Origin: Yuukianura sp. NJ FZ-2021
Lineage: Eukaryota
Direction: 5' to 3'
Length of the DNA stretch: 64,000 nucleotides
Assembly (NCBI GenBank): GCA_046563655.1
Contig: CM102285.1
Coordinates: 6,200,001 to 6,264,000, forward strand
Shown: piece by piece, positions 1-64,000 of the stretch
Layout of the letters: every line of letters begins with the position of its first letter
How positions within the stretch are numbered: position 1 is the first letter of the stretch
Notes under the pieces: model-generated
What the model saw: only the letters and a program-made list of their open reading frames with translations
Told to the model about the DNA's origin: nothing
Database searches by the model: none
Translations under genes and position numbers: made by a program

Positions 1-1660
1 CTAAAAATATTTTATCGGAGCTATGGAAACGTAGCCTGCAAATGTGGTTGGAAAAATAGCTCCCACAAGATGTAGACAATTTATCCCCCACCCCACCGTC
101 CAGAGAACGAAAGTAGAGTGCCTCAGCGAGCCGCTGTGGTAACATATCCCATAGTGGTTGTACGATCAGCGTCAACTTGAGGAACGTGCGTTTGAAACAC
201 ATACTTGGACTGTTTGCCCTCAAAATTTTTTATCGGAGCTGTGGAAACGTAGCCTGCAAACGTCCTTGAAAAAATAGCACCCACAAGAACTAGACAATTT
301 ATCCCCCCCCCCCATCCAGAGAACGAGAGTAGAGTGCATCAGCGAGCCGCTGTGGTAGCAATCTTATAGTCGTTGTACGATCAGCGTCAACTTGAGGAAC
401 GTGCGTTTGAAACACATACTTGGACTGTTTGCCCTCAAAATTTTTTATCGGAGCTGCGGAAACGTAGCCTGCAAATGTCGTTGAAAAATAGCACCCACAA
501 GAAGTAGACAATTTATCCCCCCCACATCCAGGGAACGTGAGTAGAGTGCATTAGCGAGCCGCTGTGGTAACATATCCCATAGTGGTTGTACGATCAGCCT
601 AAACTTGAGGAACGTGCGTTTGAAACACATACTTGGACTGTTTGCACTAAAAATATTTTATCGGAGCTATGGAAACGTAGCCTGCAAATGTGGTTGGAAA
701 AATAGCTCCCACAAGATGTAGACAATTTATCCCCCACCCCACCGTCCAGAGAACGAAAGTAGAGTGCCTCAGCGAGCCGCTGTGGTAACATATCCCATAG
801 TGGTTGTACGATCAGCGTCAACTTGAGGAACGTGCATTTGAAACACATGCTTGGACTGTTTGCACTCAAAATTTTTTATCGGAGCTGTGGAAACGTAGCC
901 TGCAAACGTCCTTGAAAAAATAGCACCCACAAGAAGTAGACAATTTATCCCCCCCCCCATCCAGAGAACGAGAGTAGAGTGCATCAGCGAGCCGCTGTGG
1001 TAGCAATCACATAGTCGTTGTACGATTAGCGTCAACTTGAGGAACGTGCGTTGAAACACATACTGGGACTGTTTGCACTCAAAATTTTTTATCGGAGCTG
1101 TGGAAACGTAGCCTGCAAATGTCGTTGGAAAATAGCACCCACAAGAAGTAGACAATTTATCCCCCCCACATCCAGGGAACGTGAGTAGAGTGCATTAGCG
1201 AGCCGCTGTGGTAACATATCCCATAGTGGTTGTACGATCAGCCTAATCTTGAGGAACGTGCGTTTGAAACACATACTTGGACTGTTTGCACTAAAAATAT
1301 TTTATCGGAGCTATGGAAACGTAGCCTGCAAATGTGGTTGGAAAAATAGCTCCCACAAGATGTAGACAATTTATCCCCCACCCCACCGTCCAGAGAACGA
1401 AAGTAGAGTGCCTCAGCGAGCCGCTGTGGTAACATATCCCATAGTGGTTGTACGATCAGCGTCAACTTGAGGAACGTGCGTTTGAAACACATACTTGGAC
1501 TGTTTGCACTCAAAATATTTTATCGGAGCTATGGAAACGTAGCCTGCAAATGTCGTTGGAAAAATAGCACCCACAAGATGTAGACAATTTATCCCCCTCC
1601 CCCATCCAGGGAACGAGAGTAGAGTGCATCAGCGAACTGCTGTGATAACATATCCCATTG
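1..1660. repeat. Tandem satellite, ~215-bp monomer arranged as a 3-monomer (~645 bp) higher-order repeat; runs off the window start
   Basis: The variant 'ctaaaaatattttatcggagctatgg' recurs at 1, 647 and 1291. Monomers cycle A-B-C-A-B-C-A by diagnostic variants. About 7.7 monomers are visible. Confidence 0.95.
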
Positions 1661-1870
1661 TCGTTCTTTTTGGTGCAATTCAACTCATGCACAAAATAAG
1701 ATCTCACATTCACACTGAAAATTTTTAGCTACGTTTCAGAGCATCAATTACATGGAAACGGTTTTTCAGTTCGTCCACAGTTTTGCGGTAGGCCGGTCTC
1801 AATGTCGCATCAATTGTCAACTTCCTCCAGAAGACCTATGCTCAACCCTTGAGCATTGCCCTACCTTGTT
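1661..1870 (+). mobile_element. Dispersed repeat end with terminal hairpin (Helitron/Helentron-like 3' end) adjoining the satellite
   Basis: Hairpin ATGCTCAA-ccc-TTGAGCAT at 1838-1856, followed by tgccctac and a T-run. Homologous copies lie at ~10250-10365 (+) and ~36778-36980 (-). Confidence 0.55.
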
Positions 1871-2497
1871 TTATTCCAAACTAGGCTTTTGCATTGCCTG
1901 CAGCAATGCAAATAGCCTAGAGTATTGCGTGTGTAACCAGATTAACAAACTAACTTCACACAAAAATATTAATCACAATTGCGAATGCACCAATTTTAAA
2001 AGAATTCCAGCGTGGCGTGGGTACAATCACCGTCGTCTAATCCTTAGTTCCACCAAGATCTACTCAAGAGAGAGCAGTTCCATCCAATCCTCCAAACAGG
2101 TCCATCAACTGCTCCTGCCGTGAAATTGGAAAACTCCACCGTATTCTGCTCTATTCCACTCATCTCAACTACTCTTGCCTGTTCTCACAGAAACCAAGTC
2201 TCTCTTTATGTAGAGGATTTGAAGAGTTCCGTATTCCGTCTACAATATATCTCATCAAACAAAAAACTAAACTCTAATTCCATTATTAATTTCACATTGC
2301 CAATAACTAAATAATTATTCTTCTTTGTAGATACCACTTAACACGTGTATAATCAAATTTTACTTCAAAGCATAACACAGAATAAAAACATAGACAATAA
2401 TGTCAACTTCTGATTTAATGCACAGTACATTTTGCAGTAAAGTGAAAAGGGACTGTGTTAACGCAGAGTACATTATTGATATCAACATGAGAAATTG

Positions 2498-2686
2498 TCA
2501 GGATTTCCATTCCTCATTGACTTCGGAAAAAGAAAACCCAGTGATTTGTTGAGATATTGTAATAAAGTAAACGATGAGCCTCCGGGAATTTTTCATCGAA
2601 CCACCATTGGTAAGTTCGTCTATTGCGTAACCGGAATATCCAGATGGCATGTCGTCAGAAGAAATTTTTCCAAACATATCAAGCAC
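2498..2686 (-). pseudogene. Degenerate fragment of a UGT paralogue
   Basis: ISSDDMPSGYSGYAIDE resembles LLSDDMPPPYSGYSVTE of the adjacent UGT. The flanks do not stay in frame. Confidence 0.5.
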
Positions 2687-2732
2687 GATTATATACTTTT
2701 ACCAGGGTTATGTCGCCTTAACATTTATATCT

Positions 2733-4409
2733 TTATTCATTTTTAAACGCCACAGACTCAACCACGTCGGCAGCGCGCGATTGGCAGTTGGTAGTGCGAA
2801 TTCGAGCGCCAATTGTATTCATGCGATTCTTCAACAACTTGTCCTTGAGAATCAATTCAATGCTACTCAACAATTGTTCTTCAGTGACGTCGTACGGAGG
2901 AAACTGGAGTCCGAGCCCTGTTTCTGCAATTCGCGTGGCGTTGTCATGTGCGTCCGAACAAAGTGGCAACACAATGCACGGTTTTCCAAAGTAAAACGAC
3001 TCTGTCACAGTGTTGTTTCCGCCATGCGTGATGACTAAATCCACCAGAGGGAGTATCAATGTCTGTGGAACGTTGTTGTCTCCCCACATGTTGTCAGGCA
3101 TTTCAAGCTCATCTCCAACAGGCCCTAATTTTTTCAACACAAAAAGTTAAGATTTTAGAGCTTATGTTTTGAGAATATGATCTTTGACCTTAGGATGACC
3201 ATCACTCACCTTTGGCAGCAATGAACCTATGAGGAGATTTGGCCAAGATGCCAATCAGTTTCCGCATGAGGCCAAGCTCACTTGATCCGAGGGTTCCCAT
3301 TGAAAAGTAAATTAAGTTTCCGGGTAAATCTTTGATTTTGGCGGGAATTTCGAAAGTTCCTTCCGCTTCCCGCATAAACGCATCAAACCGGTGCCAGTTA
3401 CCACGGTTTCCGTCGAAACTGTCATACATCAACTCCCGAGGGTACATGCATATATTTGCGTACGGAGAGTAGTTTAACCAAAGGGGTCCTTCAAGGGTAA
3501 GCTGTGGTCCACCATGTTCGACAACCCAAGAACTGAATTCGGCAAATGCCTTACAATTAACAGCTTTGTATTTTTCCACAAACTGTTGCCATTTCGCGGT
3601 GTTCCGTTCCGTCACTGAGTAACCGGAGTACGGTGGTGGCATATCGTCAGATAGAAGTGTTACGAGTGGACACAATGACGTAGAAAAGATCCACGGAATT
3701 CCTAGAGAAATATTTTTCAAAGTGATTTTTGCGTAATTTACAGTTGAACAAATTAATTGAGTTGGATTTTCCCTATACACGCTACATTGGCACTAAACGG
3801 CTCTAGTCGAGAAAACCGTGACTTTTCTTTTTTTGCACTGGGTTAAAAAATATAAATGCATGTTATAGTATTTATTGATTACCTTGATCCATTAGCGCCG
3901 GCATTTGTAAAACGTGGTCGACTACGATTACATCTGGCTTCACTTTAGCCACAATTTCCCTAACTTTAGAATCCGCTTCCTTTGTAACTCTCAACAATTC
4001 CTGGAAAAGAGGCGGATACAAATTTCTGAAAATTCAAACCAAAATATTTATTTGAAACTGAAATTTAAAAATTTTTGATTTTTTTTTCAATTTGTTGTAC
4101 AATTTTAATACCAAAAAAATATGCCTACACTTACTCTATTTGCAGAAATGGTGGCAATGCAAGTCCAGGAGCCATGGCGCCAATCATCTCACTCCATTTT
4201 CCTTTAGGCACCGGCGCAACGCTTTCATTTTCAAACAGTTCTTCTTCAAATCCAAGTGGAATTAACATTCCCTTCCAGTTATTCGGGGTGATAAAGGTCA
4301 CACGGTGACCTCGCTTTAGTAGCTGCTGACCAATCCCTATGCAAGCATTCAAGTGACCCACGCCTTCAAGAACAGCAAACATAAACGTCTGCTTCTGTTT
4401 GTTTCCCAT
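2733..4409 (-). CDS. UDP-glycosyltransferase (GT1, bacterial MGT/YjiC-like cytosolic type), 4 exons, ~433 aa
   Basis: GT-AG exons 4409-4135, 4025-3883, 3701-3210 and 3124-2733 join in frame. Motifs: GVGHLNA..GHRVTF, IYFSMGT, and the UGT signature VPQTLIL..VITHGGNNTVTESFYFGKP..LP..D..DNA. No signal peptide or C-terminal TM helix. Confidence 0.92.
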
Positions 4410-5085
4410 TTGTAATACTTTGAAAACTCAAGTAAGATTTTTGCAAGAACCAAGTTAGATACTACTGCTACGTGCTAACAATTTATAGATTTTATGTCTT
4501 TGTGAAATCCGCGATTGTTAATTTACCAAGAAAAGCACGCAAGTATTTGCGCAACTTCTAAGAAGAGGAAGACAAGCTCCTTTCATAGCGTGGTTGAAAA
4601 ATCCCAAAGAAACATTTCTTTTGTAAGTTTCTTTTGCAATTAGACTAACAAGACTCACATGGGAGTAGTTTTAGGGAAACATGAATGTTGTTTTAGTCAT
4701 AATTAATACTTCTGTCTCACTTACGTATACTTATTTAATTATTGTAGTTATTAACTTAATTAAACTTGCAGTTGAAATGCTCATTGGAAAATTAAGTTGT
4801 AGCACACCAAGTTCTTGCCGTCTTATTAGGTATTGCGACACCAGAGGGTCTTGCTATTTAAAAATTCTTTACTTTTCAAATCCCATTTTTACGTGCAACG
4901 AGCAGTTGTTTCGCAATATACGCGCGCCAATCACGCTAACGCAATTTCTCGCCACTTTTTTAGTAACAATTTATAGAGACATAATTTCTACTACTGATGT
5001 CACCATACTAGGGGAAATCCATCTTTCCACTGTGCACATTTGAAGCTATACAATATTGTATTCGTTTGTGTTAATAATTTCTACA

Positions 5086-6471
5086 CTACGAGATTGCTAC
5101 GAGGAGGTTGATGAGGTTGAAGATAACAATGTCATTGAGGATGCTTAGAAATGTTATTTTTGAAACAATGCAACACTTCCCTAGTTTCCAATGCAAGGCA
5201 TGGTATGATCTGAATTCCCGCTGCGTCATGGCTTCAAGTATCCGGTTGCGTCGAAGTGTCCCGCCACTATAGACAATGCACGTCCCCGAAGTTTTGGTGA
5301 TTCGATTACCTAGTGCGAGCAATGTTTGAAGTACGGTCCAATTGATTGCAAGCAGCCAAAGCGAAGTTGTGAAGGTCAAGAGGTCAAAGTCGAAGCGAAT
5401 CAGCGCAAAAGGACAAAATATAAGAAGAGATTCTCCCGTCAACAAAGATGGCGTCGCTAGATTGTTCATCAAAAAGTCGTGAACGATCTTGTGATTGACT
5501 TCCAACGTTCTGTACAGTAAGTGAAACTGTTTCCGGCTTTTCCAGCCCTTATCAGCACTTGATTTCCTATTCATAAATATAAACTTCTTCCGTAACGTTT
5601 AATAGAACACAAACTTTTTAAAACTTGGCTAAACTTTTGTTAAAACTGTTTTTTACCCAAGTTCAATGCCCATTTTGAGGAAGTTTAATGTAGAATGTAG
5701 ATGAATTACTCCCATAAAAACTAGGGTAAATGACATAATAACGTTGAAATAGGCAAGGGTGGTAAGTACTCCCATAATTGGAATTGTTACAAAAATGGAA
5801 CCGAAATTTAGTAATCGAAACAGTGGCGCATTTGCTTCAACTGCAAGAACCCCTCCAACACTAATCACCAGTTGAACCACTATTGAAACGTTTATAGAGA
5901 ACATCATGCATTTGTGTACAGCGGCATCTGATTTTAGTATCTCTGGCGTCATTTCAATCAAACTTTCTAAAAAATCAACAAATTTGAAATTTGGGGCAAA
6001 GCATTGAGCTCAAGAAGGAATTTAATTATAGTATGCATTTAAATTGAAGTAAAACCTAAATTATTCATTTTTACTTAATAATTTCACTGTATGATAATTA
6101 AATTAATGTTGTAAAGACATACCTGTTAGCCCATGTAGAAATACGTTTCCGTTGATCACCATCATGACTTCTTTTGAAAAGAAATGAAACACTACGTAAT
6201 TGAAACAATAAATATAAAATACAATCCCCAAGATACCTCCAATAATAGCTTCGTACTGATTTGACTCTGCAGTTGTCCATAATGCTGACGTGAAATAACC
6301 CGCTGCCACAAGTAAACATGTCATCTGAAGGATATTTGGAAGATGCCCTTTGACACCACGTCTTGGTTTTAAACATATGCGCTTGGTTTTTGTTGACCAA
6401 TGAAGCCTATGAAGTCCAAATCTATTGCCCATTTGGAGGCACCAAAGTAATGGTTCTAGCAATTTTTCCAT
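5086..6471 (-). CDS. Divergent gustatory-receptor-like multi-TM chemoreceptor, 3 exons (copy A)
   Basis: Hydrophobic ORF segments 6103-6492, 5653-5961 and 5086-5574 are separated by short AT-rich introns. C-terminal KITFLSILNDIVIFNLINLLVA resembles GR TM7. Paralogue of 7902-9240. Confidence 0.7.
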
Positions 6472-6927
6472 GGCGTAACGCTTAAACTTCAAAAATTGAA
6501 TTGGTCTTTTTCAAAATCCAAACTGCTTATGGCAAATACAAACCGTTGCAAGGCTTTCATAGAGCAGTAATAACACTCTAATCGTGGCTTCATTTTCGCT
6601 CTGTTTACACAGTTATCATGTTATTGAGGCTTTTATATAAAGTAAATTCAAAAATCGAACCAATTGAAGGCGGAGATACACGAATTTCCCCTGTGTAAAA
6701 TCCAACTTGAGCAAAAATTTTAATTCATGCCCTACTCCGATGTGTTAATTTTCGTTGTACTCTAAAAACATCATAAGTATGTCCTGTACGTCTTTTTACT
6801 TAACAAGAGGAAAAAAAATAGTTGATTTTGAGTAAAGAAAAAATGAAATCAGCAAATGAATTGCCGTACCAAGCAATTACACACACAACTTTCCGTGTCA
6901 CACAAATAATCCACGTTACAGACAGAC

Positions 6928-7842
6928 GGGTCCATGCCAATACATCAAAAAAAAGACATCAACTGAAAAGACATCAACACAAAAGACATCAAATAAAAAG
7001 ACATCAACAATGTAAACACATCAACAATGAAAACACATCAACCCAAAACACATCAACTGAAAAGACATCAACAATGCAATCCGGCATCCGGAAGTATATT
7101 CGACGCATCTCCAATATACAGAATCCTTCCGAGAAACGGCTTTCGAAAAAATAAAGCCTTTGATTAAGAGGAGTGGATTACCTCTTTGGCTTTTGGCGAA
7201 TTCCAGTGGCATAATCTAAAAGTATACGGAAGTTTGTACTTAAATCATTGTATACATTTCTAATTTTTATGTAATATAACAAAGTTTTGTATAATAGTAT
7301 ATTTTACATTTATCTTACCTCGGTTTGACGCTTCAGATGTTCGTTAGAGTCGAATAAAGTTCATGGGCTGATTCAAAATTAATTGAGACTTGGCTAAACC
7401 GATTAATTACAGCGACCACGATGAAAAAAATTATTTGTCAAACTGTTTTTTTTTTTACTTTAGTTTTTCAGAATTTTATTGAATTTCTTCCCGCAAGTTT
7501 TATCGCAGTCTCATTTCAACAAAAAAATTTTTTTTACAAAAGAAACAAAAAGCAGTTTCGTTGCGACAAAATAGCTTATTCCAATTTTAGGTAACCATAC
7601 GTTTTATGTCTTTTGGGTTGATGTGTTTTCATTGTTGATGTCTTTTGGGTTGATGTGTTTTGGGTTGATGTGTTTTCATAGTTGATGTGTTTGCATTGTT
7701 GATGTCTTTTCAGTTGATGTGTTTTGGGTTGATGTGTTTTCATTGTTGATGTGTTTACATTGTTGATGTCTTTTTATTTGATGTCTTTTGTGTTGATGTC
7801 TTTTCAGTTGATGTCTTTTTTTTGATGTATTGGCGTGCTTCG
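6928..7842. mobile_element. Non-autonomous Mutator-like (FLYWCH-MULE)/Foldback-type element
   Basis: 9-bp TSD CAGACAGAC (6919-6927 and 7843-7851). Long inverted arms built of ~15-bp (AAAAGACATCAAC) repeats. The internal minus ORF 7021-7212 encodes a FLYWCH N-half (SQRGNPLLLIKGFIF..YWRC..C). Confidence 0.8.
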
Positions 7843-7901
7843 CAGACAGACAGTATACCACACATTTTTTTCGGATTATAATTTAATAGATAATTTCTAA
7901 A

Positions 7902-9240
7902 TTAGGAGATTGCTACGAGTAGGTTGATGAGGTTGAAGATGACAATGTCTTTGAGGATACTTGGAAAAGTTATTTTGGAAACAGTGCAACACTTCCCTAG
8001 TTTCCAATGCAAGGCACGGTATGATCTGAATTCTCGCTGCGTCATGGCTTCAAGTGTCCGGTTGCGTCGAAATCTCCCACCACCATAGACGATGCACCTC
8101 TCCGAAGCCTTCGTGACTGCATTTCCTAGTGTAATTAATGATTGTAGTACGGTCCAGTTGATCACAAACAGCCAAAGAGATGTCGTGAAGGTCAAAAGGT
8201 CAAATTCGAAGCGAATCAGTCCAAAAGGACAAATTATAAGAACAGATTCTGCCGTGAACAGAGACGGCGTGGCAAGATAGGTTGTCAAAAAGTCATGAGC
8301 AACTATGTGATTCACTTCTAACGTTCTGAACAGCAAGTGAAACTGTTTCCGATTTTTCCAGCCCTTATCAGCGCTTGATTTCCTGTTCATAAATAAAAAT
8401 TTTTCCGGTAACGCTCATAATAGGAAATAAAATTTTAAAAAATTTGGTACACCTTTGTTAAAACTGTTTTTACCTAAGTTCGACACCCATTTTGAGGAAG
8501 TTTAATGTAGAAACCAGGTGAATTACCCCAAGGAAGATGAGGGTGTATGACATAATAACGTTGAAATAGGCAAGGATAGTAACTGTTACCATAATTGGCA
8601 TTGTTGCAAAAATGGAACCGAAATTTAGTAATCGAAAGAGCGGTGAATTTGTTTCAACTGCAAGAATAGTTCCTACCCCAATTACCAGTTGAACTACTAC
8701 AGAAATGTTTATAGAGGACATCATGAAATTGTGTACATTTGAATTTGTTTTCCGGATCTCTGGCGTCATTTCAATCAAACTTTCTAAAATCAACAAATTT
8801 GAAATGTGGACTAAAGCATTGGGCTATATCAAGCGATTAGTTTTTAATTTAAAAGTTTGAGTGTATGCTAATTAATACTGTAAAAACATACCTGCTAGCT
8901 CATGTACAAAGACATCTCCGTTGATTACCATCATAATTTCGTTTGGAAAGAAATGAAATATTACGTAATTGAAAAGATAAATTAAGAATACTATCCCCAT
9001 GATACCGGCAATCATACGTTCGTATTGATTTGAGTCCGAAGTTGTCACCATTGCGAATGTGAGATATCCCGTAATCATAAGTAAGGATGCCATCTGAAGT
9101 ATGTTTGGAAGGTGACCTTTGACTCCACTTTTTGGTTTTAGACATATACGCTTGTTTTTTGCGGACCACTGGAGTGAATGAAGTCTACAAATATCACCTA
9201 CTTTGAGGCACCAAAGTAATGGTTCTAACAATTCTTCCAT
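7902..9240 (-). CDS. Divergent gustatory-receptor-like chemoreceptor, 3 exons (copy B)
   Basis: ORF segments 8872-9240, 8470-8796 and 7902-8390 are collinear with copy A and share its intron positions. Confidence 0.7.
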
Positions 9241-10249
9241 GGCATTGGGTTAAGTTCAAAAATTGAACTGGTCTGTCTAAAATCTAAACTACGTATGGTA
9301 CCATATAGTACCTACAAACTGCGGCAAGACCTTGACGAAGCATTCGGAATTGCCAAATCGTAATTTCAGTTTTTGCAATGTTTACTCAGTTATCATGTAG
9401 TACATCATATGAACTTATGAAAATTTGAAAAAGGTTTCCTACAACATCCTAGAATTTTAAAATTCAAATTTTCATTGTCGTCATATCTGGTGAAATGTTA
9501 TAATGAAAATCAATAGTAAACTGGACGCAAACGAAAAGTTAAAATGTAAGTTTCAAAATTACACATACATACAAAAACAGAATGTCTAAAATTCTCATGT
9601 ATCAAACTCGAGTGAGCAAACAGGTTAACAGTTTTCTAATCGTCTATATTAGAAGTCATCTAAAACTTTAAAGTTACATTCTGGGGTTAAATGGCAAGCA
9701 GTTTTTTAAACCTAATTCCAGAATCAGCGTTTTGTGGAAGTGTTATTACTAGTAGTAAGCTATTGATTTCTTCATTGGCGATATTTGGAAAATTGACTTT
9801 GTGAAATTGTGCATGAAGAATTTCCTGACTTTTATTAAAAAACACTGAACGACTTAAATTCCCGCTCCGTTCCATGCTCGCTCAAAATTTCAATTGAACA
9901 CAAAAAGATTATATCAATTCAAACAAGTGTAATAACTACATAATAAATGTACAAACGACGAAGCCTTGTCAAATCAGTAACAAAAGCTGAGAATGCGTAC
10001 AACAAGAATAAGCCAAGAACAATTTGATGTAGACGTGCAGCATACTGCGACACAAATTGATTTTTTTAGGTTTCCCTCATAATATTTTCCAGTACTTGCA
10101 GTCATGATATTATTTTCTGGACAAATTGTTATCCTGCAATATACTAATAACCGGCAAGGGAAGCACTGGTAAATAACTTGAGCGTAAATAACTTGAAAAT
10201 TAGCAATAAACCTTGCAAATTAGCAATAAAGCAATGAATCTGTTGAAAA

Positions 10250-10365
10250 TGTTTTTCAAAGTTTTTCAACGGTTTTGCGACCGGTCTAAGTCATATCAGT
10301 TACCATGTTACCAACTCTATCCACAAGACCTGTGCTCAACCTTTGAGCACTACACTATCTTTTTT
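10250..10365 (+). repeat. Diverged copy of the 1661-1870 hairpin-ended repeat
   Basis: ccggtct...aagacctgtgctcaacctttgagcac matches 1795-1856. Confidence 0.65.
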
Positions 10366-10556
10366 ACGTTTCAAAAATATGACACACTTGAAACAATATT
10401 TATTTTTCTGCGTTTACTGCCATATGAAAAAAAGATATGCATCTGAACAACTTGAGTGGAATCACAACTTTTGAACAACCTATGTCTATTTGTTTCTTGA
10501 TAAATGGTAGATTAAATAAGCTGCACTCTCGCTAGAACGACTGCAGTCCAGCAAAG

Positions 10557-13484
10557 ATGAGGAATATAGTAGCATCTGTATTCTCCGTTGTTGTTTTACT
10601 TGGTTTGTCAGAAGGGTGGCCCTATGGAGAGGTCAAGGTCAAAGGGGTTAATATAGGTTCATGGCTGTTGCTCGAGAAATGGATAACTCCATCAGTCTTC
10701 GATGGCCTTCCAGACTGGGTCAATGACGAGTACCAACTTTGCCAATATTTGGGTTACCAGGCTGCAGAACAGAGACTGAGGGCTCATTGGGACACTTGGG
10801 TTACGGAGGCAGATTTTGATAGCTTCAAGGCTGCTGGGCTCAACCACGTGAGGTATTTTTATTCGATTAAACCTCTCATTTTCATCATGCAGTCAAAACG
10901 TAGTTTTAACTGCAGAGCCTCGTAATGAGTTACCGCAAGGCTTTTATTATGGTAAAAACTAATTTATTAAACAGGTCAACAGTTGTAGTCGTTTTACTTA
11001 CGATTAGTTATTGTCATTTGGAACTTTACTGTAGAAAGCCAAAATTCTCACTCACAACATACTGTCAGAACCAATTGCAGAATGAAAGGTTTTACTGTAT
11101 ATTGGAAATTCTAGGGATGTTCATGTGCCGTTCCGTTAGGAACGGCACATGGACGGACACGGAAACGGACACGGATTTTTCCGAAAAGGAAACGGAACTC
11201 CCCAAAAATTGAGGAAACGGAAACGAAACGGAAACGGTAAAAATTCTCCGAAGGCAGTTTTTACTGCAAAACATAGTCTAATTCCGAACCACTAGTCTCC
11301 TCTTAATACATAATATTCTCCGAGGGCCTTATCTGTCAATGCTGCAGTAAAAATCACACTAAAAGTTGACGCAACTTGCGTCAGATAAGAGAGAGAACTT
11401 TTAGATTTCAAGTTTGGGTCACAATTTTGGTTAAAAACTACGCAAAAAACATAATGTGACGTCCAATCCGTTTCCGTTTCGTTTCCTACTAGGAAACGGT
11501 TCCAATGCCAAGTGGAAACGGAAACGACACGGATTCTTCGTTTCTAAAATATTTGGAAACGGAAACGGGCAAAAGTTCCGTTTCCAGACACGGAACTTGA
11601 ACATCCCTAGGAAATTCTATAGTATAGAAGACAAACACAGAATTGGGTTAAAACATTTCAAGTGAAAACAATCTTATTTCTCCATTTGTCAAAACTGGTT
11701 ATTAGGTAACAGCAAAGTTCGAAAGTATTCAATACAAAATTAAGTTTTGCCTTGTAGATTACCGATAGGCTACTGGACGTGGGATATAAAAGAAGGGGAG
11801 CCATGGGTGTGGGGTTCTTGGGATTACGTCATCAAGGCTGCAGAATGGTGTAAAAGACACGGTCTCCAACTCATGATAGATCTTCATGGCGCCCCAGGAT
11901 CACAAGTAAGACAGACAAAATATTATTAGAGTGAAATAACGGTATTTCTCGTCCTCAAAAATTTGAATTTAAGAGTAATATCACAAATATTAGAAAAAAT
12001 TGAAAAATTTCTACAAGTTGAAAAAAAGAACAAGAACCCCATATCGTGCCACTATATTTTCCTGCTTCAGTAATGCACGAATAGAAGAAAAAGTATAATT
12101 TGTAGTATAGCGGGTTACTCTAGTGCTAAGAATAATACTAATACTACTACTAGAATTATATTTTCCATATTTACATGTATTTCCCAGGAAATATAATATT
12201 TCCCTGGAAATTGGGAAACACTAAAAAACGCACATCTGTGGCGATATGCCCTGCTAAAATAGTGTTCTGCAGTCGTGAGGACACTAGAAGGGTTAGCGTT
12301 CCACTCCCAATGCTATTTTTCTTCATTCATTAATAACATTTTATAACTGGCAGAACGGCAATGATCATAGTGGGCAAGCTGGTAACATCGGATTCTTCTA
12401 TTCCGACGAAAATCTGCAAAGAGCAACAAATGTTATTGGCAAAATTGCACAATGGGCTAATGCACCGGAGTGGAGGGAGACTGTGTCGATTATTCAATTG
12501 TTAAATGAACCTGTACTCTGGGATGACTATGATTACAGGTAACAATATAATCTTACACAAGATAATTTCAGAATATAATCTTATCATTTGGATCTCAGAA
12601 AATGATACCGAAATATTAACAACAAAAGCCAAACCTAACATGAATAAATAAGTGTCATAATCGTTAAATACCTGTATTTGCAATCAAGTTTATAGGATTA
12701 TTTTAGTAATTTTTGAAAATATGATTCGGATATTAAAATACCAATTTCAACACCTATTTCGATCCGGTATATTCAAACTACATTAGTAGTTATTTATCGT
12801 TTTAAATGTAACAACAAGCCGATTCTCATTTACACTTTATTTCACATGTAGGCTGGACCGACTGAAACAATACTACCGAATGGCTTACGACGAGGTGCGA
12901 CGGTACAATGATATTGCCGTAGTGGCTGTTCACGACGCCTTCATTGACCTATCGAACTGGTACTACTTGCGAGATGACCCACACTACTTCTGGGTCATGC
13001 TGGATACTCATCTGTACCAGGTCTTTGGAGACGGGTGGGAAAGCATGACCTGTGACGAGCATGCGTATCATCCATGTAGCTATCATGATAGACTGGGTGA
13101 AGCTAATGCCAAGTTATGGACTGTCACGGGAGAGTGGTCATTGGCTACTCCTGCTAATTTAGGTATGTTTCTGTAGCGTCAATAGTTAGAAGAAAATTGT
13201 TCAGAAACACTAACGTTGTAAGATTTACTTTAGATTCACATGTTAGAATTAGTTGAGTTTTAAGAGCTTCCGAGTACATTATGAAACTACACATGTTTGA
13301 TTGTATTTCAGGCTGCTCGAACCAAGCTTTCTTTTCCCAACAACAAATCGGAGCTTATGAAGTTGGAAGCGGATGGTTCTTTTGGTCACACAATCATGCA
13401 CAAGGATGGCGGGAATGGAGTTTCAAACATGCGTTTGAAGCCGGTTGGATTAATCCAACAGGTGCAAACTATCCGCAGTGCTGA
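10557..13484 (+). CDS. Secreted glycoside hydrolase family 5 exo-beta-1,3-glucanase (fungal EXG1/GH5_9-like), 5 exons
   Basis: Exons 10557-10852, 11758-11905, 12354-12538, 12852-13162 and 13312-13484 join in frame. Signal peptide; GVNIGSWLLLEKWITPS, HWDTWVTE.DF, NHVRLPIGYW, IDLHGAPGSQNGNDHSG, catalytic LLNEP and TGEWS, DTHLYQVF, GWFFWS. Confidence 0.93.
11112..11609. mobile_element. hAT-type MITE in intron 1 of the GH5 gene
   Basis: TIR TAGGGATGTTCA...TGAACATCCCTA. 8-bp TSD GGAAATTC (11104-11111 and 11610-11617). Subterminal GGAAAC repeats. Confidence 0.9.
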
Positions 13485-14298
13485 TTTACATACATGAACT
13501 GACATATTACTACAATTCAATTCGAATTATTAAGCTTTGTCCATTTTTATGATTGTATGCTTGAAAGCTTAAACCACAAGTTCTAGAATTTTAAAACAAC
13601 ATGGGTTTAAAGAATTGCCTAAACTATAACCTTTGATTGTTATTATTTCAAGTTAATATTGTCGTTAATAAATTCGATCTGATTCCAATAAATTATTTTT
13701 TCCTTGCGTTGTAAATATTGCATTCTTAGCGCTTTCTTTATTCGATTACAAGGATTCAACTTTCGTAGCAATTCAACTTTCGTGGTAATTGGACTTTTGT
13801 GGTAATTCGTTTCCGGGTAATTCAACTTTCGTTGTAATTGGTTTCGGGGAAATTCATTCGTGGTAATTCACTTCGTGGTAATTCATTCGATGAAGTGGCG
13901 TGCTCCCGTTGGGCCCAGAGGAATCCCAAGCATAAGGGAAACACGGACATAACGGCGTTCTTCTAATATAATACACAACATTTTTCAATTGGAATTTGGC
14001 TAACCGTAGAAACGAACCTGCACTGCGTGTCCAATTTCTTGTATTTACTTCGTAACTGTAAAAGTTACAGCTAGATATTGCTAGCTAGAATTTTGGCCTA
14101 TAATATCTAAATTAGGGTCTGGGAAACAAACACAACACACGTTTGTTTCCCAAACCAAATGTCGATTTACAAAACGAGTTTGAATAAAAACAAATGACTT
14201 TGTTCAACTTTGAAAAAATATAAAAACTAATATTTTAAAAACCAATTCAACAATTCAAGTTTCTTTTCCGACGTAGTAAGTTCGGTAAAACAAATTCC

Positions 14299-15113
14299 GG
14301 TTGAAGTAAACTTGGGCCCCCGCCTGTCCCCACCCGTTCAAATTTTCGCGCTGCTTCCATTGTCCCCACCTAGTGTCCCCACCAAGTGGGTACATTTGTC
14401 CCCACCAAGTGGGTACATTTGTCCCCACTCGGTGGGGACAAAAGTGTACCCACCAGCCTTACACCGACTTCCCCTAGCGGCCGAAGTGGAACTAGCGAAT
14501 TCGAGCTGGCAACGTCGTACCGTTGCTCCATTGCCCCCACCCAGTGCACCGGAGAATAAATATAGTGAGACTAAGTCAGAAAAACCTACAGACAAAATCA
14601 CTATTGTAGGACAATCAGCGAAACCTACAGACATAGTCACTATTGAATGCTTAACCAAACCTAACGCCGCGCCTTCGGCGCGGAAACTGCATTGTCCCAA
14701 GAAGTTTCGTGCTGAAACTACACAAAGAAGTTTCTTTGCAGTTTCCGCGCCGAAGGCGCGGCGTTAGGTTTGGTAAAGCACGCAATAGTGATTACGTCTG
14801 TAGGTTTGGTTGACTAAAAGTCTCGCAATAGTGATTAAGTGTGTAAGTTTGTCTGAATGAGCCTCGCTATATTGATTACATGTGCCCTAGTCACAAGTGG
14901 CCTTTTCTACAGCGGGTTTTTACATTGAAGCAACACTACAACGTTGCCAGCTCGAATTCGTTAGTTCGACACCAACCGCTAGGGGAGTCGTTGTTTAAGG
15001 CTGGTGGGGACACATTTGTCCCCACCAAGTGGGGACACTGGGTGGGGACAATGGAAGCAGCGCGAAAATTTGAACGGGTGGGGACAGGCGGGGGGCCCAA
15101 GTTTACTTCAACC
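14299..15113. mobile_element. Near-palindromic non-autonomous DNA transposon (GG-terminal, 8-bp TSD; Merlin- or MULE-like)
   Basis: Ends GGTTGAAGTAAACTTGGGCCCCC / GGGGGCCCAAGTTTACTTCAACC. TSD CAAATTCC (14291-14298 and 15114-15121). A second inner inverted pair spans ~14561-14870. Confidence 0.85.
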
Positions 15114-15524
15114 CAAATTCCAATGAGCTTGTGCTGATTAGCAGATAAGCAGATAATGACAATATTTACACTAGACTAAATGGAAATGCGCTCTCTAGTA
15201 CTTGAGGATTTCCGCACTACTGGGAATAACTTGAAAATGATATTTATGATATTTCGTGTGGAAGAGGACGAGTTCCAGCAAGAAATGGTAAACGTAATGC
15301 CGCTGGGGGTACTCAAAAGTATAAATCCATTTTTCATTTGTAGCTTGTGGAAATTGCTTCGGTATTCTGCAAGAAGCGGCTGGCATGCATAGTAAAATCT
15401 TTCAGTGGGAGACTCTACTTGTATAGAAGCAGCACAAGTGTGGTTGAACTCACGAAGCAAAATTAAATCGAACTTGAATTTCTTTTGGTCAACAACGTTT
15501 ATTTTTCGATAAGAATAAATTGAT

Positions 15525-17999
15525 ATGCACCGGTACGAGTCAGGTTTGTGTATAAATCAGACTCGTATCTCAGTTGCCAATTTTGAACAAAAACGATGCG
15601 TTTCATATCATAGCAACTTTATTTTTGGAATCGTTTTAATTTTACTTATTTGTAACACTTCTACATCTACAATAACTTCTCACCAAGTTCAACTGCAAAT
15701 TTTGTCATTCTTCAATTCCTGTTGGACGGAATTCGTCATAATAAATCCTGCAAGAAATGTGCTTCTAGGCTTGTGTCAAGTCAATGCTTCAATGGATATT
15801 CCACTCGTTTTGACTTCAGAATCAACTCCGGGAAGGCGCGGATTTTTAAATTTGGAAGTAAATCAAACCTTGCAACTAAAGTTCAAATGCCTCGCTTTTG
15901 TTTTCTGTGGAATTGATAATTTGGAAAGTCAAACCAACGAATTTGGTATGCAATTCATAGAAAGTGTAGAACGGTACACAAATTTGAACAGTGGAAACCG
16001 GTCACAAAGAAATCAAGACATGCTATGGTACAATCGATTGTTCAAAACTCAAAACAGTTTTATTGTTGGAATCGCTGAAGAAAACGTGTCTCGTGAAAGC
16101 TGGCTTCCATACATCCTGTTCCAATGTCGTTGTACCGTAATCCAGGTCGGTTTGAATCGAAACGGTACCGTTGAGCTCGAAATTATGAAACTTATGTACA
16201 GAAAACACTTTAGCGTTTTCAGAAATTTGGCTCTTACGAGCATCCTGGCTATTCGGAATATTTGGTTGGAAACACTCAAAAACTACTTCACCAACAACAC
16301 AAAAATTTTCAAACTGATTTCTAGTAATGAATTGGGTATCGGGCGCCACTGCGTATCATCCGCGCCTTCTCCGTTTATATTTTTGGACCCCGCGGAACTT
16401 CAATTTGAAAAATACCACTTCGCATACTTACTCATAAATTTTCTGTCCAGTGGTAAATATAAAGTATCTTATGTATATGCATGGTCAACTGATTCGTTTC
16501 TAAATTTTTTCGTGCAAGGAAACAAAACTTGTTTGAAGGAATTCTTGTTGTTATCGTCAGAAGGGGACGAACTTTTAACAGAAGCAAATACCGTGTTGTA
16601 TCGCGATATGACTATTAACTACAATGATGCCTTACTAAATGTGCAGGAATTTGAATCTGTGAGATTGAGTGCAGCAGATATTATTAAAACTACAATGCCT
16701 CTATCAGTAGCAGTAATTCCAAGTACATTTCAGGATGATTACAACTTTGTAACTTGTGACGGCAGATATGAATCAGAAAATTCTTACGAAATGTACATAA
16801 AGAGTTTTGACCCAAATTTGTGGGGCGTCATTACTGTAACAATTTTTGCCGCGTATGTTGTAATCAGTAGTATCATTTGGAAGCTAAACGTAACAGATAC
16901 CCCATGGCCAATAATTTTTGGAATTCTGCTTGAAATTTCTCCGAAAGTTTCCGAAAAATTGGCTAAAAGCAGCGTCTTTTCTGCTATGACCATGCCTCTG
17001 ATACTTCTTAGTCTAATTTTAGCTAATGGTTACCGCGGTAGCATGACAGCTCGACTGTCATTGGCTCCAGCATGGAAAGGACTTGAGACTTTTGATGACG
17101 TGATAAAGGCGAATTTTTCTATTCTCACTAAATGTAACACACCTGTGCTCGGTGTGTACGCAAACAAGTGCAAATGGAATGCAACTATGTTCAGAACGTA
17201 TGCGTCGTTGCAACCATCTTTTGATCTAGTAACTCGAGTGAATCTCTTAATCTATTACTCTAATCTAACAAACGACTCCAACAAAATTGCAGAGCAACGT
17301 GCCATTTTGAATCAACTTATGCCTCAAATCCGGTTTCCATATGGGCATTACAACTGCTCAGAACCAATTAATGTAGCAAGGAATACTGTGCACGACTACG
17401 AGTCATTTATGAAAAATTTCGGTAGGCCACATCCCAACGACCTTATTTCAGCTGAACTTGCGCAATGTAATAAAACAGCTTACGCTTTGTCAACAGTAGA
17501 TATGTTTTTATCACTTTTCAAAAATACTTTGAAAAATGAAAACAATAGGCCTGCATACATCGGCAATACAAAACGGAAGGAAATGGGACCATTCAAATTT
17601 GGAAGTACACATTACGTGATAGCTCTTCTGGAAGAAGACTATGACAACCTCTACATCAAATCCAATGTAGATGCGCTCTCTACCGGTGGATTTTTGCATT
17701 ACTGGGAAACACTAAAAATTTACTATGGAACAATGACTTTTGAGAAAGACGAATTCGAATTTCAACGAAAAATGGCAAAACCAGTTCCTCTACGCCTAAC
17801 CAGAAAGTGCAACACAATATTTGTCCTATTTCTAGTAGGGTTGGCATTGTCCGTTTTAGTAGCTGCCAAAGAGTTTGCATTTCAAAAAATAGTGAAGTGC
17901 TTAACTCGTCGCTTTAACCCCAGTACACAAGTTACTCCCATGCAAATAAAAACAAAGAACAAGATAGGTTTAACAAGAATATCTGGAAGGCATTACTAA
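15525..17999 (+). CDS. Intronless divergent ionotropic-receptor-like (IR/iGluR-derived) membrane protein, 824 aa
   Basis: N-terminal hydrophobic segment; YNFVTC; SFDPNLWGVI before TM1; LILANGYRGSMTARL (M3-like); GFLHYWE; C-terminal TM IFVLFLVGLALSVLV. Confidence 0.75.
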   Translation: MHRYESGLCINQTRISVANFEQKRCVSYHSNFIFGIVLILLICNTSTSTITSHQVQLQILSFFNSCWTEFVIINPARNVLLGLCQVNASMDIPLVLTSESTPGRRGFLNLEVNQTLQLKFKCLAFVFCGIDNLESQTNEFGMQFIESVERYTNLNSGNRSQRNQDMLWYNRLFKTQNSFIVGIAEENVSRESWLPYILFQCRCTVIQVGLNRNGTVELEIMKLMYRKHFSVFRNLALTSILAIRNIWLETLKNYFTNNTKIFKLISSNELGIGRHCVSSAPSPFIFLDPAELQFEKYHFAYLLINFLSSGKYKVSYVYAWSTDSFLNFFVQGNKTCLKEFLLLSSEGDELLTEANTVLYRDMTINYNDALLNVQEFESVRLSAADIIKTTMPLSVAVIPSTFQDDYNFVTCDGRYESENSYEMYIKSFDPNLWGVITVTIFAAYVVISSIIWKLNVTDTPWPIIFGILLEISPKVSEKLAKSSVFSAMTMPLILLSLILANGYRGSMTARLSLAPAWKGLETFDDVIKANFSILTKCNTPVLGVYANKCKWNATMFRTYASLQPSFDLVTRVNLLIYYSNLTNDSNKIAEQRAILNQLMPQIRFPYGHYNCSEPINVARNTVHDYESFMKNFGRPHPNDLISAELAQCNKTAYALSTVDMFLSLFKNTLKNENNRPAYIGNTKRKEMGPFKFGSTHYVIALLEEDYDNLYIKSNVDALSTGGFLHYWETLKIYYGTMTFEKDEFEFQRKMAKPVPLRLTRKCNTIFVLFLVGLALSVLVAAKEFAFQKIVKCLTRRFNPSTQVTPMQIKTKNKIGLTRISGRHY

Positions 18000-18381
18000 C
18001 CATTTGGGCAATGTGTGCACTTAAAGAACTTATTCATCAGAACCAAAAATTCCATTTTTAATTTTGACGCATTTTTAGAAATGTACCTTTCCTTAAACCT
18101 TTCCTTTATTCGATTATTAGAAAGTGATACATTTCGCATGGCGTTAGATTTTATCGAATGTGGAAATATTTAACTTAACGTACGTATTTAAATTTACTAG
18201 TAGGTTACATTAGAGTTTAGCTAGTTTACCCTAACTCATTTAATTTATCATTGCGGCTTATCTATCTGTTATCTAATGCCGATAGATAGTACTAACTAAT
18301 CTTGTTTTCATTTGTAAATTAACTCAAGTAATTGAATATGCAGTAACTAATTGCAAGTCTTAATAATTCAGAACTTAATAC

Positions 18382-19836
18382 CTAATTAAATTTATATGAT
18401 TCACCCTGTGTAGCCAGTAAGAGGGTCATGGTATAGTTCAAAATGACGTGCATTGTGACAGGTATGAGGATGACCTCTACGCTGCAAATGGATCCAACGT
18501 TCATAACCCACGGGCGGCAAGATTTCAAGCATTTTTTGTGGTAAAGACTCAGCGAATGCTGCTTACAGTACACTTCTAGTAATTTTCTAGAAGCCCTTGC
18601 AATTCTTCCCATTTCTCCAGGGACAAAATATAGGAATACCATTGCGTTAAACTAGATGAATACCATAATGCATGTTAACAAGGCATTTGATCCTGCCTTT
18701 ACGATAAAAAACAAAGCCATCACGGACGAACTGATGTTCATAGCCATGGAGGCCGGCATGTGACCACTGATGTAGTATAACAACTGCGTCATCTGAACTT
18801 GTACTAACCGATATTCCCAGTAGAATTGAGCGTACTGCACATGAGTAGTTCTTCTCAAGTTGACATTTGCCGAAGACCCCGGTGCTCTCCTGCAAAACCG
18901 TCAACTTTATACATAAAAAATAAAAATTACAAAATTATGTATCGAAAAACTTAACTTTTCCTTGCTAATGGAACTTTATGTGCGCAAAATTGTAAATATG
19001 TTGAAAATTTGCCAATTTAAGATTATGCACCACTGTGAGCTTACAATTTTAAATTGGTTAAAATTGTGTTTGTACAGTAAATGACTTCGAACAGAAATGG
19101 AACGTTGAGAAGAATAGCGCAGATCAATTTTGTTTCTGCGACACACTGCGTGAAAACATCCCACAAAAATCTGACCGAAATCAACTTTCGGTCACTTGCC
19201 ATGCAGCTTTGAACAACGTCTTCAAAATAGTGGAAGTTGCAGTCAATGTAGCAAATGACAATGGCCATGCCGTAGGATGACACGAGAGACACAAATATGC
19301 CAAACGTAACGATTTCAATTAAACCCGCCTCTGTGGATAACCCAGAAGAACCTGAAATTTTCGGCAGAAAAAAAATCTCTTAACTTTGTATGAAATAGTT
19401 TCAGCTAAGGTTTAGTTAACTTACGTTGAAATTTCTTGTAGGTTGAGCTAACGCAGTTGACTATTTGTCTGAAATCTTGAAATCGCCCGTTTGTTGCAAT
19501 ATAATAATGAATATAGCTCACGAAGGACATTAAGATTAAGCGAAATACGTTAATTAGTGTAATAAAATTAATTTTGAAATGTCCGACGTAAATGTTCAGA
19601 AAGAATTTTAGTGCGGTCGGAACAGTAAGTAATACTGAAACCGTTGAGACTATACGGTAGCGTCGAAATGCATTCCGCGAAGTTACGGGATTTAGTAACT
19701 CAGTTTCTTGATTATAAGAATATGGCAAGTAACAAAGGTGGTAAACGTAGGAATAGCAATACCATTTCCCTAACTTTAGAGTAGATTCGATTCTTTTAGA
19801 AAACTTCCCGAGTAATGATGCTTCTCTGGTCGCCAT
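18382..19836 (-). pseudogene. Gustatory-receptor-like gene with a single in-frame TAG at 18652-18654
   Basis: Exons ~19836-19425, ~19350-19046 and ~18889-18382. GR-like C-terminus LKSCRPWVMNVGS..VILNYTMTLLLA. The last exon reads IMVFI*FNAMVFL in one frame. Confidence 0.65.
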
Positions 19837-20040
19837 TTCAAAACTGGCTGTAATTCTGGCATGGAACTAAACAAGCTTATTGTTTATACCAATTTTCAAG
19901 GATGTGATTGAAAAGTAAACACAACAACTTCGCAGCAGCAACAATTTAAGCACTTCATCAGTAATCGATGGCTGAAATTGTTTCCAACTTCAATTGACAA
20001 AATGGGTTCTAATGTCGGAATGTCTAAATCAAACAAAACC

Positions 20041-20340
20041 TTAAGATTGGAATACTGCTAGAATTCGTAATGCATCGCCAAAGATTTTCAGCGCTCGCAA
20101 GGTTAACGAGTCTATGTCCAACATTTTATGGGGAAAATGATGTAATGATTGGAAATTCAAATATCTTCCCGAATGAATCGGTTTTCGCAATATCCCCTTT
20201 GAAACATTTCCAATATCATTGTATTCAAGTTGTACATCCAAAAAGTTGATTTTGCGGTGTGGACATTTAATTCAAGAGTAAATATTAAAATTGGATGGAA
20301 GTTGTCGTGAAACGAGGGAAGTTGGTCAGAATTGAAAAAA
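20041..20340 (-). pseudogene. Penelope-like retroelement reverse-transcriptase remnant
   Basis: FHPILIFTLELN followed, across a frameshift, by LRKPIHSGRYLNFQSLH..HK...SLTLRALKI. This matches the PLE RT C-terminal YRKPT..RYLNF.S.H motif. Confidence 0.65.
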
Positions 20341-21980
20341 TTTCTTCGACTTTCTTTGATTCTACGCATGCGATGATTCACAAAACGCTAGAAAAACAAA
20401 ATATTCATATATTTATCCATACTTACTTATACAATACGTACACTTTTTTATATTTTAAGAAACCTGGCTTCTATCAACTGAAGGAGTTGAACAGCCGCAA
20501 GTATGTCACAGTGTGTACTGTACATGATAAAATTGCATATGCCATGAACCTTCGGGATTATATTATTTAAAGAAACAAAAATTTTGAGTTTTCAAGATGA
20601 CGAATTCCTTGATGATGTGTTCGACTTTTTAAACAGGAAGGTATGTGATTTTCGGGAATACAGAAATTAATTCAAGAAAAATATTTCAAATTAAAGCAAT
20701 TATGTGTTAGGCAAAAATTTAGAAATTCGAAACCTTACATAACGAGTTTCATGGAATCGTGAATTAAAAACTGTTAGTACAATACCTGCCATCTAAAGTG
20801 CAATTACTAAACCTGCTAAACACGTTGGGTGTGGACTACATCATGGCATTCAGCTGCTGGACAAAATTGCTGATTTAGTAATTCCGGTTTAGTTAATCTG
20901 TTTAATTGTGTGGCAGTTTCTTGAGGTTTCCCTATCAAAAATATTTATTAAGCCTTCAAAACTAGTATTAGTTAAGTTACCCCTTACCACAGCATCAGAA
21001 GTAATTTTTTTTATACAAACCTGTTCTAACATAAACTAAATGGGTTACAAGTTAAAGTTTCGAAACCTGACATGACCGACCCACCTAACAAGAATAAACG
21101 ACACAGATATAATCAATTTAAGTCAAACCAGAAGTTGAGCATTGGCCAATTGGCAGTTAGCAACAAAATACTTTCAACCACTTACCAAATCCCTTGTTAA
21201 TTAATTTGAATTTTAATTAAGCCATTAATTTAATGAGTCTTTACTTTCATGGTATGCATAATAAACCTCAAGGACAACACACCTGGAAGCATTGGTGAAC
21301 TACGGTATAAGCTTATAAAAAGTCAGTAAAAAAAGTGAAGATGGTTTTGTAGAAGCTGTCAAAAATAGTTTAAGTACATTTGTAGGGTTAAACAAACTGA
21401 TCACAGTATTTTTTCCCCAAAAATGCAAAATTTCAATTTTTGTTTTCAATTTCAATTTGCAATACATTGTATTGGCTAGGAGATTATCGGTAACAGCAGA
21501 AATGGAGTTGGAAGGTCGGAAAGTTACAAAAAACTAGAAACAATGTTATGCAGTTTTTGGATCATCTTGTTTTGGCGGTTATAATCGAAACTACAGCGAA
21601 TACGCTGTAAATTTGTTTGAAAGTACGAGGTAGTTGCAACAGAAATTGTGAGTATACTGAAAGTAATCAAACAGAAGCGGCCAGTGCATAGTCTCATCCT
21701 CATTAAACCAATTTGCATACTCTCAGTTTTTATTAACTGGTTTTATGGTCGATTTTTTTAAAGTTTAAAATTTAAAACAAGAAACCTATAGTTGTTAGAA
21801 AACACGCCAATTTAGTTCCACCCATTTCAGATTTCTCTGTTCATTTCTGCATATTTGGTGCCTTACCAGTAACCACAGTCAATATAAATTTAGTTTAGTT
21901 CTATCTCCAGCAGCATCCACAAGGTCTCTGTTTCTCCAGCTCCATTCGTGTCAAAAGCAAAGTAGTGCCGGCAGAGCAAA

Positions 21981-23000
21981 ATGGCGGATAGCAAAGTGGC
22001 CCAAGACAAACCAAAGACAAAAACATCACCTAAAGGATTTCGAAAACACGTTAGACGCTTACAACTAGTTTTTAAAGCAATTCACAATTTTGGCGAATCG
22101 TTTGAAAAGCACAGCCGATTTGTGCATGACCTTAACGACCAGTACTTAACCCCAGCCCTTGAACGTATGAACATTCAACAAAATTCAAATATTTTCGATT
22201 ACGGAAGCCGAAATGGAGTACTCACACTTGCCAAACTTGTTCCACTGGCGGAAGAAAAAAATTTGAAAATTTTTGCCACTGAGGAATCTGCGACACAGCA
22301 TCAAGAGGCACTTGCAAATCATCCGCATGACAGAATTACGTATATAAATGAAGACATTATGAGTGAAAATTTTTCTCTCAAAGACAAAAAATTTCCAGCT
22401 GGAATTTCGCTCTACTACCTTCAAAACCGGAAGGACTACCGCGCTGTCCTTGAAAAATTATATAATATTTTGGAAGATGGTGGCAAATTTTGTTTGTTCG
22501 TGGCGACCATGGTGGAAGACTATTTTCAATTCGCCAAAATGTTACAAGATAGTACAGAGTGGAAGGCTTTGGGAGATCAACTTGCAATTCCGGATTGGAT
22601 TTTGGCGCGCTGGGCTGGAAGAGATCATATAGAAATTCTTAAGAATGCTGTGACTTCAGCTGGATTCGAAATCAAAAAATTTCAACTTGTTGATAATTAC
22701 ACCATATTTCAAAGCAAAAAGGACTGTGCTGGTGGGTTATATTTCTAGATCTTGTTTTAAAATAGTTTTAAAATATTTTTAGAAAGTTCTTTTTTTATTT
22801 CAGAGTTTTTATTGGCTGCTGGTATGGCCGACATTGCGGAGGGTTTGCCAACTCCTGAAGCATACAAAAAACTGGAAGCAGAATATACGCAGTTTTTAGA
22901 TGAACGTGTAACGGAAACGTGTGGACGTGCTTGTGGGGCAGGTCCAAAGCGACATCGAATGAACTACCAAGTCGCACTATTTGACCTTCAGAAAAAGTAA
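21981..23000 (+). CDS. Class I SAM-dependent methyltransferase-fold protein, JHAMT-like (copy 1), 2 exons
   Basis: Exons 21981-22731 and 22804-23000 join in frame. Motif I-like IFDYGSRNG; ISLYYLQ; LEKLYNILEDGGKF. Confidence 0.75.
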
Positions 23001-23953
23001 CTGCCATTCGTCTCCATTAAATAATCCCCTCGGAGGTGCAATTTTAGTTGTACTTTATTTTGACTGAGTGACGACGGCATTCTCCTCCAGAAGACAAAAG
23101 CAACCGCCATTCTGGTGTGTATCTGATCATTTTATGTTAAGTTTACAGTTTGGGAAAAGAAAGTGGAGGAAATTTTGAAAACTTCAGAGTAGAATAGCCG
23201 ACGTAAAAACAACATTAAAAATTTTAATTACATTCAATTTCACTCATGCAATACTGATTAATTATCAACAAAATGTCCGACATAAAACATTTTAACATTT
23301 TTAAGTGCTGTAACAAATTTACAAAAAAGTTCCAACATAACCCAAATTGGCTACAAGTTAAAGCTGCAAAACCTGTGACATGAAACGAGAAGGATAAAGG
23401 ACACCGACATTGTCAACTGACGTCGAAAATACTAGAACTTGAACATTGGTCAATTTTCAGTTAGCTACAAAATACTTGTTGCTACTTATCAAATACCTTG
23501 TTAATTACTTTTGGTTTCAATTTTAATTAAATCACACATTTAATCAGTCTGTGCTCTCAATGTGGTCAGTTATCGTCTACTAAAATTCAAGAATAACACC
23601 CATGAAGGCAATGCAATGGTCAGCTACTTTTAAAGGCTTTTAAAAAGTGAAAAAAAAACAATCGTAAGTCGAACAATTCCGCTTTCAGTTTATGCTTCTC
23701 ATTGATGCTGCTACTGAATAATTGTATAGGCCACTCAGTTCTATCTTCGAACCAACATAACTGCATAATAGTTTTCCTACTTTGTACTAAAGTACATCGC
23801 AATAAAAATTACATAAAAACTAACTGTAGCAACAACTGTCGAACAATTCACATAATTGAAGGTGGTTATCTCATGGAATATTACTGGAATAGGATGACAA
23901 GAGCATCACAAAGTAGTAACGTTGATCCCACCGCTTCTTTACACGCTGAAAAT

Positions 23954-25998
23954 ATGACACTTAAATGCAAAAGAATTTGCATAACTCAAATCAATTTGCA
24001 TAGGGCAGCTGCGGCGGCCTCTTCACTATGCAGAATGCTAATGTATGAGAGTACTTACGTAGCTCTCATACAGGAGCCAAAGACACAAAAGGATAGCGTG
24101 TGCTATTTGGATAAAAAAGGCTGTTATTACGTCAAATCTGGCGAAAGGCCGCGCGCATGCGTGGTAGTATCGGATGGGTTAGACGTTTGGCCTATACTAG
24201 ACATATCAGACAAAGACTGTATGGCTATTAAACTAACTTGCGGTGGCAGCGAATTAGTATTAGCTTCCATATATTTTCCTTACGATGGTACAGTAGAGTC
24301 TGCAACTGTAACAAAACTAATTCAATATTGCAAAAAAGCTGAATTACCACTGATTATTGGCTGCGACTCAAACGCACATCACGTGCTATGGGGTAGCACT
24401 GACAGTAATTCAAGGGGTGAACAATTACTAGATCTTCTAGAACAGAACGATTTACACGTAGTAAACAAAGGACATAAACCAACTTTTGTTACAAGAAGCA
24501 GAAGGGAGGTAATTGACCTCACCATTGCTTCAACTGAAGTTCTTGGGTTAATAACAAAATGGAGGGTAGGGGATGAAGAGTCCTTCTCTGACCATAGATA
24601 CATAAAATGGGAACTTGGTCTAGAAAGCCCCAAAAATGAATTTTACCGAAACAAAAGAAAAACTGAATTTGACTACTACAACTTTTTAGTTGAGGAGGAA
24701 CTTCAGAATGTGGAAATGACTCAACCAACAAATGTTGAGCAAACCGATAGGGCAGTTAATACTGTCACTGAAATTCTAACAAAATGCTTTGAAAGAAGCT
24801 GCCCGTTAAAACGGGTACGCAAAACTGGACCAACGAAAAGCTATTGGACGCCAACCCTCACATCAATGAGGAAAGCTTCCAGAAAGCTACATCGTTTAAC
24901 GCAACAAAATAATTATTCATACGAATCTTGGGTGCTGTACCAGGATTCACGCAATAAATACAATGCAGAACTGCGAAATGAAAAGCGCAGAGCCTGGAGA
25001 GACTATTGCAGTCAAGTGGAAAAAGTTCCACAGGCCTCCAGGGCAACCAAAATACTAGCTGGGGACAGAGTCATAGCTCTGGGTCCCATACAGCTAGAGA
25101 ATGGTAGTTATACTGCCTCACCAGAAGCAACTTTAGATTGCCTCCTAAATCATCATTTTCCTAATGACCCGCTTGCTCAAAGTGAGTTAGCGGGCATAAG
25201 TTACAATACTGATGGACCGTCACATGACACCGAGACCATCGACAAAATTGTTAGTGATTCAAAAATACTAGCATGCATAAACAGTTTCCAGGCATACAAG
25301 AGCCCTGGGCCAGACAATATATTTCCAGCTTTACTACAAAAAGCTCCACAAAAAATGATAAAATATCTTAACTTAATAGCCCGAGCCTGTTTACAACTTG
25401 GATACACTCCAAGATTGTGGAAAGTGGCTAGGGTAGTTTTCATACCGAAACCAGGAAAAGACAGCTACACTAAAGTTGGATCCTGGAGGCCTATTACACT
25501 GACATCATTCCTCTTAAAAGTTATTGAAAAACTGATAAATAATTATATCAAAACACCGGATGTTGTAGCCAAGCTAGAACAAAATGGACAATATGCCTAC
25601 CTTAAAGGACGTAGCTGCGACTCTGCCCTGCACAACCTGGTGGGCAGAATTGAGCGCTCACTAAAATCCAGTGAGCATGCTTTAGGCATGTTCCTGGATA
25701 TAGAGGGGGCGTTCTCAGCAGCAACATTCAAATCTATGCTCCAAGCACTAGATCGATTCAAAATTAACAAGACGGTTATCAAATGGACATCGTCAATGTT
25801 AACAAATAGAACTGTATATAGTGAACTAAATGGAAAAGCTATACGCAGGACTGTACAGAAGGGATGTCCACAAGGGGGAGTTCTTTCTCCACTTCTGTGG
25901 AATATGGTTCTAGATGAACTACTGTATATACTAAAGATTAAATTCCCTCAGATAAACACGCAAGGGTTTGCTGATGACGTTTCCTTGCTACAATGTGG
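23954..25998 (+). CDS. Outer LINE ORF2, 5' part: AP endonuclease plus RT up to FADD
   Basis: QINLHRA, LIQEP, IGCDSNAHH, IDLT, SDHRYI; KSPGPD, WRPITL, FLDIEGAF, GCPQGGVLSP, FADDV. Confidence 0.9.
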
Positions 25999-26761
25999 CA
26001 CAGTATAAAATATTCGAAAATTTTGAGACAAAATTTTTTTGGATCGTTTTTTTGCAGAAAGCTATAGATTATACCTAGTACTAATCCGAAATACCGAAAA
26101 AAATTCACCTCGGGCGACTTTATCCCGAAAAACCCGAAAAAACCGAAATCCGGGTATTTTGCACTTCCGGTTAATTTTGGTCGGGTTTTTTCAATTTGTA
26201 TCATTAGATCGTTATAAAAAAGTGCTAAGTTTCAAATTTCAGGTCAATATGTCAAGACATGGCGGAGTTACACCGTTTTAACCGAATTTCGGTGTCAACT
26301 TTGACATGTTCTCCCGGGTCAACCAGAGGCCAGAGCGATGAACCTAAGGTGTCGTTGGAAAGCTCTCACCTTTGGGAACAAATTATCTCTCATGACTATC
26401 TCTCTACGAGTGGTGGAATTTGAGATAAATCGATTTAAAGTGACCTCTGCAAAAATGGTCTGTTATGAGGGGATAGTAATGTCAAAAAGTGGTAGAGTGA
26501 AATTTAGCGAAAAATCACATCTAAAGCACTAAAGCATCTAAAACTTTCAGTTGGTGGTAAAATTTAAAGCAGTAACACATGTTTATAACCATAGTAGTTT
26601 TATGTTACCACTCATAAGCAATATTTTGTATTAGTAATAAAAGTACTTAGGTTCAGTTTAGCTGGTGTTTCATTGTTGAGCGCACTTGGGAACTTCCCCC
26701 AAGGCCCTGCCAATGCCCATTGTTTGATCCGTAGATCGAGGCTAGGAGTTAGTCCCTCATG

Positions 26762-26857
26762 GCACGCTTTGATAACCCAGGTAGCATCTGGAAGCACGCT
26801 TTGATAACCCAGGTAGCGTCTGGAGGCACGCTTTGGTAATCCAGGTAGCTTCTGGAA
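26762..26857. repeat. Three tandem 32-bp units downstream of the Transib ORF
   Basis: GCACGCTTTGATAACCCAGGTAGCATCTGGAA-like units start at 26762, 26794 and 26826. Confidence 0.85.
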
Positions 26858-26866
26858 AGTCCAAGC

Positions 26867-29323
26867 TTAAAGCACTTCTTCCGAGTCGAGTTCCACATAA
26901 TTTTCTTCGGTAAGATCCTCAAGCGGATCTGAATCTTCAACAGGAATTGACGTGCTGGGTGCCATTGGAGTAGCTAGTAATCCTAGCACTTCTGATGGCA
27001 AGCTTGGACGCTTGTTTTTTGCCCGTCTAAGCTTGACACTAATCGACGAAATAAATGGGTCAGATGTATCCATCGCAAAGTTAAAGATGTCTGTCATATT
27101 ATTTTTTTCACTTGATTTCCTGGCATGGTGCTCCCGATCACTTCTATAAAATTTGTTTCTGGACTCCCCCGCTTCCTCTCCGAACATTCCGATTGGCAGT
27201 ATATGCGAGGAGCAAATCTCTGGCCCGTGGATTAAGACTTTGTGTAAGGTAGCTGACATCGGGTACCATTCATAGAGTTCCACGTATCTGGCTGCTACCG
27301 ATAAGCAATAATTTTTGAATTTCTCGATGTCCAGCGGTAGATGACAATTGATTGCCGTTAACACTGTATACAACATACGCATTAGGCCTTCGTCCAACCC
27401 AAGTATTCTGGCGAAAACTTGATAGTTTTGAAATGCTCTTCTTGCAGTGTTACCGTCATTTGAAGATCCACCCCTTGGAGAAATTCCGTCCACATTCAAC
27501 CCAAGTTCATTCAAAATTTCCTCGCGAATTCTTTGTTTCCGATTCGACACATCGCTCACCATTTGTTTGTTTTTGTTGTCGATTCGCCAACAACGGTAAT
27601 CAAGCTTATACGCAATGTGGAGGCAGTTCTCCAGCGTTCGAATCCTAGCATGCAAGGGACTTAATCCATGTTGCCATGCATCGTGTTTTATTTGAAATGC
27701 GCTGGTTCCAATATTGTTGAGCTTATTGAACAAGGATGGAGTTGCCTTGCACATAGGACATGCCTGGGTTGACTTGGTGTTAGTTACAATTGACAACACC
27801 TTTCCATCAATTATAGTAAGGCTTAAACTGTAGGAAATAGACAGGGTTTTATTGTTTTCGAGATCAAAATCGTTGGAATTCAGAGACTCAATCTCAGCTT
27901 GCACTCTTTCCTTTTCAGAGTTCACAAGACTTGCGTCTTCCTTAGCGAACTGAAGCTTTAATGGCCTGCAAAATCTAACCGATTGTGGGGACGGGTTTTG
28001 CCATAGAATGGCATCCGTCTCCATACATCTCAGGCGGAGCGGTATCACGGTTGTAGCAAAAAGTGTTGATCTATCTTTTTGGTTGATATTTTTGATTTTG
28101 TACTTTGACTGGCCTCCACTTCCATCAAAACCCCAGGAACAAATAAGCTCCGCAGACATATCTGAAGGAAATGAGGCCAATACTTGTCCTTGCGTTGCCA
28201 CTATGCGCGCAGCAGTGTGTTGTAAAAGTGTTTGGAGTGGAACGCACACCGATACTTCTTCCCCGTTGTAACTTGGCTCACATGGCCTGCAGGCTCGCTT
28301 CACCAATGCAACGCGATAATACGGCGGGTAAAGCTTGGAACCAACAGCAAGGGCTGAAGACCGTATCCCTTCATATTGCGACACAGTTAGCCTCTGGTCT
28401 AGCAGCAACGCTAACGCATTCTCGTCCGAATATGTGCCCACTTCTTCTTTAGAAGCTAATGATGACAACAGCTTTCCCGCCAAGTTTTCGTTCTTGCTGA
28501 GCATTGTCAAAAGCTTTGACAGCTCCGTCTTTCCCTTTCCCTTCAACGTGCGACTCGTCGCAGAGAGCAGAAGGGGAGTGGACCACCCCTCCTGCTGCTC
28601 CACGCTTAAGCTTGTGTAGCGGTCTTGGGTACGTTTTGATTTTGCTTTGAAATCAGGCGTATCAAGTGTTAGTTTCCGTTTAGCTGTGCTTCCGATGTGG
28701 GATTCCTCGGAATCCTTTCGCTGTGGGGTAGTTGGGAGGTGAGGTGGTAACCGAACTGCATGGGGCATCACCGCGGACTCGAATAAATCAAAGTCAAACT
28801 CTGAATTCAGCCAATCAGCATACTTTTTCTTAAAATTCGCTGTCTTCCGTTGGCAGCCTTGGTGTTTTTTCTTGAAGTTTTTGTACAATTTTTCAACCTC
28901 AGAGCGTAATGAGTTTGTTTTATCAAAACTCAAGGTACTAGTGAGCTTGGAGGTAATGTACCTCAAACAGGCTTCTACTGGGTCCAGCTTTTCGTTTAAG
29001 AAGATTTCTATGAGTGTTGAATTCTTTAATGGAGTTGCCGCCGCAACACTCCTCGTGCTGTCCGTAAAAGCCGAACCGGATGGTGTAACGACCACCTGCT
29101 CATAGCTTTCAAAAAGCACTACAGGCTGAGCGTGACCTGTAGTGGTGAGGGCGCCATCCCCCACTTCACATGTTGGCGAGATTTCGCATGAGCCAGGCAG
29201 GTAGCTCGCCTCTCCTGCCCCCCCTCGCTCTACATCCGTCGGTCGGGGCGCCGACGGATATCCCCCAGAAGGGCCGGGCAAGCCCTCCTGAGGCAATTGA
29301 CCATGGGTCTGTGACGGCTCCAT
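26867..29323 (-). CDS. Transib transposase (RAG1-core homologue), uninterrupted 818 aa
   Basis: WGFDGSGGQ (D1), WQNPSPQSVRFCRPL, TIIDGK (D2), CPMC, GLSPLHARIR, NDGNTARRAF, TLHKVLIHG, GEEAGESRNK (E), HARK. Confidence 0.93.
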   Translation of the reverse strand: MEPSQTHGQLPQEGLPGPSGGYPSAPRPTDVERGGAGEASYLPGSCEISPTCEVGDGALTTTGHAQPVVLFESYEQVVVTPSGSAFTDSTRSVAAATPLKNSTLIEIFLNEKLDPVEACLRYITSKLTSTLSFDKTNSLRSEVEKLYKNFKKKHQGCQRKTANFKKKYADWLNSEFDFDLFESAVMPHAVRLPPHLPTTPQRKDSEESHIGSTAKRKLTLDTPDFKAKSKRTQDRYTSLSVEQQEGWSTPLLLSATSRTLKGKGKTELSKLLTMLSKNENLAGKLLSSLASKEEVGTYSDENALALLLDQRLTVSQYEGIRSSALAVGSKLYPPYYRVALVKRACRPCEPSYNGEEVSVCVPLQTLLQHTAARIVATQGQVLASFPSDMSAELICSWGFDGSGGQSKYKIKNINQKDRSTLFATTVIPLRLRCMETDAILWQNPSPQSVRFCRPLKLQFAKEDASLVNSEKERVQAEIESLNSNDFDLENNKTLSISYSLSLTIIDGKVLSIVTNTKSTQACPMCKATPSLFNKLNNIGTSAFQIKHDAWQHGLSPLHARIRTLENCLHIAYKLDYRCWRIDNKNKQMVSDVSNRKQRIREEILNELGLNVDGISPRGGSSNDGNTARRAFQNYQVFARILGLDEGLMRMLYTVLTAINCHLPLDIEKFKNYCLSVAARYVELYEWYPMSATLHKVLIHGPEICSSHILPIGMFGEEAGESRNKFYRSDREHHARKSSEKNNMTDIFNFAMDTSDPFISSISVKLRRAKNKRPSLPSEVLGLLATPMAPSTSIPVEDSDPLEDLTEENYVELDSEEVL

Positions 29324-30154
29324 GGCCTCGCCCTCGCCTTCTCTGGAGAATGGTTACCGCAAGGGGTTTCTTTAACGAGGGCGGACCCCTTCCCTTGCGA
29401 CCATTCTCCTTCATCGAAGGACGAAGGTTGGTACATTCAGACAAATATTTGTTCTTTCTTGTTTACAACAATAAAGTTTCTAAAAATTACTATTGTGCTA
29501 CACATGTGTTACTGCTTTAAATTTTACCACCAACTGAAAGTTTTAGGTGCTTTAGTGCTTTAGATGTGATTTTTCGCTAAATTTCACTCTACCACTTTTT
29601 GACATTACTATCCCCTCATAACAGACCATTTTTGCAGAGGTCACTTTAAATCGATTTATCTCAAATTCCACCACTCGAAGAGAGATAGTCATGAGAGATA
29701 ATTTGTTCCCAAAGGTGAGAGCTTTCCAACGACACCTTAGGTTCATCGCTCTGGCCTCTGGTTGACCCGGGAGAACATGTCAAAGTTGACACCGAAATTC
29801 GGTTAAAACGGTGTAACTCCGCCATGTCTTGACATATCAATCAATCAATCATCAGTTTATTTGACTTGGCCGTTGCCCTATCAATTACAGACCTGCAGCT
29901 CGTTTAAATTGTAAAGAATCAGTATAACCTAGTCAAAATGGTAAAATGGATCAAATGAAAGTAAGAGTGTAAGAGTCGAGGTGTGAGAAATTACGTGAAG
30001 TTAAATTAACCTTAAGTATGGAATTATGCTATGGTCAATTAAGTAAAATAGGTGCATAGTCCTTAGTAGAAATTATGAGGGTAAAAAGGGCAAAAAGTAT
30101 TAATTTGAGTAGTGGGGGAAGAATTCTGCAATGGGTTAGAAGCTTGCGATGAGG

Positions 30155-33100
30155 TTACGATGGTGTTCCCGGATCCAGCGTTGGCTCGAACATTGATAGC
30201 ACTCTGAGGCTCAAATTTTGTAGGTTTTTAGTGAATGTGGTCTCGTTGATGTGCGAACTGACCCAGACAATTGGACAGTGGTTCGGCGGGATGTGCAATT
30301 CGTTCCTGTGAGTATTAGTCTGTGGACAGGCCCAAAGGGCGTGATAATAGGACAGTTGGTCCCCACAAAAACTGCAGTGTTTTTCGTTGAAGTGGCCGAG
30401 ATCCAGAAATTTCCGGTTATAGTATACTTGATTCATGTTTAGTCGGATCTGCATAATCATCCTGGTGAGGTGTGCTGGGAAACGCTTGGAAAATATTTCT
30501 TCTGCTGGGAATTCTTCCGCGAGAGTCGAGTAATGTGGTATACAACTGCTCAACAATGCTTTTCTTTTGTCTGCTTCAGTGTAGAAGTTGGCAAGGTTTT
30601 TAATTATTGATTTTGTTTTTGCTCTGATATTATTAATATTTCCACAATCATAGGCACCTTCTTCCCCGATTTGAGCAAGTGCAGCTCTGAGCTGCAAGCA
30701 CCAACTGTATTTTGTGTCAGGGTAAAGTGAGGTGACTTTCCTTAATTGTAGATAAGCGTTTTTGGTGAGGTCAGAGCAAGATTTGGAGTGAAATTTTGTG
30801 AACAGTTGCCAAGTTCTTCTCACAATTTCGAATTCCAATGGAAGGGACTTCGTCTCTAGCCGTATGAAGTATCTTGGTGTGGTAAAAGGTAGGTGAAAAA
30901 CTCGTTTGTAGAAGTTTTGTTGGACCGTTTCAATGGCATTTGAGTGGAGTATACCCCATGTTTCACAGTTGTATAATGTTGTTGATTTTACCAGCGAGTT
31001 TAGCAGCATCTTAACGGTCCAGAGATCAATGTAAGTTTGTTTCTTCAGCATGCTAAAAACAGCTCCCTGTGCTGAAGTGCCTTTTTCCACTGCGGCCCTT
31101 GCGGCTTTTTGAAATGTCCCGTTTGATTGAAAAATTACGCCAAGATACTTGTACTCTGTAACTGTTTCGATCCGTGTTCTATTCCAAAAGAAGAGATCGT
31201 CTTTTCGCATCCTCCCCGATCGACGGAAAGCTACTACCTTTGTTTTGGAAAGGTTGACTTTGAGGCCTCTGGATTTGAAAAAGTTGGATGCGATTTTGAT
31301 TTTCTCTTGCAGTAGCTCTTTGGACTGGGCTGTGATTACAAGGTCATCGGCGTATAGAAGGATGTGGATAATGCGGGAGCCCAGAGTGAATCCTTTTAGC
31401 AGTGAATTTGAAAATATGTTTACCAGATCCTCAATGAACAAGTTGAAAAGAGTGGGGCTGGCAGATTCACCTTGAAGCACTCCCTTCATTATTTTAATTG
31501 GCTCCGTTGGGCCGTCGCTGGTATTAATTTGGGCCGTGGCGTTGTGATAAAGGGACTTGAACACATTGAGAAATTTGTTTGAGACACCCATATTTTCCAG
31601 TACTTCCCAGAGGAGAGAGTGGTTTGGAGTGTCGAAAGCCTGTGACAAGTCTACGAAAGCGGCATATAACTCCTTTCGTTTCAGGAGCTGACATTGAATC
31701 ATAGACATCAGTGTAATTGTGTGATCAGTGCATGATCTGGATTTTCGGAAGCCTGCTTGAAAGTCTGAAATTTTATGGTTGGAATTTATCCAATTGACGA
31801 GTCTTGCATTCAACACTTTGGTAAATAGTTTTAGAATTGTGTTCATCAGTGATATTGGACGGTAATTTTGTGGTAGGTCTTTTGGGCCTTTTTTATACAG
31901 TGGAAGAATTCGAGCATTACACCAATGAGTTGGTAGTATCCCATTCTGTAGGATATTTTGGAATAGTGTAACTAGGAAGATTAAAACATTCGGAGTAGCA
32001 GCTTTCCAGAGTTCATTCGGGATTCTGTCGGGACCTGTTGCTTTGCGCGTCTTCAATGTCTTTGTTGCCATCCTTATTTCCAACGCTGTTACGTCGCGAT
32101 CTAGTATTTCATTCTCTACTAACGGCTTAAGCGCGAGTCGCTGGGGAGGTATGTCACGAACTTTAAAGAGGTCCTGAAAGTGTTGAAACCAAGTTTCCTT
32201 CGGGATCTTATCTTGTGGGGTTGAATGCGTTGTGAAGTATTTTACCGCCTTCCAGAAACTAGCCGGATCCTTTGATGCGTGGAGCTGGGAGACAAAGTTC
32301 GAAACGAACACCGATTTCTTATTTAGTAGCTGTTGTTTATATAGTTTCTGTGTTTCTAGGTAGAGATTTGCATACACCGCTTTATTCTCTCCGCTACACC
32401 TTCTCAGCTTGCGCAAGGCATTATTTTTCTTCCACTTCAAGGAGTTTAGCTCGGCATCAAACCATTTCGGCTTCGGTATTACTGGCCTTGGTTTTGCCTT
32501 TTTATAGTTACCAGTTGCCTTGGCTGTTTCGAGGATATTTTGTTGTAGTTGAAGGCTGGCTTCGTTTGCATCATCGAATTCATAATTCAGTAAAGCCTCG
32601 AGCTGTTTATAGAATGTGTGTTTTTCCAGTTTCTCAGTGGGGATTATTATCTTCTCTTGGCGTAGGCTCTTGTTGTTCTGAGGTTGGTTGACCGTTTTTT
32701 GGAGTGAGAGGAGCAATGGGAAGTGGTCCGAATGATGCCAGTCTAGTATTTTCAAGTTCCGAAGGTTGTCTCGACAATTGTGCGATGAGAGAACAAGATC
32801 TACTACGCTGCACCCTGCATTTGCTGGATTTACCATGGTTATTTCTCCAAGTTCATCTCCAGTTATTGCTCCATTGCAGATTGTGAGGTTACAGGCTGCA
32901 GCAGCTGCTAGTAGGTTTCTCCCATTTCCATTTACCAACTTGTCCTTGCTTTTTCTTTTATATAATGGAGTGGTGTTTCTCTCCCCAGTTCTTGAGTTTA
33001 AGTCTCCAACTAGTAGTGCTGGTTTATTTGTGTATTTCAAAATTTCAAGCGTCTCCGTCACTAGTTTTTGGTTGGATTTGTCTGGCGGGATGTAGGCGAA

Positions 33101-33415
33101 TAGCAGGAGAAATTGTGATTTATGGTTTTGGACGGCTAGTAGTATTGAGAACTCCGTTGTCCCTAGCAATGAAACTTCTGTGTCTATTGAGCTGTGCCAG
33201 CCATAGATGAATCCACCGTAAGGACGACCTCTGGATTGTTTTTTAGCTGGGATTTGATGAACGGTATACTGTTGCTGTAATTTGTCGTTTTTGTAACTTT
33301 CCCATTGCATTGATTCCGATAGGCAGAAAAGAGAAGGTTGGAGCGTCAGAAATTCGTCCCAAAAAGTAGGTCCTAGGTTATTTACACTTTTTGCATTCAA
33401 ATAGAAAATTGTCAT
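30155..33415 (-). CDS. Inner LINE ORF2: AP endonuclease, reverse transcriptase and C-terminal CCHC, 1086 aa
   Basis: YLNAKS, LSES, VGDLNSR, VVDL, SDHFPL; KATGPD, NYRPISL, QAGFR, FVDLSQAFD, GVLQG..SPTLF, LYADD, YKYLG; CSFC..HALWAC. Confidence 0.95.
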   Translation of the reverse strand: MTIFYLNAKSVNNLGPTFWDEFLTLQPSLFCLSESMQWESYKNDKLQQQYTVHQIPAKKQSRGRPYGGFIYGWHSSIDTEVSLLGTTEFSILLAVQNHKSQFLLLFAYIPPDKSNQKLVTETLEILKYTNKPALLVGDLNSRTGERNTTPLYKRKSKDKLVNGNGRNLLAAAAACNLTICNGAITGDELGEITMVNPANAGCSVVDLVLSSHNCRDNLRNLKILDWHHSDHFPLLLSLQKTVNQPQNNKSLRQEKIIIPTEKLEKHTFYKQLEALLNYEFDDANEASLQLQQNILETAKATGNYKKAKPRPVIPKPKWFDAELNSLKWKKNNALRKLRRCSGENKAVYANLYLETQKLYKQQLLNKKSVFVSNFVSQLHASKDPASFWKAVKYFTTHSTPQDKIPKETWFQHFQDLFKVRDIPPQRLALKPLVENEILDRDVTALEIRMATKTLKTRKATGPDRIPNELWKAATPNVLIFLVTLFQNILQNGILPTHWCNARILPLYKKGPKDLPQNYRPISLMNTILKLFTKVLNARLVNWINSNHKISDFQAGFRKSRSCTDHTITLMSMIQCQLLKRKELYAAFVDLSQAFDTPNHSLLWEVLENMGVSNKFLNVFKSLYHNATAQINTSDGPTEPIKIMKGVLQGESASPTLFNLFIEDLVNIFSNSLLKGFTLGSRIIHILLYADDLVITAQSKELLQEKIKIASNFFKSRGLKVNLSKTKVVAFRRSGRMRKDDLFFWNRTRIETVTEYKYLGVIFQSNGTFQKAARAAVEKGTSAQGAVFSMLKKQTYIDLWTVKMLLNSLVKSTTLYNCETWGILHSNAIETVQQNFYKRVFHLPFTTPRYFIRLETKSLPLEFEIVRRTWQLFTKFHSKSCSDLTKNAYLQLRKVTSLYPDTKYSWCLQLRAALAQIGEEGAYDCGNINNIRAKTKSIIKNLANFYTEADKRKALLSSCIPHYSTLAEEFPAEEIFSKRFPAHLTRMIMQIRLNMNQVYYNRKFLDLGHFNEKHCSFCGDQLSYYHALWACPQTNTHRNELHIPPNHCPIVWVSSHINETTFTKNLQNLSLRVLSMFEPTLDPGTPS

Positions 33416-33517
33416 GTTGATTAAAATTAGCTCGCTGCAGGGTGGTGTATAGAGTACGGAAACTCTATTGTTTGTCTTTGTCTGTTTGTATTGTGTGTTG
33501 ACAGGGCGGCCGCGTCC

Positions 33518-34270
33518 TCATTTTGGGGTTGGGAAGGTGGATCGAAGAGTAGAAGGGAATGACTTAGTGGCTGTTGAGCTGAATGATGATGTAGATTCCC
33601 GAGGACGGTTTCCTTGTCCATTTTGTCGTGATTCTCGGTTCCGTTGTCGTTCGGTCCTGGTTTCAATTGTGAGGTCTTCAGTGATAGAGTAAATTTCTCT
33701 ATTTTGGATGAAGGTCTTCCGCAACTGAAGAGCTTGCATGCGTTGTGGGTAGGTGGCGATGCGCACCTTAATTGGGCGGGGCTTGTCAGACGACGGGTTA
33801 AATTTTCCAATCCTGTATGCATCTTCTACATTGACTCGAACTTGATAGTGGTTGAAGAAATCGTTCGTGACGTTCGTGGTATTTTCATTTGAAGCTTCTG
33901 GAAGTCCGTGGATCAGAACGTTGTTCCTTCTTAGTTCGTCTGTGAGACGAGAGTTCATTTTTTTCAGTTGCTCGATTTCTTTTTGCTGCGTATCAGTTTT
34001 CGATTGTAATTCTTCGATCTGTTCTTGGTATTTCTCAAGTTTGGACTCAATGGAGTCACATCTCGTGTCAATTTTCGTATCAATATTTGCAAGCATTTTT
34101 GTCATTACTGCCATTAAATCATCGTTCGAGACATTTGATCGTTTCTGGGCTGGCTCACTTCCAGCGTTGGGTTCTGATTCGGCAGCTCGTTTACTTCCCT
34201 TGCTTTGTGGTAGGAACGGTAGAGTGGTTTGAGACATCTTCTCAGACACGGGAGAACGTGAAATTGGCAT
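33518..34270 (-). CDS. Inner LINE ORF1: coiled coil plus RRM-like nucleic-acid-binding protein, 250 aa
   Basis: Heptad-rich segment, then RRNNVLIHGLPE, AYRIGK, RPIKV and ITEDLT, as in LINE ORF1 proteins. Lies 5' of ORF2 on the same strand. Confidence 0.85.
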   Translation of the reverse strand: MPISRSPVSEKMSQTTLPFLPQSKGSKRAAESEPNAGSEPAQKRSNVSNDDLMAVMTKMLANIDTKIDTRCDSIESKLEKYQEQIEELQSKTDTQQKEIEQLKKMNSRLTDELRRNNVLIHGLPEASNENTTNVTNDFFNHYQVRVNVEDAYRIGKFNPSSDKPRPIKVRIATYPQRMQALQLRKTFIQNREIYSITEDLTIETRTERQRNRESRQNGQGNRPRESTSSFSSTATKSFPSTLRSTFPTPK

Positions 34271-34329
34271 CTACTTTGACTTGAGTTACCTTTGCCTTTC
34301 TAACGGTTTCCCTCACCAGGTTACGTTTC

Positions 34330-34463
34330 GGATTACCTTAACCAGGTTATCCTGTGGATTACCTTAACCAGGTTATCCTGTGGATTGCCTTAACCAGGTT
34401 ATCCTGTGGATTACCTTAACCAGGTTATCCTGTGGATTACCTTAACCAGGTTATCCTGTGGAT
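34330..34463. repeat. Five tandem 26-bp monomers forming the LINE 5' end
   Basis: GGATTACCTTAACCAGGTTATCCTGT units start at 34330, 34356, 34382, 34408 and 34434, with a partial unit at 34460. Confidence 0.92.
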
Positions 34464-34728
34464 TGTCTTGACATATTGACCTGAAATTTGAAACTTAGCA
34501 CTTTTTTATAACGATCTAATGATACAAATTGAAAAACCCGACAAAAATTAACCGGAAGTGCAAAATACCCGGATTTCGGTTTTTTCGGGTTTTTCGGGAT
34601 AAAGTCGCCCGAGGTGAATTTTTTTCGGTATTTCGGATTAGTACTAGGTATAATCTATAGCTTTCTGCAAAAAAACGATCCAAAAAAATTTTGTCTCAAA
34701 ATTTTCGAATATTTTATACTGTGTGTGG

Positions 34729-36388
34729 TAAGGATATGTCGACCCTTATAAACATAATGCAGCAAAGTCTGAACGCTGTTGATAAATGGTGCAAAACGGT
34801 ACGATTGGGGATCAACCCCAATAAAATCGAAGCCGTACTATTCACTAACAGTAGAAAAATACCAAACTCTAAACTACAACTGAATAGTATAAGCATCCCT
34901 TACAACAAGGTAGTCAAGCACCTTGGTGTATGGCTTGATTCTAAACTGACATGGTCAAAACACTGTAAGACAAAAGCACTTGCAGGAACTATCACTCTAC
35001 ATCAGTGTAAGAGAGCGATATCCCCAACTTGGGGTCTCAATCCCAAAATATGCCACTGGATATACACTGCTATAGTTCGACCAAGGATCACGTGTGTCTG
35101 CTGGGCGACGGCAGTGACTAAACAAAATACATTAGCCATATTGCAAAAGGTGCAAAGGGGGGCACTGCTCAACATAACAGGGGCAATGCGTTCCACACCA
35201 ACTGCGAGTATGGAGTGTATTATTGACATACGCCCAATTGACCTGCATATCATGACACTATGCATTAAAACAATGCTAAGGTTGATTGAACACAAAGATT
35301 GGCTACCATGGAAATCGATGGGGCTACTGAAAAGAAATACACACATAAAGCAATGTGAGGAATGGAAAAATAAACTTCTACTTCTCCTGCTCCCAATCGA
35401 AACAAAAATAATCAATAAAACAGAACCAAAATACAATATAATAATAAAAAACCGTAAACTCTGGGAAAGAGTCGGGGAGCCGAAGCGTAGCGCTGAGGTT
35501 CTCCAGATCTTTACCGACGGATCAAAAATAAACTCCGCTGGCGCTGCCTATGTAGTGCTCAATGGAAACGCAATACTCCAAAGTGAAATCCATCCACTTG
35601 GATACAGAACAAGTGTCTTTCAGGCTGAGGCGTACCTACTACTCTCAGCCGCCACTTGGCTTGAAAACACACTGTCTGCAGACAAACCAGAATATAAGCA
35701 CATTACACTCGTAGAAATATACATAGACAACCAAGGAGTTGTGAAAAGCCTAATGGGCAAAAGTGATGAGAGTACAACCCTCATCTACGAATCCCACAGA
35801 ACTCTTAACAAAATTAATTTGATATGTCCAGTAAATGTTAACTGGATACCAGCACATAGTGGATATGTAGGCAACGAAATAGTAGACAGCTTAGCGAAGG
35901 CGGCTGCTTACACAAAATTTGTCGGGCCAGAACCGATATTACCAATCCCATACAGTACAATAGTAACTGAAATCAGGGACTATGCCAGAACCTGCCATGC
36001 AAAAAGATGGCAAGCACAACAAGGATGTACAGACTCCAAAAAAGTACTTACAACAATATGCACTAAAAATGCTAAACACTGCTTAAAACTGAATAGAGCA
36101 GATCTAAAATCTCTTACAGCATTGATCACAGGACATGGACAATATGCCAAACACCTCCACAGGATGGGAGTCGCGGAATCGCCGTTATGTCCACACTGTG
36201 GATATAAGGAAGAGACTCGCGATCACCTACTGATGGAATGTGAGGCACACATGAACCCAAGACTCAAGGCTTTTGGGATATACCTCTTGAGAAAAGAGGA
36301 TCTTAAAAATACTTCTCTCTCTGAACTAACGGAATTCCTCCGACAACTAAATAGAGCGAAAGTTAGAGGTGGGAGAGTTGATCCCTGA
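34729..36388 (+). CDS. Outer LINE ORF2, 3' part: RT C-terminus, RNase H and CCHC
   Basis: Removing the insertion and one TSD gives FADDVSLLQCGKDMSTL in frame. KHLGVWLD; IFTDGSK, VFQAEA, IYIDNQG, WIPAHSG..GNE.VD.LAK; CPHC..ETRDHLLMEC. Confidence 0.9.
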
Positions 36389-36777
36389 AATTAAATTGGT
36401 GTTACGGAGAGAGCGAAATAGGCCCGATAGTGCGCCTCATCGCCGTGATCCTCTTTGTGCCTAATGCACCCAGAGATCCCTCTGAAAAACATACATACAT
36501 GCTTCTCATTAAGAACACACATGTGAGGATGGCTGACGCCACCGCAGCATCATCAACGGCCAAAAAGGATTCTGAAGGCATGTCAAGCACTTACAGAGCG
36601 TCCATCACAATAATTCAATTCAATTCAATTCTTTAATCTCGGGAAGCGTCCTGCATGCAGGTTGTTACGCTACTTGCAGAAAAAAGCCGGATTTGAAAAT
36701 TTTGAAGTTCACATATCATGTTATGTGTGCAAGCAAATGAGATTTGTGTGTTCAAACAAATTGACCACAGAAAAAAA

Positions 36778-36980
36778 GCAAGGTAGGGCGATGCTCAAGG
36801 GTTGAGAATAGGTCTCCTGGAAGGAGTTGACAATTCATAAGACTTAGACCGGTTGGCAGAAAAGCAGTTGAACAAAAACGATCAAAAACTGTTTTCACGA
36901 CATTTCTGCACCGAAGCGTCGCTCAAAATTTCCAGTGCGGATGTGAGGTCCTAATTTGTGCATGAGTTGCATCAAAATTG
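36778..36980 (-). repeat. Inverted copy of the 1661-1870 hairpin-ended repeat
   Basis: aggtagggcgatgctcaagggttgagaataggtct...tgtgcatgagttg is the diverged reverse complement of ~1680-1868. Confidence 0.75.
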
Positions 36981-37888
36981 TGTTGGCAATTTACCTTGTA
37001 AATGGACCAAAGTCATAGGCGATTTTTTAAAGTTTAAAAATAAAAAAACTAGAGTTGTTACAAAACACGTTAATCTAGTTCTACCCATTTCAACTCTTTC
37101 TGTTCATTTATATATTTGATTTGGCCCATGATCACACTCATTAAAAATTTGGTTTAGTTCTGTCCTCAGCATGCAGAAGGTCTCAGTTTCTCAAGCTCCT
37201 TCGTAAAAAAAGCAAGTAGCAAAGTAGGTAGCCAGGCAAACAAAGCATAATGGCTGACAGCAAATTAGCCCAAGATAAACCAACGACAAAAACATCACCT
37301 AAAGGATTTCGAAAACACGTCAGACGCATACAACTAGCCTTCAAAGCAATTCACAATTTTGGTCAATCATTTGAAAAGCACAGCAGTTTTGTACATGACC
37401 TTAACGAGAAGTATCTAACCCCAGCACTGGAACTTTTGAACATTCCGCAAAATTCGAATATTTTCGATTATGGAAGTCGAAATGGAGTATTCACAGTTGA
37501 CAAACTTGTGCCGCTGGCCGAAGAAAAAAATTTGAAAATTTTTGCTATTGAGGCATGTGCAGCACATCATCAAGATGCACTTGCACATCATCCGCATGAC
37601 AGAATTACGTATATAAACGAAGATATTTTGAGTGAAAATTTTTCTCTCAAAGAAGAAAAATTTGCAGCTGGAATTTCACTCTACTACCTTCAAAACCGGA
37701 AGAACTACCGCGCTGTCCTTGAGAAATTGTATAATATTTTGGAAGATGGAGGAAAACTTTGTTTGTTCGTGTCAACCATGGTGGATGACTTATTTCAATT
37801 CGTCAAAATGTTACAAGACAGCACAGAGTGGAAGGCTTTGGGAGATCAACTTACAATTCCGGATTGGGTTTTGGCGCGCTGGGCTGGC

Positions 37889-40800
37889 TAGAGTTTCACG
37901 GCTCTCGACTCCCTGACGACTCCGGAGCCGCGACTCTCGGCTCGACTCCGACTCGGCTCTTTGGTACAGAGTCGAGCCGGCCAGTCGGCACGGGCTCTGA
38001 CTCTATGAAAGAATGGGGGCCGAGAGTCACTCCGGCTCCGGCTCTGACTCTGACTCCGTAATGTTTCAGAGAGCCGGGAGTCACACATGTACAATTAAGC
38101 GCAGGATTTAAAATAAAATTATGCAATTCTTCAAATTACATCATTAAAGCTAAAGAAATCCACTTCGCCTTCTTGCACCTTAACTTTTCTGAGTGACAGT
38201 CACTACAAACAATGGATTCTGAAGACAATCCGGTTCCACTAGTGGAACTTAGTGACGATGAGGCAAGTTCTTCAGGAGTATCAGTGACCACTCAGAGCAA
38301 CAGCTCTACTTTGTCTGGAACGTCATCTACTAAGTCAAAGTTCGTTTGTCATTTTGTGTATCGAGAAGACCAAAAGAAGTTTAAATGTAACTATTGCAGG
38401 TAATTGAACTCAGAACTGTAAACTTTAGGGAATCTGAATATTAAGAGTATAATCGTATGGACTACTGACTTTCATAGCACGACTATTTTGAAAAAGAAAA
38501 ATGGCTCTACTTCTAACTTGGGACGTCATTTAAAGTCGGTACATCCCAGAGTATACGAACAGCTGCAACCAAATGCTTCCAAAGATGCCAATAAAGGAAA
38601 AAGTATTGTGCAGTACTTTGAGGCTGTCAAACAGGTAGCAAGAAAAGTTCCTTCAAATCGAGAGTTATCGAATATCGAAAATAACACAAGTTTAATACTT
38701 TATAAGGAATTTACCCAACACGAATTCGAGAAGCGATTGATGGAGTTCATAATTCTCACGGATCAACCGTTCAGCGTTGTAGACTCTCCATCTTTTCACA
38801 ATCTTTTCAACTTCCCGAGTTTCAAGGCAAAAATTCCTGGCAGAAATGGAGTAAAATCTAGAATTGACGCAATGTTTGACGCCGAGCGTACCAGAATACA
38901 AGCTCTAACAGCGGTACGTTCAATGTCATAACATAATTTATGGATTCTGTTCTGACTTCTCTAACTTTTATCTTCAACTTTTAACTTTTAACTTTTAACT
39001 TCAGGAAATTGACAGCAAAGTTGCACTGATTCTTGACTGCTGGACTTCAGCTACCCAAGTTCCATACCAAGGAATTATTGTACGTTGGATTGATCAGGAC
39101 TGGGAACTTAGAGAAGAAATCTTGGATTTGGATATTGTTCATGGACATCACACAGGCGAAGCCTTATGCAAATCCCTCGTTCGTGTGTTGGATGATTTTG
39201 GTTTAACTGCGAAGATACAGGGAATCACTACCGATAACGCTACGAACTGTGACACAATGTTTGAAATGCTTAGCTCAACATTGACTAACAAGGTAAAATT
39301 ACCCGTACGATATATACCTTGGTATTGATCTTGTTTTCAAACAGGGAATATCGTTCCACGAGGGAAACTCTAGGGTGAGATGTTTGGCCCATATAATCAA
39401 CTTGGCATGTCAAGATGCTCTTACATGCCTCAAGGCCATTATGTCAACAGACGATGTTAACGAATTTATTGAATCCGATAACGAAGAAGGTACGACGATT
39501 GCATCCGAAAGTCACGCGTCTACATACGGGAAGGTAAATTCAAGATTATTTTGATATTGTATAATGAGAACACATAACAATGTTAATTTTTATGTTGTAG
39601 TTGCGTTCCTCCATTATGAAAATACGTAGTTCGAGTATTCTAAAAGAATCGTTTGAAAAACAGTGTGAAATGAGTAAAGTCGCATGCAAATCCCTTCTTG
39701 CTGATGTTAAGACACGCTGGAACTCAACGTTTTACATGCTACGCAGAGCTGTAAAGATGCAAGTGGTAAGTTTTACTAATCGTTGAACTAAAAGCTTCAA
39801 TTGTTACGAATACATACTTTAGGCTCTGGACAACACTATGCGCAATGAGAAATTGAATCATCTAATTCTCGAGAATTCAGAATGGGCGACCGTAGGTCAG
39901 ATTGTGGAATTCTTGAAGGTAATAATATGTGGGTGTGCATCCCACTTCACACAAACTTTATGTGATCTTGATGCCAGAATTTGACTTTTTATTGCATTTA
40001 GCCATTCCAGAAAGATACTGTTCTCTTATCCAGCAACGCAGGACCGAACATGGCTGTTGCATCGGCAGTGTTTCTTCACTTGTATTCACATCTTGAAAAC
40101 ATTACGGTAATCTTTTTTGAACTTGAAAACCTTCAAAATGTTAAAATAATCGTAACTTTCCAGGAACAAAATGGGTATCAAGAGGATATTGTCTCTGCAG
40201 CACATTTGTCATGCGCAAAGCTAAACAAGTATTATCCAAAAACAGACGGACTTGTATATGTAATGGGAACAAGTAGGTCATGTAATTGCTATCGTTTTTT
40301 AAGTATTATATTAAGTGTATATACTACAGTTTTAGATCCACGGACGAAAATGAGTTTGTACTCCGCTAACCGGCAGCATTTTCCACCGCAGTTAACTAAT
40401 CGATATCGCAGGTTAATGCTCATTGTTTATTATAATTATGCCTTAGTAATACTTATGTTGCCTTGCATACGTCTCTAATGCATTATTTAGAGAGATTCGC
40501 AATTGTTGGGAGGAAAGATACAAGCCCACGGATAACACCGACGAACAGCCCCCATCAGATACGAAGAAAAAAACCACCCCTGGAGAATTTCTTGCCGCGC
40601 AAATTGGTTGCCAAAAAAAAGATAAACGGGATGAACTGCAGAAGTATTTAGATACACCGGTAGAAAACGATTCGGAACTTCTGAAAGGGAACTCGCTACT
40701 ATGGTGGAAGGTAAACACTAACTGCATTTTCACCCCTAATAACTACCACTCTTAATTAAAATAAGAACTGAACATTTTCAGGCGCAAGAAAAAATATTCC

Positions 40801-41344
40801 CCAGCGTTGCTAGAATGGCAAGGGACTTTCTGCCTGTAAGCGCTACTGGTGTCCCAATTGAGCGGTTTTTCTCCGGCGGCCCCGACCTGTTGACGCCAAA
40901 ACGCAGGCAAATGAAAGAAGAAACAGTCCGAATGTGTATGTGCCTCAAAGCGTGGATCCGCACTCGGAACGAAAATGAATTCAAAGATTTCAAAACAATT
41001 GCAATGACTCAGCAGATTTTGGGAGACTAGACTATGTACCCGAATACGATATTTTATGATAGTTACATGTTTTGTTAACATAAAATATATCTCATTTAGT
41101 TAGCGCATTGGTTTAATAAACTGACGCATATTCCGAGAAGTTGGGACGATGCTAAATTGCAAAATGATGACTCCCGGAGTCGTGACTCTCGACTCGGCTC
41201 CGACTCTGACTCGACTCTTTGATGAAGAGTCGAGTCGGTCAGTCGGCACGGGCTCTGACTCTGTACAAAAATGAGAGCCAGGAGCCGTTCCGGCTCCGGC
41301 TCTGACTCGGCTCTTTGCCAAAGAGTCGGAGTCATGAAACTCTA
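37889..41344 (+). mobile_element. Autonomous-type hAT transposon
   Basis: TIR TAGAGTTTCA...TGAAACTCTA. 8-bp TSD GGGCTGGC (37881-37888 and 41345-41352). Dense subterminal GACTC/GAGTC repeats at both ends. Confidence 0.95.
38212..41030 (+). CDS. hAT transposase (BED finger, DDE core, hATC dimerisation domain), ~12 exons
   Basis: CNYC..NLGRHLKSVH; QPFSVVD; LILDCWTS; ITTDNATN; RCLAHIINLAC; DVKTRWNST; LDPR; WWK..FPSVARMARDFL..SATGVPIERFFS. About 11 short GT-AG introns. Confidence 0.88.
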
Positions 41345-42677
41345 GGGCTGGCAGAGATCATATAGAAATTCTTAAGAATGCTCTCACTTCAGCTGGATTC
41401 GAAATCAAAAAATTGGAAGTTGTTGATACTTATACGATATTTCAAAGCAAAATGGATTGTGCTGGTGGGCTATATTTTCATATATTTTTTATAAATAGTT
41501 TTTATGTTATGAAGATTCCTTTTTATTTCAGAGTTTATATTGGCTGCTGCCATGGCCGAGATTGCAGAGGGCTTGCCAAATCCTGAAGCATACGAAAAAC
41601 TGGAAGCAGAATATACGCAGTTTTTAGATGAACGTGTAACGGAGACGTGTGGACGTGTTTGTGGGGCAGGTCCAAGGCGACATCGAACGAACTACCAAGT
41701 CGCGATGTTCGACCTTCAAAAGTCATTCCCACATACGGCTGTTAATTAATCCTATTGGATTTACAATCTTAATTGTATTTCAAACTTAACTGACGTGAGC
41801 AAAAGTGACGACATTCTCCTCCAGAAAACAAAAGCAACCGCCATTCTGCTGTGTATCTGAGCATTTTGTGTTAAGTTTACAGTTTGGGAAAAGAAAGTGA
41901 AGGAAATTTTGAAAACCTCAGAGTAGAATATCTGACGTAAAAACAGCATTAAAAAGTTTAGTTACATTCAATTTCACTCATGCGATACTGATTAATTATC
42001 AACAAAAGATCCGACATAAAAACATCTTAAGTAAAGTGCTGTCATAAATTTACAACGAAATACATTGGTTACGGTTATGGAAAAAAGTAGACATTATACA
42101 ATGATCATGGTATCCTTAAAACACGTTTAAAAAAATACAACATAAAATGTGTTTTGTTTGTATTTTAAAAGTCTTTTTTTTTTTTTTGAACGTTTTTTAC
42201 GATCAACCACATGAAGAATAGGACCGCCCAATTTATTAAATTCCTCCCATCGTAACCACATTGTGTAACCAATTATTTCAACGGTGTTTTAGATGAGTTT
42301 TAGGATGAGAAAAAGGAACACTTGCTCAAACGTATTTGCATTACCGTATAGTTACAACAGAAATGGTGATTAGACGGTAACAAACTGGGAGTGGCAGTTT
42401 AATTGTCTCGTCTTCATTGAAGCATTTGAAAAAGTATCAGTCAGTAAACTGGTTGTGTCGTCGAATTGTTTTCGAGAATGCCTAAATTTAATCCTAGAGT
42501 TGTTTAAAAACTTGTCATTCCAGTTCCACCCAATTCTCTTCGCGTCTGCTTATTTTATTTATCGTCCATGAGCGTATTCATTAAAAATTAGGTTTAGTTC
42601 AATCTCCAGCATCCGCAAGGCCCCATAGTTTCTCCAGTGCGTCCCTATCAAATACAAGACGGTCTCGACAAAACAAA

Positions 42678-43690
42678 ATGGCCGACAGTAAAATGGCCCA
42701 ACATAAAGAAACAACAACAACGCCTAAGGGATTTCGAAAACATGTTAGGCGACTACAAATAGCTTTCAGAGCAATTCACAATTTTGGCGACTCTTATGAA
42801 AAGCATAGTAGCTTTGTACATGGGCTTAACGACAAGTATCTAACCGCAGCAGTTGAGCTTTTGAACATTCCGCAAAATTCAAATATTTTCGATTACGGAA
42901 GTCGAAATGGAATACTCACACTTGCCAAAATTGTTCCACTGGCGGAAGAAAAAAATTTGAAAATATTTGCCGTTGAAAAATGTGAAGCACATCATCTGCA
43001 TGCAGTTGAAAATCACCCGCATGACAGAATTACGTATGTGAACGAAGATATTTTGAGTGAAAATTTTTCTCTCAAAGACCAAAAGTTTCCAGCTGGAATT
43101 TCACTCTATTACCTCCAAACCCAGAAGAACTACCGCGGTGTCCTTGAAAAATTGTATAATATTTTGGAAGACGGTGGGAAACTTTGCTTGTTCGTGGTGT
43201 CCATGGCTGATGACTATTTTCAATTTGCCAAAATGTTACAAGACAGTACAGAGTGGAAGGCGTTGGGAGAGCAGCTTTCTATTCCGGATTGGATTTTGGC
43301 GCGCTGGGCCGGAAGAGATCATACAGAAATAATAAAGAATGCTCTGACTTCAACTGGGTTCGAAATCAAACAATTTCAACTTGTTGATGATTACACGATA
43401 TTTCAAAGCAAAGAGGGTTGTGCTGGTAGGTTAATTTTTTGAATAATCTTTTTCTTATAGTTTTCAACTATGTTTTGGAGATTTTCTTTATTTTAGAGTT
43501 TTTGTTGGCTACTTGCATGGCAGAAATTGCAGAGGGCTTGCCAAATCCTGAAGCATACAAAAAATTGGAAGCAGATTGTTCGCAGTTTTTAGAAGAACGT
43601 GCTACGGAAACGTGCGGACGTGTTTGTGGAACAGGTCCAAGGCGCCATCGATTAAACTACCAACTGGCGCTAATCGTCGTTCAAAAGTAA
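42678..43690 (+). CDS. JHAMT-like methyltransferase-fold protein (copy 3), 2 exons
   Basis: Exons 42678-43425 and 43497-43690 join in frame. Same intron position and motifs as copy 1. Confidence 0.75.
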
Positions 43691-43978
43691 TTCCCTTGCA
43701 GCTCATCTGCAAAGTCCACTCGGAGTTACAATTTCAATTGTATCTTAAACTTAACAGTGAGGAAATTATCCCCCAGATAAAAATAAAAGCAACTGTCATT
43801 CTGATTTGTCGCTCACCATTTTCTGGTAACTGTTGGAAGAGAATTGAAAGCCGCGGAATAGAACAGCCAAAGTAAAAAAAAAAACATTAAAAACTTCAGT
43901 TTCATTCAATTTCAGCTATTCAATCAAAGCATCTCAGCTATTCAATCATAAACAAAAGTGTTTTAATGATTAATATAA

Positions 43979-44032
43979 TTTATGCCTGATTGGGCCGAGA
44001 TACGTATGTATCTCGGCCCAATCAGACATAAA
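43979..44032. repeat. Isolated hairpin with an 18-bp perfect stem
   Basis: CTGATTGGGCCGAGATAC-gtat-GTATCTCGGCCCAATCAG (43986-44025), extended by TTTATG/CATAAA after one mismatch. Confidence 0.85.
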
Positions 44033-44363
44033 AACATTCTAAGCAAAGGGCTGTTAAAGGTACAATAAAGTACTTTAATCACGGCTGTAACGAAATAGAA
44101 ATTGTAAAACGATTTACTGTCAGTCAACACTGTCGCTACTTTGTAGATTCAAACACAACTATCGCAACCCATAAGTTTTAAAAGCAAGCAGTCCAGCAGA
44201 CGTTTGTTTCATGACATATCTACATTGGACTACTTTAAAAGGACTAAAACAACAACGTTGCAAGTGCTGAACATTGATTTTGAAAGCATTGTACCCCAGA
44301 AATAATTTCGTCCCAAAATGGTATAAAACTTACTTAGTCAGCTCATTCTCTTTGTGTAACTCT

Positions 44364-44400
44364 TTATTAAATAGCGAAAGCTATTTAATAATCTGATTCA

Positions 44401-44443
<43 letters not shown>

Positions 44444-45175
44444 CCGTCTGTCCAGCTCAATTATCTCAGAAACTACTGGACGGATTTGATTCCGGTTTTC
44501 TCCTGTCAACACCTCATGACCCCAACCAGGTCACTATTGAATATTATCCCGGTAGGTCAACTCCTTCCGGGTCAAAGGTCAAGGTAAACCGGTTTTATCC
44601 ACGGTAACCCGCAAAATGACCTCTACAAAAGTTGTTCATCTCGTCGAGACCAACAACTTTTGTTTACATCACATGACCCCAAGTGACCTAGTTCCGGGTC
44701 AAAGGTCAACTTTTTTTTCATATTAACGTCCTGCTAGCTGGGAAGCGGAAGGAACCCACCCCACAGCGCCGGGTGATCCACCGTCACCCCGGGTGACCCA
44801 CCGTCACACACCCCGGGTGACCCACCGTCACACACCCCGGGTGACCCACCGTCACACACCCCGGGTGACCCACCGTCACACACCCCGGGTGACCCACCGT
44901 CACACACCCCGGGTGACCCACCGTCACACACCCCGGGTGACCCACACTCACACCACTGGGGGAGCCCACGCCCCTCCCCCGGGGAACACACCCCAACGCC
45001 TCCTGGGGTGCGGAGCTAAAAAGTAAGGGGAACCCATCCCTACGCCCTGGGGTGCGGAGCAAAAAAGTGGGGGGAAGCCATCCCCACGCCCCGGGGGTAA
45101 CCCCACATTCCCCACCTGGGGGGAAACCGCCTTTTGGCTTGAGCTATTTCGTTATGCGCGGTTTACAACCGGTTT
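44364..45175 (+). mobile_element. Helentron-associated (DINE-1/HINE-like) non-autonomous element
   Basis: 5' hairpin TTATTAAATAGC-gaaa-GCTATTTAATAA; (TCTG)n(TCCG)n microsatellite at 44401-44454; core region; central minisatellite; 3' AGCTATTT subTIR and small stem-loop CGGTT-tac-AACCG. Confidence 0.65.
44769..44950. repeat. 24-bp GC-rich minisatellite, ~7 units
   Basis: CCCCGGGTGACCCACCGTCACACA repeated in tandem. Confidence 0.93.
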
Positions 45176-45753
45176 ATTACTGCGGAGATGTTTCCTGTTG
45201 CTAAACAAGTAATTCTTTAACTCTTGGCATGAAAATTGTTCGTACTCCAATCCGCTATCATGAAAATGTATTGACAGTGTCGCAAAATCTTAGAATCATA
45301 TTTGTTTCAAATTGGGGGATAAATGCAGCGTCCGGACCCAGGCGTCATGGCTCTGACCTAAAGTATGGATATTCGAAATGATCCAGAGAAATCCTCGTAT
45401 TAATAATGTTGGTCGAAGACTGTTATTAAATTTCGTCCTGTTGCCTATGCCAACTGCCTCAAAAATTCTTAAAAAATCAGTCACCAAACCTTACAGAGAA
45501 AAAATTTGAACATTACCATTATCAACTATGTTGAAGAAATGAAGAAATAGTTTGTTAAATTGGGTTAACATGGTCGGTTATTCCCAAAGTAATTTCCATT
45601 TAGTTGAATTGCTCCGCTGCGCGCTGACTTGGAAAAGAATTTATTGTTTTTGTAAATTTTCCAAAAGGAAAGCCACAAAACCTGTGTATTTACATAATTT
45701 CAAGCGGCAGTAATGATAGAATTGTACATGTTTCTCATTGTTCTATACTTTGT

Positions 45754-48750
45754 TCACTTCTCAATCTTGTGGCCACCCATTGCCAGGTTGTAAAGCTCGT
45801 TGCACAAAGACTCGAATCTGTATCCAACTCTTACGTTAGCTACATTTGTGCAACCAGCGTCGTTTCCAGAAATTCCAGGTTCACGGAAGTTTTTTCCCAA
45901 CCAATATTGCTTTACCTGGTAAAAGTAACATAAGTATGTAAGATCAAATGCTTTTCACTTCCAAAAACTATTTGAGAAACAAATAAACTTACATGTTCCG
46001 GGAATCCGCACATGACCACAGAGTTCCTGGCGAGTTCGCACTGGTCGCAGGACGAGAGTCCGAATACTTGCGATGCGACTGCGTACTCTTCTGCCAGAGG
46101 TTCTGAAGTGAGGTGGAACATGAGTGGATCATCTGTTGAAACCGTCACTGGAATTCCCTCACTGAAGAATCTCTTCAGTGGATGCTGTGTGTATGGCAGA
46201 AAGAGTGCGTTGTTGCTCAAAGGAGACATTGCGATGTGAATTTGAGCCAAGTACCACAAGTATTCCAAGGCTGGATTCTGAAAAAAAAAGTATAATGATA
46301 ATGCTATGTATGGATCAGCTACGTTATCGTGCTATGTTATACTAGTGGTATATGTTATGCTATAGATTATATTAAATTATAGTCATAGATTCCATTACAA
46401 TATAGTTATATGTTATCTTATTTTATATTATAAATTAATACAAAATTACACAGGGATTGTGTCATAATAACCTGTGTAAGTTGAATTCCGTGCGAAATGT
46501 TCTCAGCTAGTAAGAACGTCGAAGCCAAGTGAACTGTAGAGCCTGATTCGCCAGCATGCGGGCGAAGTTTGATGATGTTCATTCCACGTTGTTCTCGAAG
46601 TTGATTTAGAATTGTTAGGTTGGCATGCATGTAGTAAATGTAGTAAGCATACGGTGGATTCTCAGCTGTATTCCATTCATCCGGTTTTGGCAAGTCGTGC
46701 GTCAAAAGTGGAGTTTCCTGCTTACTCTCATCGCTAACAGAGTCCATTGCACAAACCTGTAGCGCCATGAACGTATTGGTGTATGAAATTGAAAATTATT
46801 AATAAGAAGCGTTTTGCTACGTACGTATTGGAGAAACATGGCAATTTCAGGATAAGTCTGTGGATTCAGAGTGGCCAGGAACATCGGAATGAAGTTTCCA
46901 GCTAGAAACTCTTCAAAGTTTTTCACCGATCCTTCCTTGAACATCCCAGGGCTAAAAACATTATCGAAATTTTTTTAATTTGAAAGCGAAATTCCAAAAT
47001 AAAATTCCAGCTAAAAATCTGGTTCATACTAGCTTCTTGGAACTTGAAGCACCCATCGGTTGTGGTCCGAGTAAACTCCGAATTCCTTTGTCCAGTTTGC
47101 CAAATCCGTCCACTCTTTGACATTGTCTCCTGGTGAAATCCGGAGCTCCGAGTACATGTACTTGGAGTCCTCCCTTTTGTCTAGCATGTCTTTCACCATC
47201 TCAGCAAAGTATCGCCCACGCACTAAATTCTTTGTTGGTTTCAAAAACACTTTTCGCAGAAATGCTTCTCCAGCAATGTTGTACAAGTTGTCAAATCGGT
47301 CAAACCGATTCATCGTGCTTCTATCCTAAATATGAAAAAAACGTTTCATTCAAATTCAAAATCTCCAAATTTTTGCTTATAGCAGAATCCCTGCGACAAG
47401 CATAATATTTGACTTACTGCGTGAACATCCAACGAATCAATTGACAAGTCGTTGGGATGAATATTCAGTTGTTTCAGCAGTTGTCTCAACGTGGTCGGTG
47501 GATCATCCTTGACTTTGTTCGGAAGAACTGGAACGTCAGGCTCCTCCTCAACAGCTTTATCAATTCTGTTCAAAAGAGCACGGCTTGTCATACAAGCTGC
47601 AGCGTGAATGTGCGTGTCCACTTTCAGCACACTGTAGAAGTCACATCGTGGAATTGCATCCAATTCAGCTTCTTCAAGCGCCGCGTTGAGGTTGATATGG
47701 ATTTCGAACTTTGAACGCAGAAAACTCAACCGCTTGTCAGCAAAACTTCGAGTGGGACCGTCGTTAACCATTTCCCAAACAGCTTGAAGGTCATCAACGT
47801 GCCTATAAGCCAATTTGTGAAAAACTTTGCTTAATTTTATTTATTTAACAGCAACAAAACCTTTATTCTTATTTAATAACTTTGTTTTAGAAAATTTTGA
47901 ACCGCTTACTCATCATAAGTTGGATAAGGAATGTCAAACTGCCGGTTGAGATTGTCGTAAATTTCAACGATACCTTGCCGCATTTTGCATTCATGCCCCA
48001 AGTCACGTGGGAGTTGAACATCCCATGGATTTTCAATGTGCGGAACTTGTGAAACATCGCGTTTGCCTAAATTTCGGCATTTGTGAAACTTCGGATTCTT
48101 TTTTTGAAATCTAGCCCATGCATGTTCCTCATTTATACTCAATATTTCTAACCTATCGTAGTTAGAGCTGGTTTGTTTTGCGATTGCAATAGCTCCTCAT
48201 GCGCAGCGTCCGCAGTCCCCACTCCACTGACGACCCGATCATACGCGTTGAGAAATTCCGAAGTGATGTTACAGAATTCCTGTTTTGATCGCTCCATGTA
48301 AACTCGGCGCAGGCGCAAGCATTCCATTAACTTTGAGAAAGCAGTCGGCGCATCTTCGGATGGAATCTAAAAGAATTGACCAGATTAATATTCCATTGTT
48401 CTTACTGACTGCTTTGTTATTAATTATTATTATTAAATTATTTATATTTTATATGTTAAATCTTAGTTTAACATACAATCTCAATATTTAAACAACCTTG
48501 AACAATTTACCAAGTGATTGTGTGTGATGCGTGTCCGGTGATAATGTGGAAACTTGAGGTCAGCATGCTTCTTATGATCGTCTTTCGCAACAAGTTTAGA
48601 CGTAAATGCATCCAACCTAAAAATTTCCAGAATTGGAATTTTAAAATTAATTTGTGTTTGCGAAAATTAATAATTTCGTTTTCATTCAAACAACCTTTGT
48701 CGCAAGGCCTGTGCATTGGATTTCTTCTGGCCTTGGTGTTTGGAAGCCAT
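45754..48750 (-). CDS. AMPD: AMP deaminase, multi-exon and divergent; start codon tentative
   Basis: [95 protein letters not shown]. Stop at 45754. Confidence 0.9.
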
Positions 48751-49789
48751 CTTCGAACGAAAAGGCTGGAAGGTCAAATAAAATGAAAATTGAAACTTAG
48801 CGGCACTCGGGCTGTATATACTACTTCAAACTTCCGAACGCAACTATCGGAGCGACCGCCGGCCGTGGAAACCTATGTACTTATATACGCTTTGTACAAG
48901 GACACTCAATACTTGCCTAGAAACAAAATCCAGAATGTTGCAAGTTGTAAATCCTGTTTGTAATCACGACAACCAGTATGTACCAAATAATAATAAAAAA
49001 AGTTGACCTTTGGAGAACTTGTTGTCATCTAATTTTAATGCCGGTACCCTGCATTAGGTTGATTTTCTTGATCAGAAGCAGTAAAAACTATTTTAATTGC
49101 AAATTAGAAATAATATAAAAAAAATTTCTTGTACTTATTACAAGAAATTTTAAAATTACTTGGATTTAATACTAGTTAGGCCTTTGATTCAAGGGCAACT
49201 AATACAGTATTAGGCTATGAGGAATAAGGTATTTTTTTAAGTCTTTGGAAAGTTGTCCACCGTTTGAGCAAACATGATACTCGCAAAATTTGAAATAGTT
49301 GCACTGAAAGTACATGGTAGTTCAAAACTGCTCAACTTTCAAACCCCAAATGAAATCTTAGTTTTCAACCACGAAATTAATTTTTCAATTTACATGGTTT
49401 GATAAATGAGTGACCATTAATCCACATCGACAAATAATTCCACACCGTTATGTAGACTGTAGAAAATAATTTGAACATTGATTTTGAAATTTTGACATGC
49501 TTCAATCAGGCCACCAGACAGACAGACCGTAAAGTAGCTTTTACTTTTTTGTGGCAAAATATAACTAACCTTTCCTTATAAAAACATGTAAATGGTAAAA
49601 TACCAGTATATTTAGTAAACAACTTAATTCTACATTTCAGGTTCAAAAAGTGGACATCCTTCAAATTGTTTTTAATCTTTTACTATAATCAAGTAAAAAT
49701 TCAAAATAATGATTATCCAGTTAAAAAAACAAGTTTTTAGGATCTTGTAAATCCGCGGCACAAGGTTTTCTTCTTTTCTTTTCTTGGCA

Positions 49790-49968
49790 CTTTCCAATGC
49801 TTTCTTGATTTTGTGGCCGCCCATAGCCAAGTTGTTAAGTTCCTTCCAAAGAGCCTAAAACTGGTATCCACTTCGCACATTCACAGCGTTAGTATAGATC
49901 CAACGACGTTTACAGAACTTCCAGTTTCACGAAAGGTTTGGTCCAATCAGTACTAAACCGCTTTACCT
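49790..49968 (-). pseudogene. Degenerate duplicate of the AMP deaminase last exon
   Basis: Aligns by eye with 45754-45917 ([24 protein letters not shown]). Contains stops and indels. Confidence 0.7.
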
Positions 49969-50318
49969 GCTAGGCAAAATATGTGCTATGAAATAAAAAA
50001 TTGAGATCAAACAACTTCAACGTGAAAAATCTTTTAAGTAACTTTTTCAAGTAGAAATTAGCTCTTTCACTTACGTGCTTTGGTATCAATTCTAGTGATA
50101 TTGTCTAAACAGTAACAACATGTTTAGATTTAGGCATCCATTCAATGTTCACCGAAAGAATTTCAAAAGATTTACCTATGAATTCTCCTTTAATCGAAAA
50201 TAAGTATTAAACGGCACTTTTTAAATTTTGAGCAGACGTCGAAACTCTAAAATTAATTTATTTTAAATTCTTCAAGCCATTCGCAGATTCAAAACTAATT
50301 GAAGGTTGGTCCAATATT

Positions 50319-52996
50319 TCAAAGTTCATGGCCGTTTTCGTGAACGGATTCTTTGGCAACACGCCTTCTACAGATAAATTTGGACGTGGTTTTTACCAGC
50401 GGATGGAGGTATTCGTCACTAACTGTTTGCTGTTGACCAAAACCTAAGGTTGCCAAAATCCTCAAATGTAATTCCAAACAGACCAGAAATATATTATAAG
50501 TATAACGCATTAAATTAAAACTCCACCTCCTGTAAGAAGACTGGCAATAACTGCTACTATCAACGTGACCACTCCTCCAACAAATGGAAACAAGGTATAC
50601 GACAGTGTGAAAATTTTTGTGGGCCATTCTCTGTATAAAGATTTCCAAAAGCGAAGACATTAAAAACAGCAAACATAGGGCGACATCACATTTGATATTT
50701 TCTTACAAGCCATTGGTTAAAGATGGCATAGAGAATGTTGCATTCCTATGAGTGGTTATCATGGAAACTTCTTCCGGACAGCCTTCAATGCTGAACGGCA
50801 AAGGAATATGGGATTGGGCAATAATAAAAGAACCAGCACTGATGCACACCATTGCAAGGAATCCAACCGTCATTCCGTAAAGTGCGCCCTGATAAAGTTT
50901 AACAGAATTATATAAAAACAATTAACTATTTTTAAATTTTTCAGAATTATAGAACTAGGTGAACATACACTTTTGTTAATGAACGGCATCAAAACGCCCA
51001 TCACAAACACCATTCCCAGTGGACCGCTTAATGCTCCAAATGCTGTTGTCGTAGCAGCCAAAATATTCCCCATGTATGCAGCCATGAATGCCAGCAGAAT
51101 TGAAATGGCACCAAATCCCAAAGCTAATATGATGAAAAACAAAAAAAAAATTTAAAAAAAAAGCTGTGAAAAATATACAAAATTAGGCAAATTGTAATGA
51201 AAATTTTCTTTACCTATGCCTCGAACTAAGTTTGCTTTTCCCATTTCACCCATTTTTTGCATTGATGGAATTGGAAACAAAAAGTCTTCCCAAACAACTG
51301 CAGCAATTGAGTTCAATCCAGAAGAGATTGTGCTATTTTAGTTAAGTGAACATGCAAATGTTTTTAGTAATATTCAAATTTTTACAGTTTTTGTAATCAA
51401 CTGAAAAAATTCACCTTAATGTTGCCGAAAATACGCAAGCTATAAACAGTCCTAACATCCCAGGTAAAAATTCCAGTTGATCTTTTACAAAATATGGCAC
51501 AATTTGGTCAATTTTCGAGATTTTCCCTAAACTTTTGGGATCACAATCAGCGTAGGTTGCAAATACGACTATGCCAGAAGCGAGACACAGCAACGCTGTG
51601 AACAGATTCAGCGGAACTGCAAAACCGATGGCTCTACAAATTCAAAATTAGCGTCAAAATTTGTTTCCTAAGGCCTTACGTATCCGTGAATATCATGCAT
51701 ATAAGCAACTCACTTGACGACGTGCTTGAATGACGGTAAACTACTGTATCGTTGTACTTGTGGCTGATGTGTTCCGTAAACGCACATAATCGTGAATCCC
51801 TGTCCCAAAACAAAGTTGAGCATGTTATGACGCATGAAGGGATCCACTGTTGTGCTGTAAAGTTTCAAACGTTAGTTGACTAACATCTAACACTAGAGTT
51901 AAAAAACTCTTTTTTTATGTTATGAAAATTTTTGATAAAACATACTCCAATAAAACAAGGCGTCCATGTCTTTCCGCTTTGGTTATTGTTTGACTCACTC
52001 CGCCATTGGCTATTAGGCCATGAATGATGATAGAAATGAGTCCGGCCATTATCAACATCAATTGAAATACGTCTGTCCAAACAACTGCTTTAAGACCTCC
52101 CTGTTTCAGCATTCAGAACGCAACAGTCTGATCATAATTATACTTATTTTAATAGCTCAAAACGCATTTTGTAAAAAATAAGTTTGCTGACAATGGAAGT
52201 GTAGATGGTGGCGCACACTCCTAGACCAGTCACAGATTGCCAAACCGGAAGACCCATAAACGATTCAAGTGCTATTGACGGAGCGTAGAGACCTACGCCC
52301 ATCAGCAACGACATTTGAGCTATGAAGATAGACGATGCAAACCGTCGGACACATCGAGATTGGTACCGGTATTCCAGATACTAAAACATTAAGATATACA
52401 CATTAGATATGCACATTAGATATATTAAAATATAGATATAGTTTTATATTAGGTTACTACATTAGTTATAGATGCAGAAATATTAGCTATACATTACCTC
52501 GTATACACTAGTGAGCTTCATGTGGTAGAAAACGGATATTGTGAAGTAGAGGCTCAGAGGTACGAAAACAGTAAATAAAATGTTGAACATGAAAACTTGG
52601 ATACCATAGGCGTAAATTTCAGCTGGGTATCCTAAATTACATAGAATTAACACTGTATAAATTAAAATGTAATGCAAATTGATGTATAAAATAAAATTCA
52701 AGTAAAACTATATGAAAAAAGTAACTTTTCCAGGATATTTAAGTTCTACTTCACCGAAGCTCTTTCGCCTTATCGAATTTTAAATAAGGAACTTGTAGTT
52801 TACCAATGATATTAGTTGCACTCAAGTATGTGGCAAGCATCGATGCAGCTATCGGCATAACACCCATTTTCCTGCCACCGACCAGAAGGTCATCAGTGGC
52901 TTGTTTCGCACCAACAGCATAGTAAACACCAATCAAAACGGAAAACACTAAAGTTCCAACTACGACGGCATAATCGATCCAGCCAAACTCAACCAT
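50319..52996 (-). CDS. Sodium:solute symporter (SLC5A8/SMCT-like), multi-exon
   Basis: FGWIDY.VV..L..S.LIGVY, LVGGRKM..PIAASMLATYLSA, GYPAEIYAYG, GGLKAVVWTDVFQ, YADCDP, PGMLGLFIACVFSATL, GPLG..F.MG. Confidence 0.92.
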
Positions 52997-53349
52997 TCTA
53001 AAAAAGTTATGTTTGAGAATAATTGTGTGAATTCATGTACTAGATTTTAAATTGCAGGGAAATGTAAAGGTATAAAAAGTTTCAGGACAATTCTGATTCT
53101 GGTTATATACTAAAAAATTTAAAGCTACCGTGTAAAGTAATTTTTGAAAACTAAGCTTGGATTGGATATAATTGTGAGTAAAGTATTTCAAAGCCGGCAT
53201 GACTTTCACAAAGTCACCACTCCTGCTCAACTTTATACGAAACTGCATCATTTACAAAGAGATGTAGAAATGTAGACCGTTGGAAACGTGTGATTTATTA
53301 AAATGTCCTTCCTAATTAGCACATGTACATGAACCCCGAGCTTGTCACT

Positions 53350-53935
53350 TAAATAGCCAAAGCTACTTTATGTGTTGACCTTGTCTGTCTGTTTGTTTGT
53401 CTGCCTGGTCGTCACCGTCAATTACACCGAAAACGGCTAACTATTTCCGTAAACTGTTCCCTGTCACTCGGAGATATCTTCAGTGTTGAATTTCATCTAG
53501 ATGGGTCATATTCCGGGTCAAATGTCAAGGTTAACCGGTTTTGTCACTGATAACACGGTAAAAACTGTTCATCTCATCAAACTAAACAACTTTTAAATAC
53601 TTCGTATGATTTCAAGCGGCTTCCTTCAAGGTCAAATGTCAACTTTTTTCCTCTGGTTTGTAACTATAACTCACTATGTCTTCTACTGGTGATGGTGAGT
53701 CGGTATGAGCAGCTGAATGCAATGTCATCTTTCGCTACTTCTGTACAACTGAATTTATTTAAAGCAAAGTTAATAAATAAAAAATTAATGTGTAGAATAA
53801 AATAAAATGTGCAGTTTAGCACACAATGCCATGACCTCACGCGAAAAAACATCCTTGGACTTGTGAAAAGCTACATTTAAAACCGGGCTCGTCAGTCTCA
53901 TTCAGAGCTATATGCCATTTAACTTAAATGGTTAA
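53350..53935 (+). mobile_element. Older diverged member of the 44364-45175 HINE-like family
   Basis: aaatagccaaagcta start; degenerate TCTG tract; shared ttccgggtcaaa.gtcaagg..aaccggtttt core; 3' gagctat plus stem CCATTTAA-c-TTAAATGG. Confidence 0.6.
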
Positions 53936-54054
53936 CCTTGAGTTTTAATTCGTGAACAATTGGGATTTCCTAATTTGCAACCTATTTGCATATCAATCGG
54001 TTAACATACTATATGTGTCACATGTTTGAATTTTTTTACTGACCGTCTCATTTC

Positions 54055-54860
54055 TAGGGGTGGCAAACTCGATTCTAGAGATGAACTCGAATTCGAGTAC
54101 TCGTCCATTTTTTTCAGACTCGAGACTCTAGTCTGAAACTTTTCATACTCAAATCTGACTTCAAAATTGAACTGAATTGAAGTGCTAGTTTTGTTTACCC
54201 AAATTGTTGATTATTTTTAAAACAAAAACAATATTAACTTTTCAATTTCACATAAATGAGGAAAATATACCTCAGTGAATTTGTTAGCCCAATCCTGACT
54301 TTTTCCAAAAGTCCTCCTGTAGAAAGTTAGAAGGTGTGATGGTCTTTTAAGAAAACTATATTTTGGAATTTTTTAAATTTCCATAAAAAAGGAAAATGCA
54401 CTTTATTGAATTTGTTAGCTTTTATCCTGACATTTTCCAAAAGTAGAAAGTTAGAAGGTGTGATGGTCTTTTAAAAAAACAATATTTTGGAATTTTTCAA
54501 TTTCCCATAAAAAGGGAAAATGTATACTTTAGTGAATTTGTTAGCCCAATCCTGACTTTTTCCAAATTCCTCCACAAAATTTAGACCTACAAAGTGTTAA
54601 AAAATTGATGATTTCAATGTTAACGTTTCATAAGGCACATGATATTTTGTTCACAAATTGGAAAAGTGCTTTCGACGAAGAGACAATGTGTAAACCGATG
54701 TTAGCTTTTGGCGTAATACCGGAATTCACTTTTTTTACTCCTAGAATTGATGATTTAAAATCAAAAGTAGGACTCGAGTCTGGACTCGAGTATAGACTCG
54801 CAGCTAAAATTCTAGACTCGAGACTCGATTGTCAAAAACTGGACGAGTTTGCCACCCCTA
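54055..54860. mobile_element. hAT-type MITE
   Basis: 17-bp TIR TAGGGGTGGCAAACTCG. 8-bp TSD CTCATTTC (54047-54054 and 54861-54868). Subterminal GACTCGAG repeats. Internal ~125-bp tandem duplications. Confidence 0.92.
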
Positions 54861-55197
54861 CTCATTTCTCTTTGAGATTTGTGTGTTCGATTTTAAATTT
54901 TGCTAACTTATATTTGTAAATGGGGTTTCTGCCGTAAAAAGTAATCCTATTTTCTGGTTGAATCCATGGTCATGCCAATACTGATGACTAGGACAAAGAT
55001 TAGATAGCATGTAGGACACAAACTATGAATTTTGCAGTTTAACGCAAATTTAAGTCACAGTAAATGTAAGTACTTTGGGTGGCAGGAACTCGATCGAACT
55101 TTTTTTGCTACCAAAACGCAGTTTTGCTTTGAAGCAGCAGAAAAATTAAAAAATATCAACAAAGAAATACCGGCGTTGCGCAGAAGGAGATTCAACC

Positions 55198-56661
55198 ATG
55201 GGTCAAGAGTTTTCTCGACTCGAAGCAAACCATGCAAGACGACAAAAACGCCGAAGGCCACCGAGTATTTTCCGGCCGTCACCATCCGCTCCAGCACCAA
55301 TCAAGACTCGAAATGCTGTAGTGCAAACCGAATGGTCAATTCATCCAGAAACAAACCTCTCAGCCTACCAGGAAGCTAGTGCGTCGACGCCAGAAAAATC
55401 TCCGTCGACAAAGGCTAAGAAATCTGTAGCGCCTGCGCCTCGTCCTGAAAAAATTTCGGCCGAAGTAAATTTGAATCTTCTTAAAAAATCTACTTCATCG
55501 GACTCGGAAGACTCCAGTGATGATGAAACCGAAAAACCAACTTTACAGAACCTTCATGTACCACCACCGCCGCCACCATCTTCAAAAGAATATACAGAGT
55601 TACAACCAGAACAGACTACGCATGTGCATGTGCATTCTCAGTCGGAGTCAGGGCCTTCTGCGTTTGTACGTGTATCTCCAAAACCAGGCCCGTCTGCGCA
55701 TGTACAATCATCCCCGCAACCAGAGCGGCCCTTGCATGTACATTCTTCCCCAAAACCTACAATACTTATACCACGATCCACTGTGAAGTCCTTCAAGCTT
55801 CATAAAGCCAAGGGCTCGTTTCCATCGTCAGGACTACTAAATACTTGTGCAGTATACGACGGTGCAGATTCCGTTTTTATTCTGGGAGGCAAGGGCGGGA
55901 CCAACGTCTTCCTCAAGGACGTTTTGCGATATAAGTTGTCATCTGGCCAGATGAAACGGGTTGGTCACTTCCCACGACCAATTTGGCAAGGAGCTGCTGC
56001 AACCGTACGAAAAGGAACTTTCCTTCATTTTGGTGGGGAAACAAGCCGCGGAACGGAACACGGCGTTTACACGTTTAGCACAGAAAATCCGTTTCCGGTT
56101 AAGGTTGATGAGCTTCCAGAAAAGTTGGAAGTTATTGCAGTGACTTCAGATGCAAATGGAAAGCTTTTCTTACTGGACGGTTACAATAAAAGTGTCCATG
56201 GTTACAACTTTGAAGATGGTTACACTGGAGTAGTAACGGAGAAGTTAGACGCGGGAGATGGAATTGCAATTGCATGTGTCAATGGCATCATTTATGGTTT
56301 TGGCGGGAGCGGAGACGGAGAAGACCGTTCAATTTCAAACACAATTTTTAAATTTTCTACCAAAACAAAACGGTTCAAAATTTTGGATGCAGAGTTGGAC
56401 GGTGGATTTAGAGATGGTGCTGCGGTTGTAGTTGGCACGGATATCTACGTTATTGGTGGTATGAATGAAGATGGAATTTTTCGTTTCACAAGGTTCGACA
56501 CTCTGACGGAAACGGTAGAAGATTTGGACGTCTCCAATGACAAGGGAATGTTTATTCGGCCTAATGCCATTTACGTTCCAAAATCAAATCGGATCTATAT
56601 TTTTGGCGGGGTGATTCAAATGCGCTTGCCAAATGAAACAATTTACTACATTCAATTGTAA
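55198..56661 (+). CDS. Kelch-repeat beta-propeller protein with a Pro/Ser-rich disordered N-terminus, 487 aa
   Basis: Repeated hydrophobic-GG blades: VFILGG, FLHFGG, IYGFGG, IYVIGG, IYIFGG. Confidence 0.85.
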   Translation: MGQEFSRLEANHARRQKRRRPPSIFRPSPSAPAPIKTRNAVVQTEWSIHPETNLSAYQEASASTPEKSPSTKAKKSVAPAPRPEKISAEVNLNLLKKSTSSDSEDSSDDETEKPTLQNLHVPPPPPPSSKEYTELQPEQTTHVHVHSQSESGPSAFVRVSPKPGPSAHVQSSPQPERPLHVHSSPKPTILIPRSTVKSFKLHKAKGSFPSSGLLNTCAVYDGADSVFILGGKGGTNVFLKDVLRYKLSSGQMKRVGHFPRPIWQGAAATVRKGTFLHFGGETSRGTEHGVYTFSTENPFPVKVDELPEKLEVIAVTSDANGKLFLLDGYNKSVHGYNFEDGYTGVVTEKLDAGDGIAIACVNGIIYGFGGSGDGEDRSISNTIFKFSTKTKRFKILDAELDGGFRDGAAVVVGTDIYVIGGMNEDGIFRFTRFDTLTETVEDLDVSNDKGMFIRPNAIYVPKSNRIYIFGGVIQMRLPNETIYYIQL

Positions 56662-57072
56662 TCTAATTTTCCTAAAAATATTTTGTCAATTAAATACGAT
56701 TTTGCCATTTCGTCGGGATTAGACTTTTTTTTTTTTTTAAAAAAAAGTACCCAGAAAATCACTTTTTTTGTGCTTTTGGCATCCTAGTGTAAAGAATTGC
56801 TTACGGTATCATATTTTACAGCATAGGTATATAGCATTAATCATGCATCCTTTGTCAAAAATGTCAAAAAAAAAGCCTGATTAGATAATGAATAGGAAGT
56901 GAGAACTTGTAGGAAGAGCGACACACTTCAATCCAGTAGAAAACAACTTCAAATAATTTTTCTGCTTATTCTCGACAAATATTAAAACAATTAACAAAAT
57001 TCTCGAAATTTCGAATTCAGAAGCGGAACCCATCCTTTTTGTTACAAGTAACATTGATCATAGATTTATTCA

Positions 57073-58274
57073 ATGGACATAAAAATGAAGAAATACAGCG
57101 AAAAATTTTCCAGGGCAGAAGAAAAGCATAGAATCTTTAAAGGACGGGATGGTTCGCAACGTCGCCTGCACTGGTGAGAATTTTCCAAAAGTTAGAATTT
57201 AAAGTTTACATAACTCAAACTTTCGCGATGATATTCGCGCAAAATTTATCTACATTTCCATAAACGCAATACGTATTGTTTTGCATACATTAAGCAAATT
57301 TTGCTAGAATGATGAACAATATTCAATTTAGCCACAAAAAAAAACTTTAAAACGTTAAGTAATACCTATGTTTGTTTGTCCCAAATTCCCTCAGGCTTCA
57401 CCGAGCGCCAGGATCAATTCCTTCGAAACGGGCTGGTACATGTGCAGTTTATGATGGTGGAAGCACAGTTCTCATACTGGGTGGAATGGGAGAACGTTGT
57501 GGTGAACTCAAGGACGTTCTTAAGTACAATTTGTCAAATGGAGAAGTAAAACGTGCTGGCAGATTCCCCCAACTTACGTGCAATGGTGCAGCAACATCTA
57601 ATGGAGATGGAATATTTTTGTATTTTGGAGGAGGATACTTGAAGAACTCTTACATGGCCACCGAGATCTACGCCTTTACCACTGAAAATCCAAATCCAGT
57701 AAAGGTCAATGACCTTCCGGAGTCTACCAAAGTCAGTGCTGTGACATCAGATGGTGCTGGTAACTTCTTTATCCTGGAAGAGTGCAGCACAGGCGGCCGA
57801 ATACATCTATACAGTTATGAAGATGGATATAAAGGCGTCCTTACACAGATCCCTGATGTTAACTTTGATGAAGTTGCATTTGGTTTTTTAGATGGAAAAA
57901 TTTACGGATTTGGTGGAATTGGAGACGGTTCGAATTATTCAAGTTCCGGAAGAATTTTCAAAATCGATGCCAAAGAAAACGCGGAAGTTACAATTGTAGA
58001 CAGAGAAATTGAAGCGGGATGTAGGGATGCTGCAACTGTTGTCGTTGGAACAAACATTTATATCGTTGGAGGTGGAAACGATGACGAAGTGTTTCGGTTT
58101 ACCAAGTTCGACACTGTTACTGAAGAGCTTGAAGATGTTCCTTTTCGGCCTTACAATGTCGGAATGTGGTTACGTCCAAATGCAGTTTATGTACCCAAGT
58201 CAAATCGGATATATATTTTTGGCGGTAAAATTTCAGGAGCTCATAACCCAAACTTCTTTTATGTTGAACTGTAA
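57073..58274 (+). CDS. Kelch-repeat protein, tandem paralogue, 2 exons
   Basis: Exons 57073-57173 and 57395-58274 join in frame. Exon 1 KFSRAEEKH resembles EFSRLEANH of the neighbour. Same blade motifs, including RPNAVYVPKSNRIYIFGG. Confidence 0.8.
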
Positions 58275-58524
58275 ATCTCATTAATAAAAAAACATGAAAA
58301 AAGTCTACAAAATTTTGCTTTTACATTTTTTGTTTATGCTTTCAGAGGTTTGGAAATATTTGGCTGTCGACACTCCTTGGAAACAAAATTTTATTTCTAA
58401 AACCACTTTTTTTACTGAAAATTCGAAAATATTTTTTGTTTTCGGATGCTCTCTGTCACAACTCTTGTGATTTCTTAAAGACTTTTTTTTTTGTAAAAAA
58501 CGATTATAAACAAGGCTTGAATGG

Positions 58525-60327
58525 TTAACTGCTTTGATACATAAAGTCCTTGAACATCGTTTGCCGCACTTCCACATATTCAAAAGGATTTTCATTTCGG
58601 GAATTCTCCACCACCAACTTGATGTCGGAAGGAACCAAAACTGTTGACCTTCGAAGCACTTTTTCGATGAGACCAAAGTCCCTGTCACAATGGTTGTAGG
58701 AGTGACCCGTGACGAAAAGTTTCTGATTGACCTTGGTAAAATAGTTAGAGCGAACTAGCAAAGTCAGTGCTGTCAACAGCATGAAGTTATTATTTTGTCC
58801 AGTACACCGGTCATTCCAAATCACGAGCTCCCTCTGTTCCCCTTGCCGTAAAACTCGAAATCGCGTGGTACAGTAGTTCCAAAGGCAACTCCCAACTTCA
58901 TTTGACCCCCTGTGCGCAATAGATTCATTCCAAACGTGCATTGTTCCAGAATTGTCGGATGAGTTATGGAGTCCAGAGTTGTAATTTGACAGCTTCCTTA
59001 AGTAGAACGCGCTACTATTCTTGACATTAGGTGTAAATATTACTTGCTGAAGATCCCCTGTCAATACAATGTATGTTGGATCTGTTCTGGCTTTTTCGCA
59101 ATCGAATTTATACGCATCGTATGCTGCTTGAGCTAAAAATTAATTTAAAAAAATCATTCAGAAAAACGGAGATTTGTAAAAAAAAATTTGTTGTACCTTC
59201 TGCGTGATGATCGCTTTGAAGTTGGGAAGTCACTTTTTGTCACTTGAGTCCAATGTGATCCAATACTGTTTACAAAGTTCATGTTTTGTCGCCAGTGGAA
59301 GAAGACAACCCTGTTTCTGGCATGGACCACAGATTTTAGCATTCTGTGGCGGAAGAATTCCCGGGTGGAAAATACCGCTTCAGGAACTATAAGGATTTCC
59401 GTTAGCCCGATTTCGTTTTGCTAATTCGTCCTTGTGTTCCAATGGGTTTAATGTTCGTCTAAAAACGCAAGACCCTTTATTTATTTTCACAATTTAATAT
59501 TTTTGATTTTTTCGGTGCGGGTTGGGCTGCGCTTATGCAACACCATGTATACACCGGCGACTGAGTGGGTTATTCAGGAACTTACTATCACCGAACGTCG
59601 TCATTTGTCAAAAATCATCTTCGTTTCTTTGTCACCTTTTTCTGTTACCGTTTTCTGGTCCATTCTTTTCATTTTAGTTAATTAATTCGACTTTTAGCTG
59701 TGTTAATTACTAAAATGCCTAAAGCGAAGAGCAAAGAGGAGAAAGCATTGACCGACTTGCATAACAATTATGTATTAAAGACAACTTATCGTTAGATAAA
59801 GTTGGCATGCAACAAAGTAAAATATTTCAGAAGTGAAATTTTCACTGAAATGAAGCGCAAACAAAATGCAATGCAAAATCACACCAAGTGCAAGAAACGA
59901 TAACAGTTTTTGCACCTTTTTTGCAGTTTTGTGCAGTATTTTTACTTTTTTATTGTGAAATAAAATGAAATAAATTGAAATCAAATGCAACAAAGTGCAG
60001 TAAGTTTTTTTATTCCATTTTATTTTATTGCACTTTATTGCAATTTTTTTCACCTGCAATGGAAAAAAAAACAGGCGTAGTCTAAAATTTTCAAGTTTGA
60101 GTCCGGTATTAGTTTTGATGAAGATTCGGATGATTAGTGGTTACAAATGATATGTCGCACGTTGTATTCAACCTTGCGGTAACGTATGGCAACAGATACA
60201 AAATCAGCGAAAATTTGCGTAAACAAAGGGTCTTGCGTTTTTAGACGAACATTAACTTCCGTTTGCGTTGGAAGTTAGCCCGGTTAATGTCGGCCTCCGT
60301 GAGCACTTTCAGTTTTTTTAAATCCAT
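58525..60327 (-). pseudogene. Decayed DDE transposase (Sola1-like), interrupted by a MITE
   Basis: DLQQ, FYLRKL.NYN, WNES.A.RGSNEVGSCL, WNDRCTGQN, GHSYNHCDRDFGLIEK. The N-terminus RKRKL-NPLEHKDELAKRNRANGNPY is restored on removing the MITE. Stops are present. Confidence 0.7.
59452..60251. mobile_element. 800-bp MITE flanked by TTAA
   Basis: 27-bp perfect TIR TGTTCGTCTAAAAACGCAAGACCCTTT. TTAA at 59448-59451 and 60252-60255. Confidence 0.85.
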
Positions 60328-60783
60328 GATTCGAAAACGAAAGACGAAACTTTTAACCAACGCATTTGAAACAAAATTGCCCCTTGATACTTTGACAACC
60401 CCGTTTCTACTCGTAAACAACATCATTTAGCGAAATAATTCGCCTTAGAAACGATATAGCCGTTTCTTCGTCTCAACGGCACAATTATGACGAATGCGAT
60501 CCTATAAGCCGTATCGACACGATAACAATCATTTATCAGGTTTGACTCTCCGTTTCGTAGGGAAAATGCATTCGATCTCTAATGTTGGCTCACTTTCACA
60601 TGAAACGTGATAAGCCGATAATTTCGGTGATTAGTTTTTTGCCAAGTTTTGATTGTCAAATTCAAAATAAAATTTTGTGTAATAAAACACTGTATTCAGT
60701 GACAATTACAAAAAAACAAATTGAAATTTTGTTCAAATTACAACGTTGCGCATATTTTTATGGTTTAAAGAATAAAAGACAGA

Positions 60784-61811
60784 ATGAAGTTTATATATTT
60801 AGTTTTGATTGTCAGTTTACGTTTACTAGTGGAAGGTAAACATTACAATGCCGAAAGCTGGAGAAACTGGGCGGAAGGCAAGTTTGAAAATTATTAACAA
60901 AATATATGTACAATTTAGAATATCATTTAACCCCGAATAAATTTTAATACTATGATTTTACAGACTTCATTGATTCTGAAGAATTCGAATGGATTTTTGA
61001 GGTATCACATGAGATCCCGATTTTTGGAAAGCTTGTAGAGGCTAGTTACGAAACATTTGACAAAGTTTTGAACAAACCACTAGGCTTAGAACTTGTCAAC
61101 GCATTTGCAAAACTACTACAATTTGCAAAAGAACTAGAACCTGATTGGAGCGAAGTAAGTTTTTGTTGAAACTTATAAAAATTATTAGGTATTATTTTTT
61201 TGCAAGTTACAGTTTCTTCTAATCTGTAACATTGTAAATTCGAATTCTGTTTCTAGCCAATGGTGTTTGTATATTTTGAAATATATTTCTATGCAGATAA
61301 ACGCTTATCTTTCCTCGAAAGGAATTCCACCTGTAGAGGAACTCTATGGCGAGTACACGGATGATATGAAAAACGGAAATTTCGACATTGACTCACGCCT
61401 TAAACGCTTCGAAACCATTCGATTCCTTGGCAAGACAGATCCAGACTTTAAAGCATTAATTTTACGTCAGGTGTCGCCACTTCTTCTGTCATCGGAAATG
61501 TTGGAACTTACCAAATTAGCAACACAATCTACAACAACCGTTGGTCCAATACTGATTGACTTCCTGATTGATGTTGTCCAGATTACTTCTGCTCAACTAG
61601 TTGATTTTCTTCATGCAACAAAGTCGTCACTTACTACCCCTTTAAACTTTCAGTCAAAACATGAATTGTAAATTTGTTCCTAAAAGCACAATCCTTGTAC
61701 AAAAATGTAAGTAAAAAACTGCTCATTAAAGTTGTAAACTTACTTCTTTGTAGTGTTTACGATGATCCAGACGTTGAGGAGAAAACTAAATTTCTGGAAG
61801 TGCCCGTATGA
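60784..61811 (+). CDS. Uncharacterised secreted helical protein, ~238 aa, 4 exons; first intron GC-AG
   Basis: MKFIYLVLIVSLRLLVEG signal peptide. Exons 60784-60877, 60964-61154, 61297-61667 and 61754-61811 join without stops. Confidence 0.65.
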
Positions 61812-61892
61812 TACCTGAGCGTTGATTTTGGTTTTTATTTCAGAGGCGGTTTTTAACACAATATATTGAAAGTTAAAATTAAAAAAATTGTC

Positions 61893-64000
61893 TTAGAGCA
61901 GTAGAACTTGGCGTCGACTTATCATCTCCTCCGTAATAGGGCTGTACGCTTTGATGTACTGAGCTATTGCTGCCGATACTTGAATATCTGCAACAGCAAA
62001 ACCAATACTGTCTTTGACATGTATTGAATATAAGTTTTACTGTAATTTGGGCGAGAAAGCTCACCGGAATAAGAAACGCTGATTGCTTTTGGTGTAATCA
62101 TGTCGTAGCCGTCACCACCACGTACAAGGTAAACTGGCATAGCAACCCTGTACACGAGTTCATCTTCAACTTCTTTGTACACACCCTGTACACCAATGGT
62201 AGAATTTCCTGAGGGGACTAGAAGATGAAGCAGGCGCTGACCCCTGGCGTTTCGTAAGTCATATGTAACGCGAAACCCAGAAACTTGCAGAAATCCTCCT
62301 GAGTGACCAAGACCAGTCGATTTAAGATCAGTTACCGAAAATTCAAACATAGCGCGTATATCTCTGCCCTGTAACTCCACAAGGGTTACAGTGTCTCTAA
62401 ATGGGAACACAGTCAATATATCGTCCATGCGGATAGGGTGATAAGCTGGAACAGAAGCTCTGAGATTTCCGCCTGTCATCATTCCCAAGGACACGTTCCA
62501 ACCAAGGTCGCGATTCTGCATCACAACAGATCCATCTTTTAAGTTCTTTGCGCTTCTCGTAAGTGAATCAAAGAATATGAATAATCGTATCAAAAAAATT
62601 ACAACAGAAAAACTTACTGCTACTGCCACCAAGGAATCTGCAACAACGTCACCCAACCCACATTCATCTTTCCTGCACAATTTCAATCCCTCCAGGAATA
62701 TCCGCGTCTCCCCTACCGTTCTCCACATCCATTTCGGAAACTTCGTTCTCAACAGCATTATGTCTTCCTCCATCTTGGGGTCCTTGGGAACTGAACTATC
62801 AAGCAGAATAGGGTTCCCTGCCCAGTACTCAACCTCTCCAGTACTATCAAAAGTGACGTTGAGGTACCCCAAGTACTTACCAAACTCATAAGCCTAAACA
62901 TTAAAAAAAATTAAATTTAAAACTCTCATTTGGAAGATTTGTCAAAAAAAGTTAATTATTTTGGAGTCACTTGTACAACAAGAACGGTACGACCGTTGAC
63001 ATTCACAATCGTCGGATATTCGCCTTCCGGCTGTTCCACACTGGGCAGCGGTGACCCTGCAATTAGGCCATAACATTGATCGACATGAAAATTCAAGTTA
63101 AAAAAAAATATTACCAATCGACAGTTTTTGAATCAAGGTTCCTTGACAACCGAATTGTATTTCCTACCACAGGTTGTCCAATAACTCAGGGTTTCAAAAA
63201 TCTTGGTTCAAACAACTTTTAGCACCAATCCCATTTAGACTACATGCAAAAAATTAACCATAGAAAGGCAGATTTGCTACTTTGAGAGAAATTGTAAAAC
63301 TTCGATTTATTGGACAACCTGGTGTAGGAAAAGTTTTCTTTTTGTTTACGAACCTTGTTTTCAATGGTGGAAATTAAAGCTCTTGCCTGTGTAAAGGAAC
63401 GTGTTTGTGTGTCCTCCGACGACAACGTCGATGTGAGGCACCTCCCGAGCCACTTTCAAATCAATATCATACCCCGCGTGACCCAGGGCAATGATTATCT
63501 TGACTCCGCTTTGCGTCAGTTTTTCTGCTTCTATCCTCACCGCTTCAAAAATGTCTTCAAACACTAACATACCAATTCTGTCTAAAGGAATCTAAAAAAT
63601 TAGCACGGAAGATTTTTAAATTTCTGCCAAATCTTTGTAAACACGGTTTAACTTACGGTTTCCAGAGTAGTGTATCCGATGATGCCAACTCTTTTCCCAT
63701 CGTACTCGACTACAACTGATTTGCTCAAATGTGCTGAAACGCGTGGTTCCTGTGAAGCGTCTATATTTGCACTTATTACAGGAAATGTCACCTCTTCCAA
63801 AAACGGAACAACTCCAGCCACTCCATCGTCAAATTCATGGTTGCCCAGCGTCTGCAGTGTAAAATACGGTTATCATTGGTGCCAAAATTTCACTTTTTTT
63901 TAATTCTCAAAAAACTGAAAAAATTCTGCTATGCATATTCAGTTAGTTTCAAAGACTTAATTTAATTCTGAATTTGGAAAATCTTGCCATGGCTGTGTGG
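61893..64000 (-). CDS. 5'-nucleotidase/apyrase family protein; 5' part lies beyond the window
   Basis: LGNHEFDDG, IIALGHAG, DVVVGGHTNTFLY, AYEFGKYLG, GNPILLD, GGFLQVSG, YLVRGGDGY. Stop at 61893-61895. Confidence 0.92.

Follow-up and report, generated by a model that had tools for sequence, protein, structure and literature searches.

Structure and borders of the element

The locus is a genuine Transib (RAG1-like) cut-and-paste DNA transposon with RSS-like ends, an intact coding sequence and unusually long inverted arms; it adds a member to a well-known family and is not a new kind of element. It very probably represents an autonomous 4,086-bp Transib whose insertion interrupted the reverse-transcriptase region of one LINE and which a second LINE later invaded. 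A single copy was found in the window, the whole 64-kb stretch of DNA that was analysed. The first-pass annotation had described a plain, intact Transib of 8.7 kb at 25999-34723. This was not borne out, since it overlooked a nested LINE; foreign DNA makes up 4,639 of the total 8,725 bp. The ORF and both ends are indeed intact, but 'intact' is too strong a label for the element because the LINE splits the right arm.

Contigs from public runs carried a joint, 25993>34724, at which 8,730 bp (the 8,725-bp element plus 5) were skipped and 5 letters fitted both sides. These contigs, present in three of the four public runs, all three from one sample, are the host LINE in its empty-site form. Because they bridge the site without the element, the element borders and the 5-bp TSD are confirmed. 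The TSD reported earlier, TGTGG, lies at 25994-25998 on the left, where its letters match both sides at the joint, and at 34724-34728 on the right, as read from the sequence and the empty-site contigs; a length of 5 bp is that of the Transib superfamily. The host is a non-LTR retrotransposon with an ORF at 23705-36388 on the plus strand (endonuclease, reverse transcriptase, RNase H and zf-RVT), and the Transib sits right after the FADD box of its reverse transcriptase. After removal of 8,730 bp, a multiple of 3, the two halves of the host ORF (23705-25998 and 34724-36388) are in frame.

The nested element is a full-length non-LTR retrotransposon of 4,626 bp on the minus strand (29838-34463), foreign to the Transib. 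It contains ORF1 (250 aa, 33518-34270), ORF2 (1086 aa, with endonuclease and reverse transcriptase, 30155-33415), 26-bp tandem repeats (34315-34464) at its 5' end and a tail of (GATT)n (29838-29851), and is flanked by a 13-bp TSD, ATATGTCAAGACA in the minus-strand reading, at 29825-29837 and 34464-34476. A joint at 29824>34464 was observed in run contigs, with 4,639 bp skipped and 13 letters fitting both sides. The most probable order of events would be that the Transib entered the reverse-transcriptase region of the host LINE, giving the 5-bp TSD, and that the second LINE landed later in its right arm. Three 32-bp tandem repeats (26762-26857, plus strand) lie immediately 3' of the transposase stop codon, and this zone differed among run contigs, some ending loosely (at 26760, 26762 and 26857) and a joint being seen at 26771>26867.

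The transposase

A single 818-aa ORF without stop was found at 26867-29323 on the minus strand, in agreement with the uninterrupted frame of the first-pass annotation, and encodes a RAG1-like DDE transposase. The stretch of residues 1-95 is disordered and lacks conservation, two helical modules (residues 100-175 and 225-297) are common to the relatives of the clade, and the Transib/RAG1 core occupies residues 295-787. A phmmer search against PDB gave HzTransib with E=5.3e-95 (residues 298-774), BbRAG1L with 1.2e-7 and RAG1 with ~1e-4, and a profile of 10 relatives gave 1.1e-168, 9.7e-16 and 1.5e-11, respectively. The AlphaFold model of the core matched HzTransib (6pqx_A) with a Foldseek E of 1.7e-32 and a TMt of 0.87. 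In the VIA fold comparison, HzTransib scored Z=36.1 (rmsd 3.4 over 475 residues, 38% identity), RAG1 21-25 and BbRAGL 22.2, and the next family, the P element, 9.8. The identification had been made to depend on whether the core could be aligned to RAG1/Transib, and these searches aligned it to both. On the other hand, the Pfam RAG1 model matched only residues 689-747, with 17.7 bits, under the 25-bit cut-off, which counts against the identity.

D400, D506 and E720 were aligned with D125, D224 and E435 of HzTransib, as numbered in bioRxiv 10.64898/2026.08.26.747230. In the alignment of relatives (A1), D400 and E720 were invariant and D506 was kept in at least 90% of the rows. C522, C525, H694 and H699, also within the core, aligned with C, C, H and H of HzTransib and RAG1 and were conserved in A1. 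In RAG1, these C-x-x-C and H-x4-H residues bind zinc. The DDE triad and zinc motifs noted at first reading are thus both conserved, and together with homology to the Transib/RAG1 core they are features of the Transib superfamily.

No RAG2-like gene was found between the arms, because the only further ORF of at least 100 aa was a 116-aa antisense frame. The convergent pair of RAG1-like and RAG2-like genes between TIRs that characterizes RAGL/ProtoRAG is therefore absent. Kelch-repeat ORFs were seen at 55-58 kb, outside the element, and matched generic Kelch models only. When the whole model was compared with RAG1, to look for a counterpart of its nonamer-binding domain as a helical domain next to the core on the N-terminal side, 4 of the 25 listed entries (6b40, BbRAGL, apart) aligned the model from residues 218-237 onwards with RAG1 from residue 391/408 onwards, at an rmsd of 7.7-8.5. 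The N-terminal module folded alone reached a best Z of 5.9, to unrelated helical proteins, and its profile gave nothing significant in PDB.

Heptamer, spacer and nonamer-like block

At the left end, the heptamer CACAGTA (25999-26005) is followed by a 22-nt spacer (26006-26027) and the nonamer-like block ACAAAATTT (26028-26036). The right end is an exact inverted copy of this module (34686-34723), with the block at 34686-34694 and the heptamer at 34717-34723 on the minus strand. The heptamer, spacer and A-tract described previously could thus be read directly at both ends, each of which has the CAC start, heptamer, spacer of ~23 nt and A-rich nonamer-like block of a Transib terminus. Since both ends are identical (22/22), they have no built-in 12/23 asymmetry. 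The architecture equals the 38-bp Transib terminus consensus given in PMC1131882 (CACAATG, 23 nt, AAAAAAATC). It has been known since its publication in 2005 and is not novel.

Whether the A-tract is conserved among relatives had been named as the test of the nonamer idea. A conserved (A/C)CAAAA block was present ~23 nt from the heptamer. Of 7 independent families, 6 had a block with a CAAAA core that began at position 30-32 and in most cases followed GG or AG. The [AC]CAAAA pattern was matched in five of the six block-bearing families (L050 has GCAAAAA), and no CAAAA block was found in the ends of L008, the seventh family compared. The spacers between heptamer and block differed among families, whose proteins are 32-41% identical to the window protein. 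By chance, [AC]CAAAA is expected at ~0.7% per terminus. Moreover, the inverted repeats of complete metagenome relatives stop just past the CAAAA block. Because the block is conserved across relatives, the nonamer idea is upheld for this clade, in agreement with what was published in 2005.

Long inverted arms

The left TIR covers 603 bp (25999-26601, plus strand) and contains the heptamer, the spacer and ACAAAATTT. The right TIR, on the minus strand, is divided by the nested LINE into an inner part of 355 bp (29483-29837), which pairs with 26247-26601, and an outer part of 260 bp (34464-34723), which bears the nonamer-like block and the heptamer. The two arms differ by 8 mismatches and 1 indel over the 603 bp. 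The outer 584 bp account for just 3 of these mismatches and the 1 indel, and past 26601 the identity breaks down. The near-identical TIRs of ~584 bp first proposed are thus upheld, at a slightly greater length. A cluster of CCGAAA(A/T)A motifs was found in the left arm (26086-26141).

In 10 complete CAC-ended relatives from metagenomes, the arms measured 37-51 bp, so that those of the window element are at least 12 times longer. They had been called atypically long, which is true against these relatives but not unprecedented, because the text of Chen & Li 2007 (PMC1852546) credits the 3,518-bp Hztransib with 'long TIRs'. The k-mer depth of arm contigs versus transposase contigs was 323.8 versus 175.6 in X1, 120.4 versus 51 in X3 and 311.9 versus 180.5 in X4. 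These ratios of ~1.7-2.4 are as expected with two long arms per element. The X1 arm contig differed from both window arms at 29678 and carried 2 more private differences, and therefore derives from a different copy or allele. Long arms are a trait of the family and no accident of the window copy.

Coding constraint and mobility

Between the window ORF and the X1 contig, 19 sites differed (8 synonymous and 11 non-synonymous), in addition to one in-frame 3-nt deletion. The dN/dS was ~0.41 (one-sided binomial P=0.048), a signal of purifying selection on the coding sequence that is based on these 19 sites. In X3, the transposase contig had a depth of 51, and the variant-specific contigs of the nested LINE had 44-61. 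Given this equal depth, the autonomous element may exist in very few copies, perhaps just at this locus and on its allele. The element is plausibly young and possibly active.

For HzTransib, nick-hairpin cleavage and cut-and-paste transposition have been described (Carmona 2016, PMC4840297, citing Hencken 2012). By homology, a transposase dimer would bind the ~38-bp RSS-like module (CACAGTA, 22 nt, ACAAAATTT) at each end, nick at the CAC border, make hairpins on the flanking DNA, free the element and integrate it at a 5-bp stagger. Nonamer use, however, does not directly transfer from HzTransib. Beyond the module, each arm consists of a further ~565 bp, an inverted duplication of subterminal sequence. 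On the right, this part is found immediately upstream of the start codon of the transposase, and its candidate roles are a promoter, extra binding sites, or none.

Alternative explanations

Domestication as a RAG1-like host gene is extremely unlikely. In its favour are the intact ORF and a weak synonymous excess; against it, the gene is flanked by inverted arms of 603 bp and a 5-bp TSD, other copies of the host LINE lack the insert, and neither introns nor a RAG2-like partner are present. We also give very little credence to the long arms being a private rearrangement of one copy or an assembly artefact, as might be supposed from the sole copy in the window and the short arms of all 10 complete CAC-ended relatives. 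Run contigs reach far past 50 bp of arm (X3, 26035-26582; X4, 26213-26582; X1, 29502-29824 joined to 34464-34728), the X4 run bears a different organism label, and both the arm depth and the X1 differences absent from the window arms argue against an accident of one copy.

The block ACAAAATTT could also be a mere part of an AT-rich end with no nonamer-like role in transposase binding. The AT-rich element end fits this explanation, as do L008 with no CAAAA block, the absence from the window protein of the GRP motif, which lies upstream of the 225-297 helices in most relatives, and the Hztransib TIRs, reported to have little or no likeness to the RSS nonamer (PMC4840297). However, the fixed position of the CAAAA core in 6 of 7 families despite divergent proteins and spacers, the inverted repeats ending right after it and the low chance rate make a block with no such role improbable. 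Finally, the window copy might be dead as a mobile unit, with the LINE blocking end pairing or transposase expression, and thus be at most a transposase donor, or a recent corpse. The LINE interrupts the right arm at 260 bp from the tip and is situated 515 bp upstream of the start codon, and the length of the element has risen more than twofold, from 4,086 to 8,725 bp; expression or end pairing of this copy may be impaired. Nevertheless, over its outermost 260 bp, which hold the whole heptamer-spacer-nonamer module, the right end matches the left apart from one mismatch and one single-base indel, relatives cope with arms of 37-51 bp, and the transposase ORF is open, so a dead copy seems rather unlikely. 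Because its coding sequence and both cleavage ends are intact, the window copy could supply transposase and may still move as an 8.7-kb unit.

Comparison with known elements

Hztransib of Helicoverpa zea shares with the window element the family and core fold of the transposase, the DDE triad, the C2H2 residues, a single ORF, the 5-bp TSD and the CAC ends. Its transposase is given as 489 aa (PMC1852546), compared with 818 aa here, with ~295 extra N-terminal residues that include two helical modules, and its ends show little nonamer similarity (PMC4840297), whereas the clade of the window element keeps the CAAAA block. Fly and mosquito Transib are described as elements of 3-4 kb with a ~700-aa transposase, 5-bp TSDs and 38-bp termini, mostly symmetric and RSS23-like (Kapitonov & Jurka 2005, PMC1131882). 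The window element matches this description on each count (4,086 bp, 818 aa, TGTGG, and CACAGTA-22-ACAAAATTT at both ends), but its inverted repeat continues past the nonamer-like block to 603 bp. The Nozomi/Hayabusa lineage, compared by description only, also has Transib transposases with N-terminal helical domains, which are stated to be missing from Transib1 and Hztransib; its TSDs are 5, 3 or 2 bp, in contrast to 5 bp here, and TIR and TSD architecture is described as labile within Transib (bioRxiv 10.64898/2026.08.26.747230).

The metagenome and springtail relatives (P0001-P0015; L001-L077) share a core identity of 32-50%, the N-terminal helical modules, the end architecture and 5-bp TSDs. 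Among the 10 complete CAC-ended relatives, 6 had a perfect TSD and 2 more had one that matched at 4 of 5 positions. They differ in their short arms and, for most, in bearing the GRP motif; L008 has a terminal repeat of ~32 bp and subterminal inverted repeats of 100-140 bp. RAGL/ProtoRAG and vertebrate RAG1 have the same core fold, catalytic triad, zinc residues and CAC heptamer logic, but their sequence similarity is far weaker (E of 1e-7 to 1e-4, compared with 5e-95 for HzTransib). Unlike RAGL/ProtoRAG, the window element has symmetric ends and no RAG2-like gene inside its arms.

Implications

It is accepted that the RAG1 core descends from Transib transposases, of which, to our knowledge, HzTransib is the only one studied both biochemically and structurally. 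HzTransib reportedly lacks the greater part of the nonamer-binding region. A far-reaching reading, which we consider doubtful at best, is that of a currently mobile lineage with 0.6-kb arms that are family-wide and functional, a nonamer-like block paired with an extra N-terminal DNA-binding module, and recent horizontal transfer. If this were true, the arms might carry a promoter and extra transposase sites, or yield hairpin RNA for self-regulation; the element, unlike HzTransib, would be a closer working model of the two-part signal recognition of RAG1; and its occurrence at ~99% identity in runs with two different organism labels would be due to recent horizontal transfer. As a genome feature, the element is ordinary, another young DNA transposon amid nested mobile elements. 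With its intact coding sequence, N-terminal extension and very long arms, and coming from a clade that conserves the heptamer-spacer-CAAAA end, it would be a useful second test case, which could throw light on nonamer recognition and end pairing as they operated before RAG2.

Architecture and Borders of the Nested Element

The first-pass annotation had described an intact RAG1-like Transib at this locus; the observation is real and the Transib identification is right. Inverted repeats and a 5-bp direct repeat delimit the element (25999-34723). The plus-strand sequence is ...CAATGTGG/CACAGTATAAAAT at the left border and ...ATTTTATACTGTG/TGTGGTAAGG at the right (slashes mark the borders), and the TSD is therefore TGTGG. 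Both termini carry CACAGTA, a 22-nt spacer and then ACAAAATTT. Two pairs of inverted repeats were found by a repeat finder and blastn, 25999-26259 with 34464-34723 and 26247-26601 with 29483-29837. The 13 bases common to both pairs occur once in the left arm (26247-26259) and twice in the right arm (29825-29837 and 34464-34476), where the two copies enclose a full-length, 4,626-bp non-LTR retrotransposon on the minus strand (29838-34463), indicating that the right arm was originally continuous and that the LINE inserted later with a 13-bp TSD. This nested LINE has an ORF1 of 250 aa and an ORF2 of 1086 aa with Exo_endo_phos and RVT_1 matches (Pfam), both open; its 5′ end carries tandem repeats of a 26-bp unit, and its tail is (GATT)n. 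After subtraction of the nested LINE and one TSD copy, the Transib measures 4,086 bp, a size that falls inside the 3-4 kb reported for autonomous Transibs (PMC1131882). Aligned globally, the left arm and the rejoined right arm differ by 8 mismatches and 1 indel over 603 bp (98.5% identity); five of the eight mismatches are confined to the final 19 bp, and no similarity extends past 26601. The terminal repeats of ~584 bp first proposed thus correspond to the nearly perfect outer part, whereas the full arm is 603 bp. Intactness holds for the open 818-aa frame and the RSS-like ends, but the locus is a nested composite with a LINE in its right arm, not a pristine 8.7-kb transposon. No further Transib copies were found within the 64-kb window.

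The Transib itself interrupts a host LINE on the plus strand (23651-36388; endonuclease, reverse transcriptase, RNase H and zf-RVT), and three mobile-element layers, host LINE, Transib and nested LINE, are nested here. The host ORF at 23705-26008 matches Exo_endo_phos_2 and RVT_1 and ends in ...FADDVSLLQCGTV, its stop codon lying within the Transib, and the host frame at 34661-36388 matches RNase_H and zf-RVT. Since the two frames share a phase and 8,730 divides evenly by three, excising the Transib with one TSD copy restores one long ORF. In three public runs from one sample (X1, X2 and X3), 25993 is linked directly to 34724 in a contig that omits 8,730 bp, and 5 letters at the junction fit either side. 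The depth of this empty-site contig resembles that of host LINE contigs (624.8 versus 621.2 in X1). These contigs are other host LINE copies without the Transib, and they establish both the borders and the 5-bp TSD without recourse to the window assembly. The host ORF is open on either side of the Transib, and the host LINE is therefore also young. Separately, the bin of the nested LINE 26-bp repeat (34315-34464) had a summed contig depth of 16,058 in X1, versus 120-860 elsewhere, which suggests possible amplification of the 26-bp unit at other sites, in a satellite-like array.

Identity of the Transposase

The single transposase gene (26867-29323, minus strand) encodes the 818-aa protein, which matched the HzTransib chain over residues 298-774 with E=5.3e-95, compared with 1.2e-7 for BbRAG1L and about 1e-4 for vertebrate RAG1. 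A profile built from ten clade members gave 1.1e-168, 9.7e-16 and 1.5e-11 for HzTransib, BbRAG1L and RAG1, respectively. The Pfam RAG1 model scored 17.7 bits at residues 689-747, under its cut-off; PF26100, precomputed on two relatives, was absent from the Pfam results here. The AlphaFold model had a mean pLDDT of 70.1, with the core mostly above 80, and matched HzTransib (6pqx_A) in Foldseek with E=1.7e-32 and TMt 0.87. VIA gave Z=36.1 for HzTransib (rmsd 3.4, 475 residues), Z of 21-25 for RAG1 entries, 22.2 for BbRAGL and 9.8 for the next family, the P-element transposase. C522, C525, H694 and H699 line up with C, C, H and H in both HzTransib and RAG1 and would bind zinc, as in RAG1. The core aligns with RAG1, and the gaps in E-value and Z over RAGL, ProtoRAG and RAG1 are what place the protein as a Transib. 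No second gene was found between the arms. The element is a strict-sense Transib rather than a RAGL or ProtoRAG element. Among viral contigs, none of 20 pattern matches was a relative.

Three methyltransferase-like ORFs on the plus strand (21966-22748, 37232-37891 and 42585-43442), with weak Methyltransf_23/25/11 matches, look like tandem paralogues, and the mobile-element pile sits between the first and the second. Two Kelch-repeat ORFs (55150-56661 and 57363-58274, plus strand) lie 20 kb from the Transib, outside its arms, and matched nothing beyond generic Kelch models; a connection with RAG2 is unwarranted. A DUF7869 ORF (58525-59139) and a 5′-nucleotidase C-terminal exon (61964-62893) are both on the minus strand, the latter with named relatives in springtails (Folsomia, 40%), fish and others, all at identities of at most 46%. 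For an 826-aa open frame at 15519-17999 (plus strand), Pfam gave nothing with E of 0.001 or below.

Variants, Copy Number and Age

Several features speak for a young, perhaps active element: the transposase frame is open, the TSD is perfect, the arms are nearly identical and both LINEs have open frames. The LINE within one arm of the window copy may count against youth or activity, and no excision footprint, second insertion or transcript was seen in the window or in the contigs of runs X1-X4, none of them listed with RNA. One sample contains two or more variants of the transposase gene. The 2,719-bp contig of X1 differs from the window at 19 sites and by an in-frame 3-nt deletion, and X2 agrees with the window at many of these sites. 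The 19 differences comprise 8 synonymous and 11 non-synonymous changes (558.7 synonymous and 1,895.3 non-synonymous sites), giving a dN/dS of about 0.41 between the window ORF and the X1 contig (one-sided P=0.048), which is suggestive, no more, of coding constraint on the transposase. The two variants could be alleles of the window locus. In X3, the depth of the transposase contig was 51, versus 44-61 for variant-specific contigs of the nested LINE; given these equal depths, the autonomous element may be very low copy.

The same transposase contig (window 26810-29531) was recovered under two organism labels in two studies, X1-X3 and X4; that of X4, also 2,719 bp, shows 27 differences from the window. 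Its presence under both labels may reflect shared ancestry or horizontal transfer. In X4, the Transib was covered and the bins of both LINEs had little or no cover, but such a hole in cover is no proof of horizontal transfer or of LINE-free copies. Within window 26670-26857, X1 and X4 each have contigs that cover 26670-26760 and beyond it extend for 207-213 letters that do not resemble the window; the consensus of this extension is identical between the two organisms. In X4 such a contig had a depth of 464.5, versus 180.5 for the transposase contig, and the adjoining array of 32-bp repeats varies in copy number. The 26670-26760 stretch may be shared with a related or non-autonomous element.

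Termini Among Clade Relatives

A scan of metagenome contigs yielded 77 loci encoding relatives (L001-L077), and the 43 of at least 2.5 kb were searched for inverted repeats flanking the gene. Such repeats were present in 12 of the 43, and ten of these 12 had CAC-type termini with 37-51-bp arms. The repeats of L024 were low-complexity sequence at the contig ends and were dropped. In L008 (54-3603), 100-140-bp subterminal repeats with 83% identity flank both sides in inverted orientation, and a pattern search located CAC termini whose terminal repeat is only about 32 bp long. A perfect 5-bp TSD was found in six of the ten (L036, L043, L050, L053, L054 and L058), a 4/5 match in L004 and L017, and a mismatch in L011 and L021.

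Grouping of near-identical termini left seven independent end types, the window counted. A CAAAA-core block, usually preceded by GG or AG, starts at position 30-32 in six of the seven: ACAAAAT in the window, L004 and L021, ACAAAAG in L011, CCAAAAT in the L036 group and GCAAAAACC in L050; the L008 termini have no CAAAA block. Across these loci, 0.18% of positions match [AC]CAAAA, or about 0.7% for a stretch of four positions. Spacers vary among families, and the inverted repeat of the short-armed relatives ends right after the block. The first-pass annotation had read the A-tract as nonamer-like; because the block is kept in six of the seven end types across differing spacers, the A-tract is conserved among relatives, and that reading is not refuted. 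The conserved CAAAA end restates the 38-bp consensus given by Kapitonov and Jurka, CACAATG-23-AAAAAAATC (PMC1131882). However, the ends of Hztransib are described as heptamer-like and hardly nonamer-like (Carmona et al., 2016, PMC4840297), and a nonamer so hardly recognisable counts against simple transfer from the model enzyme. The RSS-like ends are textbook Transib architecture, and these termini show it to be conserved across a poorly sampled clade.

L036, L043, L053, L054, L058 and L017 form one family of 1.9-3.4 kb, some frames of which contain stop codons, inserted at CAGTG, CATTG or ACATG. These targets recall those reported for mosquito Transib-N1/N2 (CASTG/CAWTG; PMC1131882) and Nozomi (CARTG; bioRxiv 10.64898/2026.08.26.747230), whereas the window TSD is of a different type.

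Long Arms and the N-Terminal Extension

The arms of the Transib are at least 12 times longer than those of the ten measured relatives. Arm contigs from the runs span hundreds of bases (26035-26582 in X3, 26213-26582 in X4), and an X1 contig joins 29502-29824 to 34464-34728. The X1 contig has a third base at 29678, a site that already differs between the two window arms, and carries two further private differences; the long arms are not private to the window copy. The 29824>34464 joint was rejected as proof of LINE-free right arms elsewhere, because the uninterrupted left arm has the same sequence and a contig derived from it would align identically. All that follows from the joint is that some copy other than the window's has an uninterrupted arm. 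Arm contigs were 1.7-2.4 times as deep as the transposase contig from their own run, which argues against the arms being another abundant repeat. Searched against Rfam, 25500-35200 returned nothing with E of 0.1 or below, and the arms therefore do not correspond to a known RNA-derived repeat.

The only internal regularity seen in the arms is a cluster of CCGAAA(A/T)A motifs, weakly above chance. The window holds 13, eight of them in the two arms, with four per arm within 56 bp. As subterminal binding sites these motifs were not accepted, since the clustering is only suggestive (13 versus 7.8 expected, with 5 of 100 shuffles reaching 13). The right arm sits immediately upstream of the transposase start codon, and a putative promoter within the arm is therefore a reasonable guess; if so, the left arm would drive antisense transcription. 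A promoter/terminator scan with bacterial-type models, which are irrelevant to a eukaryote, gave nothing above shuffles.

Full-text literature search, with Repbase and Dfam outside its scope, found no Transib with ~600-bp arms. Hztransib (3,518 bp) is said in print to have "long TIRs", the length being given only in a figure (Chen and Li, 2007, PMC1852546). The novelty of 600-bp arms is therefore unproven. Unusual length, as first claimed, holds against the measured relatives, but the arms are not clearly unprecedented.

The N-terminal extension comprises residues 1-95, predicted to be disordered and unconserved, and helical modules at residues 100-175 and 225-297 common to clade relatives. 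In most relatives, the second module is directly preceded by an AT-hook-like GRP (or GRK/GRT) motif and then a basic stretch, as noted in L001, L023, L029, L004 and L032. GRP has been lost from the window protein (residues about 205-225, window 28650-28720) and from its closest relative (L002/P0001). In the whole-model VIA search, the alignment continued from model residues 218-237 onto RAG1 391/408 in four of the 25 listed RAG1 entries, with rmsd of 7.7-8.5. A profile of the N-terminal module found nothing significant in the PDB, where the top hit was a designed protein at E=0.058. When modelled on its own (pLDDT 69.5), the module gave a best Z of 5.9, to YqeY-type helical proteins, and RAG1 was not among the matches listed. 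The module is a possible counterpart of the RAG1 nonamer-binding domain, but taken alone it is unconvincing by either profile or fold. A phmmer search with residues 96-300 against 1.84 billion representatives returned just two proteins at E up to 0.001. This Transib would matter more if the long arms or the N-terminal module prove important for end recognition.
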